A DNA stretch of 60,091 bases, taken from the IMG/VR virus record IMGVR_UViG_3300046095_000129, positions 1 to 60,091 of that record; one strand, written 5' to 3'. Both the position numbers and the translations under genes were made by a program. Numbering within the stretch: the stretch's first letter is position 1; each line of letters starts with the position of its first letter. Source of the stretch: a virus. Taxonomy: Duplodnaviria; Caudoviricetes. The notes beneath the pieces were generated by a model that saw only the letters and a list, made by a program, of their open reading frames with translations, did no database searches and was not told the DNA's origin. Below are positions 1 to 60,091 of the stretch, one piece after another.

Positions 1-127
1 TCGGTCATCAGGAACCATGCATTGGTATCAGTCAAGAAGTGATTGATGCAGTACCCTTGTGGGATAGAGCCGTTGTTCTTCAAGGCGTTGATATCGTTGT
101 CGGCAGTGCCAACACGTAGATTGGTTT
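1..127. repeat. Terminal overlap identical to 59965-60091 (circular contig)
   Basis: Exact 127-nt identity between the window ends, lying inside the capsid ORF; 127 is a common assembler k-mer size. Confidence 0.95.
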
Positions 128-755
128 CCAGCAAGCGGGTTGCAGTGAACTGCAATGCTGGCGGGATGACCAATTTTTTGGGCTGTGCTGCGATCAGCAA
201 ACCGCGCTCATCAGTCCAAGCAGCGATCTGAATAACTGCGTTTTCCAACGAAGTTTCGTTCAAATCGGCTGCGGTTGCAGGACGGTTGCTGTTGGTTCCG
301 CCAGACACCAGAGGGTGAGCAGTAGAAATTAAAGAAACCCCGTCACCACCCACATACGCGCTACTGAAAGCGTTGTTGAGGGTTGCAGCGGCCTTGACTT
401 GCTTGGTATACGCCATTGCACGGGCCAGAGCCTTGGTGTAACGGGCAGACAGCGAGTCATACAGGTTGTCCTCAACAGCCTCTTCAGTGATGGAGAAGCC
501 AAGAGCGATAGTCTCGTGGTTGTACCGAGCCGTAAACGCTTCCTGTGCATTGTCATAAGCAATGGCAGAACCCTCGTTCTTAACTGGTGCAGCGGAGAAT
601 CCCGACAGCTTGGTCTCTTCTTCAAAAGAACGCTCTGATTTTTCAGTCTCATAAATTTCTTTATGTTCCTGTTGGTAGGTTGTGTATTCCAAACCAAACA
701 AAGCGTTCAGACCGGGAAGGAGTTCCTTCAGTAGTTGTGCGCGTGAAATAGCCAT
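1..755 (-). CDS. Major capsid protein, N-terminal part (continues at 59964 down to 59808; about 303 aa), Mu gpT-like/HK97 fold
   Basis: ATG at 755 after AGGAG; reads MAISRAQLLKELLPGLNALFGLEY; in frame with ORF 59808..60047 across the junction; located after scaffold. Absent from the ORF track because it is split. Confidence 0.9.
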   Translation of the reverse strand, partial: MAISRAQLLKELLPGLNALFGLEYTTYQQEHKEIYETEKSERSFEEETKLSGFSAAPVKNEGSAIAYDNAQEAFTARYNHETIALGFSITEEAVEDNLYDSLSARYTKALARAMAYTKQVKAAATLNNAFSSAYVGGDGVSLISTAHPLVSGGTNSNRPATAADLNETSLENAVIQIAAWTDERGLLIAAQPKKLVIPPALQFTATRLLETNLRVGTADNDINALKNNGSIPQGYCINHFLTDTNAWFLMT

Positions 756-767
756 GATTTATGCTCC

Positions 768-1373
768 TTATATGCCGAGTGAGTTATTGTACTGATGCAT
801 AGTCGCATTGATCTTGACAATAACTTCAGGGAAATTATCAGCAGCAGTGGCGGTATCCCGCACAACATCAATAACACGAATTGGCAGAGTAGCGGTTACA
901 GCGGTAGAGTCCAATAGAGCCACTGCTGAGTTGCCAGAGGTTGTTGAACCAGCGTTCTGAACCAACGTACCGTTATTGCCGATGGCGCTAATGCCAACAC
1001 CGGAGATAACAGTTGTGCCAGACACAACCGCCACTTGGAACAGCGTATCAGGATCATCAGCGACCACAGCGAAGATTTTAGTCCCCGAAGCGATTGCTTG
1101 ACTAGCCGGATAGAACTGTTGTTGCTGGATTTGCCCAGTTGAACTGTTGGTAAAACTAACACCCATAAACACACCGCAAGGTGTGGCAGTAGTTGTGCCC
1201 GTGTCCTTTTGGATTGTGCCGTCAGAAATGCGTTTCACTAAATCACCAAAGAAAATGTTTGTGGCATAGCCACTCGCAATTTCCATCAAGCGGGTTGACC
1301 CCGCAAATACCTGTCCACCGATTAGGTTTACAGGCTTTAGACCGTAAGGGGCCGAGACTGTAGGATAAGCCAT
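768..1373 (-). CDS. Probable minor capsid/cement protein
   Basis: 201 aa, Gly/Thr/beta-rich, MAYPTVSAPYGLKPVNLIGG start, immediately upstream of the capsid gene, AGGAG RBS. Confidence 0.6.
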   Translation of the reverse strand: MAYPTVSAPYGLKPVNLIGGQVFAGSTRLMEIASGYATNIFFGDLVKRISDGTIQKDTGTTTATPCGVFMGVSFTNSSTGQIQQQQFYPASQAIASGTKIFAVVADDPDTLFQVAVVSGTTVISGVGISAIGNNGTLVQNAGSTTSGNSAVALLDSTAVTATLPIRVIDVVRDTATAADNFPEVIVKINATMHQYNNSLGI

Positions 1374-1385
1374 TTAAAACTCCTG

Positions 1386-1835
1386 TTATTTAGAACCAGA
1401 ACCAAATCCTTGTCCACGAGTGCTTGTAGATTTTCGGTCTGCAAACAAAGGCATACGAGGGTCGTTGTTCCGCATGAAACTATTATCCACTGACTCCATC
1501 TGCTCAGATGCGTGTTTGTCATAGTACTGCTTTCGGGCCTCTGTGCGGTCGGATGGCTGTTTGCATAACATCAGTCCACCGATTTCCACATTACCACTAG
1601 CACTACCAACAATCATCAGTTCAGGATGGTCTACTGCTTTTACTGGCTCCCAACCATCTCGCATTTGGCGAGATACATTGGTGTGGTGTGCTGTTCCGTT
1701 TACATGCGTTGCAATCCAACGGAACGAGTACCCCGGTTCAGGAGTCGGGTCTGGCAGTGAAGAGGGCGGCACATAGACCGTCCGTGCATTTTTATCGCGT
1801 GACACTAGGTCGCGGGGGGTACGAGCATCAGCCAT
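1386..1835 (-). CDS. Conserved head-morphogenesis region hypothetical protein
   Basis: 149 aa, overlaps the scaffold stop; position in head operon. Confidence 0.7.
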   Translation of the reverse strand: MADARTPRDLVSRDKNARTVYVPPSSLPDPTPEPGYSFRWIATHVNGTAHHTNVSRQMRDGWEPVKAVDHPELMIVGSASGNVEIGGLMLCKQPSDRTEARKQYYDKHASEQMESVDNSFMRNNDPRMPLFADRKSTSTRGQGFGSGSK

Positions 1836-2748
1836 TTTGATTCTCCAGTTTAGCTACTTGAACAGCATATTGTTGAGGGGTCAGTCCAAACTTTTTCGCC
1901 AACGCCATTTGCGTTAGTGTAAGCTGAACTTTCTTTGGCCCTGACGAACGAGTCGCCGAGGCTACAACAGATGAAGGTCGAGTGCTTCGTGCTTCACGCC
2001 CCCCAAATGATTCTGGGAAGGTGCTCCGCATCCGGGCATCAATACGTTCAAAATACTCGTCCGAGCGGGGGTCTACCCCCGAATTCACTAGTTTTTGGTG
2101 CAGCCCTAGTGAAAAGCTGGTTAATTCTTCGTTCCCCGGAGCGCCAAACCACTGGTTTTTTGCTTGCCAGCGCAAGGTTTTGTCATCAGGTTCTACCGCT
2201 ACGGGTTCCGATTTCCGTATTTGTACACTATCTGAAGCCGTTTGTAAAGGGGTTGGCCTAAAATTCTGGGCTGAAATCATCTTCAGCTTGGCATCCGTCA
2301 GTGCTTCCTGTGCCGCAATGATAGCATCAGTATCAAAAGCCTCCTGTGCTGCCTTGTAGTTACGCCTTGCAGTCTCAAGCTCACTGCCAACCGCCTGTTT
2401 TACGGTTTCTGCGTACTGTTGAGCACCATTATTGGCGTAATTCTTCAGTTGCCGGTTCTCATCCAGCAATTGTTGGGCAAGATTCTCAAGTTCTTGCTTT
2501 TCTCGGATCGTGGACTCTTTTGCACGGCGTTCGTCGTGTCGGGCATGGGTCAATTCCTTGATCCGACCCTTTACTTTGTCCGAATATGAGTTGATTTCCT
2601 CATCTGTGGGGTCTTCAACAGGTCGGTCAAGAGCTTGTCGTCCCCTGTCTTGGGCTGGGGTGTCATCCACAACCTCAATTTCAACCTCAAACTCTTTTTC
2701 ATCAGCTTTTGCTGCAATTTCATCAGGAAATTCAAACTTTTCAGCCAT
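1828..2748 (-). CDS. Probable capsid scaffolding protein
   Basis: Acidic N-terminus, long coiled coil, C-terminal AKKFGLTPQQYA helix; lies between portal and capsid genes. Confidence 0.7.
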   Translation of the reverse strand: MAEKFEFPDEIAAKADEKEFEVEIEVVDDTPAQDRGRQALDRPVEDPTDEEINSYSDKVKGRIKELTHARHDERRAKESTIREKQELENLAQQLLDENRQLKNYANNGAQQYAETVKQAVGSELETARRNYKAAQEAFDTDAIIAAQEALTDAKLKMISAQNFRPTPLQTASDSVQIRKSEPVAVEPDDKTLRWQAKNQWFGAPGNEELTSFSLGLHQKLVNSGVDPRSDEYFERIDARMRSTFPESFGGREARSTRPSSVVASATRSSGPKKVQLTLTQMALAKKFGLTPQQYAVQVAKLENQNG

Positions 2749-2758
2749 TTTCTACTCC

Positions 2759-3187
2759 TCAAGCACGAGTTAAGCCTCGCGGGTCTTGCACAACAGCGTC
2801 TACTTGGTCATCATTAAGCAGACGGAACTCTTTGCCGTAGATTTTGAAGCGTGTGCCGGAATAGGTACGCACCAAAACAAAATCTCCAGCCTTACACCAC
2901 GCACCACCGGGGAACTTGACCTGATCTTTGTACGCATCAGGGCCAATTTTTACAACAAAGAGCACGGTGGTGGCGTGTTCTTCTTGCCGCATGTAGGGAT
3001 CAGCTTTGACAATGCTGGAATTCTCAAAGGTTTTTTCTACATCAGGCACAACACACAACAATTTCCAACCTGTGGGGTCGGGCAACTGTGTGGCTTTCTC
3101 TTCTTGGGACGCATCTTCACTAGGGTTTTCCCTAGGTCGGATAGTTTTTGGCAAACTAATGCCGGGTGGAAGAATCAGATTACTCAT
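2759..3187 (-). CDS. groES: GroES/Cpn10-like co-chaperonin
   Basis: PTGWKLL...VVKIGPDAY...GDFVLVRTYSGTRFKIYGKEFRLLNDDQVDAVV matches the Cpn10 pattern; start at 3187 overlaps the upstream stop. Confidence 0.8.
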   Translation of the reverse strand: MSNLILPPGISLPKTIRPRENPSEDASQEEKATQLPDPTGWKLLCVVPDVEKTFENSSIVKADPYMRQEEHATTVLFVVKIGPDAYKDQVKFPGGAWCKAGDFVLVRTYSGTRFKIYGKEFRLLNDDQVDAVVQDPRGLTRA

Positions 3188-3374
3188 CGGCTCTTTCTGC
3201 TTTGTCAGCAAGGTCAATTAAATAACGCTCTGCGAGAGCTAGACCCTGAATAGTCCCGCAGAGTTTTTGGTACTCTTCAAAATTGCGACAAGCACCCCCA
3301 GCCAAGTCATCGGCGTAGTTGTTCATGTCGGTACGAATCTTTTCGCGCAGTACCCGCACAAAATCTTTGATCAT
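3180..3374 (-). CDS. Small conserved protein downstream of portal
   Basis: 64 aa, coupled to the portal stop (ATGA overlap). Confidence 0.75.
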   Translation of the reverse strand: MIKDFVRVLREKIRTDMNNYADDLAGGACRNFEEYQKLCGTIQGLALAERYLIDLADKAERADE

Positions 3375-5905
3375 GTTGGCGCTTTCGGTGTTTTTGGTTG
3401 TTGCATGGCCTGTGCCCTGCTCTTGGCAACATCAATACCCATCCTGACCCCAGATTCTTGTTGCTGCGCTGACAGTTTTGCTTTGCTGTCCTGTATCTGC
3501 GCCCCAACTTTCAACCCGGCAAGCTGGCTTTGCAACTGCGCTTTCTGTTGCTCCAGTTTGATCTTGTCAGCTTGTGTTGTGGCGTCCACAAGCAGCTTCT
3601 TCTCTTGCATAGCCGCCTGTTGAGCCATCTGCTGGTTCTTGGACTGCAACTGCTGCATGGCAAGCTGGTTCTTCATTTGAGAGTCTTGCGCCTTGATTTG
3701 CAACTCCTGCTGCTTAATCTGAAGCTCCATCTGTTGCATTTGAATCAACGGGTCTTGTTGATTTTGTTGTGCTTGCTGCTGCGCCGCCTGCGCTTGGTTC
3801 TGTTGCAAGACCTGTTGAGCAGCTTGAGCCAGCATCCCAGACAGAGCCGTTTCAACTTCGGGTGGCAGCTTCTCATCTTGCGGAGGCATGGGCATCCCAA
3901 GTTGCTGCTCAATCTGCTGTCGGTACTGGAACCCAACATGCTCTGCAAGGTGAGCCATCATGGCCCCCTGAATAAGAGGAGCCTTGGGGCTTTGTCCAAT
4001 TACTTGAGTTACAGACGGGTCTTGCATCATGGCTTGGTGCACTGCAATATGCGCCTTGTGATCTTGGTACGAGAAAGCCTTGACAGGCTCTCCTTTGATG
4101 ATCATCATGTTCTCAGTCACCGGGTCTAGCGGTTTCTGGTCATCTGGCAGGGGAACCAATTTATCTGCGTTCTTAATCCCCAAAACCTCCAGCATGTTGC
4201 GGTGCAACTGAGGCAAGTCATAGATATCCGGGGCCATCTGCGCCATCTGAATCACAGCTTGGTACTGGACAACCCGCTGGCTCATGGTGGCTGCATTCGG
4301 GTCACTGACCGGAATCACATCCACATCGTCGTAGTCTTCCTTCTTGGCTTTCCTGTCCCCAATTTCAGGCTCATAGGTATAGTCAGGGTCGGTGTAGTCG
4401 GCAATGATCCGGGCCAGCAGCTTGAGTTCTTGTTTAAACGCAGCATGAACCCTAGCCTGCACTGCGGTCATCACCTTGAGTTGGCGCTCAAGCAACGCCA
4501 GCGTAGTGCCTACCGGCGACTGCCCCGACATGTCGCTGATCTTTAAATCTGCGGTGGCGGCAAACCTACGGCCTTCCTCAACAATATTTCCCAGCAGGGT
4601 GTAGAGAACTTGGCTTGGTTCCTTGTAAGGCAACGGCAGGATGTTGTCCCGCATCACCCCAGAGCCAATGTCTACATCTCGCCATTCACCGGGGGCAATG
4701 GGGGTGTCATCTCCCTTGATTCGGAGTCCTCTGGTCTTGAGACCACCCGGCAAGTTGGACAGTGTTCCTGCGTCCACAAGCTGTCGCATAATGCTGGTAG
4801 CCGACTTCGCAAACCCTCCGATGAGGTGGAAAAGGCCGAAGCCGTAAGCCCCAAAACCCGGAATGTATTGGTAGTGAACGAAGTGTTGTCGTTTAAGTCG
4901 GAGGTCGTCATCTTCTTCCCAGTTGCGGCGAATCGCCAAAACATCGCCCGTGCCCTTGATTAGCGTCACGACATACGGCAGCATGATCCCGGTCTCTTCA
5001 CCTTCTTTGTCGGTGTCCTCAAACCCCTTCAAATCAAGGTCTGCATGAATTTCATACAGGGTGAAACGGTCATCGTTTAAATCACTGAACCCGGTCTCTT
5101 TGTCCTTGGCCTTCTCAATGTCGGTGGTCTCTTTGGTTGGATCACCAATGTCACATTCCCGGTAAAAACCAGCGGATTGCAGCTTTAATATCTCATTCTT
5201 GGTCTTGTGCATCACATGGGTGACGCGATAGCAAGACTGAATGTCTGATGCCCCATAGGGCAACAAGATATCTTCTGCTGGGATAAATATGGATATCTGC
5301 CTACCAAGGCTTGGGTCGTAGTAGACCTTCTTAAACGCAGAGCCTGTTGCCGGTAGACTCCACAGCATCCTCTCATGCTCTGCCCTGAACTCAACCATCT
5401 TCTCAGTCAGTTGATAGTTCATATCTTCCTGAACCCTGACAGCCGACTCCTTCTTCTCCTTGGTCTCTTTACCAATAATCTTGGTTTTCACCGGGCCAGC
5501 AGCCGGGAAGGTTTCGGTGATGGTCTCGCTTTGGAAGCGCACAACTGCCTCTGTGATCATGGGGTGGAATACCCCACAAGCACCATTCCAAGGCTCTGTG
5601 CGCTCTTCATACTGCAAACCCAACAGCTTCAACCCTTCTGTGTAGGCTTTCTCCCAATCCTTGCGGCCTGCTTTGTCATTGTCAATTTCTGATGCCAGAT
5701 CAGAACCAAGGGTCTGCATGGCTCCATCAGACATTTCCTCTGCAAGATTTGCAGAAAAATCTCCAGCATCTTCTGCATCAGGATCAATCTCAATCTCCAT
5801 GCTCATCGACTCCGGGTCAACAATCTCGATCTCAATGGCTTCCTCGCCCATGTTATCCAATCCCATCGGGGCTTGGTACAGCGCTTTGTCAATGTTGGTT
5901 GCCAT
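3371..5905 (-). CDS. Portal protein (P22-like, Gln-rich C-terminal barrel)
   Basis: 844 aa directly after terL; GSAFKKVYYD motif; long Q-rich coiled coil. Confidence 0.85.
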   Translation of the reverse strand: MATNIDKALYQAPMGLDNMGEEAIEIEIVDPESMSMEIEIDPDAEDAGDFSANLAEEMSDGAMQTLGSDLASEIDNDKAGRKDWEKAYTEGLKLLGLQYEERTEPWNGACGVFHPMITEAVVRFQSETITETFPAAGPVKTKIIGKETKEKKESAVRVQEDMNYQLTEKMVEFRAEHERMLWSLPATGSAFKKVYYDPSLGRQISIFIPAEDILLPYGASDIQSCYRVTHVMHKTKNEILKLQSAGFYRECDIGDPTKETTDIEKAKDKETGFSDLNDDRFTLYEIHADLDLKGFEDTDKEGEETGIMLPYVVTLIKGTGDVLAIRRNWEEDDDLRLKRQHFVHYQYIPGFGAYGFGLFHLIGGFAKSATSIMRQLVDAGTLSNLPGGLKTRGLRIKGDDTPIAPGEWRDVDIGSGVMRDNILPLPYKEPSQVLYTLLGNIVEEGRRFAATADLKISDMSGQSPVGTTLALLERQLKVMTAVQARVHAAFKQELKLLARIIADYTDPDYTYEPEIGDRKAKKEDYDDVDVIPVSDPNAATMSQRVVQYQAVIQMAQMAPDIYDLPQLHRNMLEVLGIKNADKLVPLPDDQKPLDPVTENMMIIKGEPVKAFSYQDHKAHIAVHQAMMQDPSVTQVIGQSPKAPLIQGAMMAHLAEHVGFQYRQQIEQQLGMPMPPQDEKLPPEVETALSGMLAQAAQQVLQQNQAQAAQQQAQQNQQDPLIQMQQMELQIKQQELQIKAQDSQMKNQLAMQQLQSKNQQMAQQAAMQEKKLLVDATTQADKIKLEQQKAQLQSQLAGLKVGAQIQDSKAKLSAQQQESGVRMGIDVAKSRAQAMQQPKTPKAPT

Positions 5906-5917
5906 GTCAGTGCTTTC

Positions 5918-7462
5918 TTAATAGTATGCAGCTTGTCTGCCACGCCTGAATATTCTAGGCTCTTCTTTCTCATCAGACTCCAACGAGATGAATCCGCCTT
6001 GGCGGTAGCGTAGCAGCGCTTGTGTGGTGGTGTCAACGTAGTCGTCATGCTCCCCCACAGGGAACGCTGCCATTTCTTCTATAACCTCCCGTGCCCAACG
6101 GGTGTCTGGAGCCCATACTTTACCCGAAGTGAACAGGTCAGCTACGGCATTCATCCGCACCATTTTGTCGTTTCCCCGGCTGGGGGTGAACTCTTGCACA
6201 GGTATGCCCATTGCCCGGAGTTCTTGAATCAGAGGAGACCCGGCGGCTTTCTTCTCCACAATAATACTATCAGGTTCCCAATCTTTCCAGTGTTTCAGCG
6301 CTACGGATTTCAACTCTGGGAAGGCCATCCGGTCTTTAAACGCATCCAGCAGTATGAGTTGGGGGGAGCCGTTTTCTTCGTCGTTGTACCAAATCCCCCA
6401 TGTTGTGCACGCACTGTAGTCAGCGGTGGTCTTGGTCTCAAAAGCGGTGTCCCACGACTGTATGATGTACTCACACTTGGGCGCATCATCATGGGGCCAG
6501 ACTCGCCAATCTTTACGGGAGACCACTGCCGACATGTCTGATGTGGGCTGCTGCATGTACTGTGCGTTCCAATACCGAGGCTCCAAACTGGCTTTTTTCT
6601 GCAACATCGACTCCAGCGGCCACTGTTCAGGCCACAGGGCTTTACCCGAAGGCAGGATGGCGGGTAGCTCCACGATCTCCCACGGCATGGAGTCCGGGTT
6701 CTTGGTTTGGTAGTCAAGCAGCCGCCCGGTCAAGTCCAGTAGTGACCAACGGGTCATTACCACGATAATGGCTCCCCCCGGCATCAGTCGTTGTAGCGGC
6801 CCGGTCTGAAACCATGACCATGCCGTATCAAACGCCAAGCGGCTGTTGACCTTTATATCTTGCTCCGAATGCGGGTCATCAATGACGAATAGGTCAGCGC
6901 CGCGCCCAGCAAGTGCACCGCCAACACCCGCTGCGTAGTACTGACCCCCGGCTGTAGTTGACCATTTACCGGCGGCTTTTTGGTCGCTGGCAACAAGGGT
7001 GTTGGGGAAGATTTCATGGTACTCCTCCGAGTCAATTAAGTTACGTACTCGTCTGCCATAGTCTTCGGACAGGGACGCCGTGTGTGTCCCCATGATGATT
7101 TTCTTTTCTGGGTACTTGCCTAAGAAGTATGCAGGGAACAGGTAAGAGGCAAATTCAGATTTTCCGTGCCGAGGGGCTATGTTGACAATTACCCGTTTCT
7201 TGTTGCCCTCAATCACATCCGTAAATATCTTTGCCAGCTTGCGGTGATGGGGGCCAATCTTAAATCCGGGGTACACACCTTGAGCAAATCCCAAGGGGCT
7301 GTGTTTGGCGGCAGTTAGTCTGGCGCGTTCCTCACGAATACTCAAGTCATCAAATAGCTCAATCTTGTCCTGCAATGACATGGATGGCAAAGCGCGTTGG
7401 AGCGCTTCCAGTTCCACCTTACTTAGGCTGGTCAGTGTCTGTAGGTTCATTAACTGGGACAT
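5918..7462 (-). CDS. terL: Terminase large subunit
   Basis: Walker A IAPRHGKS, Walker B FVIDDPH, coupling motif VMTRW, nuclease SWDTA...HDDYVD; start may be 7450. Confidence 0.95.
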   Translation of the reverse strand: MSQLMNLQTLTSLSKVELEALQRALPSMSLQDKIELFDDLSIREERARLTAAKHSPLGFAQGVYPGFKIGPHHRKLAKIFTDVIEGNKKRVIVNIAPRHGKSEFASYLFPAYFLGKYPEKKIIMGTHTASLSEDYGRRVRNLIDSEEYHEIFPNTLVASDQKAAGKWSTTAGGQYYAAGVGGALAGRGADLFVIDDPHSEQDIKVNSRLAFDTAWSWFQTGPLQRLMPGGAIIVVMTRWSLLDLTGRLLDYQTKNPDSMPWEIVELPAILPSGKALWPEQWPLESMLQKKASLEPRYWNAQYMQQPTSDMSAVVSRKDWRVWPHDDAPKCEYIIQSWDTAFETKTTADYSACTTWGIWYNDEENGSPQLILLDAFKDRMAFPELKSVALKHWKDWEPDSIIVEKKAAGSPLIQELRAMGIPVQEFTPSRGNDKMVRMNAVADLFTSGKVWAPDTRWAREVIEEMAAFPVGEHDDYVDTTTQALLRYRQGGFISLESDEKEEPRIFRRGRQAAYY

Positions 7463-8018
7463 CCACTACGTCAATCACATGCATGAACTTGTTCAGTTTT
7501 TCTTTGATGCGCTGCTCCAGTTCGCTATCAGACATGTCGGCTTTCTTGATCTCCACACGTTCCGTAAATAGCGCCACCTCAGTTACCTTGCCCAGCATCT
7601 CCAACGCTTTGAGTCGGAAGCGGGTGTCGGGGTTTTTGGTTTCTTCAAGTATCTGTGACACGGCGTAGCCGCGAAGTTCTTTGGCCTGTTCTACAAAAGC
7701 CCAATCGTATGCTGTCAGCATCCCTACCAGATGTCGCACCGCTTGGGGTGTCTTGACGTTGGTGAGCGCCAACTTGGTGTCTTGGGGTGGGCCTCCAGCA
7801 ACCATCGTGGCAAATGCTGACCGCACTGCCTGTGAGTCCGCAGCCGTCTCAATCTCTTCGTCTGGGATAGCGCCGAGTTGTTTTAACCAATCTGCCGTTT
7901 TAACTTTGGCGTCGATGATGTCCGCAGCCGACTGATTGGCAATAGGGGTGACTACACTCCCGGCTGGGGTGTTTTCTATTTCGGGGTGGTATTCCCCGTT
8001 GATGAGGTGGTTAAACAT
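7419..8018 (-). CDS. Probable terminase small subunit
   Basis: Directly upstream of terL; RLKALEMLGK helix typical of TerS oligomerisation region. I prefer the start at 8018 (MFNHLI) over the track's 8150, which runs through a structured RNA. Confidence 0.6.
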   Translation of the reverse strand: MFNHLINGEYHPEIENTPAGSVVTPIANQSAADIIDAKVKTADWLKQLGAIPDEEIETAADSQAVRSAFATMVAGGPPQDTKLALTNVKTPQAVRHLVGMLTAYDWAFVEQAKELRGYAVSQILEETKNPDTRFRLKALEMLGKVTEVALFTERVEIKKADMSDSELEQRIKEKLNKFMHVIDVVDVPVNEPTDTDQPK

Positions 8019-8047
8019 AGGCAGTACGTAATAGTGTACACTCCTTT

Positions 8048-8124
8048 TTGAGTGGCGGTAGTTTCCGTTGCTTCTCCTTGATAGGTATACCCTGTCTTTA
8101 CCCCCCGCACTGGGGGGTTTTTTT
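8048..8124 (+). ncRNA. Putative trans-acting antisense small RNA
   Basis: TACACT -10 at 8037-8042; hairpins AGUGGCGG/CCGUUGCU, GAUAGG/CCUGUC and CCCCCC/GGGGGG followed by U7; G-U pairs work only on the + strand; 8061-8080 is complementary to several gene starts. Confidence 0.7.
8101..8124 (+). terminator. Intrinsic terminator of the putative sRNA
   Basis: CCCCCC-GCACT-GGGGGG-TTTTTTT. Confidence 0.85.
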
Positions 8125-8133
8125 ATGGCTACT

Positions 8134-8149
8134 TGTCTAACATTAGACA
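8134..8149. promoter_or_regulatory. TGTC-N8-GACA operator-like palindrome, copy 1
   Basis: TGTCTAA-CA-TTAGACA perfect inverted repeat; related copies at 14319 and 23896. Confidence 0.5.
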
Positions 8150-8396
8150 TAGTATGGGGTGGATTTTTATAATTTTTGTGGGGGGTGGTGCTTTGTTTTG
8201 ATAGGGGGTGGGTGCTGTGTAGGTTGCGTGTTTTGCAGAAATGTGCATTTGTATATTTCGTAGAAATATGGGGTATGGCTATGGATTAGTGTTGTTGTAT
8301 GAGCGGTGCAGCTTGGCCCCAAAGGGGGCTGGGGGTACGGTGGGGTCTGAGACTACTGCATTTCTACTCTCCTGAGATTACTGCAAATACCCCTTA

Positions 8397-8405
8397 TGGT
8401 ATAAT
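8397..8405 (+). promoter_or_regulatory. Extended -10 sigma70 promoter of the early region
   Basis: TGG-TATAAT at the start of the plus-strand arm. Confidence 0.7.
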
Positions 8406-8434
8406 AGAGGCATCGGTTGGGGGTTCCCGCCGAT

Positions 8435-8457
8435 AGAGGGAGAATGGTTCTCCCTCT
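8435..8457. repeat. 23-bp palindrome copy 1
   Basis: AGAGGGAGAATGGTTCTCCCTCT. Confidence 0.9.
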
Positions 8458-8484
8458 GGTACATCAATGTAATTAGGATTTATC

Positions 8485-8880
8485 ATGAAACTCAAATCTA
8501 CAGTAATCTCTCAGTTCATTCAGACTAATGCAGTGGCTTATGCTGCTGCTGCTGATGTGTTCCACACTATTGAGTCGAACACGTTTGCGGAGACCCTCGC
8601 TGCTTCCGGTGTTATCGGGGCGGATGTCAAGGTATTCGCAGTAGTCTTCGTAGCAAAGGAGTCAGGCGTTCTTCCCCATGAGTACCGGGGCGCATGGACA
8701 TTCACCAAAGACTCAGCAGAACATAGCAGAGTCAAGTACTTGGTGGCGGTGGTATCGGGTGCTGCGGCACGCAAAGCGGGGGCGCGCAAGAGCGCCAAGA
8801 TTGACCCCGTGGAAGTGCTGCTCAAGGGCTACAAGGCTTTGACCCCGGCACAGAAAAAGGCTTTCATTGCGGCCATCTAA
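8485..8880 (+). CDS. First early protein, hypothetical
   Basis: 131 aa, Ala-rich with a basic C-terminus; AGGA RBS; bracketed by palindromes. Confidence 0.8.
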   Translation: MKLKSTVISQFIQTNAVAYAAAADVFHTIESNTFAETLAASGVIGADVKVFAVVFVAKESGVLPHEYRGAWTFTKDSAEHSRVKYLVAVVSGAAARKAGARKSAKIDPVEVLLKGYKALTPAQKKAFIAAI

Positions 8881-8893
8881 GCCGCTATCAATC

Positions 8894-8916
8894 AGAGGGA
8901 GAACAGTTCTCCCTCT
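8894..8916. repeat. 23-bp palindrome copy 2
   Basis: AGAGGGAGAACAGTTCTCCCTCT. Confidence 0.9.
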
Positions 8917-8988
8917 AAGTCAACTCTCACAGCGCATCCGCAAGGGTGTGCTGTGGGGGCAATCTTGCCCTGACTGTAGGAGATATCA

Positions 8989-9129
8989 ATGAACGTAGCA
9001 CTTGGAATCATAGGCACGGCTTGCGTGGCCGTTGCCTTGAATCAGCTTGTCCCCGAGGGGATGTGGTTGTGGTTGGGGGTGTTGGGATGGGGATGTTGCA
9101 CCCTCACGCTGGCCTTCGTCTGGGACTAG
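8989..9129 (+). CDS. 46-aa membrane protein (not in ORF track)
   Basis: AGGAG RBS; MNVALGIIGTACVAVALNQLVPEGMWLWLGVLGWGCCTLTLAFVWD has two hydrophobic stretches. Confidence 0.7.
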   Translation: MNVALGIIGTACVAVALNQLVPEGMWLWLGVLGWGCCTLTLAFVWD

Positions 9130-9172
9130 GTACTCTATAGCCCTGTGACAGGGGGCTATGTAGTGCGCTGTT

Positions 9173-9195
9173 AGGGGGAGAACTGTTCTCCCCCT
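9173..9195. repeat. 23-bp palindrome copy 3
   Basis: AGGGGGAGAACTGTTCTCCCCCT. Confidence 0.9.
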
Positions 9196-9217
9196 GAGTG
9201 TCACGTTGGAGAGCATC

Positions 9218-9472
9218 ATGAAATTAGGAACTAAGCATTGGTATCGGGCCAACATCATGGGTGTTGAGTACACAGTCATCCGCAAGCAGCCTTTGCGCAA
9301 TGACCCGTCCTACTGGGTCATCCATGCCGTGAGCGCAGACGGCAGAACAACCCTTCACCACGACAACGACGCATTTTTCAAGTGGGCAGAGAGCGAGGGC
9401 ATGGCCCAACGCTCCGAGAGACGCCCTATGGGCGTGATGAGGGCCGCACTTTTGGATGCTGGTTTGCAGTAA
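9218..9472 (+). CDS. Early hypothetical protein
   Basis: GGAG RBS before ATG 9218 (MKLGTKHWY). Confidence 0.75.
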   Translation: MKLGTKHWYRANIMGVEYTVIRKQPLRNDPSYWVIHAVSADGRTTLHHDNDAFFKWAESEGMAQRSERRPMGVMRAALLDAGLQ

Positions 9473-9482
9473 TCTCGCCCAA

Positions 9483-9831
9483 GGGGGGTGGCCCACCTTT
9501 TTCCTGCAATGTCCAAGACTAATGGGCGCTGTACAGGAAGTGGGCTACCCCTAAGTTGTTGTTCTATAAGCGTTTCCAAAGAGGGGTGTCCTATATATAT
9601 AATTAAATAGATTTACTTTATATATACAGTAATCTTCTTTTATCCATTCGTTCTTTCTTTTGCGTTTGGTTTAAGATAAGATTACAAGGGCTTTGGTTTA
9701 TTTATTTTTGAATGTATACTTGGGACAGGAACCACGCAAACCCTTGTGCCACAAGGGTTTGAAGGTAGCCCACCTCCTGACCGGAGACCTGTAGTCTGGG
9801 ACATCGTTAGACATTTACTGGGCCACCCCCC
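9483..9831. other. Mirror-symmetric AT-rich element, candidate replication origin
   Basis: Three inverted-repeat pairs share a centre near 9656 and surround an AT-rich non-coding core. Confidence 0.5.
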
Positions 9832-9842
9832 ACCCAAAAAGC

Positions 9843-9865
9843 AGCGGGAGAACGGTTCTCCCCCT
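9843..9865. repeat. 23-bp palindrome copy 4
   Basis: AGCGGGAGAACGGTTCTCCCCCT, just upstream of the RBS of ORF 9880. Confidence 0.9.
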
Positions 9866-9879
9866 AAAAAGGAGCCGAT

Positions 9880-10668
9880 ATGGTCGAATCTTACGCAGCG
9901 CTAACGCCAAAAGCGTTAGCAAACCACCTTGCCAAGCGCAAAAAACCCCTTGTGTTGGTGCAGGCGATCCAAGAGCGTGCTGCCCAACAACGTGCGTTCA
10001 AGCGCTCCGACACGGGCACTAGGCGAACGCACAAGGAACTGTGGGGCAACCTGCTGTTCCCCCTGCGTTATGAGCGCAACAACGTGAAGGCTGGCATCAA
10101 GTATGCCGGTGGCGAAGCAAGGGGTGAAGCAATGCGCAGTTATCTCAGTGTGCTGGAGGAACTGCTCTACCGGCTGAACATGCACGCCACAGCCCGTATC
10201 CTGACCCCGCGCCAACTGTGCAAGGAGCGCAACGACTCGGGCCGAGGCGCACACATACCCAATGCGGGAACCCATTGGTCTGATTGGGTTCCGCAGCACA
10301 TCAAACTGAGGGTGTGTGTCCTGTTCGACGCCATTCCCTATAAACAGCGTGCGAAACGCAAGCTACCTTTCCAGCGTGCCATACCCCCGCTGTTGTACAG
10401 CAGGCTGTACGCAGCCCTTGGCTTGCGGACGCAGGGGTTCCTGAGTGCAGCACAGCGCAAGCATGCCGTTGCGCCCACAGAGGAGACAGCAGCCACTGTT
10501 GCAGCCATACAACACGCGCTGGCTGTCCTGAGAGAGTGGCCCCGCAACACAGCCCTGCCCTACGCATGGCAGAGCCTTGCGGCAACGACCAGTATCAAAC
10601 AGAGGGAGAACGGTTCTCCCCCTGCTGAAAGCGGACGACCGCCGCTGAAAGCGGACGACCGCCGCTGA
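9880..10668 (+). CDS. Basic early hypothetical protein
   Basis: 262 aa, AAGGAG RBS; the C-terminus reads through palindrome 5 and the tandem repeats. Confidence 0.8.
   Translation: MVESYAALTPKALANHLAKRKKPLVLVQAIQERAAQQRAFKRSDTGTRRTHKELWGNLLFPLRYERNNVKAGIKYAGGEARGEAMRSYLSVLEELLYRLNMHATARILTPRQLCKERNDSGRGAHIPNAGTHWSDWVPQHIKLRVCVLFDAIPYKQRAKRKLPFQRAIPPLLYSRLYAALGLRTQGFLSAAQRKHAVAPTEETAATVAAIQHALAVLREWPRNTALPYAWQSLAATTSIKQRENGSPPAESGRPPLKADDRR
10601..10623. repeat. 23-bp palindrome copy 5
   Basis: AGAGGGAGAACGGTTCTCCCCCT. Confidence 0.9.
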
Positions 10669-10686
10669 AAGCGGACGACCGCTGAA
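10624..10686 (+). repeat. 20-bp tandem repeat, about 3 copies
   Basis: GCTGAAAGCGGACGACCGCC at 10624 and 10644, a 17-bp copy at 10664, then GCTGAA. Confidence 0.95.
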
Positions 10687-10724
10687 CAACGGGGGGGAAA
10701 CCCCCCATACCAAGGAGAAGTGAC

Positions 10725-11069
10725 ATGGGACTAGACATTCAGATATTGAGCGTACCTCGGGCAATGGCCTTGAAAGCCACCGATGTGCGGCTTGGCTCAC
10801 GCTACGACACGCACCCCCGATGGCAGCAAGTGGCCCACGAGCGCGACAACTGGGACTTGCACGCCTTGCTTGCTGCGCTCTATGCCGAGCGAGGCGGGAC
10901 GCAGGACGAGTTCAACAACACAACGGTGCGCCTGTACAAGCGCGACCTACGCCTGTTCCTTCAGACTTTTGAAGGAACTGTGGCCCCTGCCATTAGCCCA
11001 TCCACGGCAGCGCAGGTTATCGAACACATGAGAAAAGGGCGAGTTGTGTACGCCGAATCTAGTTTTTAA
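10725..11069 (+). CDS. Hypothetical protein (MGLD-start phage family)
   Basis: 114 aa, MGLDI...NWDLH...Y.ESSF pattern; strong RBS. Confidence 0.8.
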   Translation: MGLDIQILSVPRAMALKATDVRLGSRYDTHPRWQQVAHERDNWDLHALLAALYAERGGTQDEFNNTTVRLYKRDLRLFLQTFEGTVAPAISPSTAAQVIEHMRKGRVVYAESSF

Positions 11070-11081
11070 AAGGAGAGTGAG

Positions 11082-11264
11082 ATGAAGACAGTATCAATTG
11101 GCATATTCAACAAAGAGGATGTGTTCACAGCGGTGTGCACCCTGACCAACAACGGGGGGCACATACACCCCGTTGCGTTCGAAGCCCTCGTGGAGAGCAC
11201 AGCGCTGGCCTTGGCTATGCATCTGGGGCAAGAGAGAACCGTAATTATGGAGCAAGGAAAATGA
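11082..11264 (+). CDS. Hypothetical protein
   Basis: AAGGAG RBS, 60 aa. Confidence 0.7.
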   Translation: MKTVSIGIFNKEDVFTAVCTLTNNGGHIHPVAFEALVESTALALAMHLGQERTVIMEQGK

Positions 11265-11377
11265 AGGTGCTACGCAAACTGTTCACGGTCAAGTGCTGTG
11301 AATGCAATGAGGTATGTGTCTGGTGGTGGCAACACCGCTGTGACTTTTGTGATGTAAATGAAGGAGAACTGAAATGA
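11261..11377 (+). CDS. 38-aa Cys-rich protein
   Basis: MKVLRKLFTVKCCECNEVCVWWWQHRCDFCD with two CxxC motifs; ATGA overlaps on both sides. Confidence 0.6.
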   Translation: MKVLRKLFTVKCCECNEVCVWWWQHRCDFCDVNEGELK

Positions 11378-11556
11378 AACCAAACAATGTAAACGAAGCG
11401 CTGGACGGCGTGCATGCACGGCTGATCGCAGCAGGGGCTTATCTGGAGCGCTACTTGCTCAATCCGCAAGACTACTCGCCAGAGCATATCGAGGAAGTTA
11501 AAGACGCTGTGCTTGACGCGCACATGCTGGTGACTTGGATAAAGGACAACATCTGA
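11374..11556 (+). CDS. Hypothetical protein
   Basis: AAGGAG RBS, coupled to the upstream gene. Confidence 0.7.
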   Translation: MKPNNVNEALDGVHARLIAAGAYLERYLLNPQDYSPEHIEEVKDAVLDAHMLVTWIKDNI

Positions 11557-11614
11557 AGTAAGAAACCCGTTGCCGATGCGGTTCCATTGGTGTGTTAGTT
11601 ATCAAGGAAACAAA

Positions 11615-13225
11615 ATGAAAATCTATCTTAGTGATTGTGGAAGTGTGCTCAAGGCACAGATCGTGGACGCCAGCACGCTGGTGCAAGTCACGGGCACGCT
11701 GGACGGGGGCTACAGGGAACTGCGGCACTACATGCCAAAGCCTACGTTCTCCACCCCGGCGTATGGGCCAGAGCATGTACGCATGCTGAAGGCAAACAGC
11801 GGGGATGTCTACGGGCAGATGCTCAGTAGCATGGTGAACCAACTCACGCCGTCAGCAGCATGGCGTATGCGTTCGCTCTCCCGCCGTTGGGCAGACAGGG
11901 ACGACACCCGCTCTCCCACAGCGCACTGTCGTGGGGGCCGCTACCAACTGAGCAACATGGGTGTCTACCGGTTCAAGGCAATGAAAGAGTTGTACCGCGA
12001 ACTCAACGTGCATGTCAAGGCATCCATCCTAGGCGATGCGGATGCGCTAGTCGAGTTCGTTATGGAGCACGATGGGAACGACCTGATAGAAAGGATGTTC
12101 GGCAAGATAGTCGACTTCCTTGATGGACAGGTGGTCTTGGCAGACTGTGGTCACATCAGCCGTACGGATGACATCACAGATGTGCACCGCAGTTCAAGGC
12201 TGTTCAGCACCATGTGCATTGACTGCCGGGGCAACGATGCGGTGTACTGCGAGGATGCTGACGAGTACTACCTTGAGACGCATGCATACCGCCACAGTGA
12301 TGGCGAGTGGTATTCGTACGAAGAAGAGCGGGATGAGGAAGAAGACGAGGAGACTGCACACAACGGGCACTCCATGAGCTACTCCGCAGATGTCTTGCGG
12401 TATGCCTCTGCCGATGGGAGCATCCGCAGTTCCAAGTATGGTGACTTCACGATGGGCATTGAGTTGGAGATGGCTCCGGGGCGTGCGTCTAGGTATGATG
12501 CCATTGAGGATGTGCGGAGCCAGCTTGGGCATGACTACTGCATCATCAAGGACGATGGCAGCATCAGCGGGGTCAATGGCTTTGAGGTAGTGACAGCCCC
12601 CCGTGGTCTGAAGGAGCACATCACACGCTTCAAAGCATGGGATGTCAACAAGTCCTACCGTGCTTGGGATGTGGAGAAGTGCGGCACGCATGTGCACATC
12701 GACTCCCGTGCCTTCACTGAGTTGACTCTGGGCAAGTTCCTCATGTTCATCAACTCCAACAACAACGCCGACTTCATCCGCAATATAGCAGGCAGGCATC
12801 CGCTCAAGGACAGCCAAGCACGGGAGTACTGTGCCAATGAGGAGCAGGGCATCTTGCACAACCCCAAGCAGGCCATCCTTGGCAAGACGGCACAGCGCTA
12901 CTACATGGTGAACCTGAACAACTTGGCGTACGACGAGTCCCAACGCTTGGGGTTCAAGCGTACGTACACAGAGGGCAAGTACAACACGATAGAGCTTCGC
13001 ATCTTCCGCGCCACACTCAAGAAGGAGCGCTTGCTTGCACAGATAGAGTTCACCCACGCCTGTGTGCACTTCTGTCGCAGTGCGAGTTTCCGCGAACTCA
13101 ATGGCACAGAGTTCGTGTCATGGCTCAAGACGACCAACAACACCTACCCACACCTGTCCGATTGGTACGGCACACGCCGCCCCAAGCAGGTTCCCCAATC
13201 TCCCGCACTCGCAACAACTGAATAA
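11615..13225 (+). CDS. Putative amidoligase (COOH-NH2 ligase, Amidoligase_2-like) with N-terminal Cys-rich region
   Basis: GIELEM, KDDGSI, GFEVVTAP, CGTHVHI, RYYMVN and TIELRIF motifs occur in the order typical of the glutamine-synthetase-like amidoligase family. Confidence 0.85.
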   Translation: MKIYLSDCGSVLKAQIVDASTLVQVTGTLDGGYRELRHYMPKPTFSTPAYGPEHVRMLKANSGDVYGQMLSSMVNQLTPSAAWRMRSLSRRWADRDDTRSPTAHCRGGRYQLSNMGVYRFKAMKELYRELNVHVKASILGDADALVEFVMEHDGNDLIERMFGKIVDFLDGQVVLADCGHISRTDDITDVHRSSRLFSTMCIDCRGNDAVYCEDADEYYLETHAYRHSDGEWYSYEEERDEEEDEETAHNGHSMSYSADVLRYASADGSIRSSKYGDFTMGIELEMAPGRASRYDAIEDVRSQLGHDYCIIKDDGSISGVNGFEVVTAPRGLKEHITRFKAWDVNKSYRAWDVEKCGTHVHIDSRAFTELTLGKFLMFINSNNNADFIRNIAGRHPLKDSQAREYCANEEQGILHNPKQAILGKTAQRYYMVNLNNLAYDESQRLGFKRTYTEGKYNTIELRIFRATLKKERLLAQIEFTHACVHFCRSASFRELNGTEFVSWLKTTNNTYPHLSDWYGTRRPKQVPQSPALATTE

Positions 13226-13236
13226 GGATATCAATC

Positions 13237-14271
13237 ATGTGTCTCATCATCACTGGCAAGTCTGCCAAGATTCGCAGCACCCTGCTCAACACAGCCGGGT
13301 TGCTTGACACCATCTACACCTCCAACCCTGACGGGATTGGGCTGATGTACAACACCGCCAAGGGACTCAAGACCGTCAAGGTGTTGCCCAAGTCAGCAGC
13401 GGATGCACGCGCCATCATCAACAAGATACCCAAGGATGCCCGTGAGATGGCAATCCACTTCCGCTGGGCCACACACGGCAAGACAGACTTGCATAACTGT
13501 CACCCGTACGATGTCATACCGGGCTACGTTGCCATGATGCACAACGGCGTGCTGCACACCGGCAATGAGGCTGACAAGGACAAGTCAGACACATGGCACT
13601 TCATCCATGACTACCTGTCGGAGTCGGTGCACATGGCCCCTGAACTGGTGTTCGTTGATGGGTTCCTCGCCATGATCGCGGAGTTCATTGGAGACAATCG
13701 GTTTGTGTTTATGAATGGCGAGGGGCGCATCAGCCATGTCAACAAGGACTCAGGCATTGAGCACGATGGCATGTGGTTCAGCAACACCTACGCATGGAAC
13801 CCGGCACTGCTGATACCCACATACAGAGCACGCGCTGTGTCCTCACGCTACCTTGGGTCATGGAACGTGACCGACACAGACGAGGAAGACTATGGGTACT
13901 ACAGCCGCAGCTTCAACGCGCACAAGCCCATAGCGGCATCGAAGCCGCTCGTTACTGTGGAGGAGATCACCGCGCACCTTGAGTCATACGATGCGCCGGG
14001 TCTGTGTTACCTGCTAGAGGCGTTCCCTAGCACGACCGTGCACCTGCTGTGCAAGAACTTCATCCCAAGCCCCACCTCTGAGGCGTATCGGGATGAGATC
14101 AGCGCGCATGAGACGGCTGTGTACGACATGCTGCTGGAGCAGGACATGACGGGGTTGCTGACCTACATAGCGCACTCTGCGTCCTCCGCTGCCACAGTGG
14201 CGGATGTGATCTGTTACTACCTGAACTGGGAGAGATGCGTGAGCACCCGGCCCAGCGTAGCAGCAGCTTGA
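13237..14271 (+). CDS. Class-II (Ntn) glutamine amidotransferase
   Basis: N-terminal nucleophile MC, NPDGIG, IHFRWATHG, NCHPY, MMHNG, SDT. Confidence 0.9.
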   Translation: MCLIITGKSAKIRSTLLNTAGLLDTIYTSNPDGIGLMYNTAKGLKTVKVLPKSAADARAIINKIPKDAREMAIHFRWATHGKTDLHNCHPYDVIPGYVAMMHNGVLHTGNEADKDKSDTWHFIHDYLSESVHMAPELVFVDGFLAMIAEFIGDNRFVFMNGEGRISHVNKDSGIEHDGMWFSNTYAWNPALLIPTYRARAVSSRYLGSWNVTDTDEEDYGYYSRSFNAHKPIAASKPLVTVEEITAHLESYDAPGLCYLLEAFPSTTVHLLCKNFIPSPTSEAYRDEISAHETAVYDMLLEQDMTGLLTYIAHSASSAATVADVICYYLNWERCVSTRPSVAAA

Positions 14272-14277
14272 CACCCT

Positions 14278-14300
14278 GCCGGGGGAGACCCCGGCTTTTT
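14278..14300 (+). terminator. Intrinsic terminator
   Basis: GCCGGGG-GAGA-CCCCGGC-TTTTT just after the GATase stop. Confidence 0.85.
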
Positions 14301-14318
14301 ACGAAAGGAAAATAAGTT

Positions 14319-14358
14319 TGTCCAAGGCTTGACAAACCGTTTAGATATCGGATACGAT
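14319..14358 (+). promoter_or_regulatory. sigma70 promoter overlapped by TGTC-N8-GACA copy 2
   Basis: TTGACA 14329-14334, 18-bp spacer, TACGAT 14353-14358; TGTCCAAGGCTTGACA at 14319-14334. Confidence 0.7.
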
Positions 14359-14369
14359 AAACCCATAAC

Positions 14370-14392
14370 AGGTGGAGAACGGTTCTCCCCCT
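14370..14392. repeat. 23-bp palindrome copy 6
   Basis: AGGTGGAGAACGGTTCTCCCCCT just downstream of the predicted start site. Confidence 0.9.
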
Positions 14393-14410
14393 AACAATTT
14401 TGGAGAAGCA

Positions 14411-14617
14411 ATGAGTACCAATAAAACACCGTGGACTGAGGTTCTTAAACAATGGGAGCCTTCCGCTGGAAGCGAAGCGGCAACCGCCCCCACAATGGAG
14501 CAACAACTTGCCCCAGCAAGGGAGCAACGACTTGCTACGGCAAGCAACCTACTGATGTCCCTCAACGTGGTTGAGGCGCGTCTTTTGTACGATGAACTCA
14601 AGAAAGTTTTTAACTAA
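14411..14617 (+). CDS. Hypothetical protein
   Basis: GGAGAAGCA-ATG start at 14411. Confidence 0.75.
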   Translation: MSTNKTPWTEVLKQWEPSAGSEAATAPTMEQQLAPAREQRLATASNLLMSLNVVEARLLYDELKKVFN

Positions 14618-14625
14618 GGATTTAT

Positions 14626-15588
14626 ATGGCACACGCATTATCAATACACCAAAACGGGCAAGTCGAGTTTGCCTATCTTGAACAAGACGGCCTGCCTTGG
14701 CACGGCCTTGGTCAGCCGATGCCCGTGGGGGCAAGCATTGACGAGTGGCGCAGCAAGGCGGGTATGGACTGGCGCATCCAGCGCTCTGAGGTGCGGTACA
14801 ACACGAGCCGCACTGAGGAGGTGCTGATGAAGATGCCCGAGCAGCATGTGCTGTTCCGCTCTGACAACCACGAGGCGCTGGGGCTGGTATCCAAGAAGTA
14901 CCAAGTGGTACAGCCCAGTGAGGTGATCGAGTTCTTCCGAGACATCGCCAAGGCCGGGGGTCTGGAGTTGTCTGCGGCAGGGACGATCTATGGGGGCAAG
15001 CGCTTCTGGGCCACAGCCAAGATCGGCGAGGCAAGCCCGACCAGTATTAGAGACAAGATCAGTGGGTTCCTGCTCATCAGCACCAGCGCGGATGGCTCAC
15101 TGGCGACTGAGGTGAGGCGCACAACTGTACGTACGGTGTGCTCCAACACGCTGGCTATGGCGATGGCGGATGCTCATGCGGCTGTGAGAGTCACGCACAA
15201 GTCAGTGTTCGACCCCGCAGCCGTGAAGGAGTTCATGGGACTCAACGAGGCTGCATGGGCTGCGTTCAAGCATCAGGTGGTGCGGCTGGCTAACAAGCCT
15301 GTCGTCCTTGAAGAGGCAGAGCAGCTAACCGCCTTCATACTAGGTGGTGGAGAGAAAGTGCAGGCGACAGCCGGGTACAACAAGATACTCGACCTGTTCC
15401 AAGGCGAGGCCAAGGGGTCTAGTCTTGAGGGTGTGCAGGGCACAGCGTGGGGCTACATCAACGCAGTGACTGAGTACGCCGATTGGTTCTCACGGGCACG
15501 TAGCCAAGAGAACCGCTTCGTGTCCGCACAGTGGGGGCCGGGTGCTGACCTCAAGCAGCGTGCACTGGACGCTGTGTTAGCTGTGTGA
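14626..15588 (+). CDS. DUF932 family phage/plasmid protein
   Basis: MAH...PWHGLG, LGLVSKKYQVVQP, AGTIYGGKRFW, TVRTVCSNTL, GTAWGYINAVTEY. Confidence 0.9.
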   Translation: MAHALSIHQNGQVEFAYLEQDGLPWHGLGQPMPVGASIDEWRSKAGMDWRIQRSEVRYNTSRTEEVLMKMPEQHVLFRSDNHEALGLVSKKYQVVQPSEVIEFFRDIAKAGGLELSAAGTIYGGKRFWATAKIGEASPTSIRDKISGFLLISTSADGSLATEVRRTTVRTVCSNTLAMAMADAHAAVRVTHKSVFDPAAVKEFMGLNEAAWAAFKHQVVRLANKPVVLEEAEQLTAFILGGGEKVQATAGYNKILDLFQGEAKGSSLEGVQGTAWGYINAVTEYADWFSRARSQENRFVSAQWGPGADLKQRALDAVLAV

Positions 15589-15625
15589 TTAACCGGGGGC
15601 TTCGGCCCCCACAACAGGAGAAGCA

Positions 15626-15820
15626 ATGATTACATTTATAAAGAACTACTTTCGCAGACCCACGCCACTGGAGATGGTTGCTAGGGAGTTGGCTGTAGCC
15701 CACCTGTGCAAGCTGGAGGCAGAGACAGCGGTGGACTACGCGGTATCAGTGGTGCGTTACAACGACACACGCATCAAACGGCTAGAGCAACACATCAACA
15801 ACCACAAGGAACAATCATGA
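15626..15820 (+). CDS. Hypothetical protein
   Basis: AGGAGAAGCA-ATG; preceded by a UUCG hairpin. Confidence 0.75.
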   Translation: MITFIKNYFRRPTPLEMVARELAVAHLCKLEAETAVDYAVSVVRYNDTRIKRLEQHINNHKEQS

Positions 15821-16041
15821 GAACAGACAGCGCGGACAAAACAGAGCAGCCGGTTTACATCCTTAACGGGATAACACTGCTACCACATTACACCCTACCG
15901 TGTTTTGTGACGCCCGGCTTCAGCAGCACCACTCCTATGAAGCTGTGGACAGTGAACGAACTGCTGGACGAGGGCGCTGTCAAGAGCACTGCCTTCCTCT
16001 GGCCCCGGCACACCTTGGCAAGCGGAGGCTGGCATGGATGA
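15817..16041 (+). CDS. Hypothetical protein
   Basis: ATGA overlap and AAGGA RBS; start 15817. Confidence 0.65.
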   Translation: MRTDSADKTEQPVYILNGITLLPHYTLPCFVTPGFSSTTPMKLWTVNELLDEGAVKSTAFLWPRHTLASGGWHG

Positions 16042-16159
16042 TGGCGACTATGGTGGGATAGATGAGTTTATGTACTGGGTGACGCTTGTCATCCTGTTCT
16101 TGATGACGACTGTTTTTCTGGGCGCGGTGGCTGGACTTATGTATTGGGCAATGATATGA
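16034..16159 (+). CDS. 41-aa single-pass membrane protein (not in ORF track)
   Basis: GGAGG RBS; MDDGDYGGIDEFMYWVTLVILFLMTTVFLGAVAGLMYWAMI. Confidence 0.65.
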   Translation: MDDGDYGGIDEFMYWVTLVILFLMTTVFLGAVAGLMYWAMI

Positions 16160-16404
16160 ACACCGAAGAAGACGAATTCCGAAGGATCGAACGCGAGGCT
16201 CTGCGCCGAGCAGCGCAGGACGAGGACGACGACACTCAGGTCTACGTGAGTGAGTTCGCCCTGCCACAACTGAGAACCTTCTTGGACAAGTTGAAAGACC
16301 GAATCGTTAAGCGCTATCAAGGTAGCGATAAAGACCAAGACATTGCGTACGGCATGGAGATTGTCTATGTTGATCTGATCGACTTAATTGAGGGGAAGAA
16401 ATGA
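16156..16404 (+). CDS. Hypothetical acidic protein
   Basis: ATGA overlap (MNTEEDEF). Confidence 0.7.
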   Translation: MNTEEDEFRRIEREALRRAAQDEDDDTQVYVSEFALPQLRTFLDKLKDRIVKRYQGSDKDQDIAYGMEIVYVDLIDLIEGKK

Positions 16405-16622
16405 CTAAGCAAGAAATGTTGAAGGCACTAATTGAAGACCTGCGTTTAAATCATGAGTACTGTCCCAAAGAGGGCATCTTGCAGGCGGCAGATGAGTTGG
16501 AAAGAATACAGCAGGGGATTGAAACATTACACGCCATGTACGAACAAGCAAGCCGACAGCGGGATGAGTTGATGGATCAGCAACGAGCGCAGGTTGAGGC
16601 TATGCGAGGGAGGGTGCAATGA
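16401..16622 (+). CDS. Hypothetical coiled-coil protein
   Basis: Coupled by ATGA overlaps. Confidence 0.7.
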   Translation: MTKQEMLKALIEDLRLNHEYCPKEGILQAADELERIQQGIETLHAMYEQASRQRDELMDQQRAQVEAMRGRVQ

Positions 16623-16891
16623 AATACAACGCAGAACAGATTACCTATATGCTGGCTGAAGCCATAGACCAAAACCGTGAGTACAAATCATGGCACTGTA
16701 GTACTCAACACCTGATGGCTCTTGTTGAGAGGGTTGTTGCCGAGGAGCGTGAGGCGTGTGCAAAGGTGTGTGAAGACGAAGCATGGCGCTTAAAAAAGCT
16801 GGCTGTAGACACGAATAGCAGTAGCACCAACTCAAAAGCAATACAGGCAAGCAACGATACTGACGCCATCCGAGCAAGGGGAAACACATGA
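16619..16891 (+). CDS. Hypothetical protein (EREACAKVC...AIRARG module)
   Basis: Module common in proteobacterial phage small-gene clusters. Confidence 0.75.
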   Translation: MKYNAEQITYMLAEAIDQNREYKSWHCSTQHLMALVERVVAEEREACAKVCEDEAWRLKKLAVDTNSSSTNSKAIQASNDTDAIRARGNT

Positions 16892-17358
16892 CCAACAGAA
16901 AAATTATGCAGCAGGCGCTGGAGTGCATTGAGCGCCTCAACGCGCACGGCTGGATATTGGCAGACTTTGAGGATGAGGTTTATGCAGCCATCACCGCCTT
17001 GAAAGCCGCACTAGAGCAGCCAGAGCAGGAGCCTGTGGCGATAGTGACAAGTGAGACAGGCAACCCGGACATAACAATGTCTTGGTGGCATGAGCCTGCA
17101 TTGCCAATGGGCACAAAACTCTACACGCAACCACCCGCAGCACAGCCAGAGCCGCCACCCGAAAAGGAATGGGTTTACGGCACACCCCTGTTGGATGCCA
17201 TGACTCAGGACTATGTGCCAGCACAGCGCCCGTGGGTAGGGCTGACTGATGAGGAAATAAAAGAAATCGTTGGGCCTTATGGGGACACGCCTGTTAAGGG
17301 CTACACCCGCCAACTGTTTGACCAAATTGAAGCTAAGTTACGGGAGAAAAATCAATGA
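16888..17358 (+). CDS. Mosaic hypothetical protein (QEPVA and RPWVGLT modules)
   Basis: 156 aa, translationally coupled. Confidence 0.75.
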   Translation: MTNRKIMQQALECIERLNAHGWILADFEDEVYAAITALKAALEQPEQEPVAIVTSETGNPDITMSWWHEPALPMGTKLYTQPPAAQPEPPPEKEWVYGTPLLDAMTQDYVPAQRPWVGLTDEEIKEIVGPYGDTPVKGYTRQLFDQIEAKLREKNQ

Positions 17359-17519
17359 ACAACGAAACGCAAAGACTCATGGAAGCACTCATGTTGATCT
17401 ACGGCAGAGACTTGCAAGCCGCCACGATCACGGTGCTACTTAAAGACGGCGACACTGCTGTGCGCTTTATTACAAAGAGAAGAGCAAATGACTCAACCAA
17501 ACAAACAGCACATACATGA
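17355..17519 (+). CDS. 54-aa hypothetical protein (not in ORF track)
   Basis: GGAG RBS, ATGA overlap; MNNETQRLMEALMLIYG. Confidence 0.55.
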   Translation: MNNETQRLMEALMLIYGRDLQAATITVLLKDGDTAVRFITKRRANDSTKQTAHT

Positions 17520-17676
17520 GCGCCTTGGCATGTCTGTGGAGGAAGCACTCAACCGCCTGATCTGGTTCGGGCAGATCAGTCACAAGTACAAGGAAGAGTT
17601 TGGGGAGACGATGAACCCGAAACATCTTGAGGCCGTGCTTAATGCCACACCTCCGAAGGAAAAGAGCAATGACTAA
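17488..17676 (+). CDS. Hypothetical protein
   Basis: 62 aa within the coupled cluster. Confidence 0.65.
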   Translation: MTQPNKQHIHERLGMSVEEALNRLIWFGQISHKYKEEFGETMNPKHLEAVLNATPPKEKSND

Positions 17677-17920
17677 AGAAGAAATTCACAACATCTATTT
17701 GCACATGAGTGGCAAGGCTGAAGGCATCGCGGAAGCTACGGGGTCAGCAGACTTTCCTGTGCTGTTTGCCAATGCCATCCTTGAATATACCAAGCGTCCT
17801 TGGGTTGGTCTGACGCCAGAAGAGGTTTTGGATTTGTTTGATGTAAACAATGTCTATGGCAGTAAGTGGATTGAGTTCGCCAGAACAGTCGAAGCCGCCC
17901 TGAAAAAGAAGAACACATGA
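17669..17920 (+). CDS. Hypothetical protein with RPWVGLT module
   Basis: Start MTKEEIH at 17669 overlaps the upstream stop. Confidence 0.7.
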   Translation: MTKEEIHNIYLHMSGKAEGIAEATGSADFPVLFANAILEYTKRPWVGLTPEEVLDLFDVNNVYGSKWIEFARTVEAALKKKNT

Positions 17921-18126
17921 GATGCCCCATATGCAACGCACAGACTGACGTAAAAGACTCACGAGTAAGAAAGGAAACCAACAGTGTTATCAGAAAACGG
18001 AAATGCTTCAACGACCACATCTTCAAAACGGAAGAAAAAGCCAATCAACTTCTACGACCCATTCACGAGGGTAGACCCGAAGCTGCTGGAGCAGATGTAC
18101 CGAGCAGCACAAAGAGAAAAACTTAA
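17917..18126 (+). CDS. NrdR-N/Ogr-like zinc-ribbon protein
   Basis: MRCPIC...VKDSR...RKRKC..H.FKTEE resembles the NrdR zinc ribbon without the ATP cone. Confidence 0.7.
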   Translation: MRCPICNAQTDVKDSRVRKETNSVIRKRKCFNDHIFKTEEKANQLLRPIHEGRPEAAGADVPSSTKRKT

Positions 18127-18147
18127 ACAACTACCAGAAGCATTGCT

Positions 18148-18354
18148 ATGAAACGCTGGTCAGAACAAACTATTGAAGAACGCTTGGACAGTTCAATCAG
18201 CGTCTGGGAGAAAGCGCTAGCCAGAGTTGATCACGATGGCACGGCGCTGAATCACGACACGTATGACAAAGACCCCGTGCGCTTTCACACTGCAACGGAC
18301 TACCAAGCGTTTGTGCAAACACTTCATTCAATAAAAGATAGAGGTGTATGGTGA
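18148..18354 (+). CDS. Hypothetical protein
   Basis: 68 aa, weak RBS. Confidence 0.55.
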   Translation: MKRWSEQTIEERLDSSISVWEKALARVDHDGTALNHDTYDKDPVRFHTATDYQAFVQTLHSIKDRGVW

Positions 18355-18527
18355 GTGGCATACCCACATTCAGCACTTGGGACAGGGCAACGCTAGATCA
18401 GTTTGCGCTGGACGCATGCGTCAAGATGCAACAGCAGCAAGAAACGATTGAGCAGTTGACGCTGGATAAGAAGACCGCCCTTGAAGCGTACCGCAGGCTA
18501 ATAAAAGAGACTTCACATGACGCCTGA
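18348..18527 (+). CDS. 59-aa coiled-coil protein (not in ORF track)
   Basis: GAGG RBS; reads MVSGIPTFSTWDRATLDQFA; fills the gap before VRR-NUC. Confidence 0.6.
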   Translation: MVSGIPTFSTWDRATLDQFALDACVKMQQQQETIEQLTLDKKTALEAYRRLIKETSHDA

Positions 18528-18825
18528 AGCAAAAGTTAAAACGGCAATCAAGAAGCTGTTGGATGCCCATGAGGTGTACTACTTCATGCCAGCAGCCAAC
18601 GGATACGGACGCGCAGGGATACCCGACATCGTGTGCTGCATCAACGGGTGCTTCCTTGCGATTGAGTGCAAGGCAGGCAAGGGGAAAACAACAGCCCTGC
18701 AAGACAGGGAGTTGATAGCCATCCACAAGGCAGGAGGTAGCGCTGTGGTTATCAACGAGACATCCCTGCACACATTGCAGGGAATCATTACAGACATCAA
18801 ACAAAGGACAACAAAATGGACTTAG
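18517..18825 (+). CDS. VRR-NUC nuclease / putative Holliday-junction resolvase
   Basis: MTPEAKVK, AGIPDI, FLAIECKAG, TTALQ motifs. Confidence 0.9.
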   Translation: MTPEAKVKTAIKKLLDAHEVYYFMPAANGYGRAGIPDIVCCINGCFLAIECKAGKGKTTALQDRELIAIHKAGGSAVVINETSLHTLQGIITDIKQRTTKWT

Positions 18826-19103
18826 AGACTGAACGCATGCAAGCCATGCAGAATGAGATGAACGAGCGGCTTGAGCTTTTCTCGGCGGAAGAGAAAGTGC
18901 ATCTGGCAGAACTCATGCTTGTGTTAACCCGGTGCTACGGCCCTGATCCAAACTGCGCTGTGGTGCTGGCCTACAACAACGGCAAACTTTCAATCATGTC
19001 AATGAACAACACAGAGCTAGAAGCACACACGCTTTGCAAAGATGCAGCAAGCATCTTGGCTGACAGCCTAGGCAGCAACAACCAACCAAAGGACATACAT
19101 TGA
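18816..19103 (+). CDS. Hypothetical protein
   Basis: AAGGA RBS; coupled to polA. Confidence 0.7.
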   Translation: MDLETERMQAMQNEMNERLELFSAEEKVHLAELMLVLTRCYGPDPNCAVVLAYNNGKLSIMSMNNTELEAHTLCKDAASILADSLGSNNQPKDIH

Positions 19104-21067
19104 GCCAACCATACGACACCATCCTGACCATCGACTTTGAAACCCGATGGGACAAGGCCGACTACACCCTCTCCAAGATGACAACCGAGGAGTACATACG
19201 TGATACTAAATTCATTGCATTCGGAGCATGCATACATGAGTATGGAACTGATAGACCTACTCAGTGGTATGGAGGAGATGAGCTTCATCGAATCCTATCA
19301 ACATATGATTGGACGCGAACAGCAGTCCTTGCACATAACGCCCAATTTGATATCGCCATACTGGAATGGGTATACGGAGTCCACCCTTGTTTCATCTTCG
19401 ACACCCTGTCAATGGCGCGAGCTTTACGGGGCGTGGAGGTTGGCAATTCCCTCGCCAAACTTGCAAGCGATTTTGGCCTTCCCCCCAAAGGGACAGCCGT
19501 ATATTCGACGGATGGATTGGCCGTCCTTGAGCCTGAGACAGAAAGAGAACTTGCTGAGTATTGTAAGCACGACATATATCTCTGCGAACAAATATTCAAA
19601 AGACTCGCGGAAGGCTACCCTACAAAGGAACTACGACTTATCGACATGACTCTGCGGATGTTCACCAACCCCACGCTGGTGCTTGACCCGGACATGCTGG
19701 CAGATGCACTGCTGGATGAGAAGGAGCAGCGGGAGGCACTGCTGCTGCGGCTCAAGATTGACGAGTCGCAGTTGGCATCCAACCCACAGTTCGCCGCCGT
19801 ACTGAACGAGCTTGGTGTGCCCACGCCATACAAGAAGAGCAAGACCACAGGTGAGCAGACCTTGGCGCTGGCTAAGACAGACGCGCTGTTCCAAGCCATG
19901 CTCAACGGAGACAACGAGGAGGTGGCGCTGCTGTGTGAGGCTAGGCTGAAGGTGAAGTCCACAACGGAGCGCACACGGGCACAGCGTTTCCTTGAGATCA
20001 GCACACGGGGCACGCTACCTGTGCCACTGTCCTACTACGGAGCCTCAACGGGACGCTGGACAGCCGCAAGGGGGAGCGCCATCAACATGCAGAACCTCAA
20101 GCGGGGGAGCTTCCTGCGTAAGGCTATCATGGCCCCGGAGGGACATCAGTTGGTGGTGGGTGACCTGTCTCAGATTGAGCCACGGGTGCTGGCATGGCTG
20201 GCTGACTACGATGATCTGCTGCACATCTTCAACGCCGGGGGTGATCCATATGCTGCCTTCGGTGCACAGATGTTCAACATCCCCGGCTTGACCAAGGAGA
20301 GTCACCCTGACTTGAGGCAGTCAGCCAAGTCAGCGCTGTTGGGTGCGGGGTACGGGCTGGGTTGGGCCAGCTTTGCTGCACAACTGCTTGTTGGGTTCCT
20401 CGGTGCGCCACCTGTGCGCTACACCAAGGAGTTTGCCAAGCAGTTGGGGGTGACAAGGGAGTCCGTAACTGAGTTTGTTGAGTGGGAGGGCAACCTAGAG
20501 AAGATGAGGGCCGTGCCACACATCTGTACCGAGCCAGAGTTGCTGATACATTGTGTTGCAGCCAAAGCGATTATTGACAACTACCGCAAGACCGCCGCGC
20601 CGGTTGTGAAATTCTGGAACTTGTGTGGGGATTTGATACACCGCAGCCTGTTCAGCGGTAAGGAGTACACGCACAAGTGCCTGACCTTTAGCAAGGGACA
20701 GATAAAACTGCCCAGTGGGATGTGCTTGCTGTACCCCAACTTGCGGCGAGGAAAGGACGAGGAAGGAAGATTGCAGTGGACGTACGGCCTAGATGCGAGT
20801 AAGATATACGCTGGCAAGATAACGAACAACGTCACGCAGGGCGTAGCAAGATGCGTGATGACAGACGGGATGCTCCGCGTAGCAAAGAGATACCCCGTCA
20901 AAGGCACAGTACACGATGAGTTGATCGCCGTTGTACCGGATGCGGAGGTTGAAGAAGCTAAGACTTGGGTCTTGGAGCAAATGACTATGGAGCCACGGTA
21001 TCTGCCGGGGATTCCATTGAACGCTAACGGCGGCGCACACCGTAGGTATGGACTAGCCAAAGGGTAA
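19100..21067 (+). CDS. polA: Family A DNA polymerase with 3'-5' exonuclease
   Basis: ExoI IDFET, ExoII AHNAQFD, motif A DLSQIEPR, motif B RQSAKSALLGAGYG, motif C VHDEL. Confidence 0.95.
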   Translation: MSQPYDTILTIDFETRWDKADYTLSKMTTEEYIRDTKFIAFGACIHEYGTDRPTQWYGGDELHRILSTYDWTRTAVLAHNAQFDIAILEWVYGVHPCFIFDTLSMARALRGVEVGNSLAKLASDFGLPPKGTAVYSTDGLAVLEPETERELAEYCKHDIYLCEQIFKRLAEGYPTKELRLIDMTLRMFTNPTLVLDPDMLADALLDEKEQREALLLRLKIDESQLASNPQFAAVLNELGVPTPYKKSKTTGEQTLALAKTDALFQAMLNGDNEEVALLCEARLKVKSTTERTRAQRFLEISTRGTLPVPLSYYGASTGRWTAARGSAINMQNLKRGSFLRKAIMAPEGHQLVVGDLSQIEPRVLAWLADYDDLLHIFNAGGDPYAAFGAQMFNIPGLTKESHPDLRQSAKSALLGAGYGLGWASFAAQLLVGFLGAPPVRYTKEFAKQLGVTRESVTEFVEWEGNLEKMRAVPHICTEPELLIHCVAAKAIIDNYRKTAAPVVKFWNLCGDLIHRSLFSGKEYTHKCLTFSKGQIKLPSGMCLLYPNLRRGKDEEGRLQWTYGLDASKIYAGKITNNVTQGVARCVMTDGMLRVAKRYPVKGTVHDELIAVVPDAEVEEAKTWVLEQMTMEPRYLPGIPLNANGGAHRRYGLAKG

Positions 21068-21072
21068 TCACA

Positions 21073-21375
21073 TTGAAGATACCAAAGAAAATCAAGATAG
21101 GTCGACGATGGTACACCATCGAAGTTGTCGAGAAGATGCCCACAACAGGGCACATGGGGGAGATCGACTACCCCCCAAACCAGCACATCCGTGTTGGCTT
21201 GCATAGCAGCAGGACAGGCAAGAGTTTCAAGCAAGAAGAAGTTGCGGACACGTTCTGGCACGAAGTGGTGCACGCCATACTGCATGACATGGACAGCAGG
21301 CTGTACCGCAACGAGACATTCGTTGGTGCGTTTGCCGCCCGTCTAACCAAAGCAATCAACTCAGCGAGGTTCTAA
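21073..21375 (+). CDS. Small HExxH zincin-like protein
   Basis: MKIPKKIKIG...TFWHEVVHAIL...ETFV pattern. Confidence 0.7.
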   Translation: MKIPKKIKIGRRWYTIEVVEKMPTTGHMGEIDYPPNQHIRVGLHSSRTGKSFKQEEVADTFWHEVVHAILHDMDSRLYRNETFVGAFAARLTKAINSARF

Positions 21376-22041
21376 ATGACCAAGGTAGTATGGAGCCACT
21401 CATCCCTCAAAGACTTTGAGGGCTGCGCCCGTAGGTATCACGAAATCAAAGTTCTTAAAAAATACAAGTTTCAAGAAACAGACGCAACGCGATACGGCAC
21501 GGACTTGCACAAAGCGGCAGAAGACTACCTTGCTGATGGGGTGGTACTGCCATCCCGGTTTGCCTTTGTCAAGGACGTTCTGGATGTGCTCGACAAGAAG
21601 CCCGGACGCAAGCTGACGGAGCACAAGATGGCGCTGACAGAAAAGCTGCGTACCTGTGCGTGGGACGCGCCTGATGTGTGGGTGCGCGGCATAGCTGACT
21701 TGCTCATCATTGATGATGAGAACCTGACAGCGTGGGTGGTGGACTACAAGACGGGCAACAACAGATACCCTGACAGAGAACAGCTTGTGCTGATGTCACT
21801 GCTGGTGTTTGCCCACTTCCCCCACATCAGGCAGGTCAGGTCGGCCTTGCTGTTTGTTGTTAAGAACGACATGGTTAAGCACAACATGTCTGTCGATGAA
21901 ACCAAAGACGAGTGGCGGCGCTATCGTGAGCGTTCAGCACGCATTTCCGCATGCATTGACAGTGGCGTGTGGAACCCCAAACAAACACCACTATGCGGGT
22001 GGTGTGCAGTGAAGAGTTGTGAATTTAATCCCAAGCACTAG
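21376..22041 (+). CDS. Cas4/RecB-like PD-(D/E)XK exonuclease
   Basis: WSHSSL...C, GTDLH, RGIADL, VVDYKTG and C-terminal CGWC...C. Confidence 0.9.
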   Translation: MTKVVWSHSSLKDFEGCARRYHEIKVLKKYKFQETDATRYGTDLHKAAEDYLADGVVLPSRFAFVKDVLDVLDKKPGRKLTEHKMALTEKLRTCAWDAPDVWVRGIADLLIIDDENLTAWVVDYKTGNNRYPDREQLVLMSLLVFAHFPHIRQVRSALLFVVKNDMVKHNMSVDETKDEWRRYRERSARISACIDSGVWNPKQTPLCGWCAVKSCEFNPKH

Positions 22042-22050
22042 GAGAACAGC

Positions 22051-22287
22051 ATGACACAAGTCAACGGCAAGCGTGACTACAAACACGCATATGTTTTGCA
22101 AAAGAAAAGCGGAGAGACAAAAGACTTTCTTGAACGACAGAAGGCACGCCAAGCATACGATGCCAAAGGCATTGATCGAACGGGGAAAGACATCGACCAC
22201 ATCACACCGATACGCAAGGGGGGCAAGTCAACACCGGGCAACACCCGACTGCGTAGTCCCAAAGCAAATCAAAGCGACAACAAATAA
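22051..22287 (+). CDS. Small HNH-like protein
   Basis: DIDHITPIRKGG...N.R.....N. Confidence 0.75.
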   Translation: MTQVNGKRDYKHAYVLQKKSGETKDFLERQKARQAYDAKGIDRTGKDIDHITPIRKGGKSTPGNTRLRSPKANQSDNK

Positions 22288-22299
22288 CACGGAGAAGCA

Positions 22300-23880
22300 A
22301 TGGAAATCATAGAAAACAAAGCACTGTTACTACGAACTCGTGACCCCGGTAAATACGGCATCATCCCCAAGAGTCGAGTCGTTGAGCAGCACGAAGACGG
22401 GTCGGCCTCGGTAGCAGTTTACTGGGGGCTGGAAGAAGCAAAGGTGCTTAGAAACTTGGGCGTCAAAGATGTACCCTCGCCCATAACCAAGCGCTATCAC
22501 TGGCCCGGACGGTACATACCGATGGCGCACCAGATTGAGACAGCCGGGTTCCTGACCATGAACCGCAAGGCGTTTTGTTTTAGTGAGCCGGGTACGGGCA
22601 AGACCCTGAGTGCGCTGTGGGCCGCAGACTACTTGATGTCACAGGGCGTAGTGCGAAGGTGTCTGATACTGTGCCCCCTGTCCATCATGCACAGCGCGTG
22701 GTTGTCGGACATGACCAGCAGCATCATCCATCGTTCTGCCATAGTCGCCCACCATGCTCAAGCTAGTCGGCGCATTGAGATGGTGCAGCAGAACTACGAG
22801 TTTGTCATTACCAACTACGATGGGCTGAACCTGATTGCGGACGAAGTGCGTAACGATGGGCGGTTTGATTTGGTGATTGCGGATGAGGCCAACGCCTACA
22901 AGATGCCCACTACCAAAAGGTGGAAGTCGTTGCAGAAAGTTGTCACACCTGACACGTACCTGTGGATGATGACCGGCACACCCGCTGCACAGTCTCCCGT
23001 AGATGCGTACGGGCTTGCCAAGTTCGTTAACCCCAACGGTGTGCCGAAGTTCTACACAGCATGGCGGGATCAGGTGATGAACAAAATCACGATGTTCAAA
23101 TGGGCTCCCAAACCAAGTGCGCCTGAGTCTGTGTTTGCTGCCTTGCAGCCTGCGATACGCTTCACCAAAGCACAGTGCCTTGACCTGCCGCCTGTCATCA
23201 CAATGGTGCGCGAAGTGCCGCTGACCCCACAGCAAAACAAGTACTACGTGATGCTCAAGGAACAGATGCTGGTGCAAGCCGCAGGGGAGACTATCACGGC
23301 TGTGAACGCTGCTGCGGGTGTGAGCAAGCTGTTGCAGATCAGTTGCGGGGCTGCGTATACAGACACAAAGGAAGTGGTGGAGTTCGACTCATCCCCACGC
23401 CTTGCTGTGTTGGAGGAAATACTAGGAGAGACACAGCGCAAGGTCATCATCTTTGCCTTGTTTCGTAGCACCATCTCAGCGATACACGCACACCTGTTGA
23501 AGCGGCACATAGCAACCGAAATGATCCACGGCGATGTACCCCCCATCAAACGGGGAGACATCATCAGGCGCTTCCAAAACGAGCCTGAACCAAGGGTGTT
23601 GGTGATGCAGCCAGCAGCATCCGCACACGGCATCACACTGACCGCTGCCGACACGGTGGTGTTCTACGGCCCCCTGATGTCTGTGGAGCAGTACACCCAG
23701 TGCATTGCCAGAGCAGACCGCAAAGGGCAGGACTCAGACAAAGTTACGGTGGTGCACATTCAGGGATCGCCCATAGAAAGACGCATGTTTAAAGCCCTTG
23801 GAGAAAAAGTGAGCGACCACTCTCTACTAACCAAGCTGTTCGACATTGAAATTAAAACAGGAAAGGGGTTGCAAATGTAA
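22300..23880 (+). CDS. SNF2-like superfamily 2 helicase
   Basis: EPGTGKT, VIADEAN (motif II variant), MTGTP, HGITLT, QCIARADRKGQ. Confidence 0.9.
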   Translation: MEIIENKALLLRTRDPGKYGIIPKSRVVEQHEDGSASVAVYWGLEEAKVLRNLGVKDVPSPITKRYHWPGRYIPMAHQIETAGFLTMNRKAFCFSEPGTGKTLSALWAADYLMSQGVVRRCLILCPLSIMHSAWLSDMTSSIIHRSAIVAHHAQASRRIEMVQQNYEFVITNYDGLNLIADEVRNDGRFDLVIADEANAYKMPTTKRWKSLQKVVTPDTYLWMMTGTPAAQSPVDAYGLAKFVNPNGVPKFYTAWRDQVMNKITMFKWAPKPSAPESVFAALQPAIRFTKAQCLDLPPVITMVREVPLTPQQNKYYVMLKEQMLVQAAGETITAVNAAAGVSKLLQISCGAAYTDTKEVVEFDSSPRLAVLEEILGETQRKVIIFALFRSTISAIHAHLLKRHIATEMIHGDVPPIKRGDIIRRFQNEPEPRVLVMQPAASAHGITLTAADTVVFYGPLMSVEQYTQCIARADRKGQDSDKVTVVHIQGSPIERRMFKALGEKVSDHSLLTKLFDIEIKTGKGLQM

Positions 23881-23911
23881 AAAAAACTACTACACTGTCC
23901 AACCCTTGACA
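23869..23911 (+). promoter_or_regulatory. Putative sigma70 promoter with TGTC-N8-GACA copy 3
   Basis: TTGCAA-16 bp-TACACT; TGTCCAACCCTTGACA at 23896-23911. Confidence 0.5.
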
Positions 23912-23930
23912 AAACTACATGGAGAAGCAA

Positions 23931-24341
23931 ATGGAAACAGAAGTGATTGAGGTGCTGCCGCTTGATCGGCTTGCCAAAATCTACCGTAAGATGCGTTCCG
24001 CAATTGAGGCCTTGACGAAAGAGTATGACACTCAAGTCGAAGCCATCAAGGAGCAGCAGGAGGGCGTGAAGAACGCCATGAAAGATCAGATGAAGGCGCT
24101 GGGCGTCACATCTGTGAAAACAGCAGAGGGCACGGTCATACTCTCCGTGAAGACCCGTTACAACACGCAGGATTGGGACTCGTTCAAACGATTCATCATC
24201 GAGAACGAAGCCGTTGACTTGCTGGAGAAGCGGATCGCACAGAGCAACATGGCGCAATTCTTGACAGAAAACCCCGGACTCGTACCTCCGGGACTCAACT
24301 CATCGTCTGAGTATGACGTAAGCGTACGCAAACCAACTTAA
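23931..24341 (+). CDS. Conserved coiled-coil replication-module protein
   Basis: GGAGAAGCAA-ATG start at 23931. Confidence 0.8.
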   Translation: METEVIEVLPLDRLAKIYRKMRSAIEALTKEYDTQVEAIKEQQEGVKNAMKDQMKALGVTSVKTAEGTVILSVKTRYNTQDWDSFKRFIIENEAVDLLEKRIAQSNMAQFLTENPGLVPPGLNSSSEYDVSVRKPT

Positions 24342-24352
24342 CAGGAACCTCA

Positions 24353-25315
24353 ATGGAAATTATGCTTTTTAACTCTAAGACTGCCCCCGCTCACGTTCGC
24401 GCAGGGCAGCTTTCCGAAACTGCCAAAGCCCTGTCGGGTGGTGCAGGTAACAACATGAAGCGCATCAGCACAAAGGGCGGTGTGTTTCGTTTGATGGCTG
24501 GCGGCAAAGAGGTCGCCAACATTGAGGAGCGCCACCTTGACATCGTGATCGTACTAGCTGCCCCCAAGGTCAGCCGCATTTTCTATGCAGCAGCGTACGA
24601 CAGCGACAAGATTGCGCCCCCTGACTGTTCTTCCACAGATGGCGAAACGCCTGATGCGGGTGTGGCTAACAAGCAGTCCGACAGTTGCATGGGTTGCCCC
24701 CAGAACATCGCTGGCTCTGGCAACGGCAACAGCCGTGCGTGCCGCTACCAACAGCGTCTGGCTGTGGTGCTGGAGGATGCGCCCGATGGTGATGTGCTGC
24801 AACTCACGCTGCCAGCAACGTCTATCTTTGGTAAGGATGAAGGCGACAAGCGCCCCCTGCAAGCCTACGCACGGTTCTTGGCGAACCAGAACCCCCCAGT
24901 TAACCCCGAGGCGGTTGTGACCCGCATGCGCTTTGACACCAAGGCTGAAGCCCCCAAGCTGTTCTTCCAACCCATGCGCTGGCTGACAGACGCCGAGTAT
25001 GCTACCGTCATGCAGCAGGCCACCACGCCTGATGCCAAGCGTGCGATTACATCCACAGTGGCGGCGGTAGACGGTATTAAAGTTGAGCCGTTGGCTCTGG
25101 CAGGCAAGGCTCCTAGCAAGCCCCCCGTTGTTGCCGAAGAAGAGGATGAGGAGGTTGTGCCGCCACCGCCAAAAGCGAAGAGGGCCAAGCCTGCTCCAGC
25201 AGCAGTAGAGGAGGAAGCAGAACCCGAGGTGCGTAAACCCGCAACCAAGGTGACGGCTGTCCCGGCTAAAAAAGGAAGCCTGTCCTCTATTGTGGCTGAT
25301 TGGGATGACGAGTAA
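24353..25315 (+). CDS. Putative ssDNA-binding/annealing protein
   Basis: Cys cluster (PDC...CMGCPQN...AC), low-complexity linker and acidic DWDDE tail as in SSBs; function inferred. Confidence 0.55.
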   Translation: MEIMLFNSKTAPAHVRAGQLSETAKALSGGAGNNMKRISTKGGVFRLMAGGKEVANIEERHLDIVIVLAAPKVSRIFYAAAYDSDKIAPPDCSSTDGETPDAGVANKQSDSCMGCPQNIAGSGNGNSRACRYQQRLAVVLEDAPDGDVLQLTLPATSIFGKDEGDKRPLQAYARFLANQNPPVNPEAVVTRMRFDTKAEAPKLFFQPMRWLTDAEYATVMQQATTPDAKRAITSTVAAVDGIKVEPLALAGKAPSKPPVVAEEEDEEVVPPPPKAKRAKPAPAAVEEEAEPEVRKPATKVTAVPAKKGSLSSIVADWDDE

Positions 25316-25436
25316 TATGTTGCTGGGGTACAAGCAGCGGTCGCATTACGTGGGTCGGGGTTCGTAGATTCCTCGTTAATTGATACATGCATATCCACGA
25401 CTGCGTTTCCTGACTTGTACCCCACACTTAATACCT

Positions 25437-25715
25437 ATGGCCTACTCACAAAAAATTATCGGACTTGTGGCGTCCACCCCTAAAACACTGGGCAACCAGC
25501 TAGGGCGGTGGGCAGTCCATCTCGATTTTCCCGTAACCAAGATAGCCCGTTCACTGGGTGTTACCCGTCAAACAGTTTATAACTGGTTCACAGGTACTGA
25601 AGTGTTCGTTGGCTATCGTGGGCGCGTGGAACTGCTTTTAAAAATTATGCAAGCATCATCCACAGCAGATGAAGCATGGAGAAAAATATGCAAGGAATAC
25701 AACCTCAAACCCTGA
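25437..25715 (+). CDS. Cro/CI-like helix-turn-helix protein
   Basis: VTKIARSLGVTRQTVYNWF. Confidence 0.85.
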   Translation: MAYSQKIIGLVASTPKTLGNQLGRWAVHLDFPVTKIARSLGVTRQTVYNWFTGTEVFVGYRGRVELLLKIMQASSTADEAWRKICKEYNLKP

Positions 25716-25858
25716 CCGATGCAGAACTGGCAAAGTATGCCTACCTGCAAGGAGCGAAGGGATTAAGCCCAGAATGGGTAACAGAACTCATCACACGCTT
25801 TGAATCGTTGCTGATGGACTACGAGGGATTAGAAGCCAAGCTAAAAGCCAAACTGTAA
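25688..25858 (+). CDS. Small hypothetical protein
   Basis: MQGIQPQTLTDAEL..., between the HTH gene and the primase. Confidence 0.6.
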   Translation: MQGIQPQTLTDAELAKYAYLQGAKGLSPEWVTELITRFESLLMDYEGLEAKLKAKL

Positions 25859-25870
25859 ACAAGGACAGAC

Positions 25871-28804
25871 ATGACCCCGCTTGAATTCCTAGCGGTTGTT
25901 TTACCGTCCCCACAATACGGCTTGTATTGCGCGGCAGAACTCAGCACAAATAAAAGAGAGCACACCTTTGTTCAAAACTTGGAGGACATGTACCCCACCG
26001 TAACCAACTGGGTGGGGGACAACAAAAACGTCTACTTTGCGTTAGCATCTTATGACCCTGCGGTTGCAAAAATCAAAGGGAACAAAGACAGACGCACTGC
26101 CGATAACGCACGCTGGATAAAAGCGTTCTTTATCGACATGGATAATTACACATCCAAGAAGGCGGCGGCTACGGCACTTGATGGGTTCCTGACCAAGACA
26201 GGTCTGGGAGCACTGGGTGTGCCGTGGATTATCGACTCTGGCGGTGGGCTGCACTGTTACTGGCCCTTGAAGGATGCCGTTGACATAACAACGTGGAAGC
26301 CAATCGCAGAGAACCTGAAGCGCCTCTGCAAGCAGGAGCAACTCACCATCGACATGACGGTGACTGCCGATGCCGCACGGGTGCTACGCATCCCTGACAC
26401 CACCAACTTCAAACCGAAGTACACAACGCCGCGCCCCGTGCGCTTGGTGGTAGAAGGTGATGTGTTTACCCTTGCTCAGTTTGCCAGTGTGATCCGGGGG
26501 CAGCTATTGGGATCGGTTTATGAGACCAAACCCACTAGCACGCTGGGGCTGGCGGGGGTGCGCCCTACGGCATCAGTGACGCCAACCAGTATCAAACTGT
26601 TTGAGAACAGCGCAACACGGTTCAAAACAATCTGGCTGGCTACACAGAACGGCAGGGGCTGCGGACAGTTGGCGCACTACGCACTGCATGCTTCAGAGGA
26701 CGGCATGGAACCGTTGTGGCGGGGCATGTTGTCGCTCACCCAGAAGTGCGTGGACGGGGACAAAGCCTCGACATGGTTGAGCAACATGCACCCCTACGAC
26801 CATGACCGCATGCACGAGAAACTGCGGCAGATCAAAGGCCCGTACCCATGCGTCAAGTTCGACTCTGAGAACCCCGGTGTCTGTCCCCAGTGTGAGCATT
26901 GGGGGCGGCTTACCAATCCACTGGCACTGGGGCGTGAGGTGATGACGGACAACACCGAGCGTGAGATTGAGATTAAAACGGTAGCCGCCAGCACCGTTGT
27001 GGAAGATGCGCCGATTAAAGTAACCCGCCCCAAACCGCCTCGTGGCTACAGCTACGGCGCTCGTGGTGGTGTTTTTTGTGAACGTATTGTGGAGGACGCC
27101 GATGGCGTTAAGTCAAAGAAGCAAATAATGATATTGCCGTACGACATGTTCGTGGTAGACATACTCAACCACAACGCTGAACATACGGTGCACTTAATGG
27201 CGCTTCGTCCCGAAGCGGCTACCGATATAACCATGCCTATGAAGGCGATTGTAAGTAAGGATGAAACTGTGAAAGCACTAGCTCAACAAAACATAATCTC
27301 CTCGTTTGGAGCAAACAACGACAAGAACCTTGCGGATTACGTTCGTGCCTGCGTAGAACAATCCAGCACCACCAAGGTAGCGGTCAAAGTACCCGACAGC
27401 TACGGATGGCAACCAGACAACTCATATGTGTTTGCTGGCCGTATTTTTACCAAGGATGCTGCGCCCATCTGTGTGCCCATGCCGGGGCTGGAGAATCTGA
27501 CGGTCAACACCGAACCCAAAGGCACACTGGACAACTGGCGCAAGTTCATACAGATGCTCATCAACCGCAGGATGTACTCGCACCTCGCCATCATGCTGGC
27601 AGGAGCCAGCGCCCCCTTCATGCGCTTCACAGGCATCTACGGGCTGACGTACCACTGCGCGTCCACAGACTCAGGCACGGGCAAGTCACTGGCGCTAGAA
27701 GCAGCAGCATCCATCTGGGGCCACCCCACCCACTACCGCACAGGCAAGGGCACTTCTCCGGTTGCCATGCAGCAGCGTCTGGGTCTGCTCAACAGCCTGC
27801 CTCTCATCACGGATGAGATCACCAGCAAGAACCGGGCAGACTTCGAATGGTTCCCGGCGTTTCTGTTGGATATGACTGAGGGGCGCGGCAAGGAGCGTAT
27901 GGAGTCCGGGGCCAACAAGGAGCGCTTGAACCTGTCCACATGGATGACAACCTGCTTGATGTCATCCAACACCAACGCCGTGGACTACCTGACAGGTGGA
28001 CGCAAGCATGCCTCTGAGGGAGAACTGCGGCGGCTGTTGGAGTTCGTGCAGAACGAGAAACTGAAATGGGAACCGCATGAGATTGAGGTCATCAAGTCTC
28101 TGCAAGAGAACTACGGCGTGGCTGGCTATGTGCTGTCCGACTACTTGGCTAAAAACTTTGACGCCTTCCCAGAACTGGTGTCTGGCAGCGTCAGACGCAT
28201 GTATGTGGAATTCAAAGCCACCAATGATGAGCGCTTCTGGATGGCAGGTGTCGGCGCGCTAGTGACCGCTGGGCTTGTCATGGGCAGCAAGCACGCTAAC
28301 ATCATCGACTTGCCTATGGCGCACATCATCGCCCACCTCAAGACCGTTGTAGAGGGCATGAGGGCAAACATGAAGCACAGTGCAAAGAACGCAGAGGATG
28401 TGCTGAACGCCTACACCCGTGAGTCATACGGCAACTTCATCGTGATCCACGAGGTGGTCGGGGGCTACATGGCAACGCTTGGATTGGAGGACGACCAGAA
28501 GATCAACTGGCGCGAACTCACCCGATCTAACGTAGCAGGACGCATCGAACACGGCGTCACTGAGGGGTACATCGACTACTTCATTGAAGAGCAACTGCTC
28601 AAAGCGTACTGCTCATCCATGAGCTTCGGGTACGCCGAATTCAAACGCCAGTTGTCGGGCATGTGCCGGGTGGAGTTTATAAAGAAGGACATGATGGCGC
28701 GTACCAAGGGGCCACAGATGCGGGTTAACGTGATGAAGATTAGCCGCCGAATAGGGGAGGTCGATGATGCCATTGGTGATTCGCTACCCGTGGCGACTGA
28801 TTGA
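25871..28804 (+). CDS. Primase (RepB/AEP-like) fused to DUF927 and a P-loop helicase
   Basis: FFIDMD, DSGGGLHCYW, ARVLRIPDT, CPQC zinc finger, YGWQ, Walker A SGTGKS, ITDE. Confidence 0.85.
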   Translation: MTPLEFLAVVLPSPQYGLYCAAELSTNKREHTFVQNLEDMYPTVTNWVGDNKNVYFALASYDPAVAKIKGNKDRRTADNARWIKAFFIDMDNYTSKKAAATALDGFLTKTGLGALGVPWIIDSGGGLHCYWPLKDAVDITTWKPIAENLKRLCKQEQLTIDMTVTADAARVLRIPDTTNFKPKYTTPRPVRLVVEGDVFTLAQFASVIRGQLLGSVYETKPTSTLGLAGVRPTASVTPTSIKLFENSATRFKTIWLATQNGRGCGQLAHYALHASEDGMEPLWRGMLSLTQKCVDGDKASTWLSNMHPYDHDRMHEKLRQIKGPYPCVKFDSENPGVCPQCEHWGRLTNPLALGREVMTDNTEREIEIKTVAASTVVEDAPIKVTRPKPPRGYSYGARGGVFCERIVEDADGVKSKKQIMILPYDMFVVDILNHNAEHTVHLMALRPEAATDITMPMKAIVSKDETVKALAQQNIISSFGANNDKNLADYVRACVEQSSTTKVAVKVPDSYGWQPDNSYVFAGRIFTKDAAPICVPMPGLENLTVNTEPKGTLDNWRKFIQMLINRRMYSHLAIMLAGASAPFMRFTGIYGLTYHCASTDSGTGKSLALEAAASIWGHPTHYRTGKGTSPVAMQQRLGLLNSLPLITDEITSKNRADFEWFPAFLLDMTEGRGKERMESGANKERLNLSTWMTTCLMSSNTNAVDYLTGGRKHASEGELRRLLEFVQNEKLKWEPHEIEVIKSLQENYGVAGYVLSDYLAKNFDAFPELVSGSVRRMYVEFKATNDERFWMAGVGALVTAGLVMGSKHANIIDLPMAHIIAHLKTVVEGMRANMKHSAKNAEDVLNAYTRESYGNFIVIHEVVGGYMATLGLEDDQKINWRELTRSNVAGRIEHGVTEGYIDYFIEEQLLKAYCSSMSFGYAEFKRQLSGMCRVEFIKKDMMARTKGPQMRVNVMKISRRIGEVDDAIGDSLPVATD

Positions 28805-28994
28805 ACGGGGGCAGGGGTTTTTCATCCCCTGCCTTGATATTGAGGCGGTAAGGGAGGAGGGGCTAAAGAAAGCGCTCTCCCTCCGCATGCTGGATGCCCG
28901 TGGTGTTACAGGCATCCGCAAGGGGTTTACGGGCGTGTGGTTCTATCGGTTAGCCGTTCGAAACTCACCGCAATCCGGTTCTGTTCCACCTTGA
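28764..28994 (+). CDS. Small conserved protein ending the replication arm
   Basis: YPW...GQGFFIPC...G.WFYR; overlaps the convergent giant ORF by 68 nt. Confidence 0.6.
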   Translation: MMPLVIRYPWRLIERGQGFFIPCLDIEAVREEGLKKALSLRMLDARGVTGIRKGFTGVWFYRLAVRNSPQSGSVPP

Positions 28995-31900
28995 TCCTGT
29001 CCAGCATGGTGTCCTTCTGCGCCGTGGTCATCGTGGGGTGCGCCCGTATCTTGCGTTCCACCGCATACAACTCGCCCAAGCGTTTGAATGTTTGCCCGGA
29101 CGTAGCGGCAGCAGCTAGTTCATTGGCGTAGCGTTGTGCAAACGCTGCGGCTTCCGCACGTTGCCCACGTTCCACCATGTTCACATAGGTCTGTCGTGCT
29201 TGTTGGATTCGTTCCATGTGGTCATAGGCCGCATCAAGATCACCACGCCCTTCAGCCGACTGAAAAAACCCTCCAATAAAGGGCTGTTTGTTCAACGGCA
29301 CAGAGGCTTTCTCTCCTGTGCCACTGGCCCCTAACAGCGGATCAAAAACTTGCAGCAGCGCCACACCCAAGCCGCCTGTGTACCCACGCACAAGGTGCGT
29401 CAGCATGATGGGCGACACGCCTGCCATCCCGGTTAGCGACCCGGCTATGCGTAGCGCTTCGGGTGTCGTGTCTTTGAACCGATACTCGGCCTGTATCTTT
29501 TTCTCTCGTTCAGACTCAATTGGGCCAACGGTAGTGCTTCCGTAAAACGCCTCCAGCACAGGCTTGGCGGCTGCTGGGACTACGCCCGGAACCGATTGCG
29601 CCAACACACCACCCATACCTTTAAGAGCATCGCGTGCTTTTGTATCCCGGAAAACAAGGTCAATTATCATTTGCGGCAGTGCAACAAAGATCGCCCCAAC
29701 CTCGTATGGAATAGGTACTTTGAGCGGTTCTTTAAGCCCCGGTAATGGCATGAACAGGTTGCTGTAGCGCTCCTGCGGAGTTGCTTTCTTGTACGCCTTG
29801 TCGTCCTGCATCATGGCAGCGTACGCCATAACACCAACAGTCAACATCGCCCCCCGTGCGTACAGCTTGCGCTTCAAGTCTAGTTGTTCAGAGAACGGCA
29901 GCTTGCCCTCCCGCGCCCGGTTCAACAAATCCAAGCCCTGCACTTGGGAATTAAAAAACGGAATCATCGTACTCAACATATGCATGCTGGGCGACAAGCC
30001 GTGCCGACCGAAGTTCTGAGATTCGGCTGCGCGAAGCTGCGCCCTAAACTCAGACATCCCTTTTTTCAACCCGTCTTGATAAACAGTGGCGCGGGTAGCA
30101 GCGTCTGTCTGCAAGGCAAACGTATCCAGCGCCCCCATTGTTTTTTTCCACCAGTTCTTGCCGGTGGCAATGCTCTCAATGAACTGCTGCATGTCCCGCT
30201 CATTGCCGCTGAACACGTTGCTGCTAACCACCAACCCACCACTGAGCGCATCCTCGGCAGTGCTCGTGCCCATCCGCATTTTGCCAAGCTCTTTCAAGGC
30301 ATTGAGTATGGGAACGCCATCTACGCCAGACAGTATGGCGGCGTTTATAGGGTCGCGGACAAGCTGGCGAAACGGATACACAGGAGCGCGGGTGACAAAC
30401 TTACGCACCAAATCTGCCGGGTAACCCAACGCACGCACAAGGATGGGGATGGTGGTTTTGATCCCCGACATCCCCGCAACAATTAGTTCCGCAGGTATGC
30501 CAAAGGTGTCTGAGTCAATCGTTGCAAAATGCGGCTTACCCTTTTGGCGGTAGCGCACCGTATCTTTAGAATCAATCCCCTGCCCTACACCCATTTTGGA
30601 AACAAACCCCGCCTTGAACAGCGCGTTGCTTGACTCTAACGCCTCTTTGTTTTGCATTGACAAGCGTATGAGCATGTACGTGTTCTGCACCGCGCTTGTA
30701 AAAATAGGCAGGATCGTTTGCTCAGACCCCAGCATGCGGACGAGTTCCTTGTCGTTTGAGATGTCCCCTATGCGGATGGCAGTTTCAGAATCCGAGTACA
30801 GCTTGACAACCCCGTCCTCAATCCGATAGAACGGCACAAACGGCGTCTTCTTCAGTCGGGCAACTTCTTCTGCACTGAGTAAGTCGTGCTGTTCTGCAAA
30901 ATCTAACAGGCCGCCGTTGAACTGTTTGTACTCCAGCAGGGCGGCATCCATGTACTTCTTGGCCGTGGGGTTTGTTTGTAGAGATGCAACGGCGTTTTCA
31001 TATTCAACCTTGGCCTCCGCAGCCTTCTTGCCAGCCAACCGCTCCCACCCATTGGGCACAGCGTCAGCACGTTGCCCCGCAGCAATCCGGGTAAGCATCA
31101 TCTCCCCGTCTTTAACCCCCGACTGCTCAACAAGCTCTGCCACACGCACCATATGAGCGCCAGCCTTGCGTGCATAACCGTACTCGCCTGATTTCATCAC
31201 TATGCTGATGGGCCCGTACGACAGGAACTGACCCACGGCTTGCGAAACTTTGTCCGTCATCCGCATGAAATAACTGGCTTGGAACAGTTCGTTGTTGGTC
31301 ATCTTGCCTGCTTTTTCAGCCGCAGCAAACGCTTCTTCCCTAGCCGCTTTTGAGTCTATGTATTGCATCCGTCCAGCCAACCCCAAGAAGTTACCCCGGA
31401 AAGTTGTCAGCGCATCAGGGCTGCTGCCAATAAACACCGACTGTGTTTTTGCAAAACTTGGCGTTGCTGCACTGTCCACTTGCTGGCTAGACGGCATGAA
31501 GATGTTGTCGATGGCAAGAATAGACGCATCCAGCATGTTGTCCACAGTCTTGGGGTCGATGCCAATGGCACGCAAGATAACACTCTTGAACGCCTGTAGC
31601 ATGTCCGACAGACGCCATGACCGCGCCTTCAACTGTTCTTGCAGCCGTTGGTTTGACATGACTTCGGCCACGAACTCTTTTAACGTCTTTTTGGCATTGA
31701 CGCTGGTAACACCGGGGTCTTTCTTAATCATCGCGTGGATAGCCATAAGCTCTCTTATGGCGGCACGTTGGGTGTCCGTAAGCTGGCTTGGGTCTTTGTC
31801 ATACATGTCGATCACACGGTCAGCGCCAGCGTGTGTGCCCTCATGCAGCAGCGCCTCCTGATTCAGCCCCCCGTTGCGGCTTAAGTACACCGCCTTCTTG

Positions 31901-34900
31901 TAGAACATACCAATGGCTTCTTCGCCTTTGCTGTCCACAATCGTGTCCTGCACAGTAGAATCTGTGTCATCCAACAACAGCGACAGCCGCCGTGCAACAG
32001 CTTTGTTAAGGGCATCCGACCCCTTGTCATTGGCAATATCTGTTAGCGCCCCTTCAAGCTCATTGTTGGCAACCAAATCGATCTGTGTTGGGGACAGGTC
32101 ACGGCTGTACCCTTCGACCCCACGCGAAAAACTTCCGTCTTTTGGTATGGAACCGCTTCCTTGGTAGCGTCTAATCTCACTTGTGCTGTCGCCTTTTTCT
32201 TTTGCAACAGCCACTAGGGTTTGGTTGAGGTCTTTTATTTCTTTTTTCAGGGCTACTTCTTGTATATTAAGCTCCTGCATTGTTTCAGTAAGACGCCCCT
32301 TAACCTTGTCTTTGTTGTTTTCGCGTAAGAAAGTTTGCCTCCGTTGCACTTCAGCAAGCTCGGCTCTTTTGGCTATCAGCGTCTCCATAGCAGCAACACC
32401 CGTTGAACCCATTTGCGCTGTTGCAGATGGGGCTCCTGTTTGCGTAACTTGGTTGTTTTTGCCGTATGCCACGGCTCCTTTTTGCGTAGCAGGTAGTCTG
32501 GCTGCAATCTCCCCCTTTGCGGTTTGTTCGCGTTCGGCCCTTTCTGCTGCGTCTAAAAACAATTTAACAAAATCAGCTTTTTCTTCAGGGTTGATTTCTG
32601 TAATAAGCCGGGATGCTTTTGTACGTACATTAGCCAGTTTGTCTTTTGCAACGGTTAATGCTTTCCGCAACACTGTTTTTTTAACAGGGTCTTTTTCTTC
32701 CTTTATTGCGGCTGGAGCAGCAGCTATTTCACTACGTAAACCCTGTATTTCGGCGCGCAACGCAGACGCAACTTCCGTAACACGCACGCCGGGGAGATCA
32801 AGCCCCTCTCGTCCAGCTTGGATGCTTTCAGCATACGTCTTTGTTGGCTTGGGTGTTGTCTCGTCCTGTTTTGCGGCAGCATCTGCAACTGCTTGACGGG
32901 CCGTTTCCAAGGCTGCTTTTGCTTTTTCTGCTTCTTTGGTTGCTGCGCGCGCGTCTTGTTTGGCTATCTTTGTCAGGGTTCCTGTGGATGCGTTTTCCAC
33001 AAGCAGCAAGTTGTTAAATTTAGCACGCGCTTTTATCACCATTTTTTGTGCGTCTGCAATGTACCGCTCTGTCTCTGCAATCTCTTTAACAAACGGATCG
33101 GAAGAGTGCAGTTGGTTCAGTGCTGCACGCATGGAAGCCCTTTCGCTCGTCGATATTCCTACGTTGTTTACGGTGTTTTCTAATCCCATTTCTTGCAAAA
33201 GTTGTACAAAAGTCTGTTTGGCTGCGGGGTCGCCTTGCAGCAGTAAGATGCCTTCCCGCAAAGAACGTAACTCGGCCAATTCCATTGGAACGCTTTGCAA
33301 GGCCGATTCCAAATCAGACACTTCTCGCACTGCCTTGGCAAACCACACAGGCTCCCCACCAACTAAAGCAATCGTTTCTTTGGCTGCTTTTGCTTTTTGT
33401 AAAGCACGCTTGTGTTGTGTTATTGCGGTACTCAGTGCGTTCTGCACATCCTGCGTTTGTTTTTTTAGTGCCCCGTTTGTCTTTTTAATCTTGTCTTTAA
33501 GGGCTGCAACTGTTTTTGAACCCAACAGCTTTTGAAAACGTTCTTTTGTGCTGCGTACCGTTTGAACAGGGCTTGTGTCAAACAGTTCTAGTTGAGGCTG
33601 TGCACTGGTGCGCTGCAAGTCTGCCAGCGTGGCTCCGGGCTGCGTGCCACTAGCGCCTTCTCTTTCTTGAAACTTTATCGCAGCTTGCAGTTCCAAAACT
33701 GCATTGGGGCTGGGCAAGTTGCCCTCCAAGACCTGTTGCGCTTGCTGCCGTGCCAGAGTAATTATGTCTGGATCGTTTATTTTGGGCAGTGCCTCGGCCA
33801 GTTGCTCTAACAGCGCTTGTGTTGCAGGGTCGGTGCGTGCCGACACCCCCCCGCTTTTTTCTGCGGCAAACAACTGAGCAATGTCTTGCAGACTGCCTAC
33901 TCTTTCCGGGGCTACTTTCTCGGTTGTAGGTACGGCACGAGTTCTGGTTTTGACGGTGCTGAGTACTGACTCAATCAGATTGAGCGCATCTTGTTTCTCA
34001 TTGCTTGCCCGATACGGCGTGCCTTTTAGTTCCAATGTAGCTGGCGCAGCAATTCGTTTTCCTTCTAATGGTGCTGATGGCAAAGGCGTTCTACGCCCTT
34101 GAGCATCCTCATAGTAGTTTGTGGCAGGCTTAGTTATTTTTTCTTGTAGTTCTGCGGTTTGTTTTGGTAGTAAACGGGCTGCGGCCTTTTGCAAGTTGTC
34201 CGTTACGTTGTTCCGCATCTGCTCTTGAATAGCAAGTGCTGCCGCATGCCGAGACTCAAACACATTCCAACGATCTTGCAGTTCATTAAAGCCTTCCATG
34301 ACCCGCGCACGGGCATCTGCGGCTTCCCATGTCGCCATTTCTGGAATACCAAACGCTTTGCGTCTGCCGTTTATTTCTGCCGCATGGGCGGCGGCGTAGG
34401 TTTCTTTGGCTTTGTCAAATTGCGTTTTGATTGCCTTTTCAGGGTCTAAAGATAGCGTGCGAACGCGATTAAACCGCAAGTTGTTTAAAATCTTGACCGT
34501 GTTTACCAGCACGTTGTTCTGCTTGTCGGCTTGCATGTCCGCATTTGCTTCCGCAGCACGCCCCTCCTCTAACGTGCCAAACCCCAATGCCGACTGCAAC
34601 CCCGTGGTAAGTGTCCCCCGCGCCGCCGTGTCTTTTTTACGGGCGTCTTGTAGGTCGGCTACTAGCGTTGCTTGGGCTTCCTTATTTCCTGTAAGCCGCG
34701 CTATTTGGAATTTAGCTTGTAGATCGTTGAGCGTGCGTTGGGGAGAAAAACCCAACCCCTGTTGTATTTGCCCCGGAGTTACGGTAGCGGCCTTGGGCAG
34801 TGTTGCAACAAGCTGTTCTATGGCTGGGATGTCGGCTAGAGTTTCTGGTTCTGTTTCGGGCAAGGCTTCTTGGGTACGCAATGCTTGAAACCCAGCCAAC

Positions 34901-36978
34901 GTGCCCGGTTCCGCAGAACGAAACGGTTTCTGCGCTTCTCGTTCAGCCGCAGTGGTGGCGATGTTTGCATTGGCAAGGTCTTCATTGGACTGCCGAAGCA
35001 GTGCCAACGGGTCTTTGGAGACTGTTGGTTTTTGACTTGCTAACAGATTCGTAGCAGCGTCTGCTTCGTCTTTATCTATTGACCGCTGCTCTGCACGCAA
35101 GCCCTCTATGTAACCGGGTTCTGTAAGAGATCGCTGAACAATCGGTGTGTTTTTAGGAATCCCGTACGATTTGATTTCTTCTTCAAGCGCATCAATCTGT
35201 GCAACAAGCCGGTCTGCTTTAACCGGGTCAAACCCTTCCCCAGCCATGGCTTTAAGTTTTTTCTTAGCCGTATCCAGTTTCTGCTGTGTTTGTGCGGCAA
35301 CATTTTCTGGGGACTGCACTCCGCCTAAATCAGCCAGTTTGTTGGTGACGTAATCCAACTCGGTCTGTAGTTTCTTGCGCTCCCCGCTGAGTTGTTTGAT
35401 TGCTGCCGTATCCGCATCACTAGCCGCATCCGATGCTGCGGTCTGGTTGTATTCCAAAAGCCGTCTGACTTCTTGTTGCTTTGTGGCAAAGTCTGTAATC
35501 AACGCTTGGTTGTCTACATCAGGCGCGGGTGCTGGAGGCTGCTCTACGGCATCCATTCCGGGCAGAGTTGCCTGCGGGGCTTCAAAATACGGTTGCTTTT
35601 GGGCGTCCTGCGCGACATCAGTTTGAGCCCCAGTCTCTATTGCCTGCATCCGGTCGGTTTCCGCAGTATCTAAAAGAGGCTTACCTCTGCGGTATTCTTT
35701 AGCTGTCTCTGTGAGTACTACAGCGTTTTCTTTAAGCTGTATTACAGTTTCTTTGTTTGCTTGCTTGTCTACTTCCGTCAGGGGTTTGTCTTTAGTGCCC
35801 TTAATTATTTGAGCAAGCAGGTCAGCTTTATTCTTTTCGGCTGCAAAGTATGCTTGCTCCGCCTGTTTAGCATATGGAAGGGTTTGTTTGTCGGCTTCCA
35901 GTTGGGCAGCGGCAGCGTCCTGTTGGGCTTTCTGGGCTAGGTTGGCTTCTGCATTTGCTTGTATTTTTTGTTGAGCAGTTACATCTCGGGCATTGCTGCG
36001 TTCTTTTAAAGCAAACCCGCCCCCAAGCGGAGCCGCCAGTGCCATGTTTAGCGCTGTGTTGCGGTACTGCGTGATGGCTTCATCGTCTGCAAGAGGTTTG
36101 CCAATAGCCGCACGGTCTATGACATCTTGGAAAATCTCAGTGGGCAACTCACCAATGGCAAACCGCCCCGTACCGTAGCCAATCGCAGCCATAGTGCCGC
36201 GCCCAGCGGTCTTGGTAGCTTCGGCCATCAGCGCTGCACGAGCCGCATCGCCCGATTCCTCTGCCACTCTCTGACCAATGGCTTTCTTAAAGATACCCGG
36301 CATTGCAATGCGCGTACCAACTAGATTGGCTGCGGCATTGGCTGCTGCATAGGGCGCAAGCTCCAGTGCATTAACGTCTGGTTTTTCCCCGGCTTCTATT
36401 TGGGTCTGTACTTTTTCTTGTGCTTGGCTACCCAGTGCTTGAATAGCATTGACAATCAAAGGAACCGCATACTGCCCAACGGTTGCCCCGAGGGCGGCTC
36501 CGCCGGGAATAGGAAGCACAGCCCCCAGCGCTCCAAACCCCACCCTGCCAAGTGCAGCCGATCCTATTTCTTGCCCAACAGACGGAAGCAGTCCAGCAAT
36601 GGCAGACGGCACTTGACTGATGGCTTCTCCAGCAGCGCCAAAGTACTCCCCGCTGTTGAACTTGTCTACGATTTTCTGTGGCTGAAACCCCGGCGTGTAT
36701 GCTTTTGCCGCTTCTTCTTGGCGTTTGGCCCCCTCCATTGCGGCAGCAGTGGTGTCCCCTGTGAGAGCGCCCAGACCCGTACGCCCAATATTCAGTAGGT
36801 TTTTGGCACTGGATTTAACATCCGCCAACAGCCCTGTTTCGGGTTTGGGGCCTTCTACCGGTGCAATACTTGCCAAATGTGTTTGCAACGCCCGAATAAC
36901 TTGAGCGTCAGAAGCCCCGTCTGGCCCCTCAATGGAATAGGTGCGCCCGTCAGGGCCGTCTACGTTGTATATACGCAT
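28927..36978 (-). CDS. Giant (2,683 aa) virion-injected polyvalent protein with zincin-like HExxH and LPD38-like C-terminus
   Basis: ALLHEGTHA...EFVAE; C-terminal IPFFNSQVQG...KVPIPYEVG; helical and Ala-rich; last gene of the virion arm. Confidence 0.75.
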   Translation of the reverse strand: MRIYNVDGPDGRTYSIEGPDGASDAQVIRALQTHLASIAPVEGPKPETGLLADVKSSAKNLLNIGRTGLGALTGDTTAAAMEGAKRQEEAAKAYTPGFQPQKIVDKFNSGEYFGAAGEAISQVPSAIAGLLPSVGQEIGSAALGRVGFGALGAVLPIPGGAALGATVGQYAVPLIVNAIQALGSQAQEKVQTQIEAGEKPDVNALELAPYAAANAAANLVGTRIAMPGIFKKAIGQRVAEESGDAARAALMAEATKTAGRGTMAAIGYGTGRFAIGELPTEIFQDVIDRAAIGKPLADDEAITQYRNTALNMALAAPLGGGFALKERSNARDVTAQQKIQANAEANLAQKAQQDAAAAQLEADKQTLPYAKQAEQAYFAAEKNKADLLAQIIKGTKDKPLTEVDKQANKETVIQLKENAVVLTETAKEYRRGKPLLDTAETDRMQAIETGAQTDVAQDAQKQPYFEAPQATLPGMDAVEQPPAPAPDVDNQALITDFATKQQEVRRLLEYNQTAASDAASDADTAAIKQLSGERKKLQTELDYVTNKLADLGGVQSPENVAAQTQQKLDTAKKKLKAMAGEGFDPVKADRLVAQIDALEEEIKSYGIPKNTPIVQRSLTEPGYIEGLRAEQRSIDKDEADAATNLLASQKPTVSKDPLALLRQSNEDLANANIATTAAEREAQKPFRSAEPGTLAGFQALRTQEALPETEPETLADIPAIEQLVATLPKAATVTPGQIQQGLGFSPQRTLNDLQAKFQIARLTGNKEAQATLVADLQDARKKDTAARGTLTTGLQSALGFGTLEEGRAAEANADMQADKQNNVLVNTVKILNNLRFNRVRTLSLDPEKAIKTQFDKAKETYAAAHAAEINGRRKAFGIPEMATWEAADARARVMEGFNELQDRWNVFESRHAAALAIQEQMRNNVTDNLQKAAARLLPKQTAELQEKITKPATNYYEDAQGRRTPLPSAPLEGKRIAAPATLELKGTPYRASNEKQDALNLIESVLSTVKTRTRAVPTTEKVAPERVGSLQDIAQLFAAEKSGGVSARTDPATQALLEQLAEALPKINDPDIITLARQQAQQVLEGNLPSPNAVLELQAAIKFQEREGASGTQPGATLADLQRTSAQPQLELFDTSPVQTVRSTKERFQKLLGSKTVAALKDKIKKTNGALKKQTQDVQNALSTAITQHKRALQKAKAAKETIALVGGEPVWFAKAVREVSDLESALQSVPMELAELRSLREGILLLQGDPAAKQTFVQLLQEMGLENTVNNVGISTSERASMRAALNQLHSSDPFVKEIAETERYIADAQKMVIKARAKFNNLLLVENASTGTLTKIAKQDARAATKEAEKAKAALETARQAVADAAAKQDETTPKPTKTYAESIQAGREGLDLPGVRVTEVASALRAEIQGLRSEIAAAPAAIKEEKDPVKKTVLRKALTVAKDKLANVRTKASRLITEINPEEKADFVKLFLDAAERAEREQTAKGEIAARLPATQKGAVAYGKNNQVTQTGAPSATAQMGSTGVAAMETLIAKRAELAEVQRRQTFLRENNKDKVKGRLTETMQELNIQEVALKKEIKDLNQTLVAVAKEKGDSTSEIRRYQGSGSIPKDGSFSRGVEGYSRDLSPTQIDLVANNELEGALTDIANDKGSDALNKAVARRLSLLLDDTDSTVQDTIVDSKGEEAIGMFYKKAVYLSRNGGLNQEALLHEGTHAGADRVIDMYDKDPSQLTDTQRAAIRELMAIHAMIKKDPGVTSVNAKKTLKEFVAEVMSNQRLQEQLKARSWRLSDMLQAFKSVILRAIGIDPKTVDNMLDASILAIDNIFMPSSQQVDSAATPSFAKTQSVFIGSSPDALTTFRGNFLGLAGRMQYIDSKAAREEAFAAAEKAGKMTNNELFQASYFMRMTDKVSQAVGQFLSYGPISIVMKSGEYGYARKAGAHMVRVAELVEQSGVKDGEMMLTRIAAGQRADAVPNGWERLAGKKAAEAKVEYENAVASLQTNPTAKKYMDAALLEYKQFNGGLLDFAEQHDLLSAEEVARLKKTPFVPFYRIEDGVVKLYSDSETAIRIGDISNDKELVRMLGSEQTILPIFTSAVQNTYMLIRLSMQNKEALESSNALFKAGFVSKMGVGQGIDSKDTVRYRQKGKPHFATIDSDTFGIPAELIVAGMSGIKTTIPILVRALGYPADLVRKFVTRAPVYPFRQLVRDPINAAILSGVDGVPILNALKELGKMRMGTSTAEDALSGGLVVSSNVFSGNERDMQQFIESIATGKNWWKKTMGALDTFALQTDAATRATVYQDGLKKGMSEFRAQLRAAESQNFGRHGLSPSMHMLSTMIPFFNSQVQGLDLLNRAREGKLPFSEQLDLKRKLYARGAMLTVGVMAYAAMMQDDKAYKKATPQERYSNLFMPLPGLKEPLKVPIPYEVGAIFVALPQMIIDLVFRDTKARDALKGMGGVLAQSVPGVVPAAAKPVLEAFYGSTTVGPIESEREKKIQAEYRFKDTTPEALRIAGSLTGMAGVSPIMLTHLVRGYTGGLGVALLQVFDPLLGASGTGEKASVPLNKQPFIGGFFQSAEGRGDLDAAYDHMERIQQARQTYVNMVERGQRAEAAAFAQRYANELAAAATSGQTFKRLGELYAVERKIRAHPTMTTAQKDTMLDRIKVEQNRIAVSFERLTDRTTRP

Positions 36979-36987
36979 GGTTGTTAT

Positions 36988-39009
<2,022 letters not shown>

Positions 39010-39018
39010 TTTGATTCC

Positions 39019-41892
39019 TTATGTCATGCTGTGGATAGCCAACGCAACAAGACCTTGTGGGCGGGATCTTACCAGACCCCCTTTGGCGTAACGTCCGATC
39101 ATGCCACCGTTTGCGGCTGATTTAAACCCACCCGAAGCACCAAATGCTCCCAACGCAGATGCGCCTAAACCGCCTATCTGGCTTAACGTGCTAGGAGCAG
39201 CTTGGTACATGGTGCTGCCCAGATTGGCTGTTGGCGCTGCACTGGCTGTGTTTGCCATGAAGCCAAGTTTCTTGTACGGGTCGTTCTGTTCGTTTAAGAA
39301 GTCTCCGTACTGCGTGTTCAACCGCTGCTGCTCTGCACCCTGTTGTTGATTGCCATAAGCAGACAACATTTGGTTTGTTTGCACACCTTGATTGAAGCCC
39401 TGCCCTGCAATGTTAGACATCCCGGTAGCGCCTTGCATGGCTGCTTGCTGTGCTTGTAGGTCGTAGTTAGCGCCAAACTGACCGGACTGTTCGTTTAGTT
39501 GATTGGCTGCTTGTCCGTACTGTGCGCCTGTTCCTGCTGAAGTTAATTCTTGTCCTAGTCCAAATTCACTTGCTCTGTTCCCTGCTGCTTGGTTGGCTAG
39601 TTCTGCTTGTTGCTTGTTACTGGTGTTGTACTGCGCCCTTTCGTTTTGGGCTTGTGCGCCATACATTTCTGCGGCTTGTTTATTTGCCGCTGTTTGCATA
39701 GCCGCTTGCTGATCCATCGTGCCCTGCTGCATTCCATATTGGCCTGCCAAAGCTTGGTCTGCCATACCCGTTTGTTGCTTATAACCAGTATTTGCAATGT
39801 CGGTTTGCTGTCTGTTGGCAAGATTGGAAAGCCCGTATTGACTGTTAACGGCTTGATTTTGCCTTTCTGCTTCTTGCCGGTTTGCTAGATTTGCTAACCC
39901 AGTTTGTTGCTGATAGCCAGAGGTAGCCATGTTTGCTTGTTGCTGATTACCTGTGTCAGACAAGCCATACTGCCCAGCCATTGCCTGATTCTGCCTTTCA
40001 GCTTCTTGTGCTTGTGCAGATGTCTGCATAGCAGCTTGCTGATTCATAGTGCCCTGCTGCATTCCATACTGACCTGCCAAAGCGTTGTTGGCTAACTCAG
40101 TCTGCTGACGCAACTGTGCATTCTGTGCGTTGGTGTTGTACTCCATGCCTTGGTTGGCTTGTTGCGCTGCAAGATCAGTTTGTTGATTAGCAAGTTTTCC
40201 TTGCATGTTGTACTGCTGATTGGACTGCTGCGCTTGTAGCCCGGTTTGAGCGCCTAGACCTTGCGTCTGAAGACCTGCACTAAGATTCTGTACATTGGCT
40301 TGTTGTTGCACTCCTTGATTAGCCAACGCAGCCTGCATTGCTTGGCCTGCTGTTAACCCCTGCGCTTGAAGCCTGTTGGATTCGTTTTGAACAGCCGCTT
40401 GTTGTTCATTGTTTAGATTGGCAAGTTTGGTTTGAAGGTTTATCTGGCCTTCACCTAATTGCTGCACCCCTAAATTAGCAGCAAGGTTTTGTTGGCCTAC
40501 GGTTAACCCGGCTTGCTGGTTGGCGGTCTGGGCCTGTAGACCTTGGCTTTGTTCCGTATTGAACTGCTGCTGTGCTTGTTTATACGCTTCCTGCAAGCCC
40601 TGTGCTTGGATGTCCCCTTGTTGAGTGGCAAGGTTACGTGCCGCTTCAGCGTCCATGATGGCTGCTCTAGAACCCCCAAAAGCACCTGCTCTGGTCTGCT
40701 CCCCTTTGCGTCCAGTTGAGGCTATGTCTGCGGCTCGTTGCGCTTCCCGTTGCTGAATACCCACCACGCTCTGCATGTAAGGCGACATGTACGCATCTGC
40801 CGAGCCGGGTTGGGCAAAACTCTTTGTCTCTACTCGTTCCGCTGGCCCCATCTGGTAGTTTTTAAGACTCGCCAAACCAGTGTCTTTGGCGGCTTTTATA
40901 TCTCTGGATTCAACTGTGGAACCAACGACATCTTTTGCCGCATCCATCCGCAAGTCTTTTAAGTTAGGTGCGTTTATACGCTCCTCTCTAACTTGCTGGG
41001 CTTTTACATCTTTCGGCCCTGCAAACTGCTGCTGCTGAGCTTCCGGGGCTGCACCCAGTGTGGCTGCATTGGCTGCTTGCGCTTTCATCTCAGGTGTTGC
41101 TTTGTTAAGAGCCGCTATGCCAGTTGCTGCCGTCCCCGTTTGCGCCGTCATTTGAGGCGCGTTTGTATCTTGTTGCGCTGTTCCAATTGCAGCTATACCT
41201 GTTGGGGCTTTACCCATTGTGGCTGCTGTGGCAGCTTGGGCTGTAGGCAGAGAAGCAATCCCTGCTTCTTTAGCAGCTGCTTCTTTTGCGGTGTAGTCTA
41301 GTTTTTTGGGAGCAGTGTACTGATTGCCAAATGCACTCGGATCGTATGAAGACCCCGCAGCAGTATCTGCCGCAGTTTTCATAATGTCTTGAGCACTCTG
41401 GTTGGCAACTTCGGCTTTACCGCCAACCATATCTTTAGCGCCCTGCATGGCTTGCTTCTGCAAGTCTGAAAACTCGGCTTGCCTTTCGTACCCTTTAAAT
41501 TCTGTTAAAGGTTTTCCATCTGCACCTGTTTGCTGAACTTGGTATTTAGGGTCTTTATATTTGGGATCGTCTGGATTTTTATTTAAAGCAATTGCATCTG
41601 AGTTTGTAAAACCATAGGGATTATCTTTCTCCTGATTCGGAGAAGTAATCATTTTGGTCATTTGAGCAGGGGTAATAGTCCCCATTACCGGAGCTTGAGC
41701 ACCATATTTTTCTGGTGCTTTAAAACTCTCAATCTCGGGCATCCCATTTGCGCCGATGATGGGCTTCCCGTCTGGCCCCATCTTGTAGTTGTAAATCAGC
41801 GCTCGTGCCTGACCCGTGTTCTCCTTCAGATACGGAGCAACTTCTGGGTTATACCCAACTTGATTTACAACGGTTTGTGTTGCGTCTGCCAT
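39019..41892 (-). CDS. Internal virion/DNA-transfer (pilot-like) protein with Gln/Ala repeats
   Basis: YMSPY, AGAFGGSR, many QQAxxANQ repeats, Gly-rich hydrophobic C-terminus. Confidence 0.7.
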   Translation of the reverse strand: MADATQTVVNQVGYNPEVAPYLKENTGQARALIYNYKMGPDGKPIIGANGMPEIESFKAPEKYGAQAPVMGTITPAQMTKMITSPNQEKDNPYGFTNSDAIALNKNPDDPKYKDPKYQVQQTGADGKPLTEFKGYERQAEFSDLQKQAMQGAKDMVGGKAEVANQSAQDIMKTAADTAAGSSYDPSAFGNQYTAPKKLDYTAKEAAAKEAGIASLPTAQAATAATMGKAPTGIAAIGTAQQDTNAPQMTAQTGTAATGIAALNKATPEMKAQAANAATLGAAPEAQQQQFAGPKDVKAQQVREERINAPNLKDLRMDAAKDVVGSTVESRDIKAAKDTGLASLKNYQMGPAERVETKSFAQPGSADAYMSPYMQSVVGIQQREAQRAADIASTGRKGEQTRAGAFGGSRAAIMDAEAARNLATQQGDIQAQGLQEAYKQAQQQFNTEQSQGLQAQTANQQAGLTVGQQNLAANLGVQQLGEGQINLQTKLANLNNEQQAAVQNESNRLQAQGLTAGQAMQAALANQGVQQQANVQNLSAGLQTQGLGAQTGLQAQQSNQQYNMQGKLANQQTDLAAQQANQGMEYNTNAQNAQLRQQTELANNALAGQYGMQQGTMNQQAAMQTSAQAQEAERQNQAMAGQYGLSDTGNQQQANMATSGYQQQTGLANLANRQEAERQNQAVNSQYGLSNLANRQQTDIANTGYKQQTGMADQALAGQYGMQQGTMDQQAAMQTAANKQAAEMYGAQAQNERAQYNTSNKQQAELANQAAGNRASEFGLGQELTSAGTGAQYGQAANQLNEQSGQFGANYDLQAQQAAMQGATGMSNIAGQGFNQGVQTNQMLSAYGNQQQGAEQQRLNTQYGDFLNEQNDPYKKLGFMANTASAAPTANLGSTMYQAAPSTLSQIGGLGASALGAFGASGGFKSAANGGMIGRYAKGGLVRSRPQGLVALAIHSMT

Positions 41893-41901
41893 GATTCGTC
41901 C

Positions 41902-44598
41902 TTATGCGGGAAGGTATTTGTGTGACTTGGAATTTACAGCCACACTGTTTTTGCCAGTAGTTTTACGGCGGTTGGCTTGTATACGATCCATCATTTTATA
42001 TAGCGCCCGTGCGCCTGCTTCGGTGGAGCCGTTGCCCAGTTCAGACACAATTCGGGCAGACACAACAAACTCACCATCTGCAAGTCGAGCAGGCTGACGG
42101 TCACCTACAGTGGCGGGGATTGAGTCTGACACACCATCACCCGGCCCACGCAGGAGCCTGCCACCGTCTGAGTAGCCACCGAGGGAGCCTAGACCACCTT
42201 GGGCATAACCTGCCATACCACCGTAAGCAAATTGACTGCCATTACCCTCTACACCACCGCCACCTACACCACCTACACCACCTACACCACCTACACCACC
42301 TACGCCACCTACGCCACCCTCACCAGCATTGGGATCAACGCCGCCAACAGGAGTAGAAGATGTTACGTCACCGCCTAAAGGATTAGGATTGGTGGGATTA
42401 TCCGCATTGTCTTTTGCAGCCTGTCTAGCATCTGATTGCACTGCTGCTGCTGCTGCTGCTGCTGCTGCTTGTGCGTTTGCTAAGTCTCTAGCTTCTCTAT
42501 CATCTGCGGCCCTTAATGCTTGTGAGGCCCGGGCGTTATTTGCGAGAGCAGATATCCTATCTGATAAGGTCGTAGTTACTGGCTCTCGGTTACTAAGCTC
42601 TCCGGCATCAAGGTTCACGCCCAATGCTGCAATCCCCGGGCTATTTGCTCTGCCCCCAGTTGCTGTTGGGCTGTTTGCGCTGGTAACTGCGTCTCTTTGT
42701 GCTTGATTCGCGCTATTTACTGCGTCTGCTGCTTGTAGTGCATCCTCATACTGAGTTGTTAAGTTAATATGTGTTTGCTTTCCAAGTGCTTGGCTTTCTG
42801 CATTTAATGCTGCTTCCGCATCTGTCTCAGCTTGCCTTGCTTGCAACCCCGACAAGCTGCTGTATCTTCCTAGCCTTCCCTCTCGCTCTGCTACAGCAGA
42901 CGGCGTATACATATCTTTGGTTACAACCGGTGCGGAATCTTGTGTAGTTCTCCCTAAGATACTTGAGAAAAACCCGTTGTTGGCAATAGGCGTTGTATCA
43001 CGAGGGGTTATTGAGTCGTTTCCCCGGCCCTCACCACCCATCAATGTTTCAACACCGGGGTTTGTTTTTGCTTCGGCTTCTTTGATGACATACCAGCTTC
43101 TTTTTATGGGGTCATAACGGTATGTTTTGCCGTCTGCTGCAAGGAAATCTGGCTTGGGTACATCTGGCATTGGGGTTGCCGGCCTTGTTACATCTGTTTT
43201 CTTCCTGCCATATCCTGAGTAGTCATAGTCAGGGTCGAGGGGAACACCGCCGCCAACAGCAAGGGCCATCAACCCACCTTTTGCAGCGGAGTCTCGTCCA
43301 CCTTCTAGCCTTGGAACAATCACAGGGTTCTCAACCACTTGTTTAGGAACCATTCCAGTTTCGTCAACATGCCGTTGAGGGGGTCGAGTAGGTTCCATAG
43401 GTTGTTGTGGCCTAGGCGGTTCCATAGGCTGTTGCGCTACAGGCCGAGTAGGCTCTATAGGTTGTTGTGTTACAGGCTGAATGGGTTGCTGTGGTGCAGG
43501 TTGAATTGGTTGCTGTACTACGGGTTTTTCTACAAATGTGCTGCTTCGTTGAGCACTATTTGCTGGGTTTGCGTAACCAGAAGGGTTTACGTTTGGTTTA
43601 CCGGGGGGTAAACTATCTTTGCCAATTTCAGAAGGATAGTAAAACGGTAGAGGTTTTACAGGTGTAAATCTTCTTGAACCTCTGTTTTCAAGATTTATTA
43701 AATCTGCGGGGGTTAGATTTTGTCCGGGTCTAATTATTGGCATGTTTTCAACAGGGTCTCTTCTGGTGCGACCACCAGCACCAAAATGCTCTATGCCGTT
43801 ATCTGAAACAGCCTCGCCGCCACCAGCATACTGAGTTACATAAGTAGGCCCAAAATAACCTCGTTGGCCAGAACTACCTGTGTCTCTCTGGTATGGAAGT
43901 TGATCTCTGCGAATGTTTATATTGGCAGGGCGGGGGTCAAACTTTATTTGATCAAAAGTTGGGACTGATGTTTGGTCTTGGCTTGATAGTGCTGACAACA
44001 ATGGAGCGCCAATCATTGCCGCACCTTGAAGTTTACTGCCGCCACCGATTGCGCTGAACGCACCCATTGGGTTTTTAAACCCTTCTGTTACGCCTCTTGA
44101 TAATCTATCGAAGTTTGATGCACCAGCGCGTGCTGCTTTGCTTGCTGTCTCTGTTATTCCTGCGCCTTCTCCTCCTAACGGAAAAACGTCAGAAGGCATA
44201 GCCGATTTTGCAGCTTCAGCGCCGATTGCGGCTTCACCAAAATTCATCAGCCCTCCAGCAATACCTGCACCGCCATAAGCACCCAGACCTGCCATCAGCC
44301 CTTTGCCTAGGTCTTTGCTGGTCAAAGCTGTCAGACCGCCAACACCTAAAGCTGCCATAAATGGAGTGATGGCTCCTCCCGAGAAGAAGGTGGCTGCACC
44401 GCCAAGAAGAGTTGGCATCAAGCTGTCTAGGAACCCGGCTTCTGGTAACCCTGTTTGCGGGTTGATGGTCAGGGTTCCTCCATGTGCCATAGCCAGACTT
44501 TGCAGACCTGATACCTCACGGGGGGACATGTGTACAAGGGTTGAGTCTGGGCCTCTGCCTTGAGCAGACATGTGGTTAGCTAGTTGATGTAGGCTCAT
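41902..44598 (-). CDS. Internal virion/ejection protein
   Basis: GRGPDSTLVHM...TINPQTGLPEA start, Gly-rich hydrophobic region, C-terminal GPGDGVSDSIPA...LADGEFV motif. Confidence 0.7.
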   Translation of the reverse strand: MSLHQLANHMSAQGRGPDSTLVHMSPREVSGLQSLAMAHGGTLTINPQTGLPEAGFLDSLMPTLLGGAATFFSGGAITPFMAALGVGGLTALTSKDLGKGLMAGLGAYGGAGIAGGLMNFGEAAIGAEAAKSAMPSDVFPLGGEGAGITETASKAARAGASNFDRLSRGVTEGFKNPMGAFSAIGGGSKLQGAAMIGAPLLSALSSQDQTSVPTFDQIKFDPRPANINIRRDQLPYQRDTGSSGQRGYFGPTYVTQYAGGGEAVSDNGIEHFGAGGRTRRDPVENMPIIRPGQNLTPADLINLENRGSRRFTPVKPLPFYYPSEIGKDSLPPGKPNVNPSGYANPANSAQRSSTFVEKPVVQQPIQPAPQQPIQPVTQQPIEPTRPVAQQPMEPPRPQQPMEPTRPPQRHVDETGMVPKQVVENPVIVPRLEGGRDSAAKGGLMALAVGGGVPLDPDYDYSGYGRKKTDVTRPATPMPDVPKPDFLAADGKTYRYDPIKRSWYVIKEAEAKTNPGVETLMGGEGRGNDSITPRDTTPIANNGFFSSILGRTTQDSAPVVTKDMYTPSAVAEREGRLGRYSSLSGLQARQAETDAEAALNAESQALGKQTHINLTTQYEDALQAADAVNSANQAQRDAVTSANSPTATGGRANSPGIAALGVNLDAGELSNREPVTTTLSDRISALANNARASQALRAADDREARDLANAQAAAAAAAAAVQSDARQAAKDNADNPTNPNPLGGDVTSSTPVGGVDPNAGEGGVGGVGGVGGVGGVGGVGGGGVEGNGSQFAYGGMAGYAQGGLGSLGGYSDGGRLLRGPGDGVSDSIPATVGDRQPARLADGEFVVSARIVSELGNGSTEAGARALYKMMDRIQANRRKTTGKNSVAVNSKSHKYLPA
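42259..42318. repeat. 9-bp tandem repeat encoding (GGV)n
   Basis: About 6 copies of CCACCTAC(A/G). Confidence 0.9.
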
Positions 44599-44912
44599 AG
44601 TGCAGTCTTTATTTTAAGCGTTTGGTTGTTGCTCATCACACCGTTCTGGGTGTCTCTGTAAACGTCCCCGATTCGCAAATTGGCAAAGTCAAGGTCTGTG
44701 GGCAGGCTGGGGTTTGTGCCAGACGTAGGGAAGAAACTCAGGCCCGATACTACAGTGGTTCCGTTGGTTTGGGTCGAACCTGCCATTGGCCCTGCGTTGT
44801 CCAGTTGGTTGAAATACAGACGCAGCAAGCTCAACAGTTGGTTCATGTAAACAGGGTCGTACTCCTGTGGTGGGCTAGGTAGTCGGGGGGCTACTACGTT
44901 CTTTTGTGCCAT
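44595..44912 (-). CDS. Small tail-associated protein
   Basis: Coupled to the upstream tail gene. Confidence 0.7.
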   Translation of the reverse strand: MAQKNVVAPRLPSPPQEYDPVYMNQLLSLLRLYFNQLDNAGPMAGSTQTNGTTVVSGLSFFPTSGTNPSLPTDLDFANLRIGDVYRDTQNGVMSNNQTLKIKTAL

Positions 44913-47014
44913 TACCCACCCCGCCTGCCATCAGGACGCAAATCGATTCTTGGAGCGCCCATCTGCCACTGTGTACCAAGGGTGTTTGAACTGATCTTCA
45001 TCGACATCTGCCTTGCCCTGACCCGTATGTTCAACTGCCCGTTGTAGGTGTCTAGGTCAATGGGGTAGGTCTGGGTGGCTGTGACTGTGCCTTCTGCGCT
45101 GCTGCTGTCGCCACCGACTGACTTGGGGCTGTTGTAGCCAGAGCCTGAGTTCTGCAAAGGTAGGAGTTGCATAGTCAGGCTGGGTGTTGTCCCGGCGGTG
45201 GAGCCGTTGAAGGTCAGGTCAGGCAGCATCCTCCAGACAAAAGCAAAGTTGTGCCCATCGCCAATGTCAAACTGGGATGAGGTGATGAATGCCGTGATTG
45301 GAAGAGCCGTGGCTGCTGTACCATCGTCTACGCCCAGTTCGTGGTTGACAAGGTTGCTGCTGTAGGTGGCTGCAACGGGATAGTCTTGAAGGCCGCTGTC
45401 TAGCCATGCGGTACGGGCCATAGAGCCGTAGTACCAGATGTTTTCTAGGTAGTTGTAGACCACATAGCTGTCGTTGGTTGTCGATCCATCACTGGGGTAA
45501 AACCACCATACCTCGTTGAACCCCTCGTTGGTGGCGGCATAAACCTGCTCAAACTGCACACGGTCAATGTCGTTGTAAACATACCTGAGTAGGTCACAGT
45601 TGAGGGTTTGTAGCCGCCCATCGTACTTGTAAAACTTGTCTACGCCCATCCAGTAAATGGTTCCTGCTGCCAAAGCCACTGCATTGGGGCCGCAAATAGA
45701 GGTGTTGTCCGCAAGAAGCTGTGACCCCCAAACATAGGGTGGGCCAAGGTACTGGAGTGAATACAGCGCAGAATCTGTAAAGATCACAATCTCTTGCTTG
45801 CTCTGTATTGCAGTGACAATGGTGGAGCCGTGGGACAGACCGATACTGCCAGACTGATTGGTGATGGCCGGCGTCCACATGGTGGGGTCTTCTTGGTCTG
45901 ACCACCGAACCAGCATCGGATTGACTGTGGAAGAACCGTAGTCGTTGGTTCCAAAGCAAATGACAAACCGGCTGGCGTCAGAGATAAGAAAGAAGATTTG
46001 ACTTAGCGGAACGCTGCTTGCTGTTGCCAACGCAGATAACAAAACACCTCTTTGAGATATCTTGTGTGTACCGGACTGACTGACTGAGGAGATAATGAGC
46101 GCCCCTGCGGGGGTTAGCGACAGGTTGAAAGTGGTAGCCGATACATACCGGGTGTAGTAGATTGTGCCTACCAGCAGACCTGTGGGTAATGCACCAGAAG
46201 TCTCAAAAACAATTGGGGTCAGATCAGGCAGATTCAGTGTGGTGGTGACAACGCAGGGGTTGGCAATTGTCATGGTCACCGTGGGTGCTACGTAGCCAAT
46301 GGAGGCGTCCCAGTAGTACAGAGGCCCACCCCTTGGGCCATACAACAGGTCTTCACCAAAGTTGAATTGGTTCCAAATCCTTAGCGACTCCGCAGAGGCT
46401 GCACTGTTTCCCCAAGACCCAGAACTCCATGCACCAGAACCCCATCCAGACAAGGGCGCGGCGTAGCTTGGGCCGGGGTTGACTTGGTACACAGCATAGA
46501 CTGTCCCGCCGCCAGAAGCTGTGGACGTTGCAGCAGATGTAAACGTGATGGTGTAGCTTGAACCGGCAGAATACGTTATCTGAAACTCTCCCAGTATGGT
46601 CAGGCCACCCACCGCCGTGCTGCCTGTAAACGTCACATAGCCGTTGTTGATGTAGCCGCCAGTGGCGTCCGTGACTGTGACTGTGGCAGAGCCGCTAACT
46701 GTGGTAAACGGATTGGTTAGTGTGTGGACGGTCTGCGTGGGCGTGATGTCGTAGTAATAGCCGCCATTGGATATGTAGAACTTGAGGTTTGTGCCGACCC
46801 CAATAAGGTTTTGGTAACCCAGCGTGACCCAGTTCCACAGGGAGCGACAGACGCCTACAAATATGTTGGCAGAGATGCGTAGCCAGCCGCCTATCTTTTC
46901 AGGCGTGCCTTGCCGAAACCGGACGTTATCCGACTCATAGTAGCCGCCTTCATTGGTGTATCTGGTGTTCTCCCTGTTTACACCCGGCTTGAGTTGAATT
47001 TTCTGTAACGGCAT
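44912..47014 (-). CDS. Tail stabilisation/nozzle protein (P22 gp10 / tubular protein B-like)
   Basis: 700 aa beta-propeller-like; VRWSDQED, YWMG, FNEVWWFY; podovirus-like position. Confidence 0.7.
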   Translation of the reverse strand: MPLQKIQLKPGVNRENTRYTNEGGYYESDNVRFRQGTPEKIGGWLRISANIFVGVCRSLWNWVTLGYQNLIGVGTNLKFYISNGGYYYDITPTQTVHTLTNPFTTVSGSATVTVTDATGGYINNGYVTFTGSTAVGGLTILGEFQITYSAGSSYTITFTSAATSTASGGGTVYAVYQVNPGPSYAAPLSGWGSGAWSSGSWGNSAASAESLRIWNQFNFGEDLLYGPRGGPLYYWDASIGYVAPTVTMTIANPCVVTTTLNLPDLTPIVFETSGALPTGLLVGTIYYTRYVSATTFNLSLTPAGALIISSVSQSGTHKISQRGVLLSALATASSVPLSQIFFLISDASRFVICFGTNDYGSSTVNPMLVRWSDQEDPTMWTPAITNQSGSIGLSHGSTIVTAIQSKQEIVIFTDSALYSLQYLGPPYVWGSQLLADNTSICGPNAVALAAGTIYWMGVDKFYKYDGRLQTLNCDLLRYVYNDIDRVQFEQVYAATNEGFNEVWWFYPSDGSTTNDSYVVYNYLENIWYYGSMARTAWLDSGLQDYPVAATYSSNLVNHELGVDDGTAATALPITAFITSSQFDIGDGHNFAFVWRMLPDLTFNGSTAGTTPSLTMQLLPLQNSGSGYNSPKSVGGDSSSAEGTVTATQTYPIDLDTYNGQLNIRVRARQMSMKISSNTLGTQWQMGAPRIDLRPDGRRGG

Positions 47015-47022
47015 TTTTCATC

Positions 47023-47499
47023 CTAAGACAGGAATAGGGCACGTTCGTCATTGCGGCGCTTGACCAACCCCGGCAGAATTTTACCCCCGCCCCTCGTAAA
47101 TTTCAAGAACTCGTCGGCAGCTTCTTCGATCTCGCCCCGAAGCATCTTCTGACGGAGGGTGCTTCGCTGTACGCCCCCCAAACCCAAATTAAAAGCAAAG
47201 CTGACAAGAGCATCGTTTTGACCTGCGGTAAGCACCACAGGAAAAAGTCTGGCGACCCCAACCTCAAATCGCTGGAGATCAAAAGCAAGGGTTCCATCTA
47301 CTTCGTCTTTTGAAAAAGTACGGTTGTCATGCGGCTCCAACGGGAAAGCGTCCCTCTGATCCAGTGGTAAACGACCTTGATCGGGGTATAAAACATGGCC
47401 TACTCCTACAGTCCAGAGCCGCGCTGGGCAGCGGTATGGCTTAAATCGCACGCCTTCATGGTGCTTAATCATCTCCTTGCAACGGTCGGAGACTTTCAA
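47023..47499 (-). CDS. Endolysin, GH24 lysozyme
   Basis: HEG...YRCPA..WTVGVGH, DALVSFAFNLG, GLVKRRNDERALF. Confidence 0.92.
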   Translation of the reverse strand: MKVSDRCKEMIKHHEGVRFKPYRCPARLWTVGVGHVLYPDQGRLPLDQRDAFPLEPHDNRTFSKDEVDGTLAFDLQRFEVGVARLFPVVLTAGQNDALVSFAFNLGLGGVQRSTLRQKMLRGEIEEAADEFLKFTRGGGKILPGLVKRRNDERALFLS

Positions 47500-47987
47500 T
47501 CTTTGCCACCTTTAAACGCTCTGCCACCGAAATGGAAACTGATGATGCTTGCAAAGATGATCTGGGTGTCGGCGTCCCACAGCTTGGCAATCAGCACATC
47601 AAAGGCAATATCACGATGCCAAGCGTAGACAAACCCGCCGATTTCCACAAAGGCAAACAACAGGAAGAAACCGTAGGTCAGCACCGGCCTAACACCGGAG
47701 CGCAGGTTGACCATCCACTGTGATGCCCCCTGTCCTATGGCTATGTCATGCGCGTAGAGTGCAGCCCGTTCTGATGCCTCGGCTTCGATGGCCTGACCTT
47801 CGACCTTGATCTCCTCCACCCGCTGCTGGGCTTCAAAGCCAGCTTTGCGTAGCTCAAGCTCACGCTCAATCTGGAGTTGAGCCATTGCCATCTCATGCTT
47901 CTTATCTGCCCTGTCCTGAAAAAATCCAAGCAGTTTGGGCAAACCACCAGCCAGAAAACTGATCAGGGTTGAGAGTAGGGTTAGCAT
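47496..47987 (-). CDS. Probable holin (three hydrophobic segments)
   Basis: VRPVLTY and FHFGGR motifs; adjacent to the lysozyme. Confidence 0.65.
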   Translation of the reverse strand: MLTLLSTLISFLAGGLPKLLGFFQDRADKKHEMAMAQLQIERELELRKAGFEAQQRVEEIKVEGQAIEAEASERAALYAHDIAIGQGASQWMVNLRSGVRPVLTYGFFLLFAFVEIGGFVYAWHRDIAFDVLIAKLWDADTQIIFASIISFHFGGRAFKGGKD

Positions 47988-48310
47988 TATTTCTTCTCCA
48001 GCTTGGTGTTGATCACGGCAATGTCTTGCCTGTTGTGCATGATGTCGTCACGGTTCTTTTGAATCTCTTTTTCAAGGTCTTGTCGCAACTTCTCACGAGC
48101 CAGTTCGGCTCCAGAATTTGTTGCCTGCCTGTTGTCCGAGGTAACCACCAGCGAAATTTTGCTGTTGAGGATGGTGACCTCATGCGCCAAGTTGGACAAG
48201 GCACTCATCAGGTAAACAACGCAAGAAAAAAGCAGAGGCAGAAGAGCAAAAGTGATCTTCTCAATGAGTTGACCCTTGGCCTCCATGTTCTGAATTTTTT
48301 CCTCGCTCAT
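47987..48310 (-). CDS. Membrane-anchored coiled-coil protein (lysis-associated)
   Basis: One N-terminal hydrophobic segment followed by a coiled coil. Confidence 0.6.
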   Translation of the reverse strand: MSEEKIQNMEAKGQLIEKITFALLPLLFSCVVYLMSALSNLAHEVTILNSKISLVVTSDNRQATNSGAELAREKLRQDLEKEIQKNRDDIMHNRQDIAVINTKLEKK

Positions 48311-48532
48311 TTAGATCCCCAGTAGTTTTTTGACAAACTCGGCTGCAACGCCGGGACCAAGCAGCACCACCGCGATCAGGATGTACAGCAAGTACTCGAT
48401 CTTGGTCATGCGCTTGGAACCGTCGTCAAATCGGGCCTGAATGCTCTCGTATCTTTGTTGACAAATTGCCTCATGAACGCTCAAGCGCTTGTCGGTTTCA
48501 GTGGCAAGTTCGTGAATCGGTTCCACCGGCAA
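48311..48532 (-). CDS. Small protein with C-terminal TM segment (XhlA-like)
   Basis: LSVHEAICQQRY...YLLYILIAVVLLG. Confidence 0.6.
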   Translation of the reverse strand: MPVEPIHELATETDKRLSVHEAICQQRYESIQARFDDGSKRMTKIEYLLYILIAVVLLGPGVAAEFVKKLLGI

Positions 48533-48550
48533 TTTGTCCCAAGTTAGAGT

Positions 48551-48709
48551 TTATTCAGCAGCAGGCGCTTCAGGAGCTGCGGGGGCAGCTTGGGCTTGCG
48601 CCTCTTGCTGGATGCCGTTGATCAATTGCGTTACATGAACAAAGGGCTGATTGCCCAAATATTGCAGGATTGCGTTGACCAGCTCAGTTGAAAGTGCAAT
48701 TTTTTGCAT
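48551..48709 (-). CDS. 52-aa hypothetical protein (not in ORF track)
   Basis: GGAG RBS; MQKIALSTELVNAILQYLGNQPFVHVTQLINGIQQEA. Confidence 0.75.
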   Translation of the reverse strand: MQKIALSTELVNAILQYLGNQPFVHVTQLINGIQQEAQAQAAPAAPEAPAAE

Positions 48710-48730
48710 GAAATACTCTCCGTGTAATTG

Positions 48731-48757
48731 CCGCTGTTAGGGCCAGCGGTTTGCCCT
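48731..48757 (-). ncRNA. H-type pseudoknot in intergenic leader
   Basis: AGGGC-AAA-CCGCUG-GCCCU-AA-CAGCGG: stem 1 of 5 bp and stem 2 of 6 bp. Confidence 0.6.
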
Positions 48758-48764
48758 TTTATGA

Positions 48765-49088
48765 TTATGCCGCAGGCGTAGCCCATGGCAGTGGAGGAGT
48801 CACCACAGGCGGGTTAATCTGCGCTTGCAGTTGAGCCTCTACAGCCGCTTCAGTTGCGGTCTTGTCTACTCCGTTGGCATAGCACCAACCCAATACTTGC
48901 TCTTGAGTCAGTGAGGCGTAAGGAGTGAACGTGCCAGTAGGTGATGGCACTGAGCAAGTGGAGTAAATGGAAGCGTTGTAAGTGCCATCTGTGCCAGCGC
49001 AAGTCCAGTGGCACACGATTACTGTGTCAGGGTTTTGCTCAGTTGTTGAGCAATTCATTGCTGAGATGCTCCAAGTGATAGTAGTCAT
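48765..49088 (-). CDS. Probable tail-fibre accessory/chaperone protein
   Basis: FTPYASLTQEQVLGW...PLPW pattern, directly after the fibre gene. Confidence 0.6.
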   Translation of the reverse strand: MTTITWSISAMNCSTTEQNPDTVIVCHWTCAGTDGTYNASIYSTCSVPSPTGTFTPYASLTQEQVLGWCYANGVDKTATEAAVEAQLQAQINPPVVTPPLPWATPAA

Positions 49089-49113
49089 AATTTACCTTTC
49101 AGTTTATTAAAAA

Positions 49114-50610
49114 TTAACCACCGTTGTGGCCCGTGTAAGTCATATTGATTTGTGTATTTCCTGCATAAGTATTTGTTACTGTTATAACGCCATTGCTTAC
49201 GCAAGTAACAGTAAAAGACGCTCCACTTGTAGTGCCATCAGCCGTAGCAAGTTGAGTTGCAGTAAAATTTGTACCACGACCCATAATTGCATAAAGAGCT
49301 TGTGTTCTACTTGCTGCATTAGCCACGAAAACATTTGAAACAGATAAAAATCCAGTAAAAGAACCCCCGCCTGAATTTGCCGTAAGTGTAAGAGTTCCAT
49401 TTTGAGCAACACTTGCAGAACTAGCATCAACAATACCACTACTACCTAATGTTTGAACTTTCGTTCCAGACATATTATTTGTAGTTGTAGTCCCCACCAG
49501 CAAATTCCCACTCGCATCCAGAGTCATCGCCTGAGTAAAGCTAATAGCGTCTCCTGCTGTGCCGGAGGGGGCTACGCTCCAAACATGCCGACCGGTATTT
49601 TGGTTGTATGCCGATGCAAAACCATTATTAACGTACTTTTCTGTGCCGTCATGAAAGACGTTTTGCACAATCGTCATGTTGACGTTGTTAAAGTTCCAAA
49701 TAGCACCAGCAGGAGTTTGCAATGCTCTTTGACCACTTCCCCAAGCACTAGGAGTAACTCCCAAGCCTAAATTAGTCCCATCAAACGTCAGCGCAGACCC
49801 AGTAGCCAATGCACTAGAACTAGATGCGTAAACCACACCGCCTGATGTGAATGATGTTAGGTTTGTACCACCGTTGGCGGTGGGCAATGTGCCTGTGACG
49901 CCCGTGGTTAATGGCAAGCCTGTTAAGTTTGTTGCTGTGCCGCTGCTGGGTGTGCCGAGTGCCCCGCCGTTGACGACAAACGCCCCGGCAGTGCCCGTAT
50001 TGACGCCAAGGGCCGTGACTACCCCTGTACCTGTGGTTGTGGTGCTTGGAGCCGCACCAGCCCCGCCGCCAATAACCAATGCGCTTGCTGCAAGTGCAGT
50101 GGATGATGCCAATGTGCCCGTAGCTGTGTAGGCTAGAACACCACCGGATGTGCCTGATGACAAGCCTGTGCCGCCGTTGGCTACGGGAAGAACACCCGTG
50201 GTTGAGGTCACTGATGCTGTTACAAAATCAACGCCGTTCCAGACTACAAAGGCTGCTGTGCCAGCAACAATGGTCACACCTGTGGTGGGGCCAACCCCGA
50301 TAATCTTGATGCTCTGGGAACTGCTGGTTTTGTTAATGACGATGTAGGATTTACTCTGCGCCGGGACGGTGATCGTGCGCGTAACTGTACCGCCTGCTGT
50401 CCACAGGATAATTGCCTGTCGAGCTTGGTTTGCTGCAAGGGTTGTGGTGGTAAGGGTAACGTCTGAGTCAGCGCTCAGAGTGGTTGTCCCGGCAACGGCT
50501 GTATCTAGCAGAGCGGTTATGGACACATTGACTGTATCGCCCCATGTGCCAGATAGCTCTCCGGTGACCGGGAGTGCCAAACCAAGAAGTGATGTTGCTG
50601 CTGTTGCCAT
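49114..50610 (-). CDS. Tail fibre / receptor-binding protein
   Basis: GELSGTWG N-terminus, GVLPVANGGTG repeats, AMTLDASGNLLVG, AT-richer tip region. Confidence 0.8.
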   Translation of the reverse strand: MATAATSLLGLALPVTGELSGTWGDTVNVSITALLDTAVAGTTTLSADSDVTLTTTTLAANQARQAIILWTAGGTVTRTITVPAQSKSYIVINKTSSSQSIKIIGVGPTTGVTIVAGTAAFVVWNGVDFVTASVTSTTGVLPVANGGTGLSSGTSGGVLAYTATGTLASSTALAASALVIGGGAGAAPSTTTTGTGVVTALGVNTGTAGAFVVNGGALGTPSSGTATNLTGLPLTTGVTGTLPTANGGTNLTSFTSGGVVYASSSSALATGSALTFDGTNLGLGVTPSAWGSGQRALQTPAGAIWNFNNVNMTIVQNVFHDGTEKYVNNGFASAYNQNTGRHVWSVAPSGTAGDAISFTQAMTLDASGNLLVGTTTTNNMSGTKVQTLGSSGIVDASSASVAQNGTLTLTANSGGGSFTGFLSVSNVFVANAASRTQALYAIMGRGTNFTATQLATADGTTSGASFTVTCVSNGVITVTNTYAGNTQINMTYTGHNGG

Positions 50611-50619
50611 TAAATTCCC

Positions 50620-51396
50620 CTAATTCGTTGTCACATCAGCCCAAGCTGCTGTTTGCGTGTTGCCAATATTCTGCCAGTTTGCTGTTTGCGTGTTGCCAAT
50701 ACCCTGCCAGTTTGCATTCTGTGTGTCGTCTATTACTTCCCAGAATGGTAGTGCTGTAATTAAATCTGTTCCGGTTGCCAACTCGTTAAGAGATGCTATA
50801 AACGCCGCCGCTGCCGTATCTACATCAGTACCCGTTGCTGTCTCTGTAACCACACCTTTAAACGCAGCACTAGCACCAACAACATCAGACCCGATGGCTG
50901 TCTCACTGACAACCGCCCCAATAGACAAACTACTTAATACCGCATCCGTCCCGGTAGCCGACTCATTGATAGTGCCCGAGAACGAAAAAGACGAAGTTAC
51001 CGCATCTGTACCTGTCGCTGTTTCTGTGATCTGACCCAAGAAGATGGCAAACGCCGCATCTACATCAGACCCCGTAGCAGTCTCACTAACCGAGGAACTC
51101 ATCGTGAGCAATGCTGTTACGGCATCACTACCCGTACCCGTTTCACTGACCGAAGACCCAAATGTCGCCGTTGCGTTTATTGCGTCTGTACCCGTACTTG
51201 TCTCGCTGACTACCGCATTGACCTGTACCAAACTTGATACAGCATCCGATCCCGTAGCAGTCTCACTGACCGAAACCCCAACACCGTTTGCCGCCGCTAC
51301 AGAGTCCGTGCCTGTTGCGGTCTCATCAATCGTGCTTGAGAAAGCCGTGAAGCCCCAGCCGCCATCACCCCATGCGCCAGAACCCCACGTTGACAT
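50620..51396 (-). CDS. Repeat-rich virion protein
   Basis: About 10 SETATGSDxV repeats at 21-aa period; 33-bp tandem repeat at the C-terminus. Confidence 0.7.
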   Translation of the reverse strand: MSTWGSGAWGDGGWGFTAFSSTIDETATGTDSVAAANGVGVSVSETATGSDAVSSLVQVNAVVSETSTGTDAINATATFGSSVSETGTGSDAVTALLTMSSSVSETATGSDVDAAFAIFLGQITETATGTDAVTSSFSFSGTINESATGTDAVLSSLSIGAVVSETAIGSDVVGASAAFKGVVTETATGTDVDTAAAAFIASLNELATGTDLITALPFWEVIDDTQNANWQGIGNTQTANWQNIGNTQTAAWADVTTN

Positions 51397-51397
51397 A

Positions 51398-51976
51398 TTA
51401 CCCCGCCAAGCTAAATGTGTAAGTCACAGACAGCGTATCACTGTTCACCACAGAGCGATCACCGGGTGAGCCAAAGTCAGCCGCAGAGAACAGTGTGCCT
51501 GCCGTACCACTCTTGGCACTGCCGCTGGTCAGGAAAGCCCCGCCCACAGTCGTTGTGCCGTTGATGTTAAACGTAGCAGGAGAAGCTGTGTTAGTCACTA
51601 CAGATGGGTTGGCAGTGGTTGCTGTTGCAAACGTAGCAGCTACACGGGTTGCATTGCTGTACGCCACAACCTCTGTCCAGCCAGCGTGGGAAGACATCGT
51701 ATCTGCTGCCGCAGGGGTGTTACTTGCCCCAGCACCATACAAACCAAGATACCAAGTGGTAATTTGCGTGACTGAAGTCAAGGCCGAACCCGCCATGTAC
51801 TGAAGCCCGACATTGACTACCAGATTCTTGGACTGCGCTTCCCATTTCAAGTTACCGTCTTTGTCATGGCACTTGATCTCAAACATGCCAGTGGCTTGTG
51901 CGTCCTCACCAGTTTTTAAGTTGCATGTCAGACCACTAGAAACAGTGTCAGTAGCTTTGAGTTTTTCGGTAGTCAT
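51398..51976 (-). CDS. Virion structural protein
   Basis: KWE...NLVVNVG...DTLSVTYT, Thr-rich. Confidence 0.7.
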   Translation of the reverse strand: MTTEKLKATDTVSSGLTCNLKTGEDAQATGMFEIKCHDKDGNLKWEAQSKNLVVNVGLQYMAGSALTSVTQITTWYLGLYGAGASNTPAAADTMSSHAGWTEVVAYSNATRVAATFATATTANPSVVTNTASPATFNINGTTTVGGAFLTSGSAKSGTAGTLFSAADFGSPGDRSVVNSDTLSVTYTFSLAG

Positions 51977-52389
51977 GGTAGCCTTATCAATGAGGTGGTG
52001 GATGAGTTGGTTGGCATTACAACGGTGAACGATGAGGTGGTGGTTTTGTCAGCGCCAAAGTCCAATACTGCCACCGATTTGTTGCTCTTGGTTAAATTGT
52101 AAATCAGCGCACCCCGTGCTGTAAACGCACCTGTTGTCCAGACCACATTGCTGAAGTTTACAAAGGCTGTGGTATCTGTAACACTGACCGAGATGCCTGT
52201 CATCACCTGACCCCCTGCGGTGTAGCCTGTGCCTGTAATCTCCCCGGTCGCTGTGTAAACGGTGGTAGCTGCCCCTATATCGGCATTGGCTGTGTACAGC
52301 GCCATATAGAAGGTGTCCGTGTCAAAGTCATGTACCGCTTTAAGCAGTTGCTGCTTGAAAGATGTGGTCAGGGTTTGGGAGATGCTCAT
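51973..52389 (-). CDS. Virion structural protein
   Basis: TSFKQQLL...HDF...ARGALIYN...AVLDFG. Confidence 0.7.
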   Translation of the reverse strand: MSISQTLTTSFKQQLLKAVHDFDTDTFYMALYTANADIGAATTVYTATGEITGTGYTAGGQVMTGISVSVTDTTAFVNFSNVVWTTGAFTARGALIYNLTKSNKSVAVLDFGADKTTTSSFTVVMPTNSSTTSLIRLP

Positions 52390-53039
52390 GTGACGGGAAC
52401 CCTAGCTTGCCCACTGCGGTATGCGTCTTGCCTCTCAAGTCCATCACCCAGACGCTTGAGTTGGCCCATTGCTTCTTTGTACTTGCCATCATACAAGCCA
52501 ATCATGTCCGTCTCACCCTTCATGTAGGTGTAGGCTTCAACCAATGTCCCATACAGGAGTGCGGGATCGTAGTTATCACCGAGCCATGTGTTTGAAGCCG
52601 TGACGATGGACTCTGGGTAGTAGAAGTAGTGGAGTTCCGTACTATAGGCAGCGTTGGGTGTAGGGCCAAGAATAAAGGTGAGTTCTGTTTCGTTGTCTGA
52701 ACGAGGGCCAAATATGGCGTAATGCTTGGGCGTTCCTGTAGATGTTGGCTTGGGGTACGCTTCCCTGATAAAGTTTACATCCTTGTTTAGTAGAAATGTG
52801 TACGCACCCGTAGTTGGGTCTATTACTGCCAAGGAGAATGTGGATAGAAAATCAAGGGGGCATTGCAAATACTTGTTACTTGCGGTGGTGACGCCAGTTA
52901 CATTCTTGCGTAGGGATGGAATCTGTACGGTGTTGTATATACGCTTCTCTGCCTGTGTGATAAACAAATTCATGTCCACAGTAGGAAAAGTGTTCTCCGT
53001 GTAGGAGGCAACGGCAGAAACCAACGCAGCGTAGTTCAT
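52386..53039 (-). CDS. Probable head-tail adaptor
   Basis: MNYAAL...FITQAEKRI...LLYGTLVEA pattern. Confidence 0.65.
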   Translation of the reverse strand: MNYAALVSAVASYTENTFPTVDMNLFITQAEKRIYNTVQIPSLRKNVTGVTTASNKYLQCPLDFLSTFSLAVIDPTTGAYTFLLNKDVNFIREAYPKPTSTGTPKHYAIFGPRSDNETELTFILGPTPNAAYSTELHYFYYPESIVTASNTWLGDNYDPALLYGTLVEAYTYMKGETDMIGLYDGKYKEAMGQLKRLGDGLERQDAYRSGQARVPVT

Positions 53040-53272
53040 GCCATCGGGCCTCTTGCGGTGATGCCTTTAGTGGCTGCACCGTTGCCGCGAGTCACAAGCC
53101 CAGATGTTTTCACACCGGGTTGCTCTTGGCTGGTGATGCTTCCAATCGAAGCACGGGCATTGTTCAACACGCTCATGTCCTTGCCCTTGCCGGGGTTGGC
53201 CTCGACCGTGACGGCTTTACCCGACATGGTGTGGGGCTTGGCGTAAGCCGCTGCTTGTTTGTTGTTGATCAT
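53036..53272 (-). CDS. Small basic virion protein
   Basis: Ends RGNGAATKGITARGPMA. Confidence 0.7.
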   Translation of the reverse strand: MINNKQAAAYAKPHTMSGKAVTVEANPGKGKDMSVLNNARASIGSITSQEQPGVKTSGLVTRGNGAATKGITARGPMA

Positions 53273-53273
53273 C

Positions 53274-53462
53274 TTAACCTCCGCGACCAGATTTCTGGTT
53301 CATCACTTTAGCCATGCCACGACCGTACTTCATCATGTCCATGTCGGTCTTGCCGCCTTTGGCAAACTTGGTCATGGGTTTGCCGGGATGCATACCTTTT
53401 TCATGCTTATTCACCATGCCAGCCACCATCTTCTTGTCCTGTTTCATATCTGCCTTATCCAT
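53274..53462 (-). CDS. Small Met/Lys-rich virion protein
   Basis: KFAKGG motif; AGGAG RBS. Confidence 0.7.
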   Translation of the reverse strand: MDKADMKQDKKMVAGMVNKHEKGMHPGKPMTKFAKGGKTDMDMMKYGRGMAKVMNQKSGRGG

Positions 53463-53470
53463 ATAAGCTC

Positions 53471-53854
53471 CTAATTTACTGTAACTGAACCAAGTTCTAA
53501 TTCTGCCACCAAATAGTTGGGTGTCAGCCCATCATCGTTTGCTCTAGACCCGCCTACCGGGTTCCAGTTCCACTGAAATATCCTGCTTCCCTCGCCCGGA
53601 TACCCGTCTACCAGCAAGCCAGAAACCGTATAACTCAAGTCCCTGCGCGGCTCCCGCACTGCCTGTGGGTCATCTACCGGGTACATCCCCAACTGCAACT
53701 GAGGCTGATCCGGTGTCCAGCAGGTTGGGCACACCAGCAAGTTGTAGGTTTTAGTCTTAACAACTTCCTTCTTCAGTTCCTTCAGCTTGTAACGGAAACC
53801 ACAACGGTCACATTCCGCTATTGAATTCTTACCTGATGCAAACCTATTGCCCAT
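53471..53854 (-). CDS. Zinc-finger virion-module protein
   Basis: CDRC...CPTC...PQL...DPQA. Confidence 0.75.
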   Translation of the reverse strand: MGNRFASGKNSIAECDRCGFRYKLKELKKEVVKTKTYNLLVCPTCWTPDQPQLQLGMYPVDDPQAVREPRRDLSYTVSGLLVDGYPGEGSRIFQWNWNPVGGSRANDDGLTPNYLVAELELGSVTVN

Positions 53855-53856
53855 AA

Positions 53857-54777
53857 TTAGCTCAGGAACATCTGCCGGGGCACGAATCGCACCGCTGCTT
53901 TCTCCCGGTCTTCATCTTGTGCCAACTGCCACGCTTCATCATATTGCATCTTCAATACTTGTAAACGCTCCATGCCGTTGGGCAGCTTTAGGGCCAAGTA
54001 GTAAGCCAGCCCTGCTGCTACGCAAGGTATAAACCTGAACGGCACATCCATTGTGTCAGAGCCATCCCCAGCGTTCTGGTTCCTACGCAGCCGCCAGTAC
54101 ACGAAGGTATAGGTCTGGGAGCCATCAGGTGTGGGCCACACGGTCACTGCTGGGGGATTTGATACGTAGACCGCTGTGGTGCTTGTGTGCGTTGCTGCGG
54201 TGGTGTTAGCCTGTCCTCTGGAGCAAGCTGTCAGGACGTTGCCCACGATGTAGCCGTAGTAGATGATCTCGTTGTCCACCTTGATGTACCCGGCAGCAGC
54301 TAGTCCTATGACTGAACTCAGGGTGATGGTGGTGGCTGTTGCGGTCACGGCTCCATTCAAGGTCAGCGTTGTGGCTGATGTCTGCCCTGAGTTACGCTGC
54401 ACCATGACTTGGATGGGCCGCGCTTGCTGCAACTTGTTGGGTAGCGTAGCGTAGGTGCTGACGCTGATGCGGGTGATGGTCAGGTCTGCTTGGTTAGAGG
54501 TCGAGTTGGCATCGGTGCGGATGACATGCTCAAGCAAATCCACGGTGTCTGTGGGTAGCGCATAGGTGTTTAAACCCTGAGTCAGGGTGAACGACCCCTG
54601 CTCAATCGTCCACATGTTGATGCCCCGGTTGGCCCAATCTGCAAACATGATATTCAGGGATCGCCGTGCGGTACGCATGTCATAGCCAGAGCGAAGCTCA
54701 GAACCCGCACGTTCAAATGCGTCTTCTATGACTTCACTCAAGTCCATGTCAAAGGTGGCTACGCCTGATGTAGTCAT
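53857..54777 (-). CDS. Probable head-tail connector / tubular protein A-like
   Basis: ARRSLN..FADWANRG, VWPTPD, GLAYYLA motifs. Confidence 0.65.
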   Translation of the reverse strand: MTTSGVATFDMDLSEVIEDAFERAGSELRSGYDMRTARRSLNIMFADWANRGINMWTIEQGSFTLTQGLNTYALPTDTVDLLEHVIRTDANSTSNQADLTITRISVSTYATLPNKLQQARPIQVMVQRNSGQTSATTLTLNGAVTATATTITLSSVIGLAAAGYIKVDNEIIYYGYIVGNVLTACSRGQANTTAATHTSTTAVYVSNPPAVTVWPTPDGSQTYTFVYWRLRRNQNAGDGSDTMDVPFRFIPCVAAGLAYYLALKLPNGMERLQVLKMQYDEAWQLAQDEDREKAAVRFVPRQMFLS

Positions 54778-55010
54778 TATCTAAATCCTGCTGTTTTCTT
54801 GGCAATCGTTTTAGGCTGTGCTACAAATTGTTTTCCACTGGCTTTACCTGCTCTTTTGGCTTTGGTTGTCGCGGCGTACTCAGCAGGGCTGAGAGCTTTA
54901 ATCGCAGCTTCCGGTAGATATCTTTCACCAGTTTTAGAAGACGGTTTACCAGATTTTGTTTTCCATTTTTGGGCTGTCCAATCTTTCAGGGATTGCTGCG
55001 GAGCTTTCAA
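54777..55010 (-). CDS. Small basic protein (DUF5872-like)
   Basis: QQSLKDWTAQKWKTKSGK...ERYLP. Confidence 0.65.
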   Translation of the reverse strand: MKAPQQSLKDWTAQKWKTKSGKPSSKTGERYLPEAAIKALSPAEYAATTKAKRAGKASGKQFVAQPKTIAKKTAGFR

Positions 55011-55198
55011 TCTTTAGCCATTTCTTTATCAAAAAGTTCTTCGTCAATTTCTTCGTCTATCGTACTTGGCCGGGACAGGTCTATGACCACTTGCTGGAGC
55101 ATTTCTAGGGTAACACCGTTCTGCAATTTTTCTAAACCACAATCACATGGCCCACTATCATAAACAAGACACCGATAATCATGCGTCTGTCTAATCAC
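55007..55198 (-). CDS. Small acidic hypothetical protein
   Basis: GTG start overlapping the upstream stop; H-x3-C...CxC. Confidence 0.5.
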   Translation of the reverse strand: MIRQTHDYRCLVYDSGPCDCGLEKLQNGVTLEMLQQVVIDLSRPSTIDEEIDEELFDKEMAKD

Positions 55199-55478
55199 GA
55201 TAGCCCCCACCAGCGGCTTTATACCGTTTGGCCATAACTTGCGCTTTTCTCGCGCTCCATTGCCCTGCGCCCGTGCCTACAATTGCCGCAGCCTTGACGC
55301 TGTTGAAAATCTGTTTACGCAGGTCAGGCTTGGTGTAGTTGCCAGCTTCATTGACCTTGGATTTGACTTCCCCACCCTCTTTGTACTGCGTGAAATCCGT
55401 GTTGTCACGGCGCTTCTTGCGTTTGCCAGTGGGCATCTTGCTGGGGTCAATGGCCCCCATGCCACGTGAGGCTCTCAA
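55191..55478 (-). CDS. Small basic virion protein
   Basis: Probable TTG start (MRASRGMG) after GAGGGA; GQWSARKAQ...GGGY. Confidence 0.65.
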   Translation of the reverse strand: MRASRGMGAIDPSKMPTGKRKKRRDNTDFTQYKEGGEVKSKVNEAGNYTKPDLRKQIFNSVKAAAIVGTGAGQWSARKAQVMAKRYKAAGGGYRD

Positions 55479-55516
55479 GACACATCCCTCAATTGCTGTC
55501 CATGCACAGGGTTCAT

Positions 55517-56245
55517 TTAGCACATCCGTCCACGGGTCTTACCCCGTTGAGCTATGCCATCACCACGGCGGGATGCCGAGACTACGCCACCTTTGGCATA
55601 GTTAGATGATTCCAAAAAGTCTTTAACACCTAGTGATTTTTTAAAATCTGCTTTTAGTTTCTGTGCATTTTCCCCAAGAACAGCATCTGTTTCACCGCGC
55701 AGTCCTGCACCTCTAGCTTGTTGTGCTTGGCCTTTGGCTCTTAAATCGTTTGACGTATTTTTTACTTCTGAGCGTGCAACAGGAACATCAGCAGGGACAG
55801 CAACCGGTGTCGGTTTGTTCCTATTTTTAACAAAATCTAAAAAGGCTTTGTCTGATGTAGCCCCCATGTCAGGGTTAACTTTATTTCTACGTTTCAGCCC
55901 TCCTGCTTGAGCATTCATGTAGTCTGTTAAATCTTTGTCAGCGCCATACTTTGTTTTAAACGCATTTAATTGTTGCAGGGTGACTATTGCAGGTTTAGCT
56001 TTTGGCGCTGCTGCTACAGGCCTTGCTGCTACCGGGGCTGTTGAGGTCATAGAACGCGATGCGGGGGTTTCCGTTGGCGTTTCCAACACTCGGCTACTGT
56101 CCACACTTTCGTCCGCAAGTCGCGCCATACGATCTATCGGATTTTGACGCGCAACAAAATTCAGCGCCCTAGCGCGGGTTTCCTTGTCGATATTTGGATT
56201 TTCGCCTTCTTCAATACCTTCATCTGCAAATTTACGCATCTTCAT
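55517..56245 (-). CDS. Internal virion protein with conserved C-terminal tail
   Basis: Ends YAKGG...DGIAQRGKTRGRMC. Confidence 0.75.
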   Translation of the reverse strand: MKMRKFADEGIEEGENPNIDKETRARALNFVARQNPIDRMARLADESVDSSRVLETPTETPASRSMTSTAPVAARPVAAAPKAKPAIVTLQQLNAFKTKYGADKDLTDYMNAQAGGLKRRNKVNPDMGATSDKAFLDFVKNRNKPTPVAVPADVPVARSEVKNTSNDLRAKGQAQQARGAGLRGETDAVLGENAQKLKADFKKSLGVKDFLESSNYAKGGVVSASRRGDGIAQRGKTRGRMC

Positions 56246-56254
56246 GTCGTTCTC

Positions 56255-56611
56255 CTAGCAAGCCATGCCGCCGCTTTTCATTTTGATTTGCTTGGCTTTG
56301 GTTTTGCCTTTGGAAGCAACCCCGTCAGCCTGACGAACAAACCCGCCGGTTGCCATCTTCTTCATGGCAGAGTCTTTCATCATCTTGCCATCAGGCATCT
56401 TGTGCTTGCCTTCTTTTTTCTTGGCAATCATTGCCATGAAACCGGAGTTCATTTTCGTAGCCATATCACCACCTTTTGAGAAAGATTTGCCTTTGTCGGC
56501 GTTAGAGAAATCCTTGCCCACGGACTGTGGGATACCTACCTTCTTGGCAAAGCCCGGATTGTGGGCTATTGCCTCCATGAAGTTGTGCTGCTTTTTGCTG
56601 GAGCTTGGCAT
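56255..56611 (-). CDS. Small basic virion protein
   Basis: MPSSSKKQHNFM start; three xxGG motifs. Confidence 0.75.
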   Translation of the reverse strand: MPSSSKKQHNFMEAIAHNPGFAKKVGIPQSVGKDFSNADKGKSFSKGGDMATKMNSGFMAMIAKKKEGKHKMPDGKMMKDSAMKKMATGGFVRQADGVASKGKTKAKQIKMKSGGMAC

Positions 56612-57145
56612 TTAACACATCCGACCTTTAGTTTTGCCACGCTGGGCTATGCCGTCTGCTGACTTGACGTAGCCACCTTTGGCGTATTTTTTTGTTTCTT
56701 TCTCTGCATCAACTTCCCGCATTGCTTGGTCATTTTGCATATCCGCAATGCGGTTCTTAGAATCTTCGGACAGTTTTACTCTGTCGCTATCGCCCATCTT
56801 ATCGGCAATAGATTTAAGTCTTTCAGAACCTTCAACCATCTTTTTGCCTGCGCCAGTGCGCTCATCAATCTCGCGGCCCAAGCCATACCCAACTTCCCCA
56901 GCTAACCCAGCAAGTCCAGCACGACCTGCGGAACGCACAGTAGCACGACCTCCTGCCTCTTGCACCTGCTTTCGATTTTGTGAGCGGGTCTCAGCAGTAT
57001 TTAGCCCGCGACGAATACGTTCTGCATCTGCATTCTGGGACTCAAGCACATCCTCACGCAAGTTTGGCATGAGGTCTCTAGCATTAGTCTGCCCCGGAGA
57101 ACGATACCTGTATCCGGGGATTTCAGGTTTATTAAGTCTGCCCAT
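56612..57145 (-). CDS. Internal virion protein with conserved C-terminal tail
   Basis: Ends YAKGG...DGIAQRGKTKGRMC. Confidence 0.75.
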   Translation of the reverse strand: MGRLNKPEIPGYRYRSPGQTNARDLMPNLREDVLESQNADAERIRRGLNTAETRSQNRKQVQEAGGRATVRSAGRAGLAGLAGEVGYGLGREIDERTGAGKKMVEGSERLKSIADKMGDSDRVKLSEDSKNRIADMQNDQAMREVDAEKETKKYAKGGYVKSADGIAQRGKTKGRMC

Positions 57146-57154
57146 AATATTCTC

Positions 57155-57412
57155 CTAACATTTCCATCTTGCAAGAGCCGCTGCTTTGCGGGTTGGTTTG
57201 CCTTTTTCGTCTTTCATTGGCCCCGGCATACCTGTCATGCGAGAGCAAAATGAATCCTTGCGTGCGCCACCTTGGGGCTGGGGAGCCTTGAGGTTGCTGC
57301 CGGTTTTTGCATTGTATGCTTTTCGGCCAGCAGCAGTCATACCCGCGCCTTCTTTTGTGCTAAGGTAATTACGACCTTTTCCTTTGGTAGTTTTTGGGAT
57401 TGCATTCGCCAT
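57155..57412 (-). CDS. Small basic conserved protein
   Basis: GSNLKAPQP...SFCSRM...ALARWKC. Confidence 0.75.
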   Translation of the reverse strand: MANAIPKTTKGKGRNYLSTKEGAGMTAAGRKAYNAKTGSNLKAPQPQGGARKDSFCSRMTGMPGPMKDEKGKPTRKAAALARWKC

Positions 57413-58002
57413 TAAACAACCTCAAACTTGTTATGTTTTGAAATATTTTCCTTGCCCCGCAATACCCTCATATTGCTAGGCACATGCAAACCGGAAATCA
57501 ATTTACCCTGTAACGGAAGTACATGGTCAACGTGCCAAGGTTCTTTATTTTCACGGGTCAACATTGCAGCCACAGAGTACAGGCATTTAATTTTTAACTT
57601 ATCAAAATCCGTAAGCCACACGGGTGTCCGTTGCAGTTTAGCCGCTCGGTGCGCGGCTGCAGCGGAGGCATATTCGGCAGGGTTAGCTTTTTGGTAGGCA
57701 CGTAGCCGTTCTTTGGATTTTGCGTGGTTTGCATAATACGCAACCAATGCTTGCGCCCTACGCGCCACTCTGTTTTTTTGGTACTCAGCAGCGGGATTGC
57801 ATTGCGAATCAGATGTCATCCGTTTATGTTCACGACTACAAAACTTTGCGCCTTTGCGTTTAGTCGAAATGCCAATGCCACATAGCGCACAGCACCTATT
57901 GTCGGCAGGTAGCAACGCCTTGCTTTGTTTTATTCTTGCCCTGTAAATAGCGGTGTATTCACGCGCTTTTACTCGGCGAGTCTCTTGGTCTTTATACGGC
58001 AC
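57412..58002 (-). CDS. Free-standing HNH homing endonuclease
   Basis: N-terminal CxxC...FCS, RTPVWL, WHVDHVLPLQG..ISGLHVPSN....EN..K.N. Confidence 0.85.
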   Translation of the reverse strand: MPYKDQETRRVKAREYTAIYRARIKQSKALLPADNRCCALCGIGISTKRKGAKFCSREHKRMTSDSQCNPAAEYQKNRVARRAQALVAYYANHAKSKERLRAYQKANPAEYASAAAAHRAAKLQRTPVWLTDFDKLKIKCLYSVAAMLTRENKEPWHVDHVLPLQGKLISGLHVPSNMRVLRGKENISKHNKFEVV

Positions 58003-58096
58003 AGCTTTGCCCCTTGGCGGTCAGACCCGCCCCCTGAGAAATCGGTAGCTTCTCGCCCCGACCAACAGAGAGAACCGGGCCTTTCTTCTTAGCCAT
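57992..58096 (-). pseudogene. Truncated 5' remnant of the gene family seen at 57155-57412
   Basis: MAKKKGPVLSVGRGEKLPISQGAGLTAKG, then a stop within the HNH start; GAGLTAKG parallels GAGMTAAG in the downstream gene. Confidence 0.7.
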
Positions 58097-58367
58097 AGAA
58101 CACCGTTAGTTTGGACGATGCTGGCAGGGTTACATGTATGTCTGTTAGAAACAAAACACCCTCACCCGGCACTGTGAAAGAGAACGCAGACTGATTGGTA
58201 GACAAATTAAACTGAAGCCGAGTAGTGCCACCGGAGCCACCATCTTTCAGAATAATGTCTCCAGCAGTGCCACCGGGGGTAACAATAAGACCTTTAACCC
58301 TATTGCGCCCCGACACCACTGTGCCTGTGGTCTCTTTATGAACCGCTAGTACGTCTGTTTGCATCAT
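58089..58367 (-). CDS. Small virion protein
   Basis: GGAG RBS; MMQTDV...VPGEGVLF...TVFYG. Confidence 0.75.
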   Translation of the reverse strand: MMQTDVLAVHKETTGTVVSGRNRVKGLIVTPGGTAGDIILKDGGSGGTTRLQFNLSTNQSAFSFTVPGEGVLFLTDIHVTLPASSKLTVFYG

Positions 58368-58401
58368 AGTCAATCTCCAGTTGTGGGGTTGCCCCCGAAG
58401 A

Positions 58402-58821
58402 TTAAGCTGTGCGTGTAAACACGTAGGCTGTTGCGCTGGAGAACATGATGGTAAACCGGGCCAAGCCCGTGACACCAGAAGCAATAGTCAGGTCACCAAA
58501 TGAACCGGCAGTGTCAGCGGCGGCGGTGGACAAAATACCGTTTACAGCAACGACGATAGTCACAGTTGATGCGCCTGCGGTGTTGTCAATGTACAGGTCA
58601 AGCACAGTGCCTTGAGTTGCACCCAATGCTGCGCCAAGAAGTGTGCCTGTGGGTAGCGTAATAGCTGTTGCGGCTGCGGAGGTTGAGGTGATGTACCCAG
58701 CAACTACCTGTGCTGCTGTGGCAGTGGCAGTGGCATTGATTGCATTAGCAGCGGCAACTTGATGCCCATCAACAAAGCCATTTTGGGATGTTACCGGGCC
58801 GTTAAACGTGGTTTTAGCCAT
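58402..58821 (-). CDS. Probable capsid decoration/fibre protein
   Basis: MAKTTFNGPV start, Ala/Thr-rich; first conserved gene after the capsid gene. Confidence 0.65.
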   Translation of the reverse strand: MAKTTFNGPVTSQNGFVDGHQVAAANAINATATATAAQVVAGYITSTSAAATAITLPTGTLLGAALGATQGTVLDLYIDNTAGASTVTIVVAVNGILSTAAADTAGSFGDLTIASGVTGLARFTIMFSSATAYVFTRTA

Positions 58822-58827
58822 GATTTT

Positions 58828-58900
58828 TCCTTACATACAAGTTAGGCGCATTAGTCTGTATGTCGTCAGCCGGGGCTGTCTAATGCACCGGAAAGCCCGG
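58828..58900 (-). ncRNA. Double-pseudoknot RNA, probably the Mu-gpT-DE motif
   Basis: Helices in order A-B-A'-C-B'-C' (CCGGG/CCCGG, GGUGCAUUAG/CUAAUGCGCC, ACAUACA/UGUAUGU); downstream of a Mu-gpT-like capsid gene. Confidence 0.65.
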
Positions 58901-58909
58901 AGTAGCTGG

Positions 58910-58938
58910 AATATATCACACTTTTTTGGGGGGTGCAA
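58910..58938 (-). promoter_or_regulatory. sigma70 promoter for the structured RNA and downstream genes
   Basis: TTGCAC-17 bp-TATATT with a TGn extension. Confidence 0.7.
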
Positions 58939-59776
58939 ATTTTTTTAGGTAGGTTGCTGCGGCTTCTAACTTTTCAACGTTGTCGCTAAACATGCCTAAT
59001 CCCCGATTGCACTGAGTACATAGCAGCGCCCTTACCTTCCCGGTTGCGTGATCATGGTCTACCGGCATCATGCGTGGGCCACCATCTTTGTCTTTAGTTG
59101 TTTCTTTTTCACCACAAATAGCGCAGTTCCAACCTTGTGATTCTCCCATTGCTTGGTATTGTTCCAAGTCAATGCCGTAGCTTTTCCGTAAATTATGTGT
59201 CTTTGCGCGTTCTGGATTGTTGGCCCGCCACACTCGTTGGTATTTGGCCGGGTCGTCATTAGCTATTGGTTCTTTCCAATACCAGTTTTCCGGGCCTATT
59301 GGTTTGGTCGTATCCAATCTACGCATAGAGTGCCCCGTAGGGCGAACACCAACTATCTCTACAAACCTCCAAAAGCTTGCTCTCCATTCATCCACCATCC
59401 CCGCAACTGTATTTCTACGGGCCGCATGATACGTTTGGTACAGTGGATGTTGTTCCCGAGACCCCCAATCTGCGGGTCGAGTCTGCTCTATGCTGCCATG
59501 TCTTCGCGCACGAAACTCGTGTTTTTCGCAAAAGCCAGAGGTTAAGTTTTTTTGATGTGCGCCGCAATTAGGTACTACGCATAGCGGCTTACCTTCTAGT
59601 AGCTTTATTCTGTAGTGTGCTGTACACAAAGTACCTCGAAAAGCTTTAGCTGTGCAGCCCAAAAAAGAACAGGGAGAAGCCATTTCTAGCCTCTCCCTGT
59701 CATAGTGTTTACGGCACAACCCGCCAGCAAAAACTGGGTTGCCACATTCGGGGATTTTGCATTCTGTATAGGTCAT
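58916..59776 (-). CDS. Endonuclease VII-type homing endonuclease with three N-terminal Cys/His fingers
   Basis: Three C-x4-C...LCxxH-type repeats, a degenerate HNH-like middle, C-terminal CAIC...VDHDH.TGKVR.LLC..CN.GLG; start 59776. Confidence 0.85.
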   Translation of the reverse strand: MTYTECKIPECGNPVFAGGLCRKHYDRERLEMASPCSFLGCTAKAFRGTLCTAHYRIKLLEGKPLCVVPNCGAHQKNLTSGFCEKHEFRARRHGSIEQTRPADWGSREQHPLYQTYHAARRNTVAGMVDEWRASFWRFVEIVGVRPTGHSMRRLDTTKPIGPENWYWKEPIANDDPAKYQRVWRANNPERAKTHNLRKSYGIDLEQYQAMGESQGWNCAICGEKETTKDKDGGPRMMPVDHDHATGKVRALLCTQCNRGLGMFSDNVEKLEAAATYLKKFAPPKKV

Positions 59777-59782
59777 AAACCT

Positions 59783-59811
59783 ATTGTAGTTGCTAATCCC
59801 CTTGATGTCAA
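59783..59811 (-). promoter_or_regulatory. Consensus sigma70 promoter of the endonuclease gene
   Basis: TTGACA (59811-59806), 17 bp, TACAAT (59788-59783). Confidence 0.8.
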
Positions 59812-60091
59812 CTAGCCCCCGGCGATCCAAAAATTCCGAGCGGGTCACTCCATCCAAAGCTGTACCTTTCGCGGCTCTTGTAACGCACGTTTCCGGTATC
59901 GAAGTCTCCATCCATGGAATTTGCCAACGCTGCACGTTCAAAATGCTTCAGGCCGTTAGGCACATCGGTCATCAGGAACCATGCATTGGTATCAGTCAAG
60001 AAGTGATTGATGCAGTACCCTTGTGGGATAGAGCCGTTGTTCTTCAAGGCGTTGATATCGTTGTCGGCAGTGCCAACACGTAGATTGGTTT
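59808..60091 (-). CDS. Major capsid protein, C-terminal part
   Basis: NHFLTDTNAWF...DGDFDTGNVRYKSRERYSFGWSDP; in frame with 1-755. Confidence 0.9.
   Translation of the reverse strand, partial: TNLRVGTADNDINALKNNGSIPQGYCINHFLTDTNAWFLMTDVPNGLKHFERAALANSMDGDFDTGNVRYKSRERYSFGWSDPLGIFGSPGAS

Follow-up and report, generated by a model that had tools for sequence, protein, structure and literature searches.

A stretch at positions 8050-8124 of the + strand is predicted to encode a phage small RNA of about 75 nt, belonging to no described family, that would act in trans by base-pairing with ribosome-binding sites. We put the probability of this reading at roughly 55% for the 60,091-nt phage sequence analyzed here (IMG/VR record IMGVR_UViG_3300046095_000129, hereafter the window). 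The features from which it is drawn were all obtained by computation: structure, strand, invariance of the seed, promoter and terminator motifs, complementarity to start regions together with its conservation, and co-variation of seed and sites.

A predicted structured RNA divergent from terS

The putative transcript would start at G8050, 7-8 nt past a -10 hexamer, and end in a U7 tract. RNAfold analysis of the + strand at 8040-8127 gave three hairpins with a dG of -31.7 and a z score of -4.03, and 0 of 200 shuffled sequences were equally stable. By comparison, the minus strand of the sRNA region gave a dG of -24.2 and a z score of -2.35. From 5' to 3', the fold comprises hairpin 1, an unpaired CUCCUU, hairpin 2, and the U7 terminator. 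Hairpin 1 (8050-8058/8065-8073) joins GAGUGGCGG to CCGUUGCUU across the loop UAGUUU by nine pairs, four of them G·U, and masks the 5' part of the seed described below. Hairpin 2 (8080-8085/8091-8096) pairs GAUAGG with CCUGUC around UAUAC and includes one G·U pair. Single-stranded between these two hairpins is CUCCUU (8074-8079), an exposed anti-Shine-Dalgarno (anti-SD) sequence. A terminator scan of the + strand identified ACCCCCCGCACTGGGGGGT followed by T7 at 8100-8124, an intrinsic terminator with a stem of 7-8 pairs, the loop GCACU, and then U7. As the run is A-rich and 5' of the stem when read in the terS direction, this terminator is not functional in that direction. The sequence-only reading had described a TACACT -10 box, three hairpins, and a U7 terminator on the + strand, divergent from terS, and each of these was re-derived from the sequence. 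It had also counted four G·U pairs in hairpins 1 and 2 as possible on the + strand only; the strand assignment stands, while the count becomes five (four plus one).

The -10 hexamer lies within a perfect 10-bp palindrome, AGTGTACACT (8033-8042), which contains a -10-like TACACT on both strands. The + strand copy (8037-8042) faces the sRNA, the - strand copy (8038-8033) faces terS, and the two overlap by 2 bp. Among 59 unique promoter contexts from relatives, the + strand hexamer is nearly fixed (T59 A59 C55 A59 C55 T59). A TTG is located 17 nt upstream of the sRNA TACACT in 52 of these contexts, as well as in four distant genomes, and in the terS direction a TTGC precedes the -10 by 18 nt in 54 of 59. 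The clade of the window lacks both TTGs (the sRNA -35 TTG is missing in 7 of 59 contexts), so expression of its sRNA may be weak or may need another factor. Directly 3' of the sRNA terminator is an early promoter region (8134-8173). Here, the sequence TAGACA-18-TATAAT (8144-8173, + strand) matches the consensus at 11 of 12 positions and is conserved in relatives, and an operator-like palindrome, TGTCTAACATTAGACA (8134-8149), lies over its -35. Further operator-bearing regions occur near 14319-14334 and 23896-23911.

Distribution and structural conservation

Conservation of the sRNA extends over a large family of uncultured phages from fresh water, the closest cultured relatives of which are HTVC023P-type pelagiphages. 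Homologous units were present in 103 of 104 loci that bear terS with at least 420 nt of upstream sequence, L048 being the sole exception; 101 units were recovered by regular expression, and the remaining two (L049 and L061) have a variant seed. Four more distant genomes (G011, G012, G013, and G015) also carry the unit. The neighboring terL matches Terminase_6, and TerL relatives sit on small MAG contigs of mixed phyla. No such unit was found within 2.5 kb of terL in the cultured relatives HTVC027P, DSL-LC04, and MinM2, in which synteny differs. A blastn search of 7400-8500 against phage records returned no match.

The sequence-only reading did not recognize the element as a described family, and the Rfam scan agrees: the whole window gave 0 matches to Rfam 15 at gathering thresholds. 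With permissive filters, the best scores within 7950-8250 were those of NsiR1 (22.5 bits; threshold 39) and anti-hemB (21.9; threshold 49.5), both driven by the terminator region. Assembled contigs from four metatranscriptomes correspond to small shares of the window, lie on late genes of relatives, and give practically no cover of 8008-8341; such contigs do not report strand or transcript ends.

Among related phage contigs, 74 unique variants share this architecture of hairpin 1, exposed UCUCCUU, hairpin 2, and terminator; 61 of them pass a strict script test, and the other 13 show the same hairpins in their printed structures. Hairpin 2 is represented by 33 distinct sequences, every one forming a hairpin at the same place, and the terminator by 50 distinct hairpins, each followed by at least five T. 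For hairpin 1, the 603 pair cells of 67 unique variants consist of 343 Watson-Crick, 240 G·U, 4 A·C, and 16 other combinations. This corresponds to 96.7% pairing, whereas shuffles give 90.6% (none of 500 as high) and slid partners 37-70%. RNAalifold predicts an identical hairpin 1 stem. Hairpin 1 exists only on the + strand. The excess of 240 G·U over 4 A·C contradicts a scenario in which the element acts only as the minus-strand leader of terS.

These data also bear on whether there is an RNA gene at all, as opposed to a DNA element such as a packaging or operator site, or a cluster of hairpins arisen by chance in the terS leader. The location would suit a DNA element, since pac and cos sites often adjoin terS, as this element does, and the palindromes AGTGTACACT and TGTCTAACATTAGACA are close by. 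However, G·U-dependent pairing is impossible in DNA or on the opposite strand, the stems are compensated across the 33 hairpin-2 and 50 terminator versions, and the fold is stable relative to shuffles (z -4.0). We regard a DNA element or chance cluster as highly improbable.

An invariant, accessible seed

While mean column identity over the whole RNA is only 50%, one segment is invariant or near-invariant: the seed UUGCUUCUCCUUG (8068-8080, + strand), of which the CUCCUU part is single-stranded. Alignment columns T20 and C23-T30 (8068 and 8071-8078) are invariant, and T21, G22, T31, and G32 are conserved to at least 90%. This is the only invariant block across the 67 variants. In the minimum free energy structure, UCUCCU is unpaired in 61 of 74 variants under the strict test, and in the remaining 13 it is largely unpaired, with just the first seed base or two weak pairs engaged. 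The earlier proposal of a toehold-like anti-SD separating hairpins 1 and 2, and of a G·U-rich hairpin 1 that masks the remainder of the seed, is thereby supported in relatives.

A conserved and accessible seed is a property of trans-encoded base-pairing sRNAs, and the RNA shares it. It is likewise an independent unit with a Rho-independent terminator, whose U tail has 7 T in the window, relative to our threshold of at least 6, and at least 5 in the 74 variants. Natural variants of the seed include GCUUCUCC (type A), GCUUUCUCC (type B, with an extra U), and GUUUCUCC.

Complementarity to early start regions

Some early replication genes have ribosome-binding sites complementary to the seed, suggesting that the sRNA serves to switch them off. 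The segment 8061-8080 had been reported to pair with five start regions (17, 10+7, 14, 13, and 12 pairs), and all five pairings were re-derived.

The best predicted target is the start of an SNF2-type DNA helicase gene (22300-23880). Its site (22291-22307, + strand) covers the SD, spacer, AUG, and second codon, and forms 17 contiguous pairs, two of them G·U, with a cofold binding energy of -18.6 kcal/mol. When both strands of the window were scanned in full, this 17-bp run proved the longest anywhere in the genome. Five of six genomes with an ortholog keep the motif, as do 26 of 40 unique start regions (54 of 78 loci). At least 9 bp were found at 26 of the 40 unique helicase starts, as opposed to 1 of 800 control windows. 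The 14 unique start regions that lack the motif include that of G013, which still carries the sRNA.

The second predicted target is the start (23921-23938, + strand) of the following gene (23931-24341), which encodes a 136-aa protein similar to Gp157 and Pam3 gp33. Here, 10+7 pairs around one bulge yield the best cofold energy (-19.1), and the motif is kept in six of six genomes. Among unique segments located after the helicase stop codon, 40 of 51 form at least 9 bp with the invariant seed.

Three further candidates are start regions on the + strand. The site at 10711-10724, preceding ORF 10725-11069, forms 14 pairs with two G·U (cofold -16.9), and this match is not kept in G001 or G003 (7 and 8 bp). 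ORF 15626-15820 has 13 pairs at 15616-15628, and an ortholog was found in the close relative G001 only. ORF 14411-14617, the first gene past an operator-bearing promoter, has 12 pairs at 14402-14413, which alone is at chance level. Matches of 12-14 bp are not individually significant, as 76 runs of at least 12 bp occur genome-wide when G·U pairs are allowed. The genes for polA, primase, and nuclease, together with other neighboring genes, never exceed 11 bp with the seed. The five-gene regulon envisaged in the sequence-only reading narrows to two well-conserved predicted targets, the helicase and the next gene, while the other three sites are kept only in a close relative or nowhere.

Collectively, matches were nevertheless concentrated on early genes. 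The motif GGAGAAGCAAYG, with at most one mismatch, occurs 5 times compared to 0.65 expected. Matches of at least 11 bp were found in 7 of 56 early and 1 of 50 late start regions in the window, and in 63 of 465 early and 4 of 363 late start regions over 10 genomes, although this contrast is inflated by the stronger AAGGAGAA sites of early genes as a class. A flank-shuffled null accounts for 1.45 of the seven early matches in the window (P=0.002); the corresponding P values are weak in G002, G003, and G008 (0.16, 0.44, and 0.48). Cofold energies of -16 or below were reached by 3 of 84 start regions and by 1 of 700 random mRNA-sense windows. Such windows served as the control for this comparison; shuffled seeds break hairpin 1 and are stickier (24.8 "binders" versus 11). 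The claim that complementarity clusters at the starts of early and replication genes is thus supported, including against shuffled controls.

Co-variation of seed and sites

Differences between seeds are mirrored in the sites of the same genomes, where sites were counted as motif plus start codon. Genomes with the extra-U seed GCUUUCUCC contain 19 GGAGAAAG sites and 3 GGAGAAG[CT] sites, while in other genomes the numbers are reversed (6 versus 38). This sister clade therefore has one extra base both in the seed and in the sites, among them the orthologous helicase and next-gene sites. G004 and G011 combine the seed CAUUUGC with GCAAAUG sites. G015 has the seed UUGUUUCUCC, and 5 of its 14 sites read GGAGAAAC.

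In a seed-by-genome matrix of 11 genomes, seeds matched the sites of their own genome (permutation P=0.0016), a result that rests on few independent lineages and that one shared protein reader, or homogenization by recombination, could mimic. In only 5 of 11 genomes does the own seed come first; it ranks between sixth and eighth in G015, G012, and G002, and 3 of 11 genomes show no own-seed preference. Co-variation of seed and target motifs across relatives had been named beforehand as a check on the idea, and both the permutation result and the matched one-base insertion agree with it. By computation, then, the seed pairs with start regions of several mRNAs and changes together with them.

A protein could in principle produce the same correspondence. 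A phage repressor or nuclease might read the box GGAGAA(G/A)GCAA in its sense orientation, in early mRNAs as well as in the terS leader, with the + strand hairpins being secondary. The box is oriented toward terS just as it is toward the early genes, box and sites change together, and passages of a paper on T4 (PMC3014915) offer RegA and RegB as a precedent for reading many early start regions. This proposal does not explain the + strand-only helix (240 G·U versus 4 A·C), nor the + strand promoter and terminator with its conserved T-run, and no candidate protein was identified. We consider it very improbable.

The co-variation also speaks to the possibility that the RNA is real and directed at the host, either at host mRNAs with strong AAGGAG sites or through titration of Hfq or S1 by its pyrimidine-rich loop and U-tail. 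The exposed CUCCUU of the sRNA is a copy of the 16S rRNA 3' end. The U-rich linker, terminator hairpin, and U7 bear a resemblance to the Hfq-binding module of enterobacterial sRNAs, and the seed is invariant over phages whose own sites vary. Yet conservation runs 6-7 nt past the anti-SD, into spacer-complementary bases that match phage sites, and clade-specific changes in the seed are mirrored in those sites. We consider a host-directed role improbable.

The terS leader and a possible local role

The sRNA gene is directly upstream of terS (7419-8018, - strand), the first gene of the late operon, and on the opposite strand. The true start of terS is ATG 8018. The listed start, ATG 8150, is not real, as stops or frameshifts break the frame upstream of MFNHLING, both in L087-L091 and in relatives farther removed; the N-terminal extension that it would add is open in the window and interrupted in relatives, and was rejected.

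Read on the terS strand, the seed region resembles an SD followed by a start. In the window this mirror image reads AAGGAGAAGCAACG, in which ACG takes the place of a start codon, and it is out of frame with terS. A start codon is missing from the box in 29 of 87 unique leaders. Among the distant genomes, G011 has ATG-TAA, while G012, G013, and G015 have none. With a third of leaders lacking the codon, the mirror image is not a conserved upstream ORF, and we rejected a box-initiated ORF as a family-wide feature. The common leader variants ACG and ACA leave the sRNA (CGU and UGU) still able to pair with AUG by wobble. The arrangement of P22 sar, in which the opposite strand carries a functional ribosome-binding site and start codon, was not found here.

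Even so, the RNA could be real and act only locally at the late operon, as a cis-antisense RNA to a late-mRNA leader whose transcription would begin further upstream and run across the sRNA gene, or by competition of the two promoters for polymerase through the shared -10, with its likeness to early sites a by-product. Its position would fit, as would the conserved promoter-like pairs in both directions (TTG-17-TACACT and TTGC-18-TACACT), whose -10s overlap by 2 bp. Of 87 leaders, 56 have an ATG after the sense box, and 39 of these 56 frames fuse with terS or stop within -20 to +10 of its ATG. Given such frames, and a terS without an SD, some members of the family could use the box for terS translation, which the antisense RNA would then block. 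However, 29 of 87 leaders, the window's among them (ACG), have no start codon at the sense box, nor do three of four distant genomes, and where the frame exists neither the peptide nor the position of its stop is conserved. By inspection, there is no sigma-70-like promoter in the terS direction upstream of the sRNA gene. A local role also leaves unexplained the invariant 13-nt block amid drift, and the seed variants that track the early ribosome sites of their own genome. We judge a purely local role to be rather unlikely.

Relation to known regulators

Both P22 sar and lambda OOP are short (~70 nt), structured antisense RNAs with their own promoter and terminator that block ribosome-binding sites by pairing. 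The RNA described here is like sar in being short, structured, terminator-ended, and opposite the leader of an operon. In contrast to sar, which is perfectly complementary to a real ribosome-binding site on the overlapping transcript, the overlapped strand here has no start codon in the window, and the conserved seed matches sites at a distance of 2-16 kb that share the strand of the sRNA.

The c4 and CI RNAs are processed from the transcript that they control, and their sites are in the same operon. P1/P7 c4 and P4 CI resemble the present RNA as phage RNAs in which an exposed sequence pairs around a ribosome-binding site. Unlike them, it carries promoter-like and terminator signals of its own, and the targets proposed for it belong to several early transcription units; other promoters precede the candidate targets, namely 8144-8173 and the operator-bearing regions around 14319-14334 and 23896-23911. 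Passages of the review PMC12197685 name sar, and describe loop-exposed sequences of c4 that pair around the ribosome-binding site, with few bases setting specificity as the basis of heteroimmunity.

Among regulators of lytic development, T4 RegA is a translational repressor and RegB an endonuclease that cuts GGAG in early Shine-Dalgarno sites, according to passages of PMC3014915. If our proposal holds, the phages described here would likewise be lytic phages that silence many early mRNAs through an SD-containing motif. Unlike the RegA and RegB proteins, the reader would be an RNA, and base-pairing specificity can co-evolve base for base.

Bacterial trans-encoded sRNAs have their own promoter, a Rho-independent terminator, a long U tail, and an accessible seed that pairs imperfectly with multiple targets, and SD-binding pyrimidine-rich seeds are known from Gram-positive sRNAs. 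The RNA differs from these in that it is phage-encoded, would be aimed at the phage's own genes, and has a seed that is an extended copy of the anti-SD. A small RNA of phage PAK_P3 has reportedly been proposed to bind ribosome sites, a proposal absent from the passages of PMC4933390 returned by a term search. No described equivalent was found in the main texts searched, including passages of PMC9599517.

Proposed mechanism and implications

We propose that host RNA polymerase would transcribe the sRNA from the -10 TACACT (8037-8042), with termination at U7. The single-stranded CUCCUU would act as a toehold, and the invariant seed UUGCUUCUCCUUG as an extended anti-Shine-Dalgarno. A matching target would then displace the weak, G·U-rich hairpin 1 and free the 5' part of the seed. 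The seed as a whole would pair across the SD, spacer, and AUG in some of the phage's early mRNAs. The main targets are predicted to be the SNF2 helicase and the next gene, along with small early genes that differ from clade to clade. Once paired, an mRNA would be closed to the 30S subunit and would probably be marked for decay. The sRNA would then be the RNA equivalent of the way in which T4 shuts off early genes with the proteins RegA and RegB. From the sequence features above we infer production of the RNA, pairing in vivo, repression by pairing, and its timing. The roles in latency control and superinfection immunity put forward in the sequence-only reading are unsupported. No integrase or repressor was found among 27 window proteins scanned (including against PHROGs), which is a part of the window's coding content.

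More tentatively, and at somewhat less than even odds, abundant lytic freshwater phages may use one sRNA as an early shut-off, with a co-evolving "address" in their ribosome-binding sites and a silencer linked to late transcription through the shared palindromic -10.

To our knowledge, the described phage antisense RNAs (sar, OOP, c4, and CI) each act on one adjoining operon and belong to temperate phages, and regulatory RNAs of lytic phages are barely known. If the proposal is true, the family, with more than 70 sequence variants, would have a seed aimed at the start sites of several of the phage's own replication genes. The natural seed variants and their matching sites form a ready specificity series that is testable in reporters without the uncultured host. 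For the annotation of viral metagenomes, the analysis offers a new RNA family and a corrected terS start. For the phages themselves, the proposal would, if true, mean an RNA-based early/late switch, in which the translation of early genes is timed by an RNA instead of by proteins such as RegA and RegB.

Genome organization and the start of terS

The record is complete (60,091 bp, with direct terminal repeats) and divides into a minus-strand gene block, running terS, terL and portal round the record's ends to 28927, and a plus-strand block at 8485-28804. The terL product matches Terminase_6, while the plus-strand block encodes DNA polymerase A, a PD-(D/E)XK nuclease, an SNF2-type helicase and a primase/helicase. 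The late operon finishes in a 2,683-aa ORF (28927-36978, minus strand), whose 3' end faces that of the early block. Among cultured phages, those nearest in TerL (~50% identity) are Pelagibacter phages HTVC027P and HTVC023P, lake phage DSL-LC04, and Planktothrix and Synechococcus phages of 65 kb. No tRNAs were found.

Gene starts were assigned with simple rules. A terS ORF from ATG 8150 (243 aa), which would span the RNA element described below, was rejected as an open-frame artefact. In loci L087-L091 and many other relatives, stops or frameshifts break this frame before the conserved MFNHLING/MLEHLING start is reached. Judged from this disruption, the true start of terS is ATG 8018 (199 aa, minus strand), and 8019-8484 is therefore non-coding. 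No Shine-Dalgarno (SD) sequence precedes terS in any relative.

A predicted RNA gene in the divergent region

The region separating the two blocks holds the sRNA unit, a predicted plus-strand RNA of ~75 nt (8050-8124). The sequence-only reading had described a TACACT -10 box, three hairpins and a U7 terminator here, and all were recovered. The box lies at 8037-8042; folding gave hairpin 1 (8050-8073), an unpaired CUCCUU (8074-8079) and hairpin 2 (8080-8096), and a terminator scan placed the terminator hairpin with U7 at 8100-8124. G·U pairs were present in hairpins 1 and 2 as claimed, but number four in hairpin 1 plus one in hairpin 2, rather than four in total. The plus strand folded at -31.7 kcal/mol (z -4.03; 0 of 200 shuffles equally stable) versus a weaker -24.2 (z -2.35) for the minus strand. 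No Rfam family matched.

Relatives were collected by TerL and TerS searches of viral contigs, which returned hundreds. Where 420 nt or more of sequence preceded terS (104 loci), a simple signature detected the unit in 101; L049 and L061 also carry it, with a variant seed, leaving L048 as the only locus without it. The unit is likewise carried by one MAG-binned contig and by four genomes at greater distance (terS identity 49-56%). All 74 unique variants kept the order hairpin 1, exposed UCUCCUU, hairpin 2, terminator, T-run, despite 33 distinct hairpin-2 and 50 distinct terminator sequences. A strict script test of structure was passed by 61, and the other 13 deviated only by a paired first seed base or two weak additional pairs. 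When 67 unique variants were aligned with MAFFT, mean column identity was 50%; the block 8068-8080 (UUGCUUCUCCUUG), hereafter the seed, was exceptional, its columns being invariant or at least 90% conserved. In L048 the whole unit is absent between the early-promoter palindrome and terS, a natural deletion on a contig of only 7.9 kb.

Base-pair composition indicated the strand. The nine closing pairs of hairpin 1 comprise 603 alignment cells: 343 Watson-Crick, 240 G·U, 4 A·C and 16 other. With G·U so far exceeding A·C, the helix pairs on the plus strand (96.7%) and far less on the terS strand (57.5%). Shuffles gave 90.6% (0 of 500 as high), slid partners 37-70%, and RNAalifold predicted the stem unaided. 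The T-run invariably lies 3' of the GC hairpin on the plus strand; on the terS strand it becomes an A-run 5' of the stem, hence not a terminator. By these comparative criteria the unit has the marks of a conserved plus-strand RNA gene, and it is very unlikely that no RNA is made at all. A protein reading the seed-complementary box on sense RNAs would leave the plus-strand-only structure unexplained, and we consider this very doubtful.

Promoter signals

The -10 hexamer was nearly invariant across 59 unique contexts (T59 A59 C55 A59 C55 T59), and in 52 of them a TTG preceded it at a spacing of exactly 17 nt. The four distant genomes have TTGAAA, TTGCAA or TTGCGG, a 17-nt spacer, then TACACT, TATAGT or TATATT. 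The seven contexts lacking TTG form the window's own clade, in which ~45 nt are missing between the palindrome and terS; no recognizable -35 for the sRNA is visible in the window's copy or its clade. The 10-bp palindrome (8033-8042) supplies a -10 both for the sRNA and in the terS direction. As these hexamers overlap by 2 bp, polymerase can hardly occupy both together, which suggests that sRNA synthesis and late transcription may be linked through the shared palindrome.

The seed region on the terS strand

Read on the terS strand, the seed region resembles an SD, spacer and start codon (CAAGGAGAAGCAA-YG). Among 87 unique leaders, only L048 lacks this box, and ATG follows it in 56: 16 in frame with terS, 23 stopping within -20 to +10 of the terS ATG, and 17 stopping elsewhere. 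Another 29 leaders have no start codon (ACG, ACA, ACU, AGC), and the frame relative to conserved blocks varies from clade to clade. In distant genomes, G011 has ATG-TAA and G012, G013 and G015 have no start. An upstream ORF or extended terS was thus rejected as the family-wide role of the box, though one sub-clade may have a sense-strand ORF there. In the most frequent non-ATG variants the sRNA reads CGU or UGU, which retains wobble pairing with AUG.

Complementarity to early start regions

The five complementarities proposed from sequence were re-derived, with 17 pairs at the helicase, 10+7 at the next gene (ORF 23931-24341, Gp157/Pam3 gp33-like), and 13, 12 and 14 at ORFs 15626, 14411 and 10725. 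Scanning both strands with 8050-8099 ranked the helicase site (22291-22307, 17 bp) first. With G·U allowed, 76 runs of at least 12 bp occurred in the window, so shorter matches carry little weight singly. On the early plus strand there were 17 such runs, and six of these ended no more than 10 nt from a called start. A contiguous match of 11 pairs or more occurred in 7 of 56 early versus 1 of 50 late start regions bearing an SD-like motif; shuffling the non-SD flank of the seed yielded 1.45 early regions on average versus the 7 observed (P=0.002). Full cofolding, which includes the cost of opening hairpin 1, ranked ORF 23931 (-19.1), the helicase (-18.6) and ORF 10725 (-16.9) highest. Energies of -16 kcal/mol or below were reached by 3 of 84 start regions versus 1 of 700 random mRNA-sense windows. 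Action on host targets, or titration of a protein, is quite improbable as the role of the RNA.

Target motifs were conserved. GGAGAA(A)GCA-AUG was kept by the helicase in 5 of 6 and by the next gene in 6 of 6 ortholog-bearing genomes, despite diverged sequence 5' of the motif. In the same six-genome comparison, polA, primase, nuclease, DUF932 and others formed only 4-11 pairs with the seed. At least nine pairs with the invariant 12-nt seed were found in 26 of 40 unique helicase start regions (78 loci) versus 1 of 800 control windows, and in 40 of the 51 unique segments that follow the helicase stop codon.

Seed and targets also co-varied across relatives, a comparison proposed by the sequence-only reading: clade differences in the seed are mirrored in ribosome sites, although the genomes are related and thus represent few independent events. 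Three genomes with an extra seed U had 19 GGAGAAAG sites versus 3 GGAGAAG[CT], while seven standard-seed genomes showed the reverse (6 versus 38). For the window versus G006 alone, the counts were 6/0 versus 1/13 (p=1.8e-4). The inserted A was found at orthologous helicase and next-gene sites. In G004 and G011 (seed CAUUUGC), sites were mostly GCAAAUG, with duplexes of 16-18 bp, and in G015 (seed UUGUUUCUCC) GGAGAAAC occurred at 5 of 14 sites. In an 11-genome matrix of seeds against early start regions, the diagonal exceeded permutations (phylogenetically uncorrected P=0.0016). A genome's own seed ranked first in 5 of 11 and in the top three in 7 of 11, with ranks of 6-8 in G015, G012 and G002; per-genome flank-shuffle P ranged from 0.002 to 0.48. 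A role confined to the late operon, whether as a cis-antisense RNA or through promoter competition, leaves this co-variation unexplained and is unlikely.

Other elements of the early region

Three copies of an operator-like inverted repeat, TGTCNAANNNTNGACA, are present in the window (0.03 expected): at 8134-8149 over the -35 of early promoter TAGACA-18-TATAAT, at 14319-14334 over a TTGACA ~80 nt upstream of ORF 14411 and just after a terminator, and at 23896-23911 in the gap from the helicase stop to ORF 23931. Relatives keep the repeat at the first and last of these places. A dimeric phage regulator probably binds the repeat, whose copies probably mark three early transcription units, two of which open with predicted sRNA targets. 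A possible reader of such TGTC...GACA palindromes is the product of ORF 25380-25715 (plus strand, 111 aa). Its helix-turn-helix match is weak (HTH_23, E 4.5e-5) and falls short of the curated cut-off; no other small early ORF that was scanned gave a DNA-binding candidate.

Another consensus-like promoter, TTACTG-17-TGGTATAAT with an extended -10 (8378-8408, plus strand), was read by eye. The first early gene (8485) follows it after ~75 nt, and the first early promoter precedes it by ~230 nt. A scan demanding more -35 matches did not report this second promoter. The G-rich stretch between the two promoters is conserved in relatives. An intergenic hairpin repeat, AG(R)GGGAGAAC-N-GTTCTCCC(Y)CT (GGAGAA, 3-nt loop, UUCUCC), has six early-region copies versus 0.1 expected (8439-8453, 8898-8912, 9177-9191, 9847-9861, 10605-10619 and 14374-14388). 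The UUCUCC of its 3' arm also occurs in the sRNA seed. Close relative G001 has two copies and 12 other related genomes have none.

Proposed mechanism and comparison with known systems

We predict, with a probability of roughly 0.55, that the unit encodes a trans-acting anti-RBS sRNA. The exposed CUCCUU would nucleate on the SD of matching early mRNAs, and the duplex would then grow across the spacer and start codon as the weak, G·U-rich hairpin 1 gives way, keeping the 30S subunit off the paired mRNA. Hairpin 2 and the terminator would form a stabilizing, chaperone-type 3' module.

Full-text literature searches, covering main texts, found no description of such an sRNA. A term search of the HTVC023P-type pelagiphage paper (PMC9599517) returned no mention of small RNAs, promoters or terminators, and excerpts of a review (PMC12197685) list sar, c4 and others but nothing resembling the window's sRNA. 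The sar-type cis-antisense RNAs are defined by a start site on the opposite strand, which the window's element lacks; c4 and CI are processed from the target transcript; this element has promoter-like and terminator signals of its own and may not be. The sequence-level features of trans-encoded seed sRNAs are present. The proposed mechanism would resemble that of bacterial seed-type sRNAs, and the function would be equivalent to that of T4 RegA/RegB, as outlined in excerpts of PMC3014915.

Follow-up and report, generated by a model that had tools for sequence, protein, structure and literature searches.

The sar RNA of phage P22 is small, carries a terminator, and exactly complements an RBS-like sequence found on the opposite strand. 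In phages P1 and P7, the c4 RNA arises by processing of the leader of the one operon that it controls, and it serves as an immunity function. By the description in PMC12197685, c4 is an antisense RNA that pairs in trans around the RBS and blocks translation, and the specificities of RNA and target co-evolve. Within the portions of the literature surveyed, phage-encoded small RNAs were described as cis-antisense RNAs, as RNAs of single-operon immunity, or as regulators of host genes. For phage T4, PMC3014915 describes two proteins acting at start regions. RegB is an endoribonuclease that cleaves early intergenic start regions at GGAG (extended consensus GG*AGRAYARAA), and RegA is a repressor of about 30 mRNAs. 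Here, we analyzed the 60,091-bp genome of a freshwater phage (the window, taken at its whole length), in which an extended signature at a subset of early gene starts is matched by a conserved, complementary candidate small RNA (sRNA).

The 9-mer GGAGAAGCA was present in five exact copies on the two strands of the window, compared to 0.49 expected, and none of 100 dinucleotide-preserving shuffles attained this number. With one mismatch allowed, the excess was weak (27 copies, with 16.1 expected; attained by 2 of 100 shuffles). Four exact copies were located directly 5' of the ATGs of early genes at 14411, 15626, 22300, and 23931, with the ATG immediately next to the tag in the first three and separated from it by a single A in the fourth. 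These copies, at 14402, 15617, 22291, and 23921, had been reported at the correct coordinates in a first-pass annotation, and the other elements named there were also recovered, i.e., a wobble variant (CAAGGAGAAGTGAC) before the ATG at 10725, the shorter form AGGAGAAC at 11362 and 22040, and identity reaching into the coding sequence, which is shared by the starts ATGGAAATC (22300) and ATGGAAACA (23931). The same annotation had restricted the signature to the early arm. With gene starts curated by hand from ORF lists and SD energies, without a gene caller, this held, since the 9-mer was found at none of the 41 curated late starts; the late RBSs at 755, 1373, and 57145 lack the extension, as had been described. 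At least 12 further independently initiated early genes carry other SD and spacer sequences, showing that the tag is not the general early RBS. The fifth exact copy, which was missing from the earlier list, is on the minus strand at 8077..8069; it is not followed by an ATG and is the complement of positions 8069-8077, within the seed of the candidate sRNA.

Judged by its sequence, the region 8050-8125 looks like a plus-strand small RNA gene (Table 1). An intrinsic terminator (8100-8118 followed by T7) was found on the plus strand only, and across 47 homologues its position was kept, with compensatory changes in sequence. A stretch of 13 nt, UUGCUUCUCCUUG, was unchanged in all 47 distinct homologues, which come from uncultured relatives, and was flanked by sequence with indels and a mean column identity of 62%. 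The plus strand of the unit was more stable than the minus strand in 46 of the 47 (on average by 7.7 kcal/mol), and the folds contained 251 G.U pairs on the plus strand compared to 20 on the minus strand. Pairing in SL1 and the terminator was retained in 99.7% of cells, compared to 40-58% in slid controls, and the 10 double-change cells in these two elements were attained by 0 of 500 shuffles; the hairpins varied among relatives with compensating changes. The predicted folds place the UUGCU half of the seed in the G.U-rich SL1 stem and leave CUCCUU unpaired, and in this clade the seed is extended on its 5' side by GUUUCCG. In several clades, including that of this phage, ACG, ACA, or ACT takes the place of ATG after the complement of the seed on the minus strand, so that a minus-strand start site does not account for the conservation of the seed.

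Table 1. Coordinates of the candidate sRNA unit, its promoter-like surroundings, and the tagged start regions (predicted duplexes are with the candidate sRNA).
Feature	Position	Strand	Basis or predicted duplex
-10-like hexamer TACACT	8037..8042	+	7 nt (range 7-8) upstream of first paired base of SL1
Candidate ~76-nt small RNA	8050..8125	+	Terminator scan, folds, pairing conservation
SL1	8050-8058 with 8065-8073	+	Predicted fold
Seed TTGCTTCTCCTTG	8068..8080	+	Invariant in 47 distinct homologues; contains reverse complement of GGAGAAGCA (8069-8077)
Single-stranded CUCCUU	8074-8079	+	Predicted fold
SL2	8080-8085 with 8091-8096	+	Predicted fold
Terminator stem; U7 run	8100-8106 with 8112-8118; 8119-8125	+	Terminator scan
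Main early promoter-like site TAGACA-18-TATAAT (11/12)	8144..8173	+	Just downstream of sRNA terminator
Wobble variant CAAGGAGAAGTGAC before ATG 10725 (114-aa ORF)	10711..10724	+	14 contiguous bp with sRNA 8067-8080; -28.3 kcal/mol
Upstream of 14411 ORF: terminator; promoter-like site; 23-bp palindrome	14278-14295; 14329-14358; 14370-14392		
RBS tag GGAGAAGCA + ATG, 68-aa early ORF (14411-14617)	14402..14413	+	12 contiguous bp, 1 G.U; -21.5 kcal/mol
RBS tag AGGAGAAGCA + ATG, 64-aa early ORF (15626-15820)	15616..15628	+	13 contiguous bp, 1 G.U; -24.0 kcal/mol
RBS tag GGAGAAGCA + ATGGAAAT, SNF2-type helicase gene (22300-23880)	22291..22307	+	17 contiguous bp with sRNA 8061-8077, 2 G.U; -29.4 kcal/mol
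RBS tag GGAGAAGCAA + ATGGAAAC, 136-aa ORF (23931-24341)	23921..23938	+	10 bp + 1-nt bulge + 7 bp; -29.3 kcal/mol

A model of the unit (R1) found five homologues beyond its training set. It matched 1 of 28 helicase-bearing contigs, a count that says nothing on absence of the sRNA because most of these contigs are fragments. Rfam gave no match at gathering score in the whole window (the best sub-threshold match reached 22.5 bits compared to a gathering score of 39), and a tRNA scan of the whole window found none. The sequencing runs found comprised 23 DNA runs and one RNA run; the latter consisted of short contigs of relatives and yielded nothing at 8050-8125 that bears on expression in either direction.

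At the position of the -10-like hexamer upstream of the unit, relatives have TACAAT, TATACT, TATATT, or TATAGT, all of which keep TAnAnT. The core of the hexamer is near-palindromic, and it is therefore readable as a -10-like hexamer on the minus strand too. Judged as a sigma-70 site, the candidate sRNA promoter is weak; inspection revealed no convincing -35 in the clade of this phage, and the site was absent from the list produced by a consensus scan. On the other side of the unit, TGTCTAACATTAGACA, an inverted repeat that is conserved, contains the -35 of the main early promoter-like site. A terminase small subunit-like gene is the first of the late genes; it starts at ATG 8018 without an SD of its own. 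The long ORF 7419-8150 was considered as the true first late gene and was rejected for its first 44 codons, because indels among relatives were not multiples of three and the terminator and the promoter -35 lie within this part.

In five early mRNAs (10725, 14411, 15626, 22300, and 23931), the SD, spacer, and AUG can pair with the seed, and for two of them the complementarity includes codons 2-3. Pairing with the sRNA was contiguous over 12-17 bp at four of these start regions (TIRs) and interrupted by the bulge at the fifth. The duplex search was based on a 27-nt seed and contiguous helices, since long-window RNAduplex scans were noisy, with large interior loops inflating the energies; a permissive helix scan listed many G.U-rich helices of no value. 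When the complement of the sRNA itself was set aside, the best contiguous duplexes in the genome were at the start regions of 22300, 23931, and 10725, with the helicase TIR at 22300 as the best site of all; a site at 17712, inside a gene, gave an equally strong duplex, but an internally looped one. Energies of -21 kcal/mol or lower were found for 6 of 34 early TIRs compared to 0 of 41 late TIRs (Fisher p=0.0067), and seeds in which CTCCTT was kept and the flanks were shuffled reached six TIRs in none of 300 trials (mean 0.88).

The predicted targets are located 2.6-16 kb downstream of the sRNA unit, in several transcription units. The 14411 ORF is the first gene past the terminator listed upstream of it, the tag of 15626 is directly 3' of a GC hairpin (gggggcttcggccccc), and the variant at 10711, which deviates from the exact tag at two positions, each still allowing a G.U pair, is directly 3' of the hairpin ggggggaaacccccc. 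The product of the ORF 23931-24341 showed weak Gp157 and Pam3 gp33-like matches. The right arm (TTCTCC) of the 23-bp palindromes was also considered as a pairing partner of the tag and rejected, as the helix would cover just 6 bp and this arm is already engaged in a far stronger hairpin.

The distribution of the tag was similar in relatives. Copies of the 9-mer on the early strand versus all others, with the seed complement excluded, numbered 8/0 in G002, 4/0 in G006, 4/0 in G008, 5/1 in G009, 6/0 in G010, and 4/0 in G011, and backward-read controls gave 0-1 per genome in these six relatives. Across 27 helicase loci of at least 12 kb, 46 distinct tag sites were found on the plus strand compared to 0 on the minus strand, 42 of them with a start codon 0-2 nt downstream. 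Some relatives with an sRNA homologue had few exact tags or none, with no early copy in G001 and G012 (the early arm on the G012 contig is only ~11 kb), and 14 of 38 distinct helicase-start contexts were without a related motif. In relatives, the early arm held 0-1 tags over its initial 3.8 kb, a stretch that was of little use for co-variation. The 9-mer had 0 copies in four cultured distant relatives. Neither megablast nor blastn detected close relatives among sequenced phages, tblastn found only helicases of 26-40% identity there, and a search for the host yielded just two short contigs with a helicase relative, both from MAGs labeled 'Gammaproteobacteria bacterium'. IMG/VR contains 308 stretches with terS and 416 with the helicase, and the seed has diverged in lineages of the G001, G005, G013, and G016 types.

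The first-pass annotation had proposed to check whether relatives with a different seed show a matching different motif, and the outcome was mostly positive. Genomes with a ...UUGC seed had 13 GCAATG targets compared to 4 GCAAATG targets, and genomes with a ...UUUGC seed had 10 GCAAATG targets compared to 1 (Fisher p=0.0013 for UU/UUU against AA/AAA, phylogeny being ignored, with few genomes having both loci and the sites being partly orthologous). In G013, G>A in the seed was matched by C>U in the helicase TIR, resulting in 15 contiguous bp. G001 and G002 were poor fits; in the helicase TIR of G002, GUA opposite the seed G forms a wobble, without a compensatory change. Part of this co-variation would also be expected if the complement of the seed were one more copy of a family RBS consensus.

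One alternative explanation is without any trans-acting reader. In it, the tag would be a clade-specific cassette boundary or preferred early RBS, spread and kept uniform by recombination between mosaic early cassettes or by selection for initiation efficiency, and the 8050-8125 RNA would be unrelated to it or cis-antisense to the leader of the first late gene. Across relatives, the tag is found on non-orthologous genes, often directly past a terminator-like hairpin and T-run, an arrangement that resembles a cassette junction, and many relatives have lost it at orthologous starts. On the minus strand, the seed complement of many relatives is AAGGAGAAGCAATG, a perfect RBS with ATG, and the first late gene is without an SD of its own, although the replacement of this ATG by ACG, ACA, or ACT in several clades speaks against this explanation. 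We nevertheless regard this explanation as unlikely, because it leaves unexplained the 13 invariant non-coding nucleotides in 47 homologues, the plus-strand fold and G.U bias, and the match, in this clade, between the seed flank and codons 2-3 of two targets. Furthermore, the spacer AAGCA is outside canonical SD/anti-SD pairing, and the late genes, for which high expression is required, were never tagged.

A phage or host protein could also read the tag, either as a RegA-like translational repressor or as a RegB-like endoribonuclease cutting an extended GGAG in early start regions. T4 provides the precedent for both (PMC3014915), and most early ORFs of the present phage are without an assigned function. 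However, the tag has G, C where the RegB consensus has Y, A (positions 7-8), and neither a RegA nor a RegB family was detected among 24 early-arm ORFs compared to Pfam or among the early-arm ORFs scanned against PHROGs. With the conserved complementary RNA also left unexplained, we consider a protein reader quite improbable. Coincidence, with the copies produced by purine-rich SD and spacer composition and the complement at 8069-8077 by chance, is scarcely credible, as the modest one-mismatch excess that would fit it is set against five exact copies seen in none of 100 shuffles, a layout repeated in six relatives whose backward-read controls gave 0-1 per genome, and shuffled-flank seeds that equaled the real seed in 0 of 300 trials.

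As the probable explanation, we favor a phage-encoded sRNA that acts in trans and has the start signature as its target tag; it is predicted to repress the tagged set of early genes at translation initiation. A common trans-acting reader had already been deduced from the identity beyond the SD. This idea gained a concrete candidate in the conserved, terminator-bearing RNA at 8050-8125, with its invariant seed complementary to SD, spacer, and AUG; its expression and the repression itself are what we infer from sequence. The exposed CUCCUU between the two stem-loops may be the point of nucleation on the SD, from where pairing would extend over the start codon by way of the 3' arm of SL1, which is rich in G.U and weakly paired. 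The resulting duplex would block binding of the 30S subunit and would probably speed up decay of the mRNA. As the sRNA builds up alongside the early transcripts, a subset of early and replication genes would be turned down, and carrying the tag would make any gene a member of the repressed set. The suggestion that repression would be polar, because tagged genes head coupled clusters, found no support in that form: each gene that follows a tagged one starts 8-50 nt further on, does not overlap it, and has an SD of its own, and polarity would need Rho or mRNA decay.

More tentatively, and with the odds somewhat against the picture as a whole, this apparently virulent, lake-widespread lineage may have an RNA-based temporal program. 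The anti-SD seed of one sRNA would specify a portable start tag, AAGGAGAAGCA(A)AUG, by which any early cassette that carries it comes under common repression. Seed and tag would co-evolve in the hundreds of uncultured relatives, and the sRNA promoter would overlap, in a back-to-back arrangement, a -10-like box for the first late gene. Given this overlap, sRNA synthesis and the late start might be mutually exclusive.

If the favored explanation is true, a phage sRNA controls dispersed early and replication genes of its own genome via a common start tag, an RNA-based equivalent of the T4 shut-off by RegA and RegB. In genomes of uncultured phages, the tag could then be a marker for genes of one timing class. 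Both the seed and the five targets are known to the base, and hundreds of natural variants offer ready compensatory pairs, making a direct test feasible without culture of the host.

Compared to the described systems, the candidate resembles c4, as described in PMC12197685, as a phage-encoded RNA complementary to sites in the RBS region and predicted to act in trans by a translation block. It differs in being a unit of its own, closed by a terminator upstream of the early promoter, with four to eight dispersed predicted targets on early and replication genes and no sign of lysogeny; the c4-type arrangement, with processing from the leader of the controlled operon and targets in the same transcript, was not seen. 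Like P22 sar, it is terminator-bearing and the exact complement of an opposite-strand RBS-like sequence. Unlike the case of sar and other cis-antisense RNAs, that sequence is without a following ATG in this clade and may be outside the late mRNA, and the predicted targets are 2.6-16 kb away. With the RegB/S1 and RegA system of T4, as described in PMC3014915, the locus shares an extended early-start signature that is absent from late genes and would be read by a phage factor for shut-off. The readers in T4 are proteins, whereas the candidate reader here is an RNA, which would be the counterpart of that protein-based early shut-off, and the signature differs from GG*AGRAYARAA; a RegB target site, i.e., a match to this consensus together with a RegB homologue, was not found. 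Finally, the candidate is similar to bacterial Hfq-type sRNAs in its 5' seed, internal hairpin, U-rich linker, and intrinsic terminator with a long U tail, as well as in a pyrimidine-rich anti-SD seed that is predicted to pair over SD and start codon, and weak sub-threshold Rfam matches were seen to anti-hemB (21.9 bits, gathering score 49.5) and to a Betaproteobacteria toxic sRNA (15.5 bits, gathering score 50). Unlike these sRNAs, it is phage-encoded, belongs to no Rfam family at gathering score, and has early genes of the same phage as its predicted targets.

The 9-mer start signal GGAGAAGCA (the tag, an SD plus spacer) occurs in five exact copies on the two strands of the window, compared with 0.49 expected, and none of 100 shuffles reached five. 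The four plus-strand copies lie immediately 5' of the ATGs at 14411, 15626, and 22300 (the SNF2-type helicase) and, with one extra A between 9-mer and ATG, at 23931 (the following gene, a 136-aa ORF). Of the starts curated manually on the basis of ORF lists and SD energies, 34 were early and 41 late; the 9-mer was present at 0/41 late starts. The shared start signature that the first-pass annotation had described, and its restriction to the early arm, were thereby confirmed. Numerous early genes with independent initiation also lack the tag, which marks a subset of early genes and not the whole early arm. No similarity beyond the 9- to 13-nt core was found in the flanks of the five sites. GC-rich hairpins without a T-run, at 10690-10705 (ggggggaaacccccc) and 15596-15612 (gggggcttcggccccc), end 4 to 6 nt 5' of two tagged SDs; in relatives, several tags come after a hairpin and T-run, and the tagged gene is often the first in its unit.

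The window is the entire virus record (60,091 bp). Its early/replication arm (plus strand, about 8485-28994) encodes amidoligase-like and glutamine amidotransferase-like proteins, a DUF932 protein, DNA polymerase A, an exonuclease, the helicase, and a primase, while the minus strand carries the terminase, portal, and tail-like genes and a 2683-aa protein whose ORF, located where the late arm ends, is convergent with the early arm. The amidoligase-like, glutamine amidotransferase-like, and DUF932 genes are clustered at 11615-15588, an arrangement which we take to be similar to that of gene sets which, in other phages, are associated with DNA base modification. No close match was found among sequenced phages, the best helicase matches (Pseudomonas phage Rollin, Acinetobacter phage Effie, Rhizobium phages, and Xanthomonas Xp15) being 37 to 40% identical. 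Uncultured relatives in IMG/VR number in the hundreds, with 416 helicase-bearing stretches, and the DNA runs containing window sequence are labeled as freshwater, lake-water, and sediment metagenomes.

The fifth tag copy is on the minus strand (8077..8069), and the plus strand there reads TGCTTCTCC. It falls within a candidate sRNA unit of two stem-loops, an exposed anti-SD stretch, and a terminator that the terminator scan found on the plus strand only. There is no plus-strand gene upstream, since the late arm is encoded there on the opposite strand. Just downstream, in the same orientation, is the main early promoter-like site (TAGACA-18-TATAAT, 8144-8173). The near-palindromic core GTGTACAC at 8033-8042 forms -10-like hexamers on both strands with a 2-bp overlap, one facing the sRNA and the other the first late gene; the pair may represent mutually exclusive promoters placed back to back.

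Features of the window, with the helices predicted between the candidate sRNA and early start regions (contiguous helices with at most two G.U pairs, apart from the bulged one at 23921)
Feature	Coordinates	Strand	Remark
-10-like TACACT	8037-8042	plus	7 bases before stem
SL1	8050-8058 with 8065-8073	plus	
Unpaired CUCCUU	8074-8079	plus	six bases
Second hairpin	8080-8096	plus	then UUU
Strong terminator hairpin	8100-8118	plus	with seven T
Tag variant CAAGGAGAAGTGAC	before ATG 10725	plus	
Shorter tag forms AGGAGAAC	before 11374 and 22051	plus	
Helix, 17 bp	22291-22307		
Helix, 14 bp	10711-10724		
Helix, 13 bp	15616-15628		
Helix, 12 bp	14402-14413		
Helix, 10 bp + one-base bulge + 7 bp	23921		
23-bp palindrome, six copies	8435-8457, 8894-8916, 9173-9195, 9843-9865, 10601-10623, 14370-14392		
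Portal	3371-5905	minus	
Large terminase	5918-7462	minus	
2683-aa ORF	28927-36978	minus	sole family match: LPD38 domain near C-terminus

Conservation of the unit was followed in 58 upstream sequences (57 distinct from 80 kept loci, plus the window's own). Eight were dropped as their upstream part was cut short, and the remaining 50 gave 48 distinct RNA segments, of which 47 were aligned after removal of one (L190) whose 5' part contained a long insertion. TTGCTTCTCCTTG was invariant in 47/47, against a mean column identity of 62% and indels in the flanks. In single-sequence folds the plus strand was more stable than its complement in 46/47, by 7.7 kcal/mol on average, and in the predicted helices of the 47 homologues, 251 plus-strand G.U pairs were counted versus 20 for the minus strand. 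For SL1 and the terminator core, 99.7% of alignment cells were paired, compared with 40 to 58% when the partner was slid 1 to 3 columns; ten cells carried double changes, a number reached in 0/500 shuffles, although only 2 of 13 pairs showed one. The second hairpin and outer terminator were too variable for MAFFT alignment, yet were present in every single-sequence fold. A covariance model trained on these 47 found five more homologues from outside the training set, at E 1e-7 to 5e-5, in genomes that are more distant. No Rfam family matched the unit at gathering score, and the sub-threshold matches were to unrelated sRNA families, resting largely on the terminator.

On the minus strand, many relatives read AAGGAGAAGCAATG, which resembles a perfect RBS plus ATG. 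The corresponding triplet is ACG in the window clade and in the types of relatives G001, G005, G013, and G016, and ACA or ACT in other clades; the sequence therefore appears to look like a start region because it is complementary to start regions, and an RNA G opposite the U of AUG would be a wobble pair. The long minus-strand ORF 7419-8150, which spans the site, is spurious over its first 44 codons: relatives match it only from ATG 8018 onward, and farther upstream they are separated by indels whose lengths are not divisible by three. The first late gene most likely starts at ATG 8018, before which no SD was found in the window or its relatives. It weakly matches a terminase small subunit (phrog_51, E 9e-4), and relatives of it are encoded on 308 IMG/VR stretches. 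In many relatives a short ORF could begin at the seed complement upstream of this gene.

When the 27-nt seed region (8058-8084) was scanned against the whole genome, the strongest duplexes after the trivial self-complement were at the start regions of 22300 (-29.4 kcal/mol), 23931 (-29.3), and 10725 (-28.3), with an internally looped site at 17712, inside a gene, tying at -29.3 kcal/mol, followed by 15626 (-24.0) and 14411 (-21.5). At 10711, both letters that differ from the exact tag still pair, as wobbles. Energies of -21 kcal/mol or lower were reached at 6/34 early start regions, the sixth being 16619 via a looped duplex, versus 0/41 late ones (Fisher p=0.0067). Control seeds that kept the anti-SD core CTCCTT with shuffled flanks (300 trials) gave a mean of 0.88 such sites and never six (0/300), and their top-five energy sum was -94.1 ± 7.8 compared with -133.2 observed. 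The complementarity between sRNA and tag therefore goes well beyond generic SD pairing.

A recurring layout was seen on long contigs of uncultured relatives (G numbers), with one late-strand 9-mer, the seed complement, and several early-strand copies (8 in G002, whose 62-kb genome is complete and has terminal repeats; 4 in G006, G008, and G011; 5 in G009; 6 in G010). A further late-strand copy occurred in G009 only, and the backward-read pattern 0 to 1 times per genome. All eight G002 sites are at gene starts, four of them as AAGGAGAAGCAAATG, a 15-nt match to the G002 seed. Across 27 helicase-centered loci of at least 12 kb (454,776 bases), a start codon followed within 0 to 2 bases at 42 of 46 distinct plus-strand sites, and no minus-strand sites were found. 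The tagged genes vary, the helicase and following gene being the most constant; among 38 distinct helicase start contexts, 11 were exact, 13 were related variants, and 14 had no related motif. Four cultured distant relatives had zero tag copies, G001 has an sRNA homologue without the exact early tag, and G012 has no early tag, its contig covering ~11 kb of the early arm.

The expectation that a different seed would go with a different motif held in part. Genomes with C(A/G)UUGC in the seed (window, G008, G009, G010, and G011) had 13 GCAATG versus 4 GCAAATG targets, and those with C(A/G)UUUGC (G002 and G016) had 10 GCAAATG versus 1 (Fisher p=0.0013, ignoring shared ancestry and leaving out sites with other spacers). 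In G013, the seed has A for the others' G and the helicase start U for the others' C, giving 15 contiguous pairs. The seed 5' flank of the window clade, GUUUCCG, distinguishes this clade from every other and matches AUGGAAA(U/C) in the helicase and next gene. Against co-variation, the G002 helicase start places U opposite a seed G, a wobble and not a compensatory change, and the variable seed 3' end (UUG, UUC, UCC, or CCU) has no visible target counterpart.

The 23-bp near-perfect palindrome AG(A/G)GGGAGAAC-N-GTTCTCCC(C/T)CT, whose arms include GGAGAA/TTCTCC, is mostly 14 to 30 nt upstream of early starts. One copy is instead internal to gene 9880-10668, at its 3' end, and is immediately followed there by three tandem copies of the 20-nt unit GCTGAAAGCGGACGACCGCC (about 10624-10683). 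The palindrome core was found in 46 IMG/VR stretches, often several times per contig; the palindrome might serve as an operator bound by a dimeric regulator, or else form an RNA hairpin. The inverted repeat TGTCTAACATTAGACA (8135-8150), conserved in relatives as TGTC(C/A/T)AAC(G/A)TT(T/G/A)GACA, resembles an operator, and the -35 of the main early promoter-like site overlaps with it. The 300-nt leader from that site to the first early gene contains G-rich direct repeats at 8175-8215 (GGGGGGTGGTGC/GGGGGTGGGTGC), and a second promoter-like sequence, TGGTATAAT, lies near 8397-8405.

A cassette-boundary or favored-RBS motif without a reader would fit the mosaic distribution of the tag and the frequent terminator-then-tag arrangement in relatives, but leaves the invariant, strand-biased complementary RNA unexplained, and we consider it a rather unlikely account. 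Reading by a RegA/RegB-type protein is less probable still: the T4 precedent is real (PMC3014915), but the tag deviates from the RegB consensus, and a Pfam scan of 24 early-arm ORFs found no such family. Chance, given the shuffles, is very unlikely.

We instead infer that the unit is transcribed and pairs with tagged mRNAs, and that pairing blocks initiation. Given the position of the unit, a short distance 5' of the main early promoter-like site and pointing in the same direction, host polymerase would probably make the RNA early. The exposed CUCCUU would nucleate on the SD, after which the duplex would spread along the 3' arm of SL1, rich in G.U pairs, and across the AUG, so that accumulating RNA would turn down the helicase, its neighbor, and three small ORFs. 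The common trans-acting reader proposed by the first-pass annotation is thus partly supported, in that a concrete, testable candidate with specific complementarity now exists, its transcription and repression being deduced. Gene overlaps lend no support to polarity through coupled clusters: the genes that follow begin 8 to 50 bases downstream, each with an SD of its own. Polarity may arise by way of Rho or decay.

Within a limited literature search of partly accessible sources, no phage sRNA controlling a set of its own early genes via a shared start tag was found. According to a review (PMC12197685), the P1/P7 c4 RNA occludes a ribosome binding site in trans, and the candidate sRNA would work most like this RNA and bacterial anti-SD sRNAs. 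Its separate unit and dispersed targets exclude the candidate from the c4 type, and its role would be that of RegA and RegB in T4.
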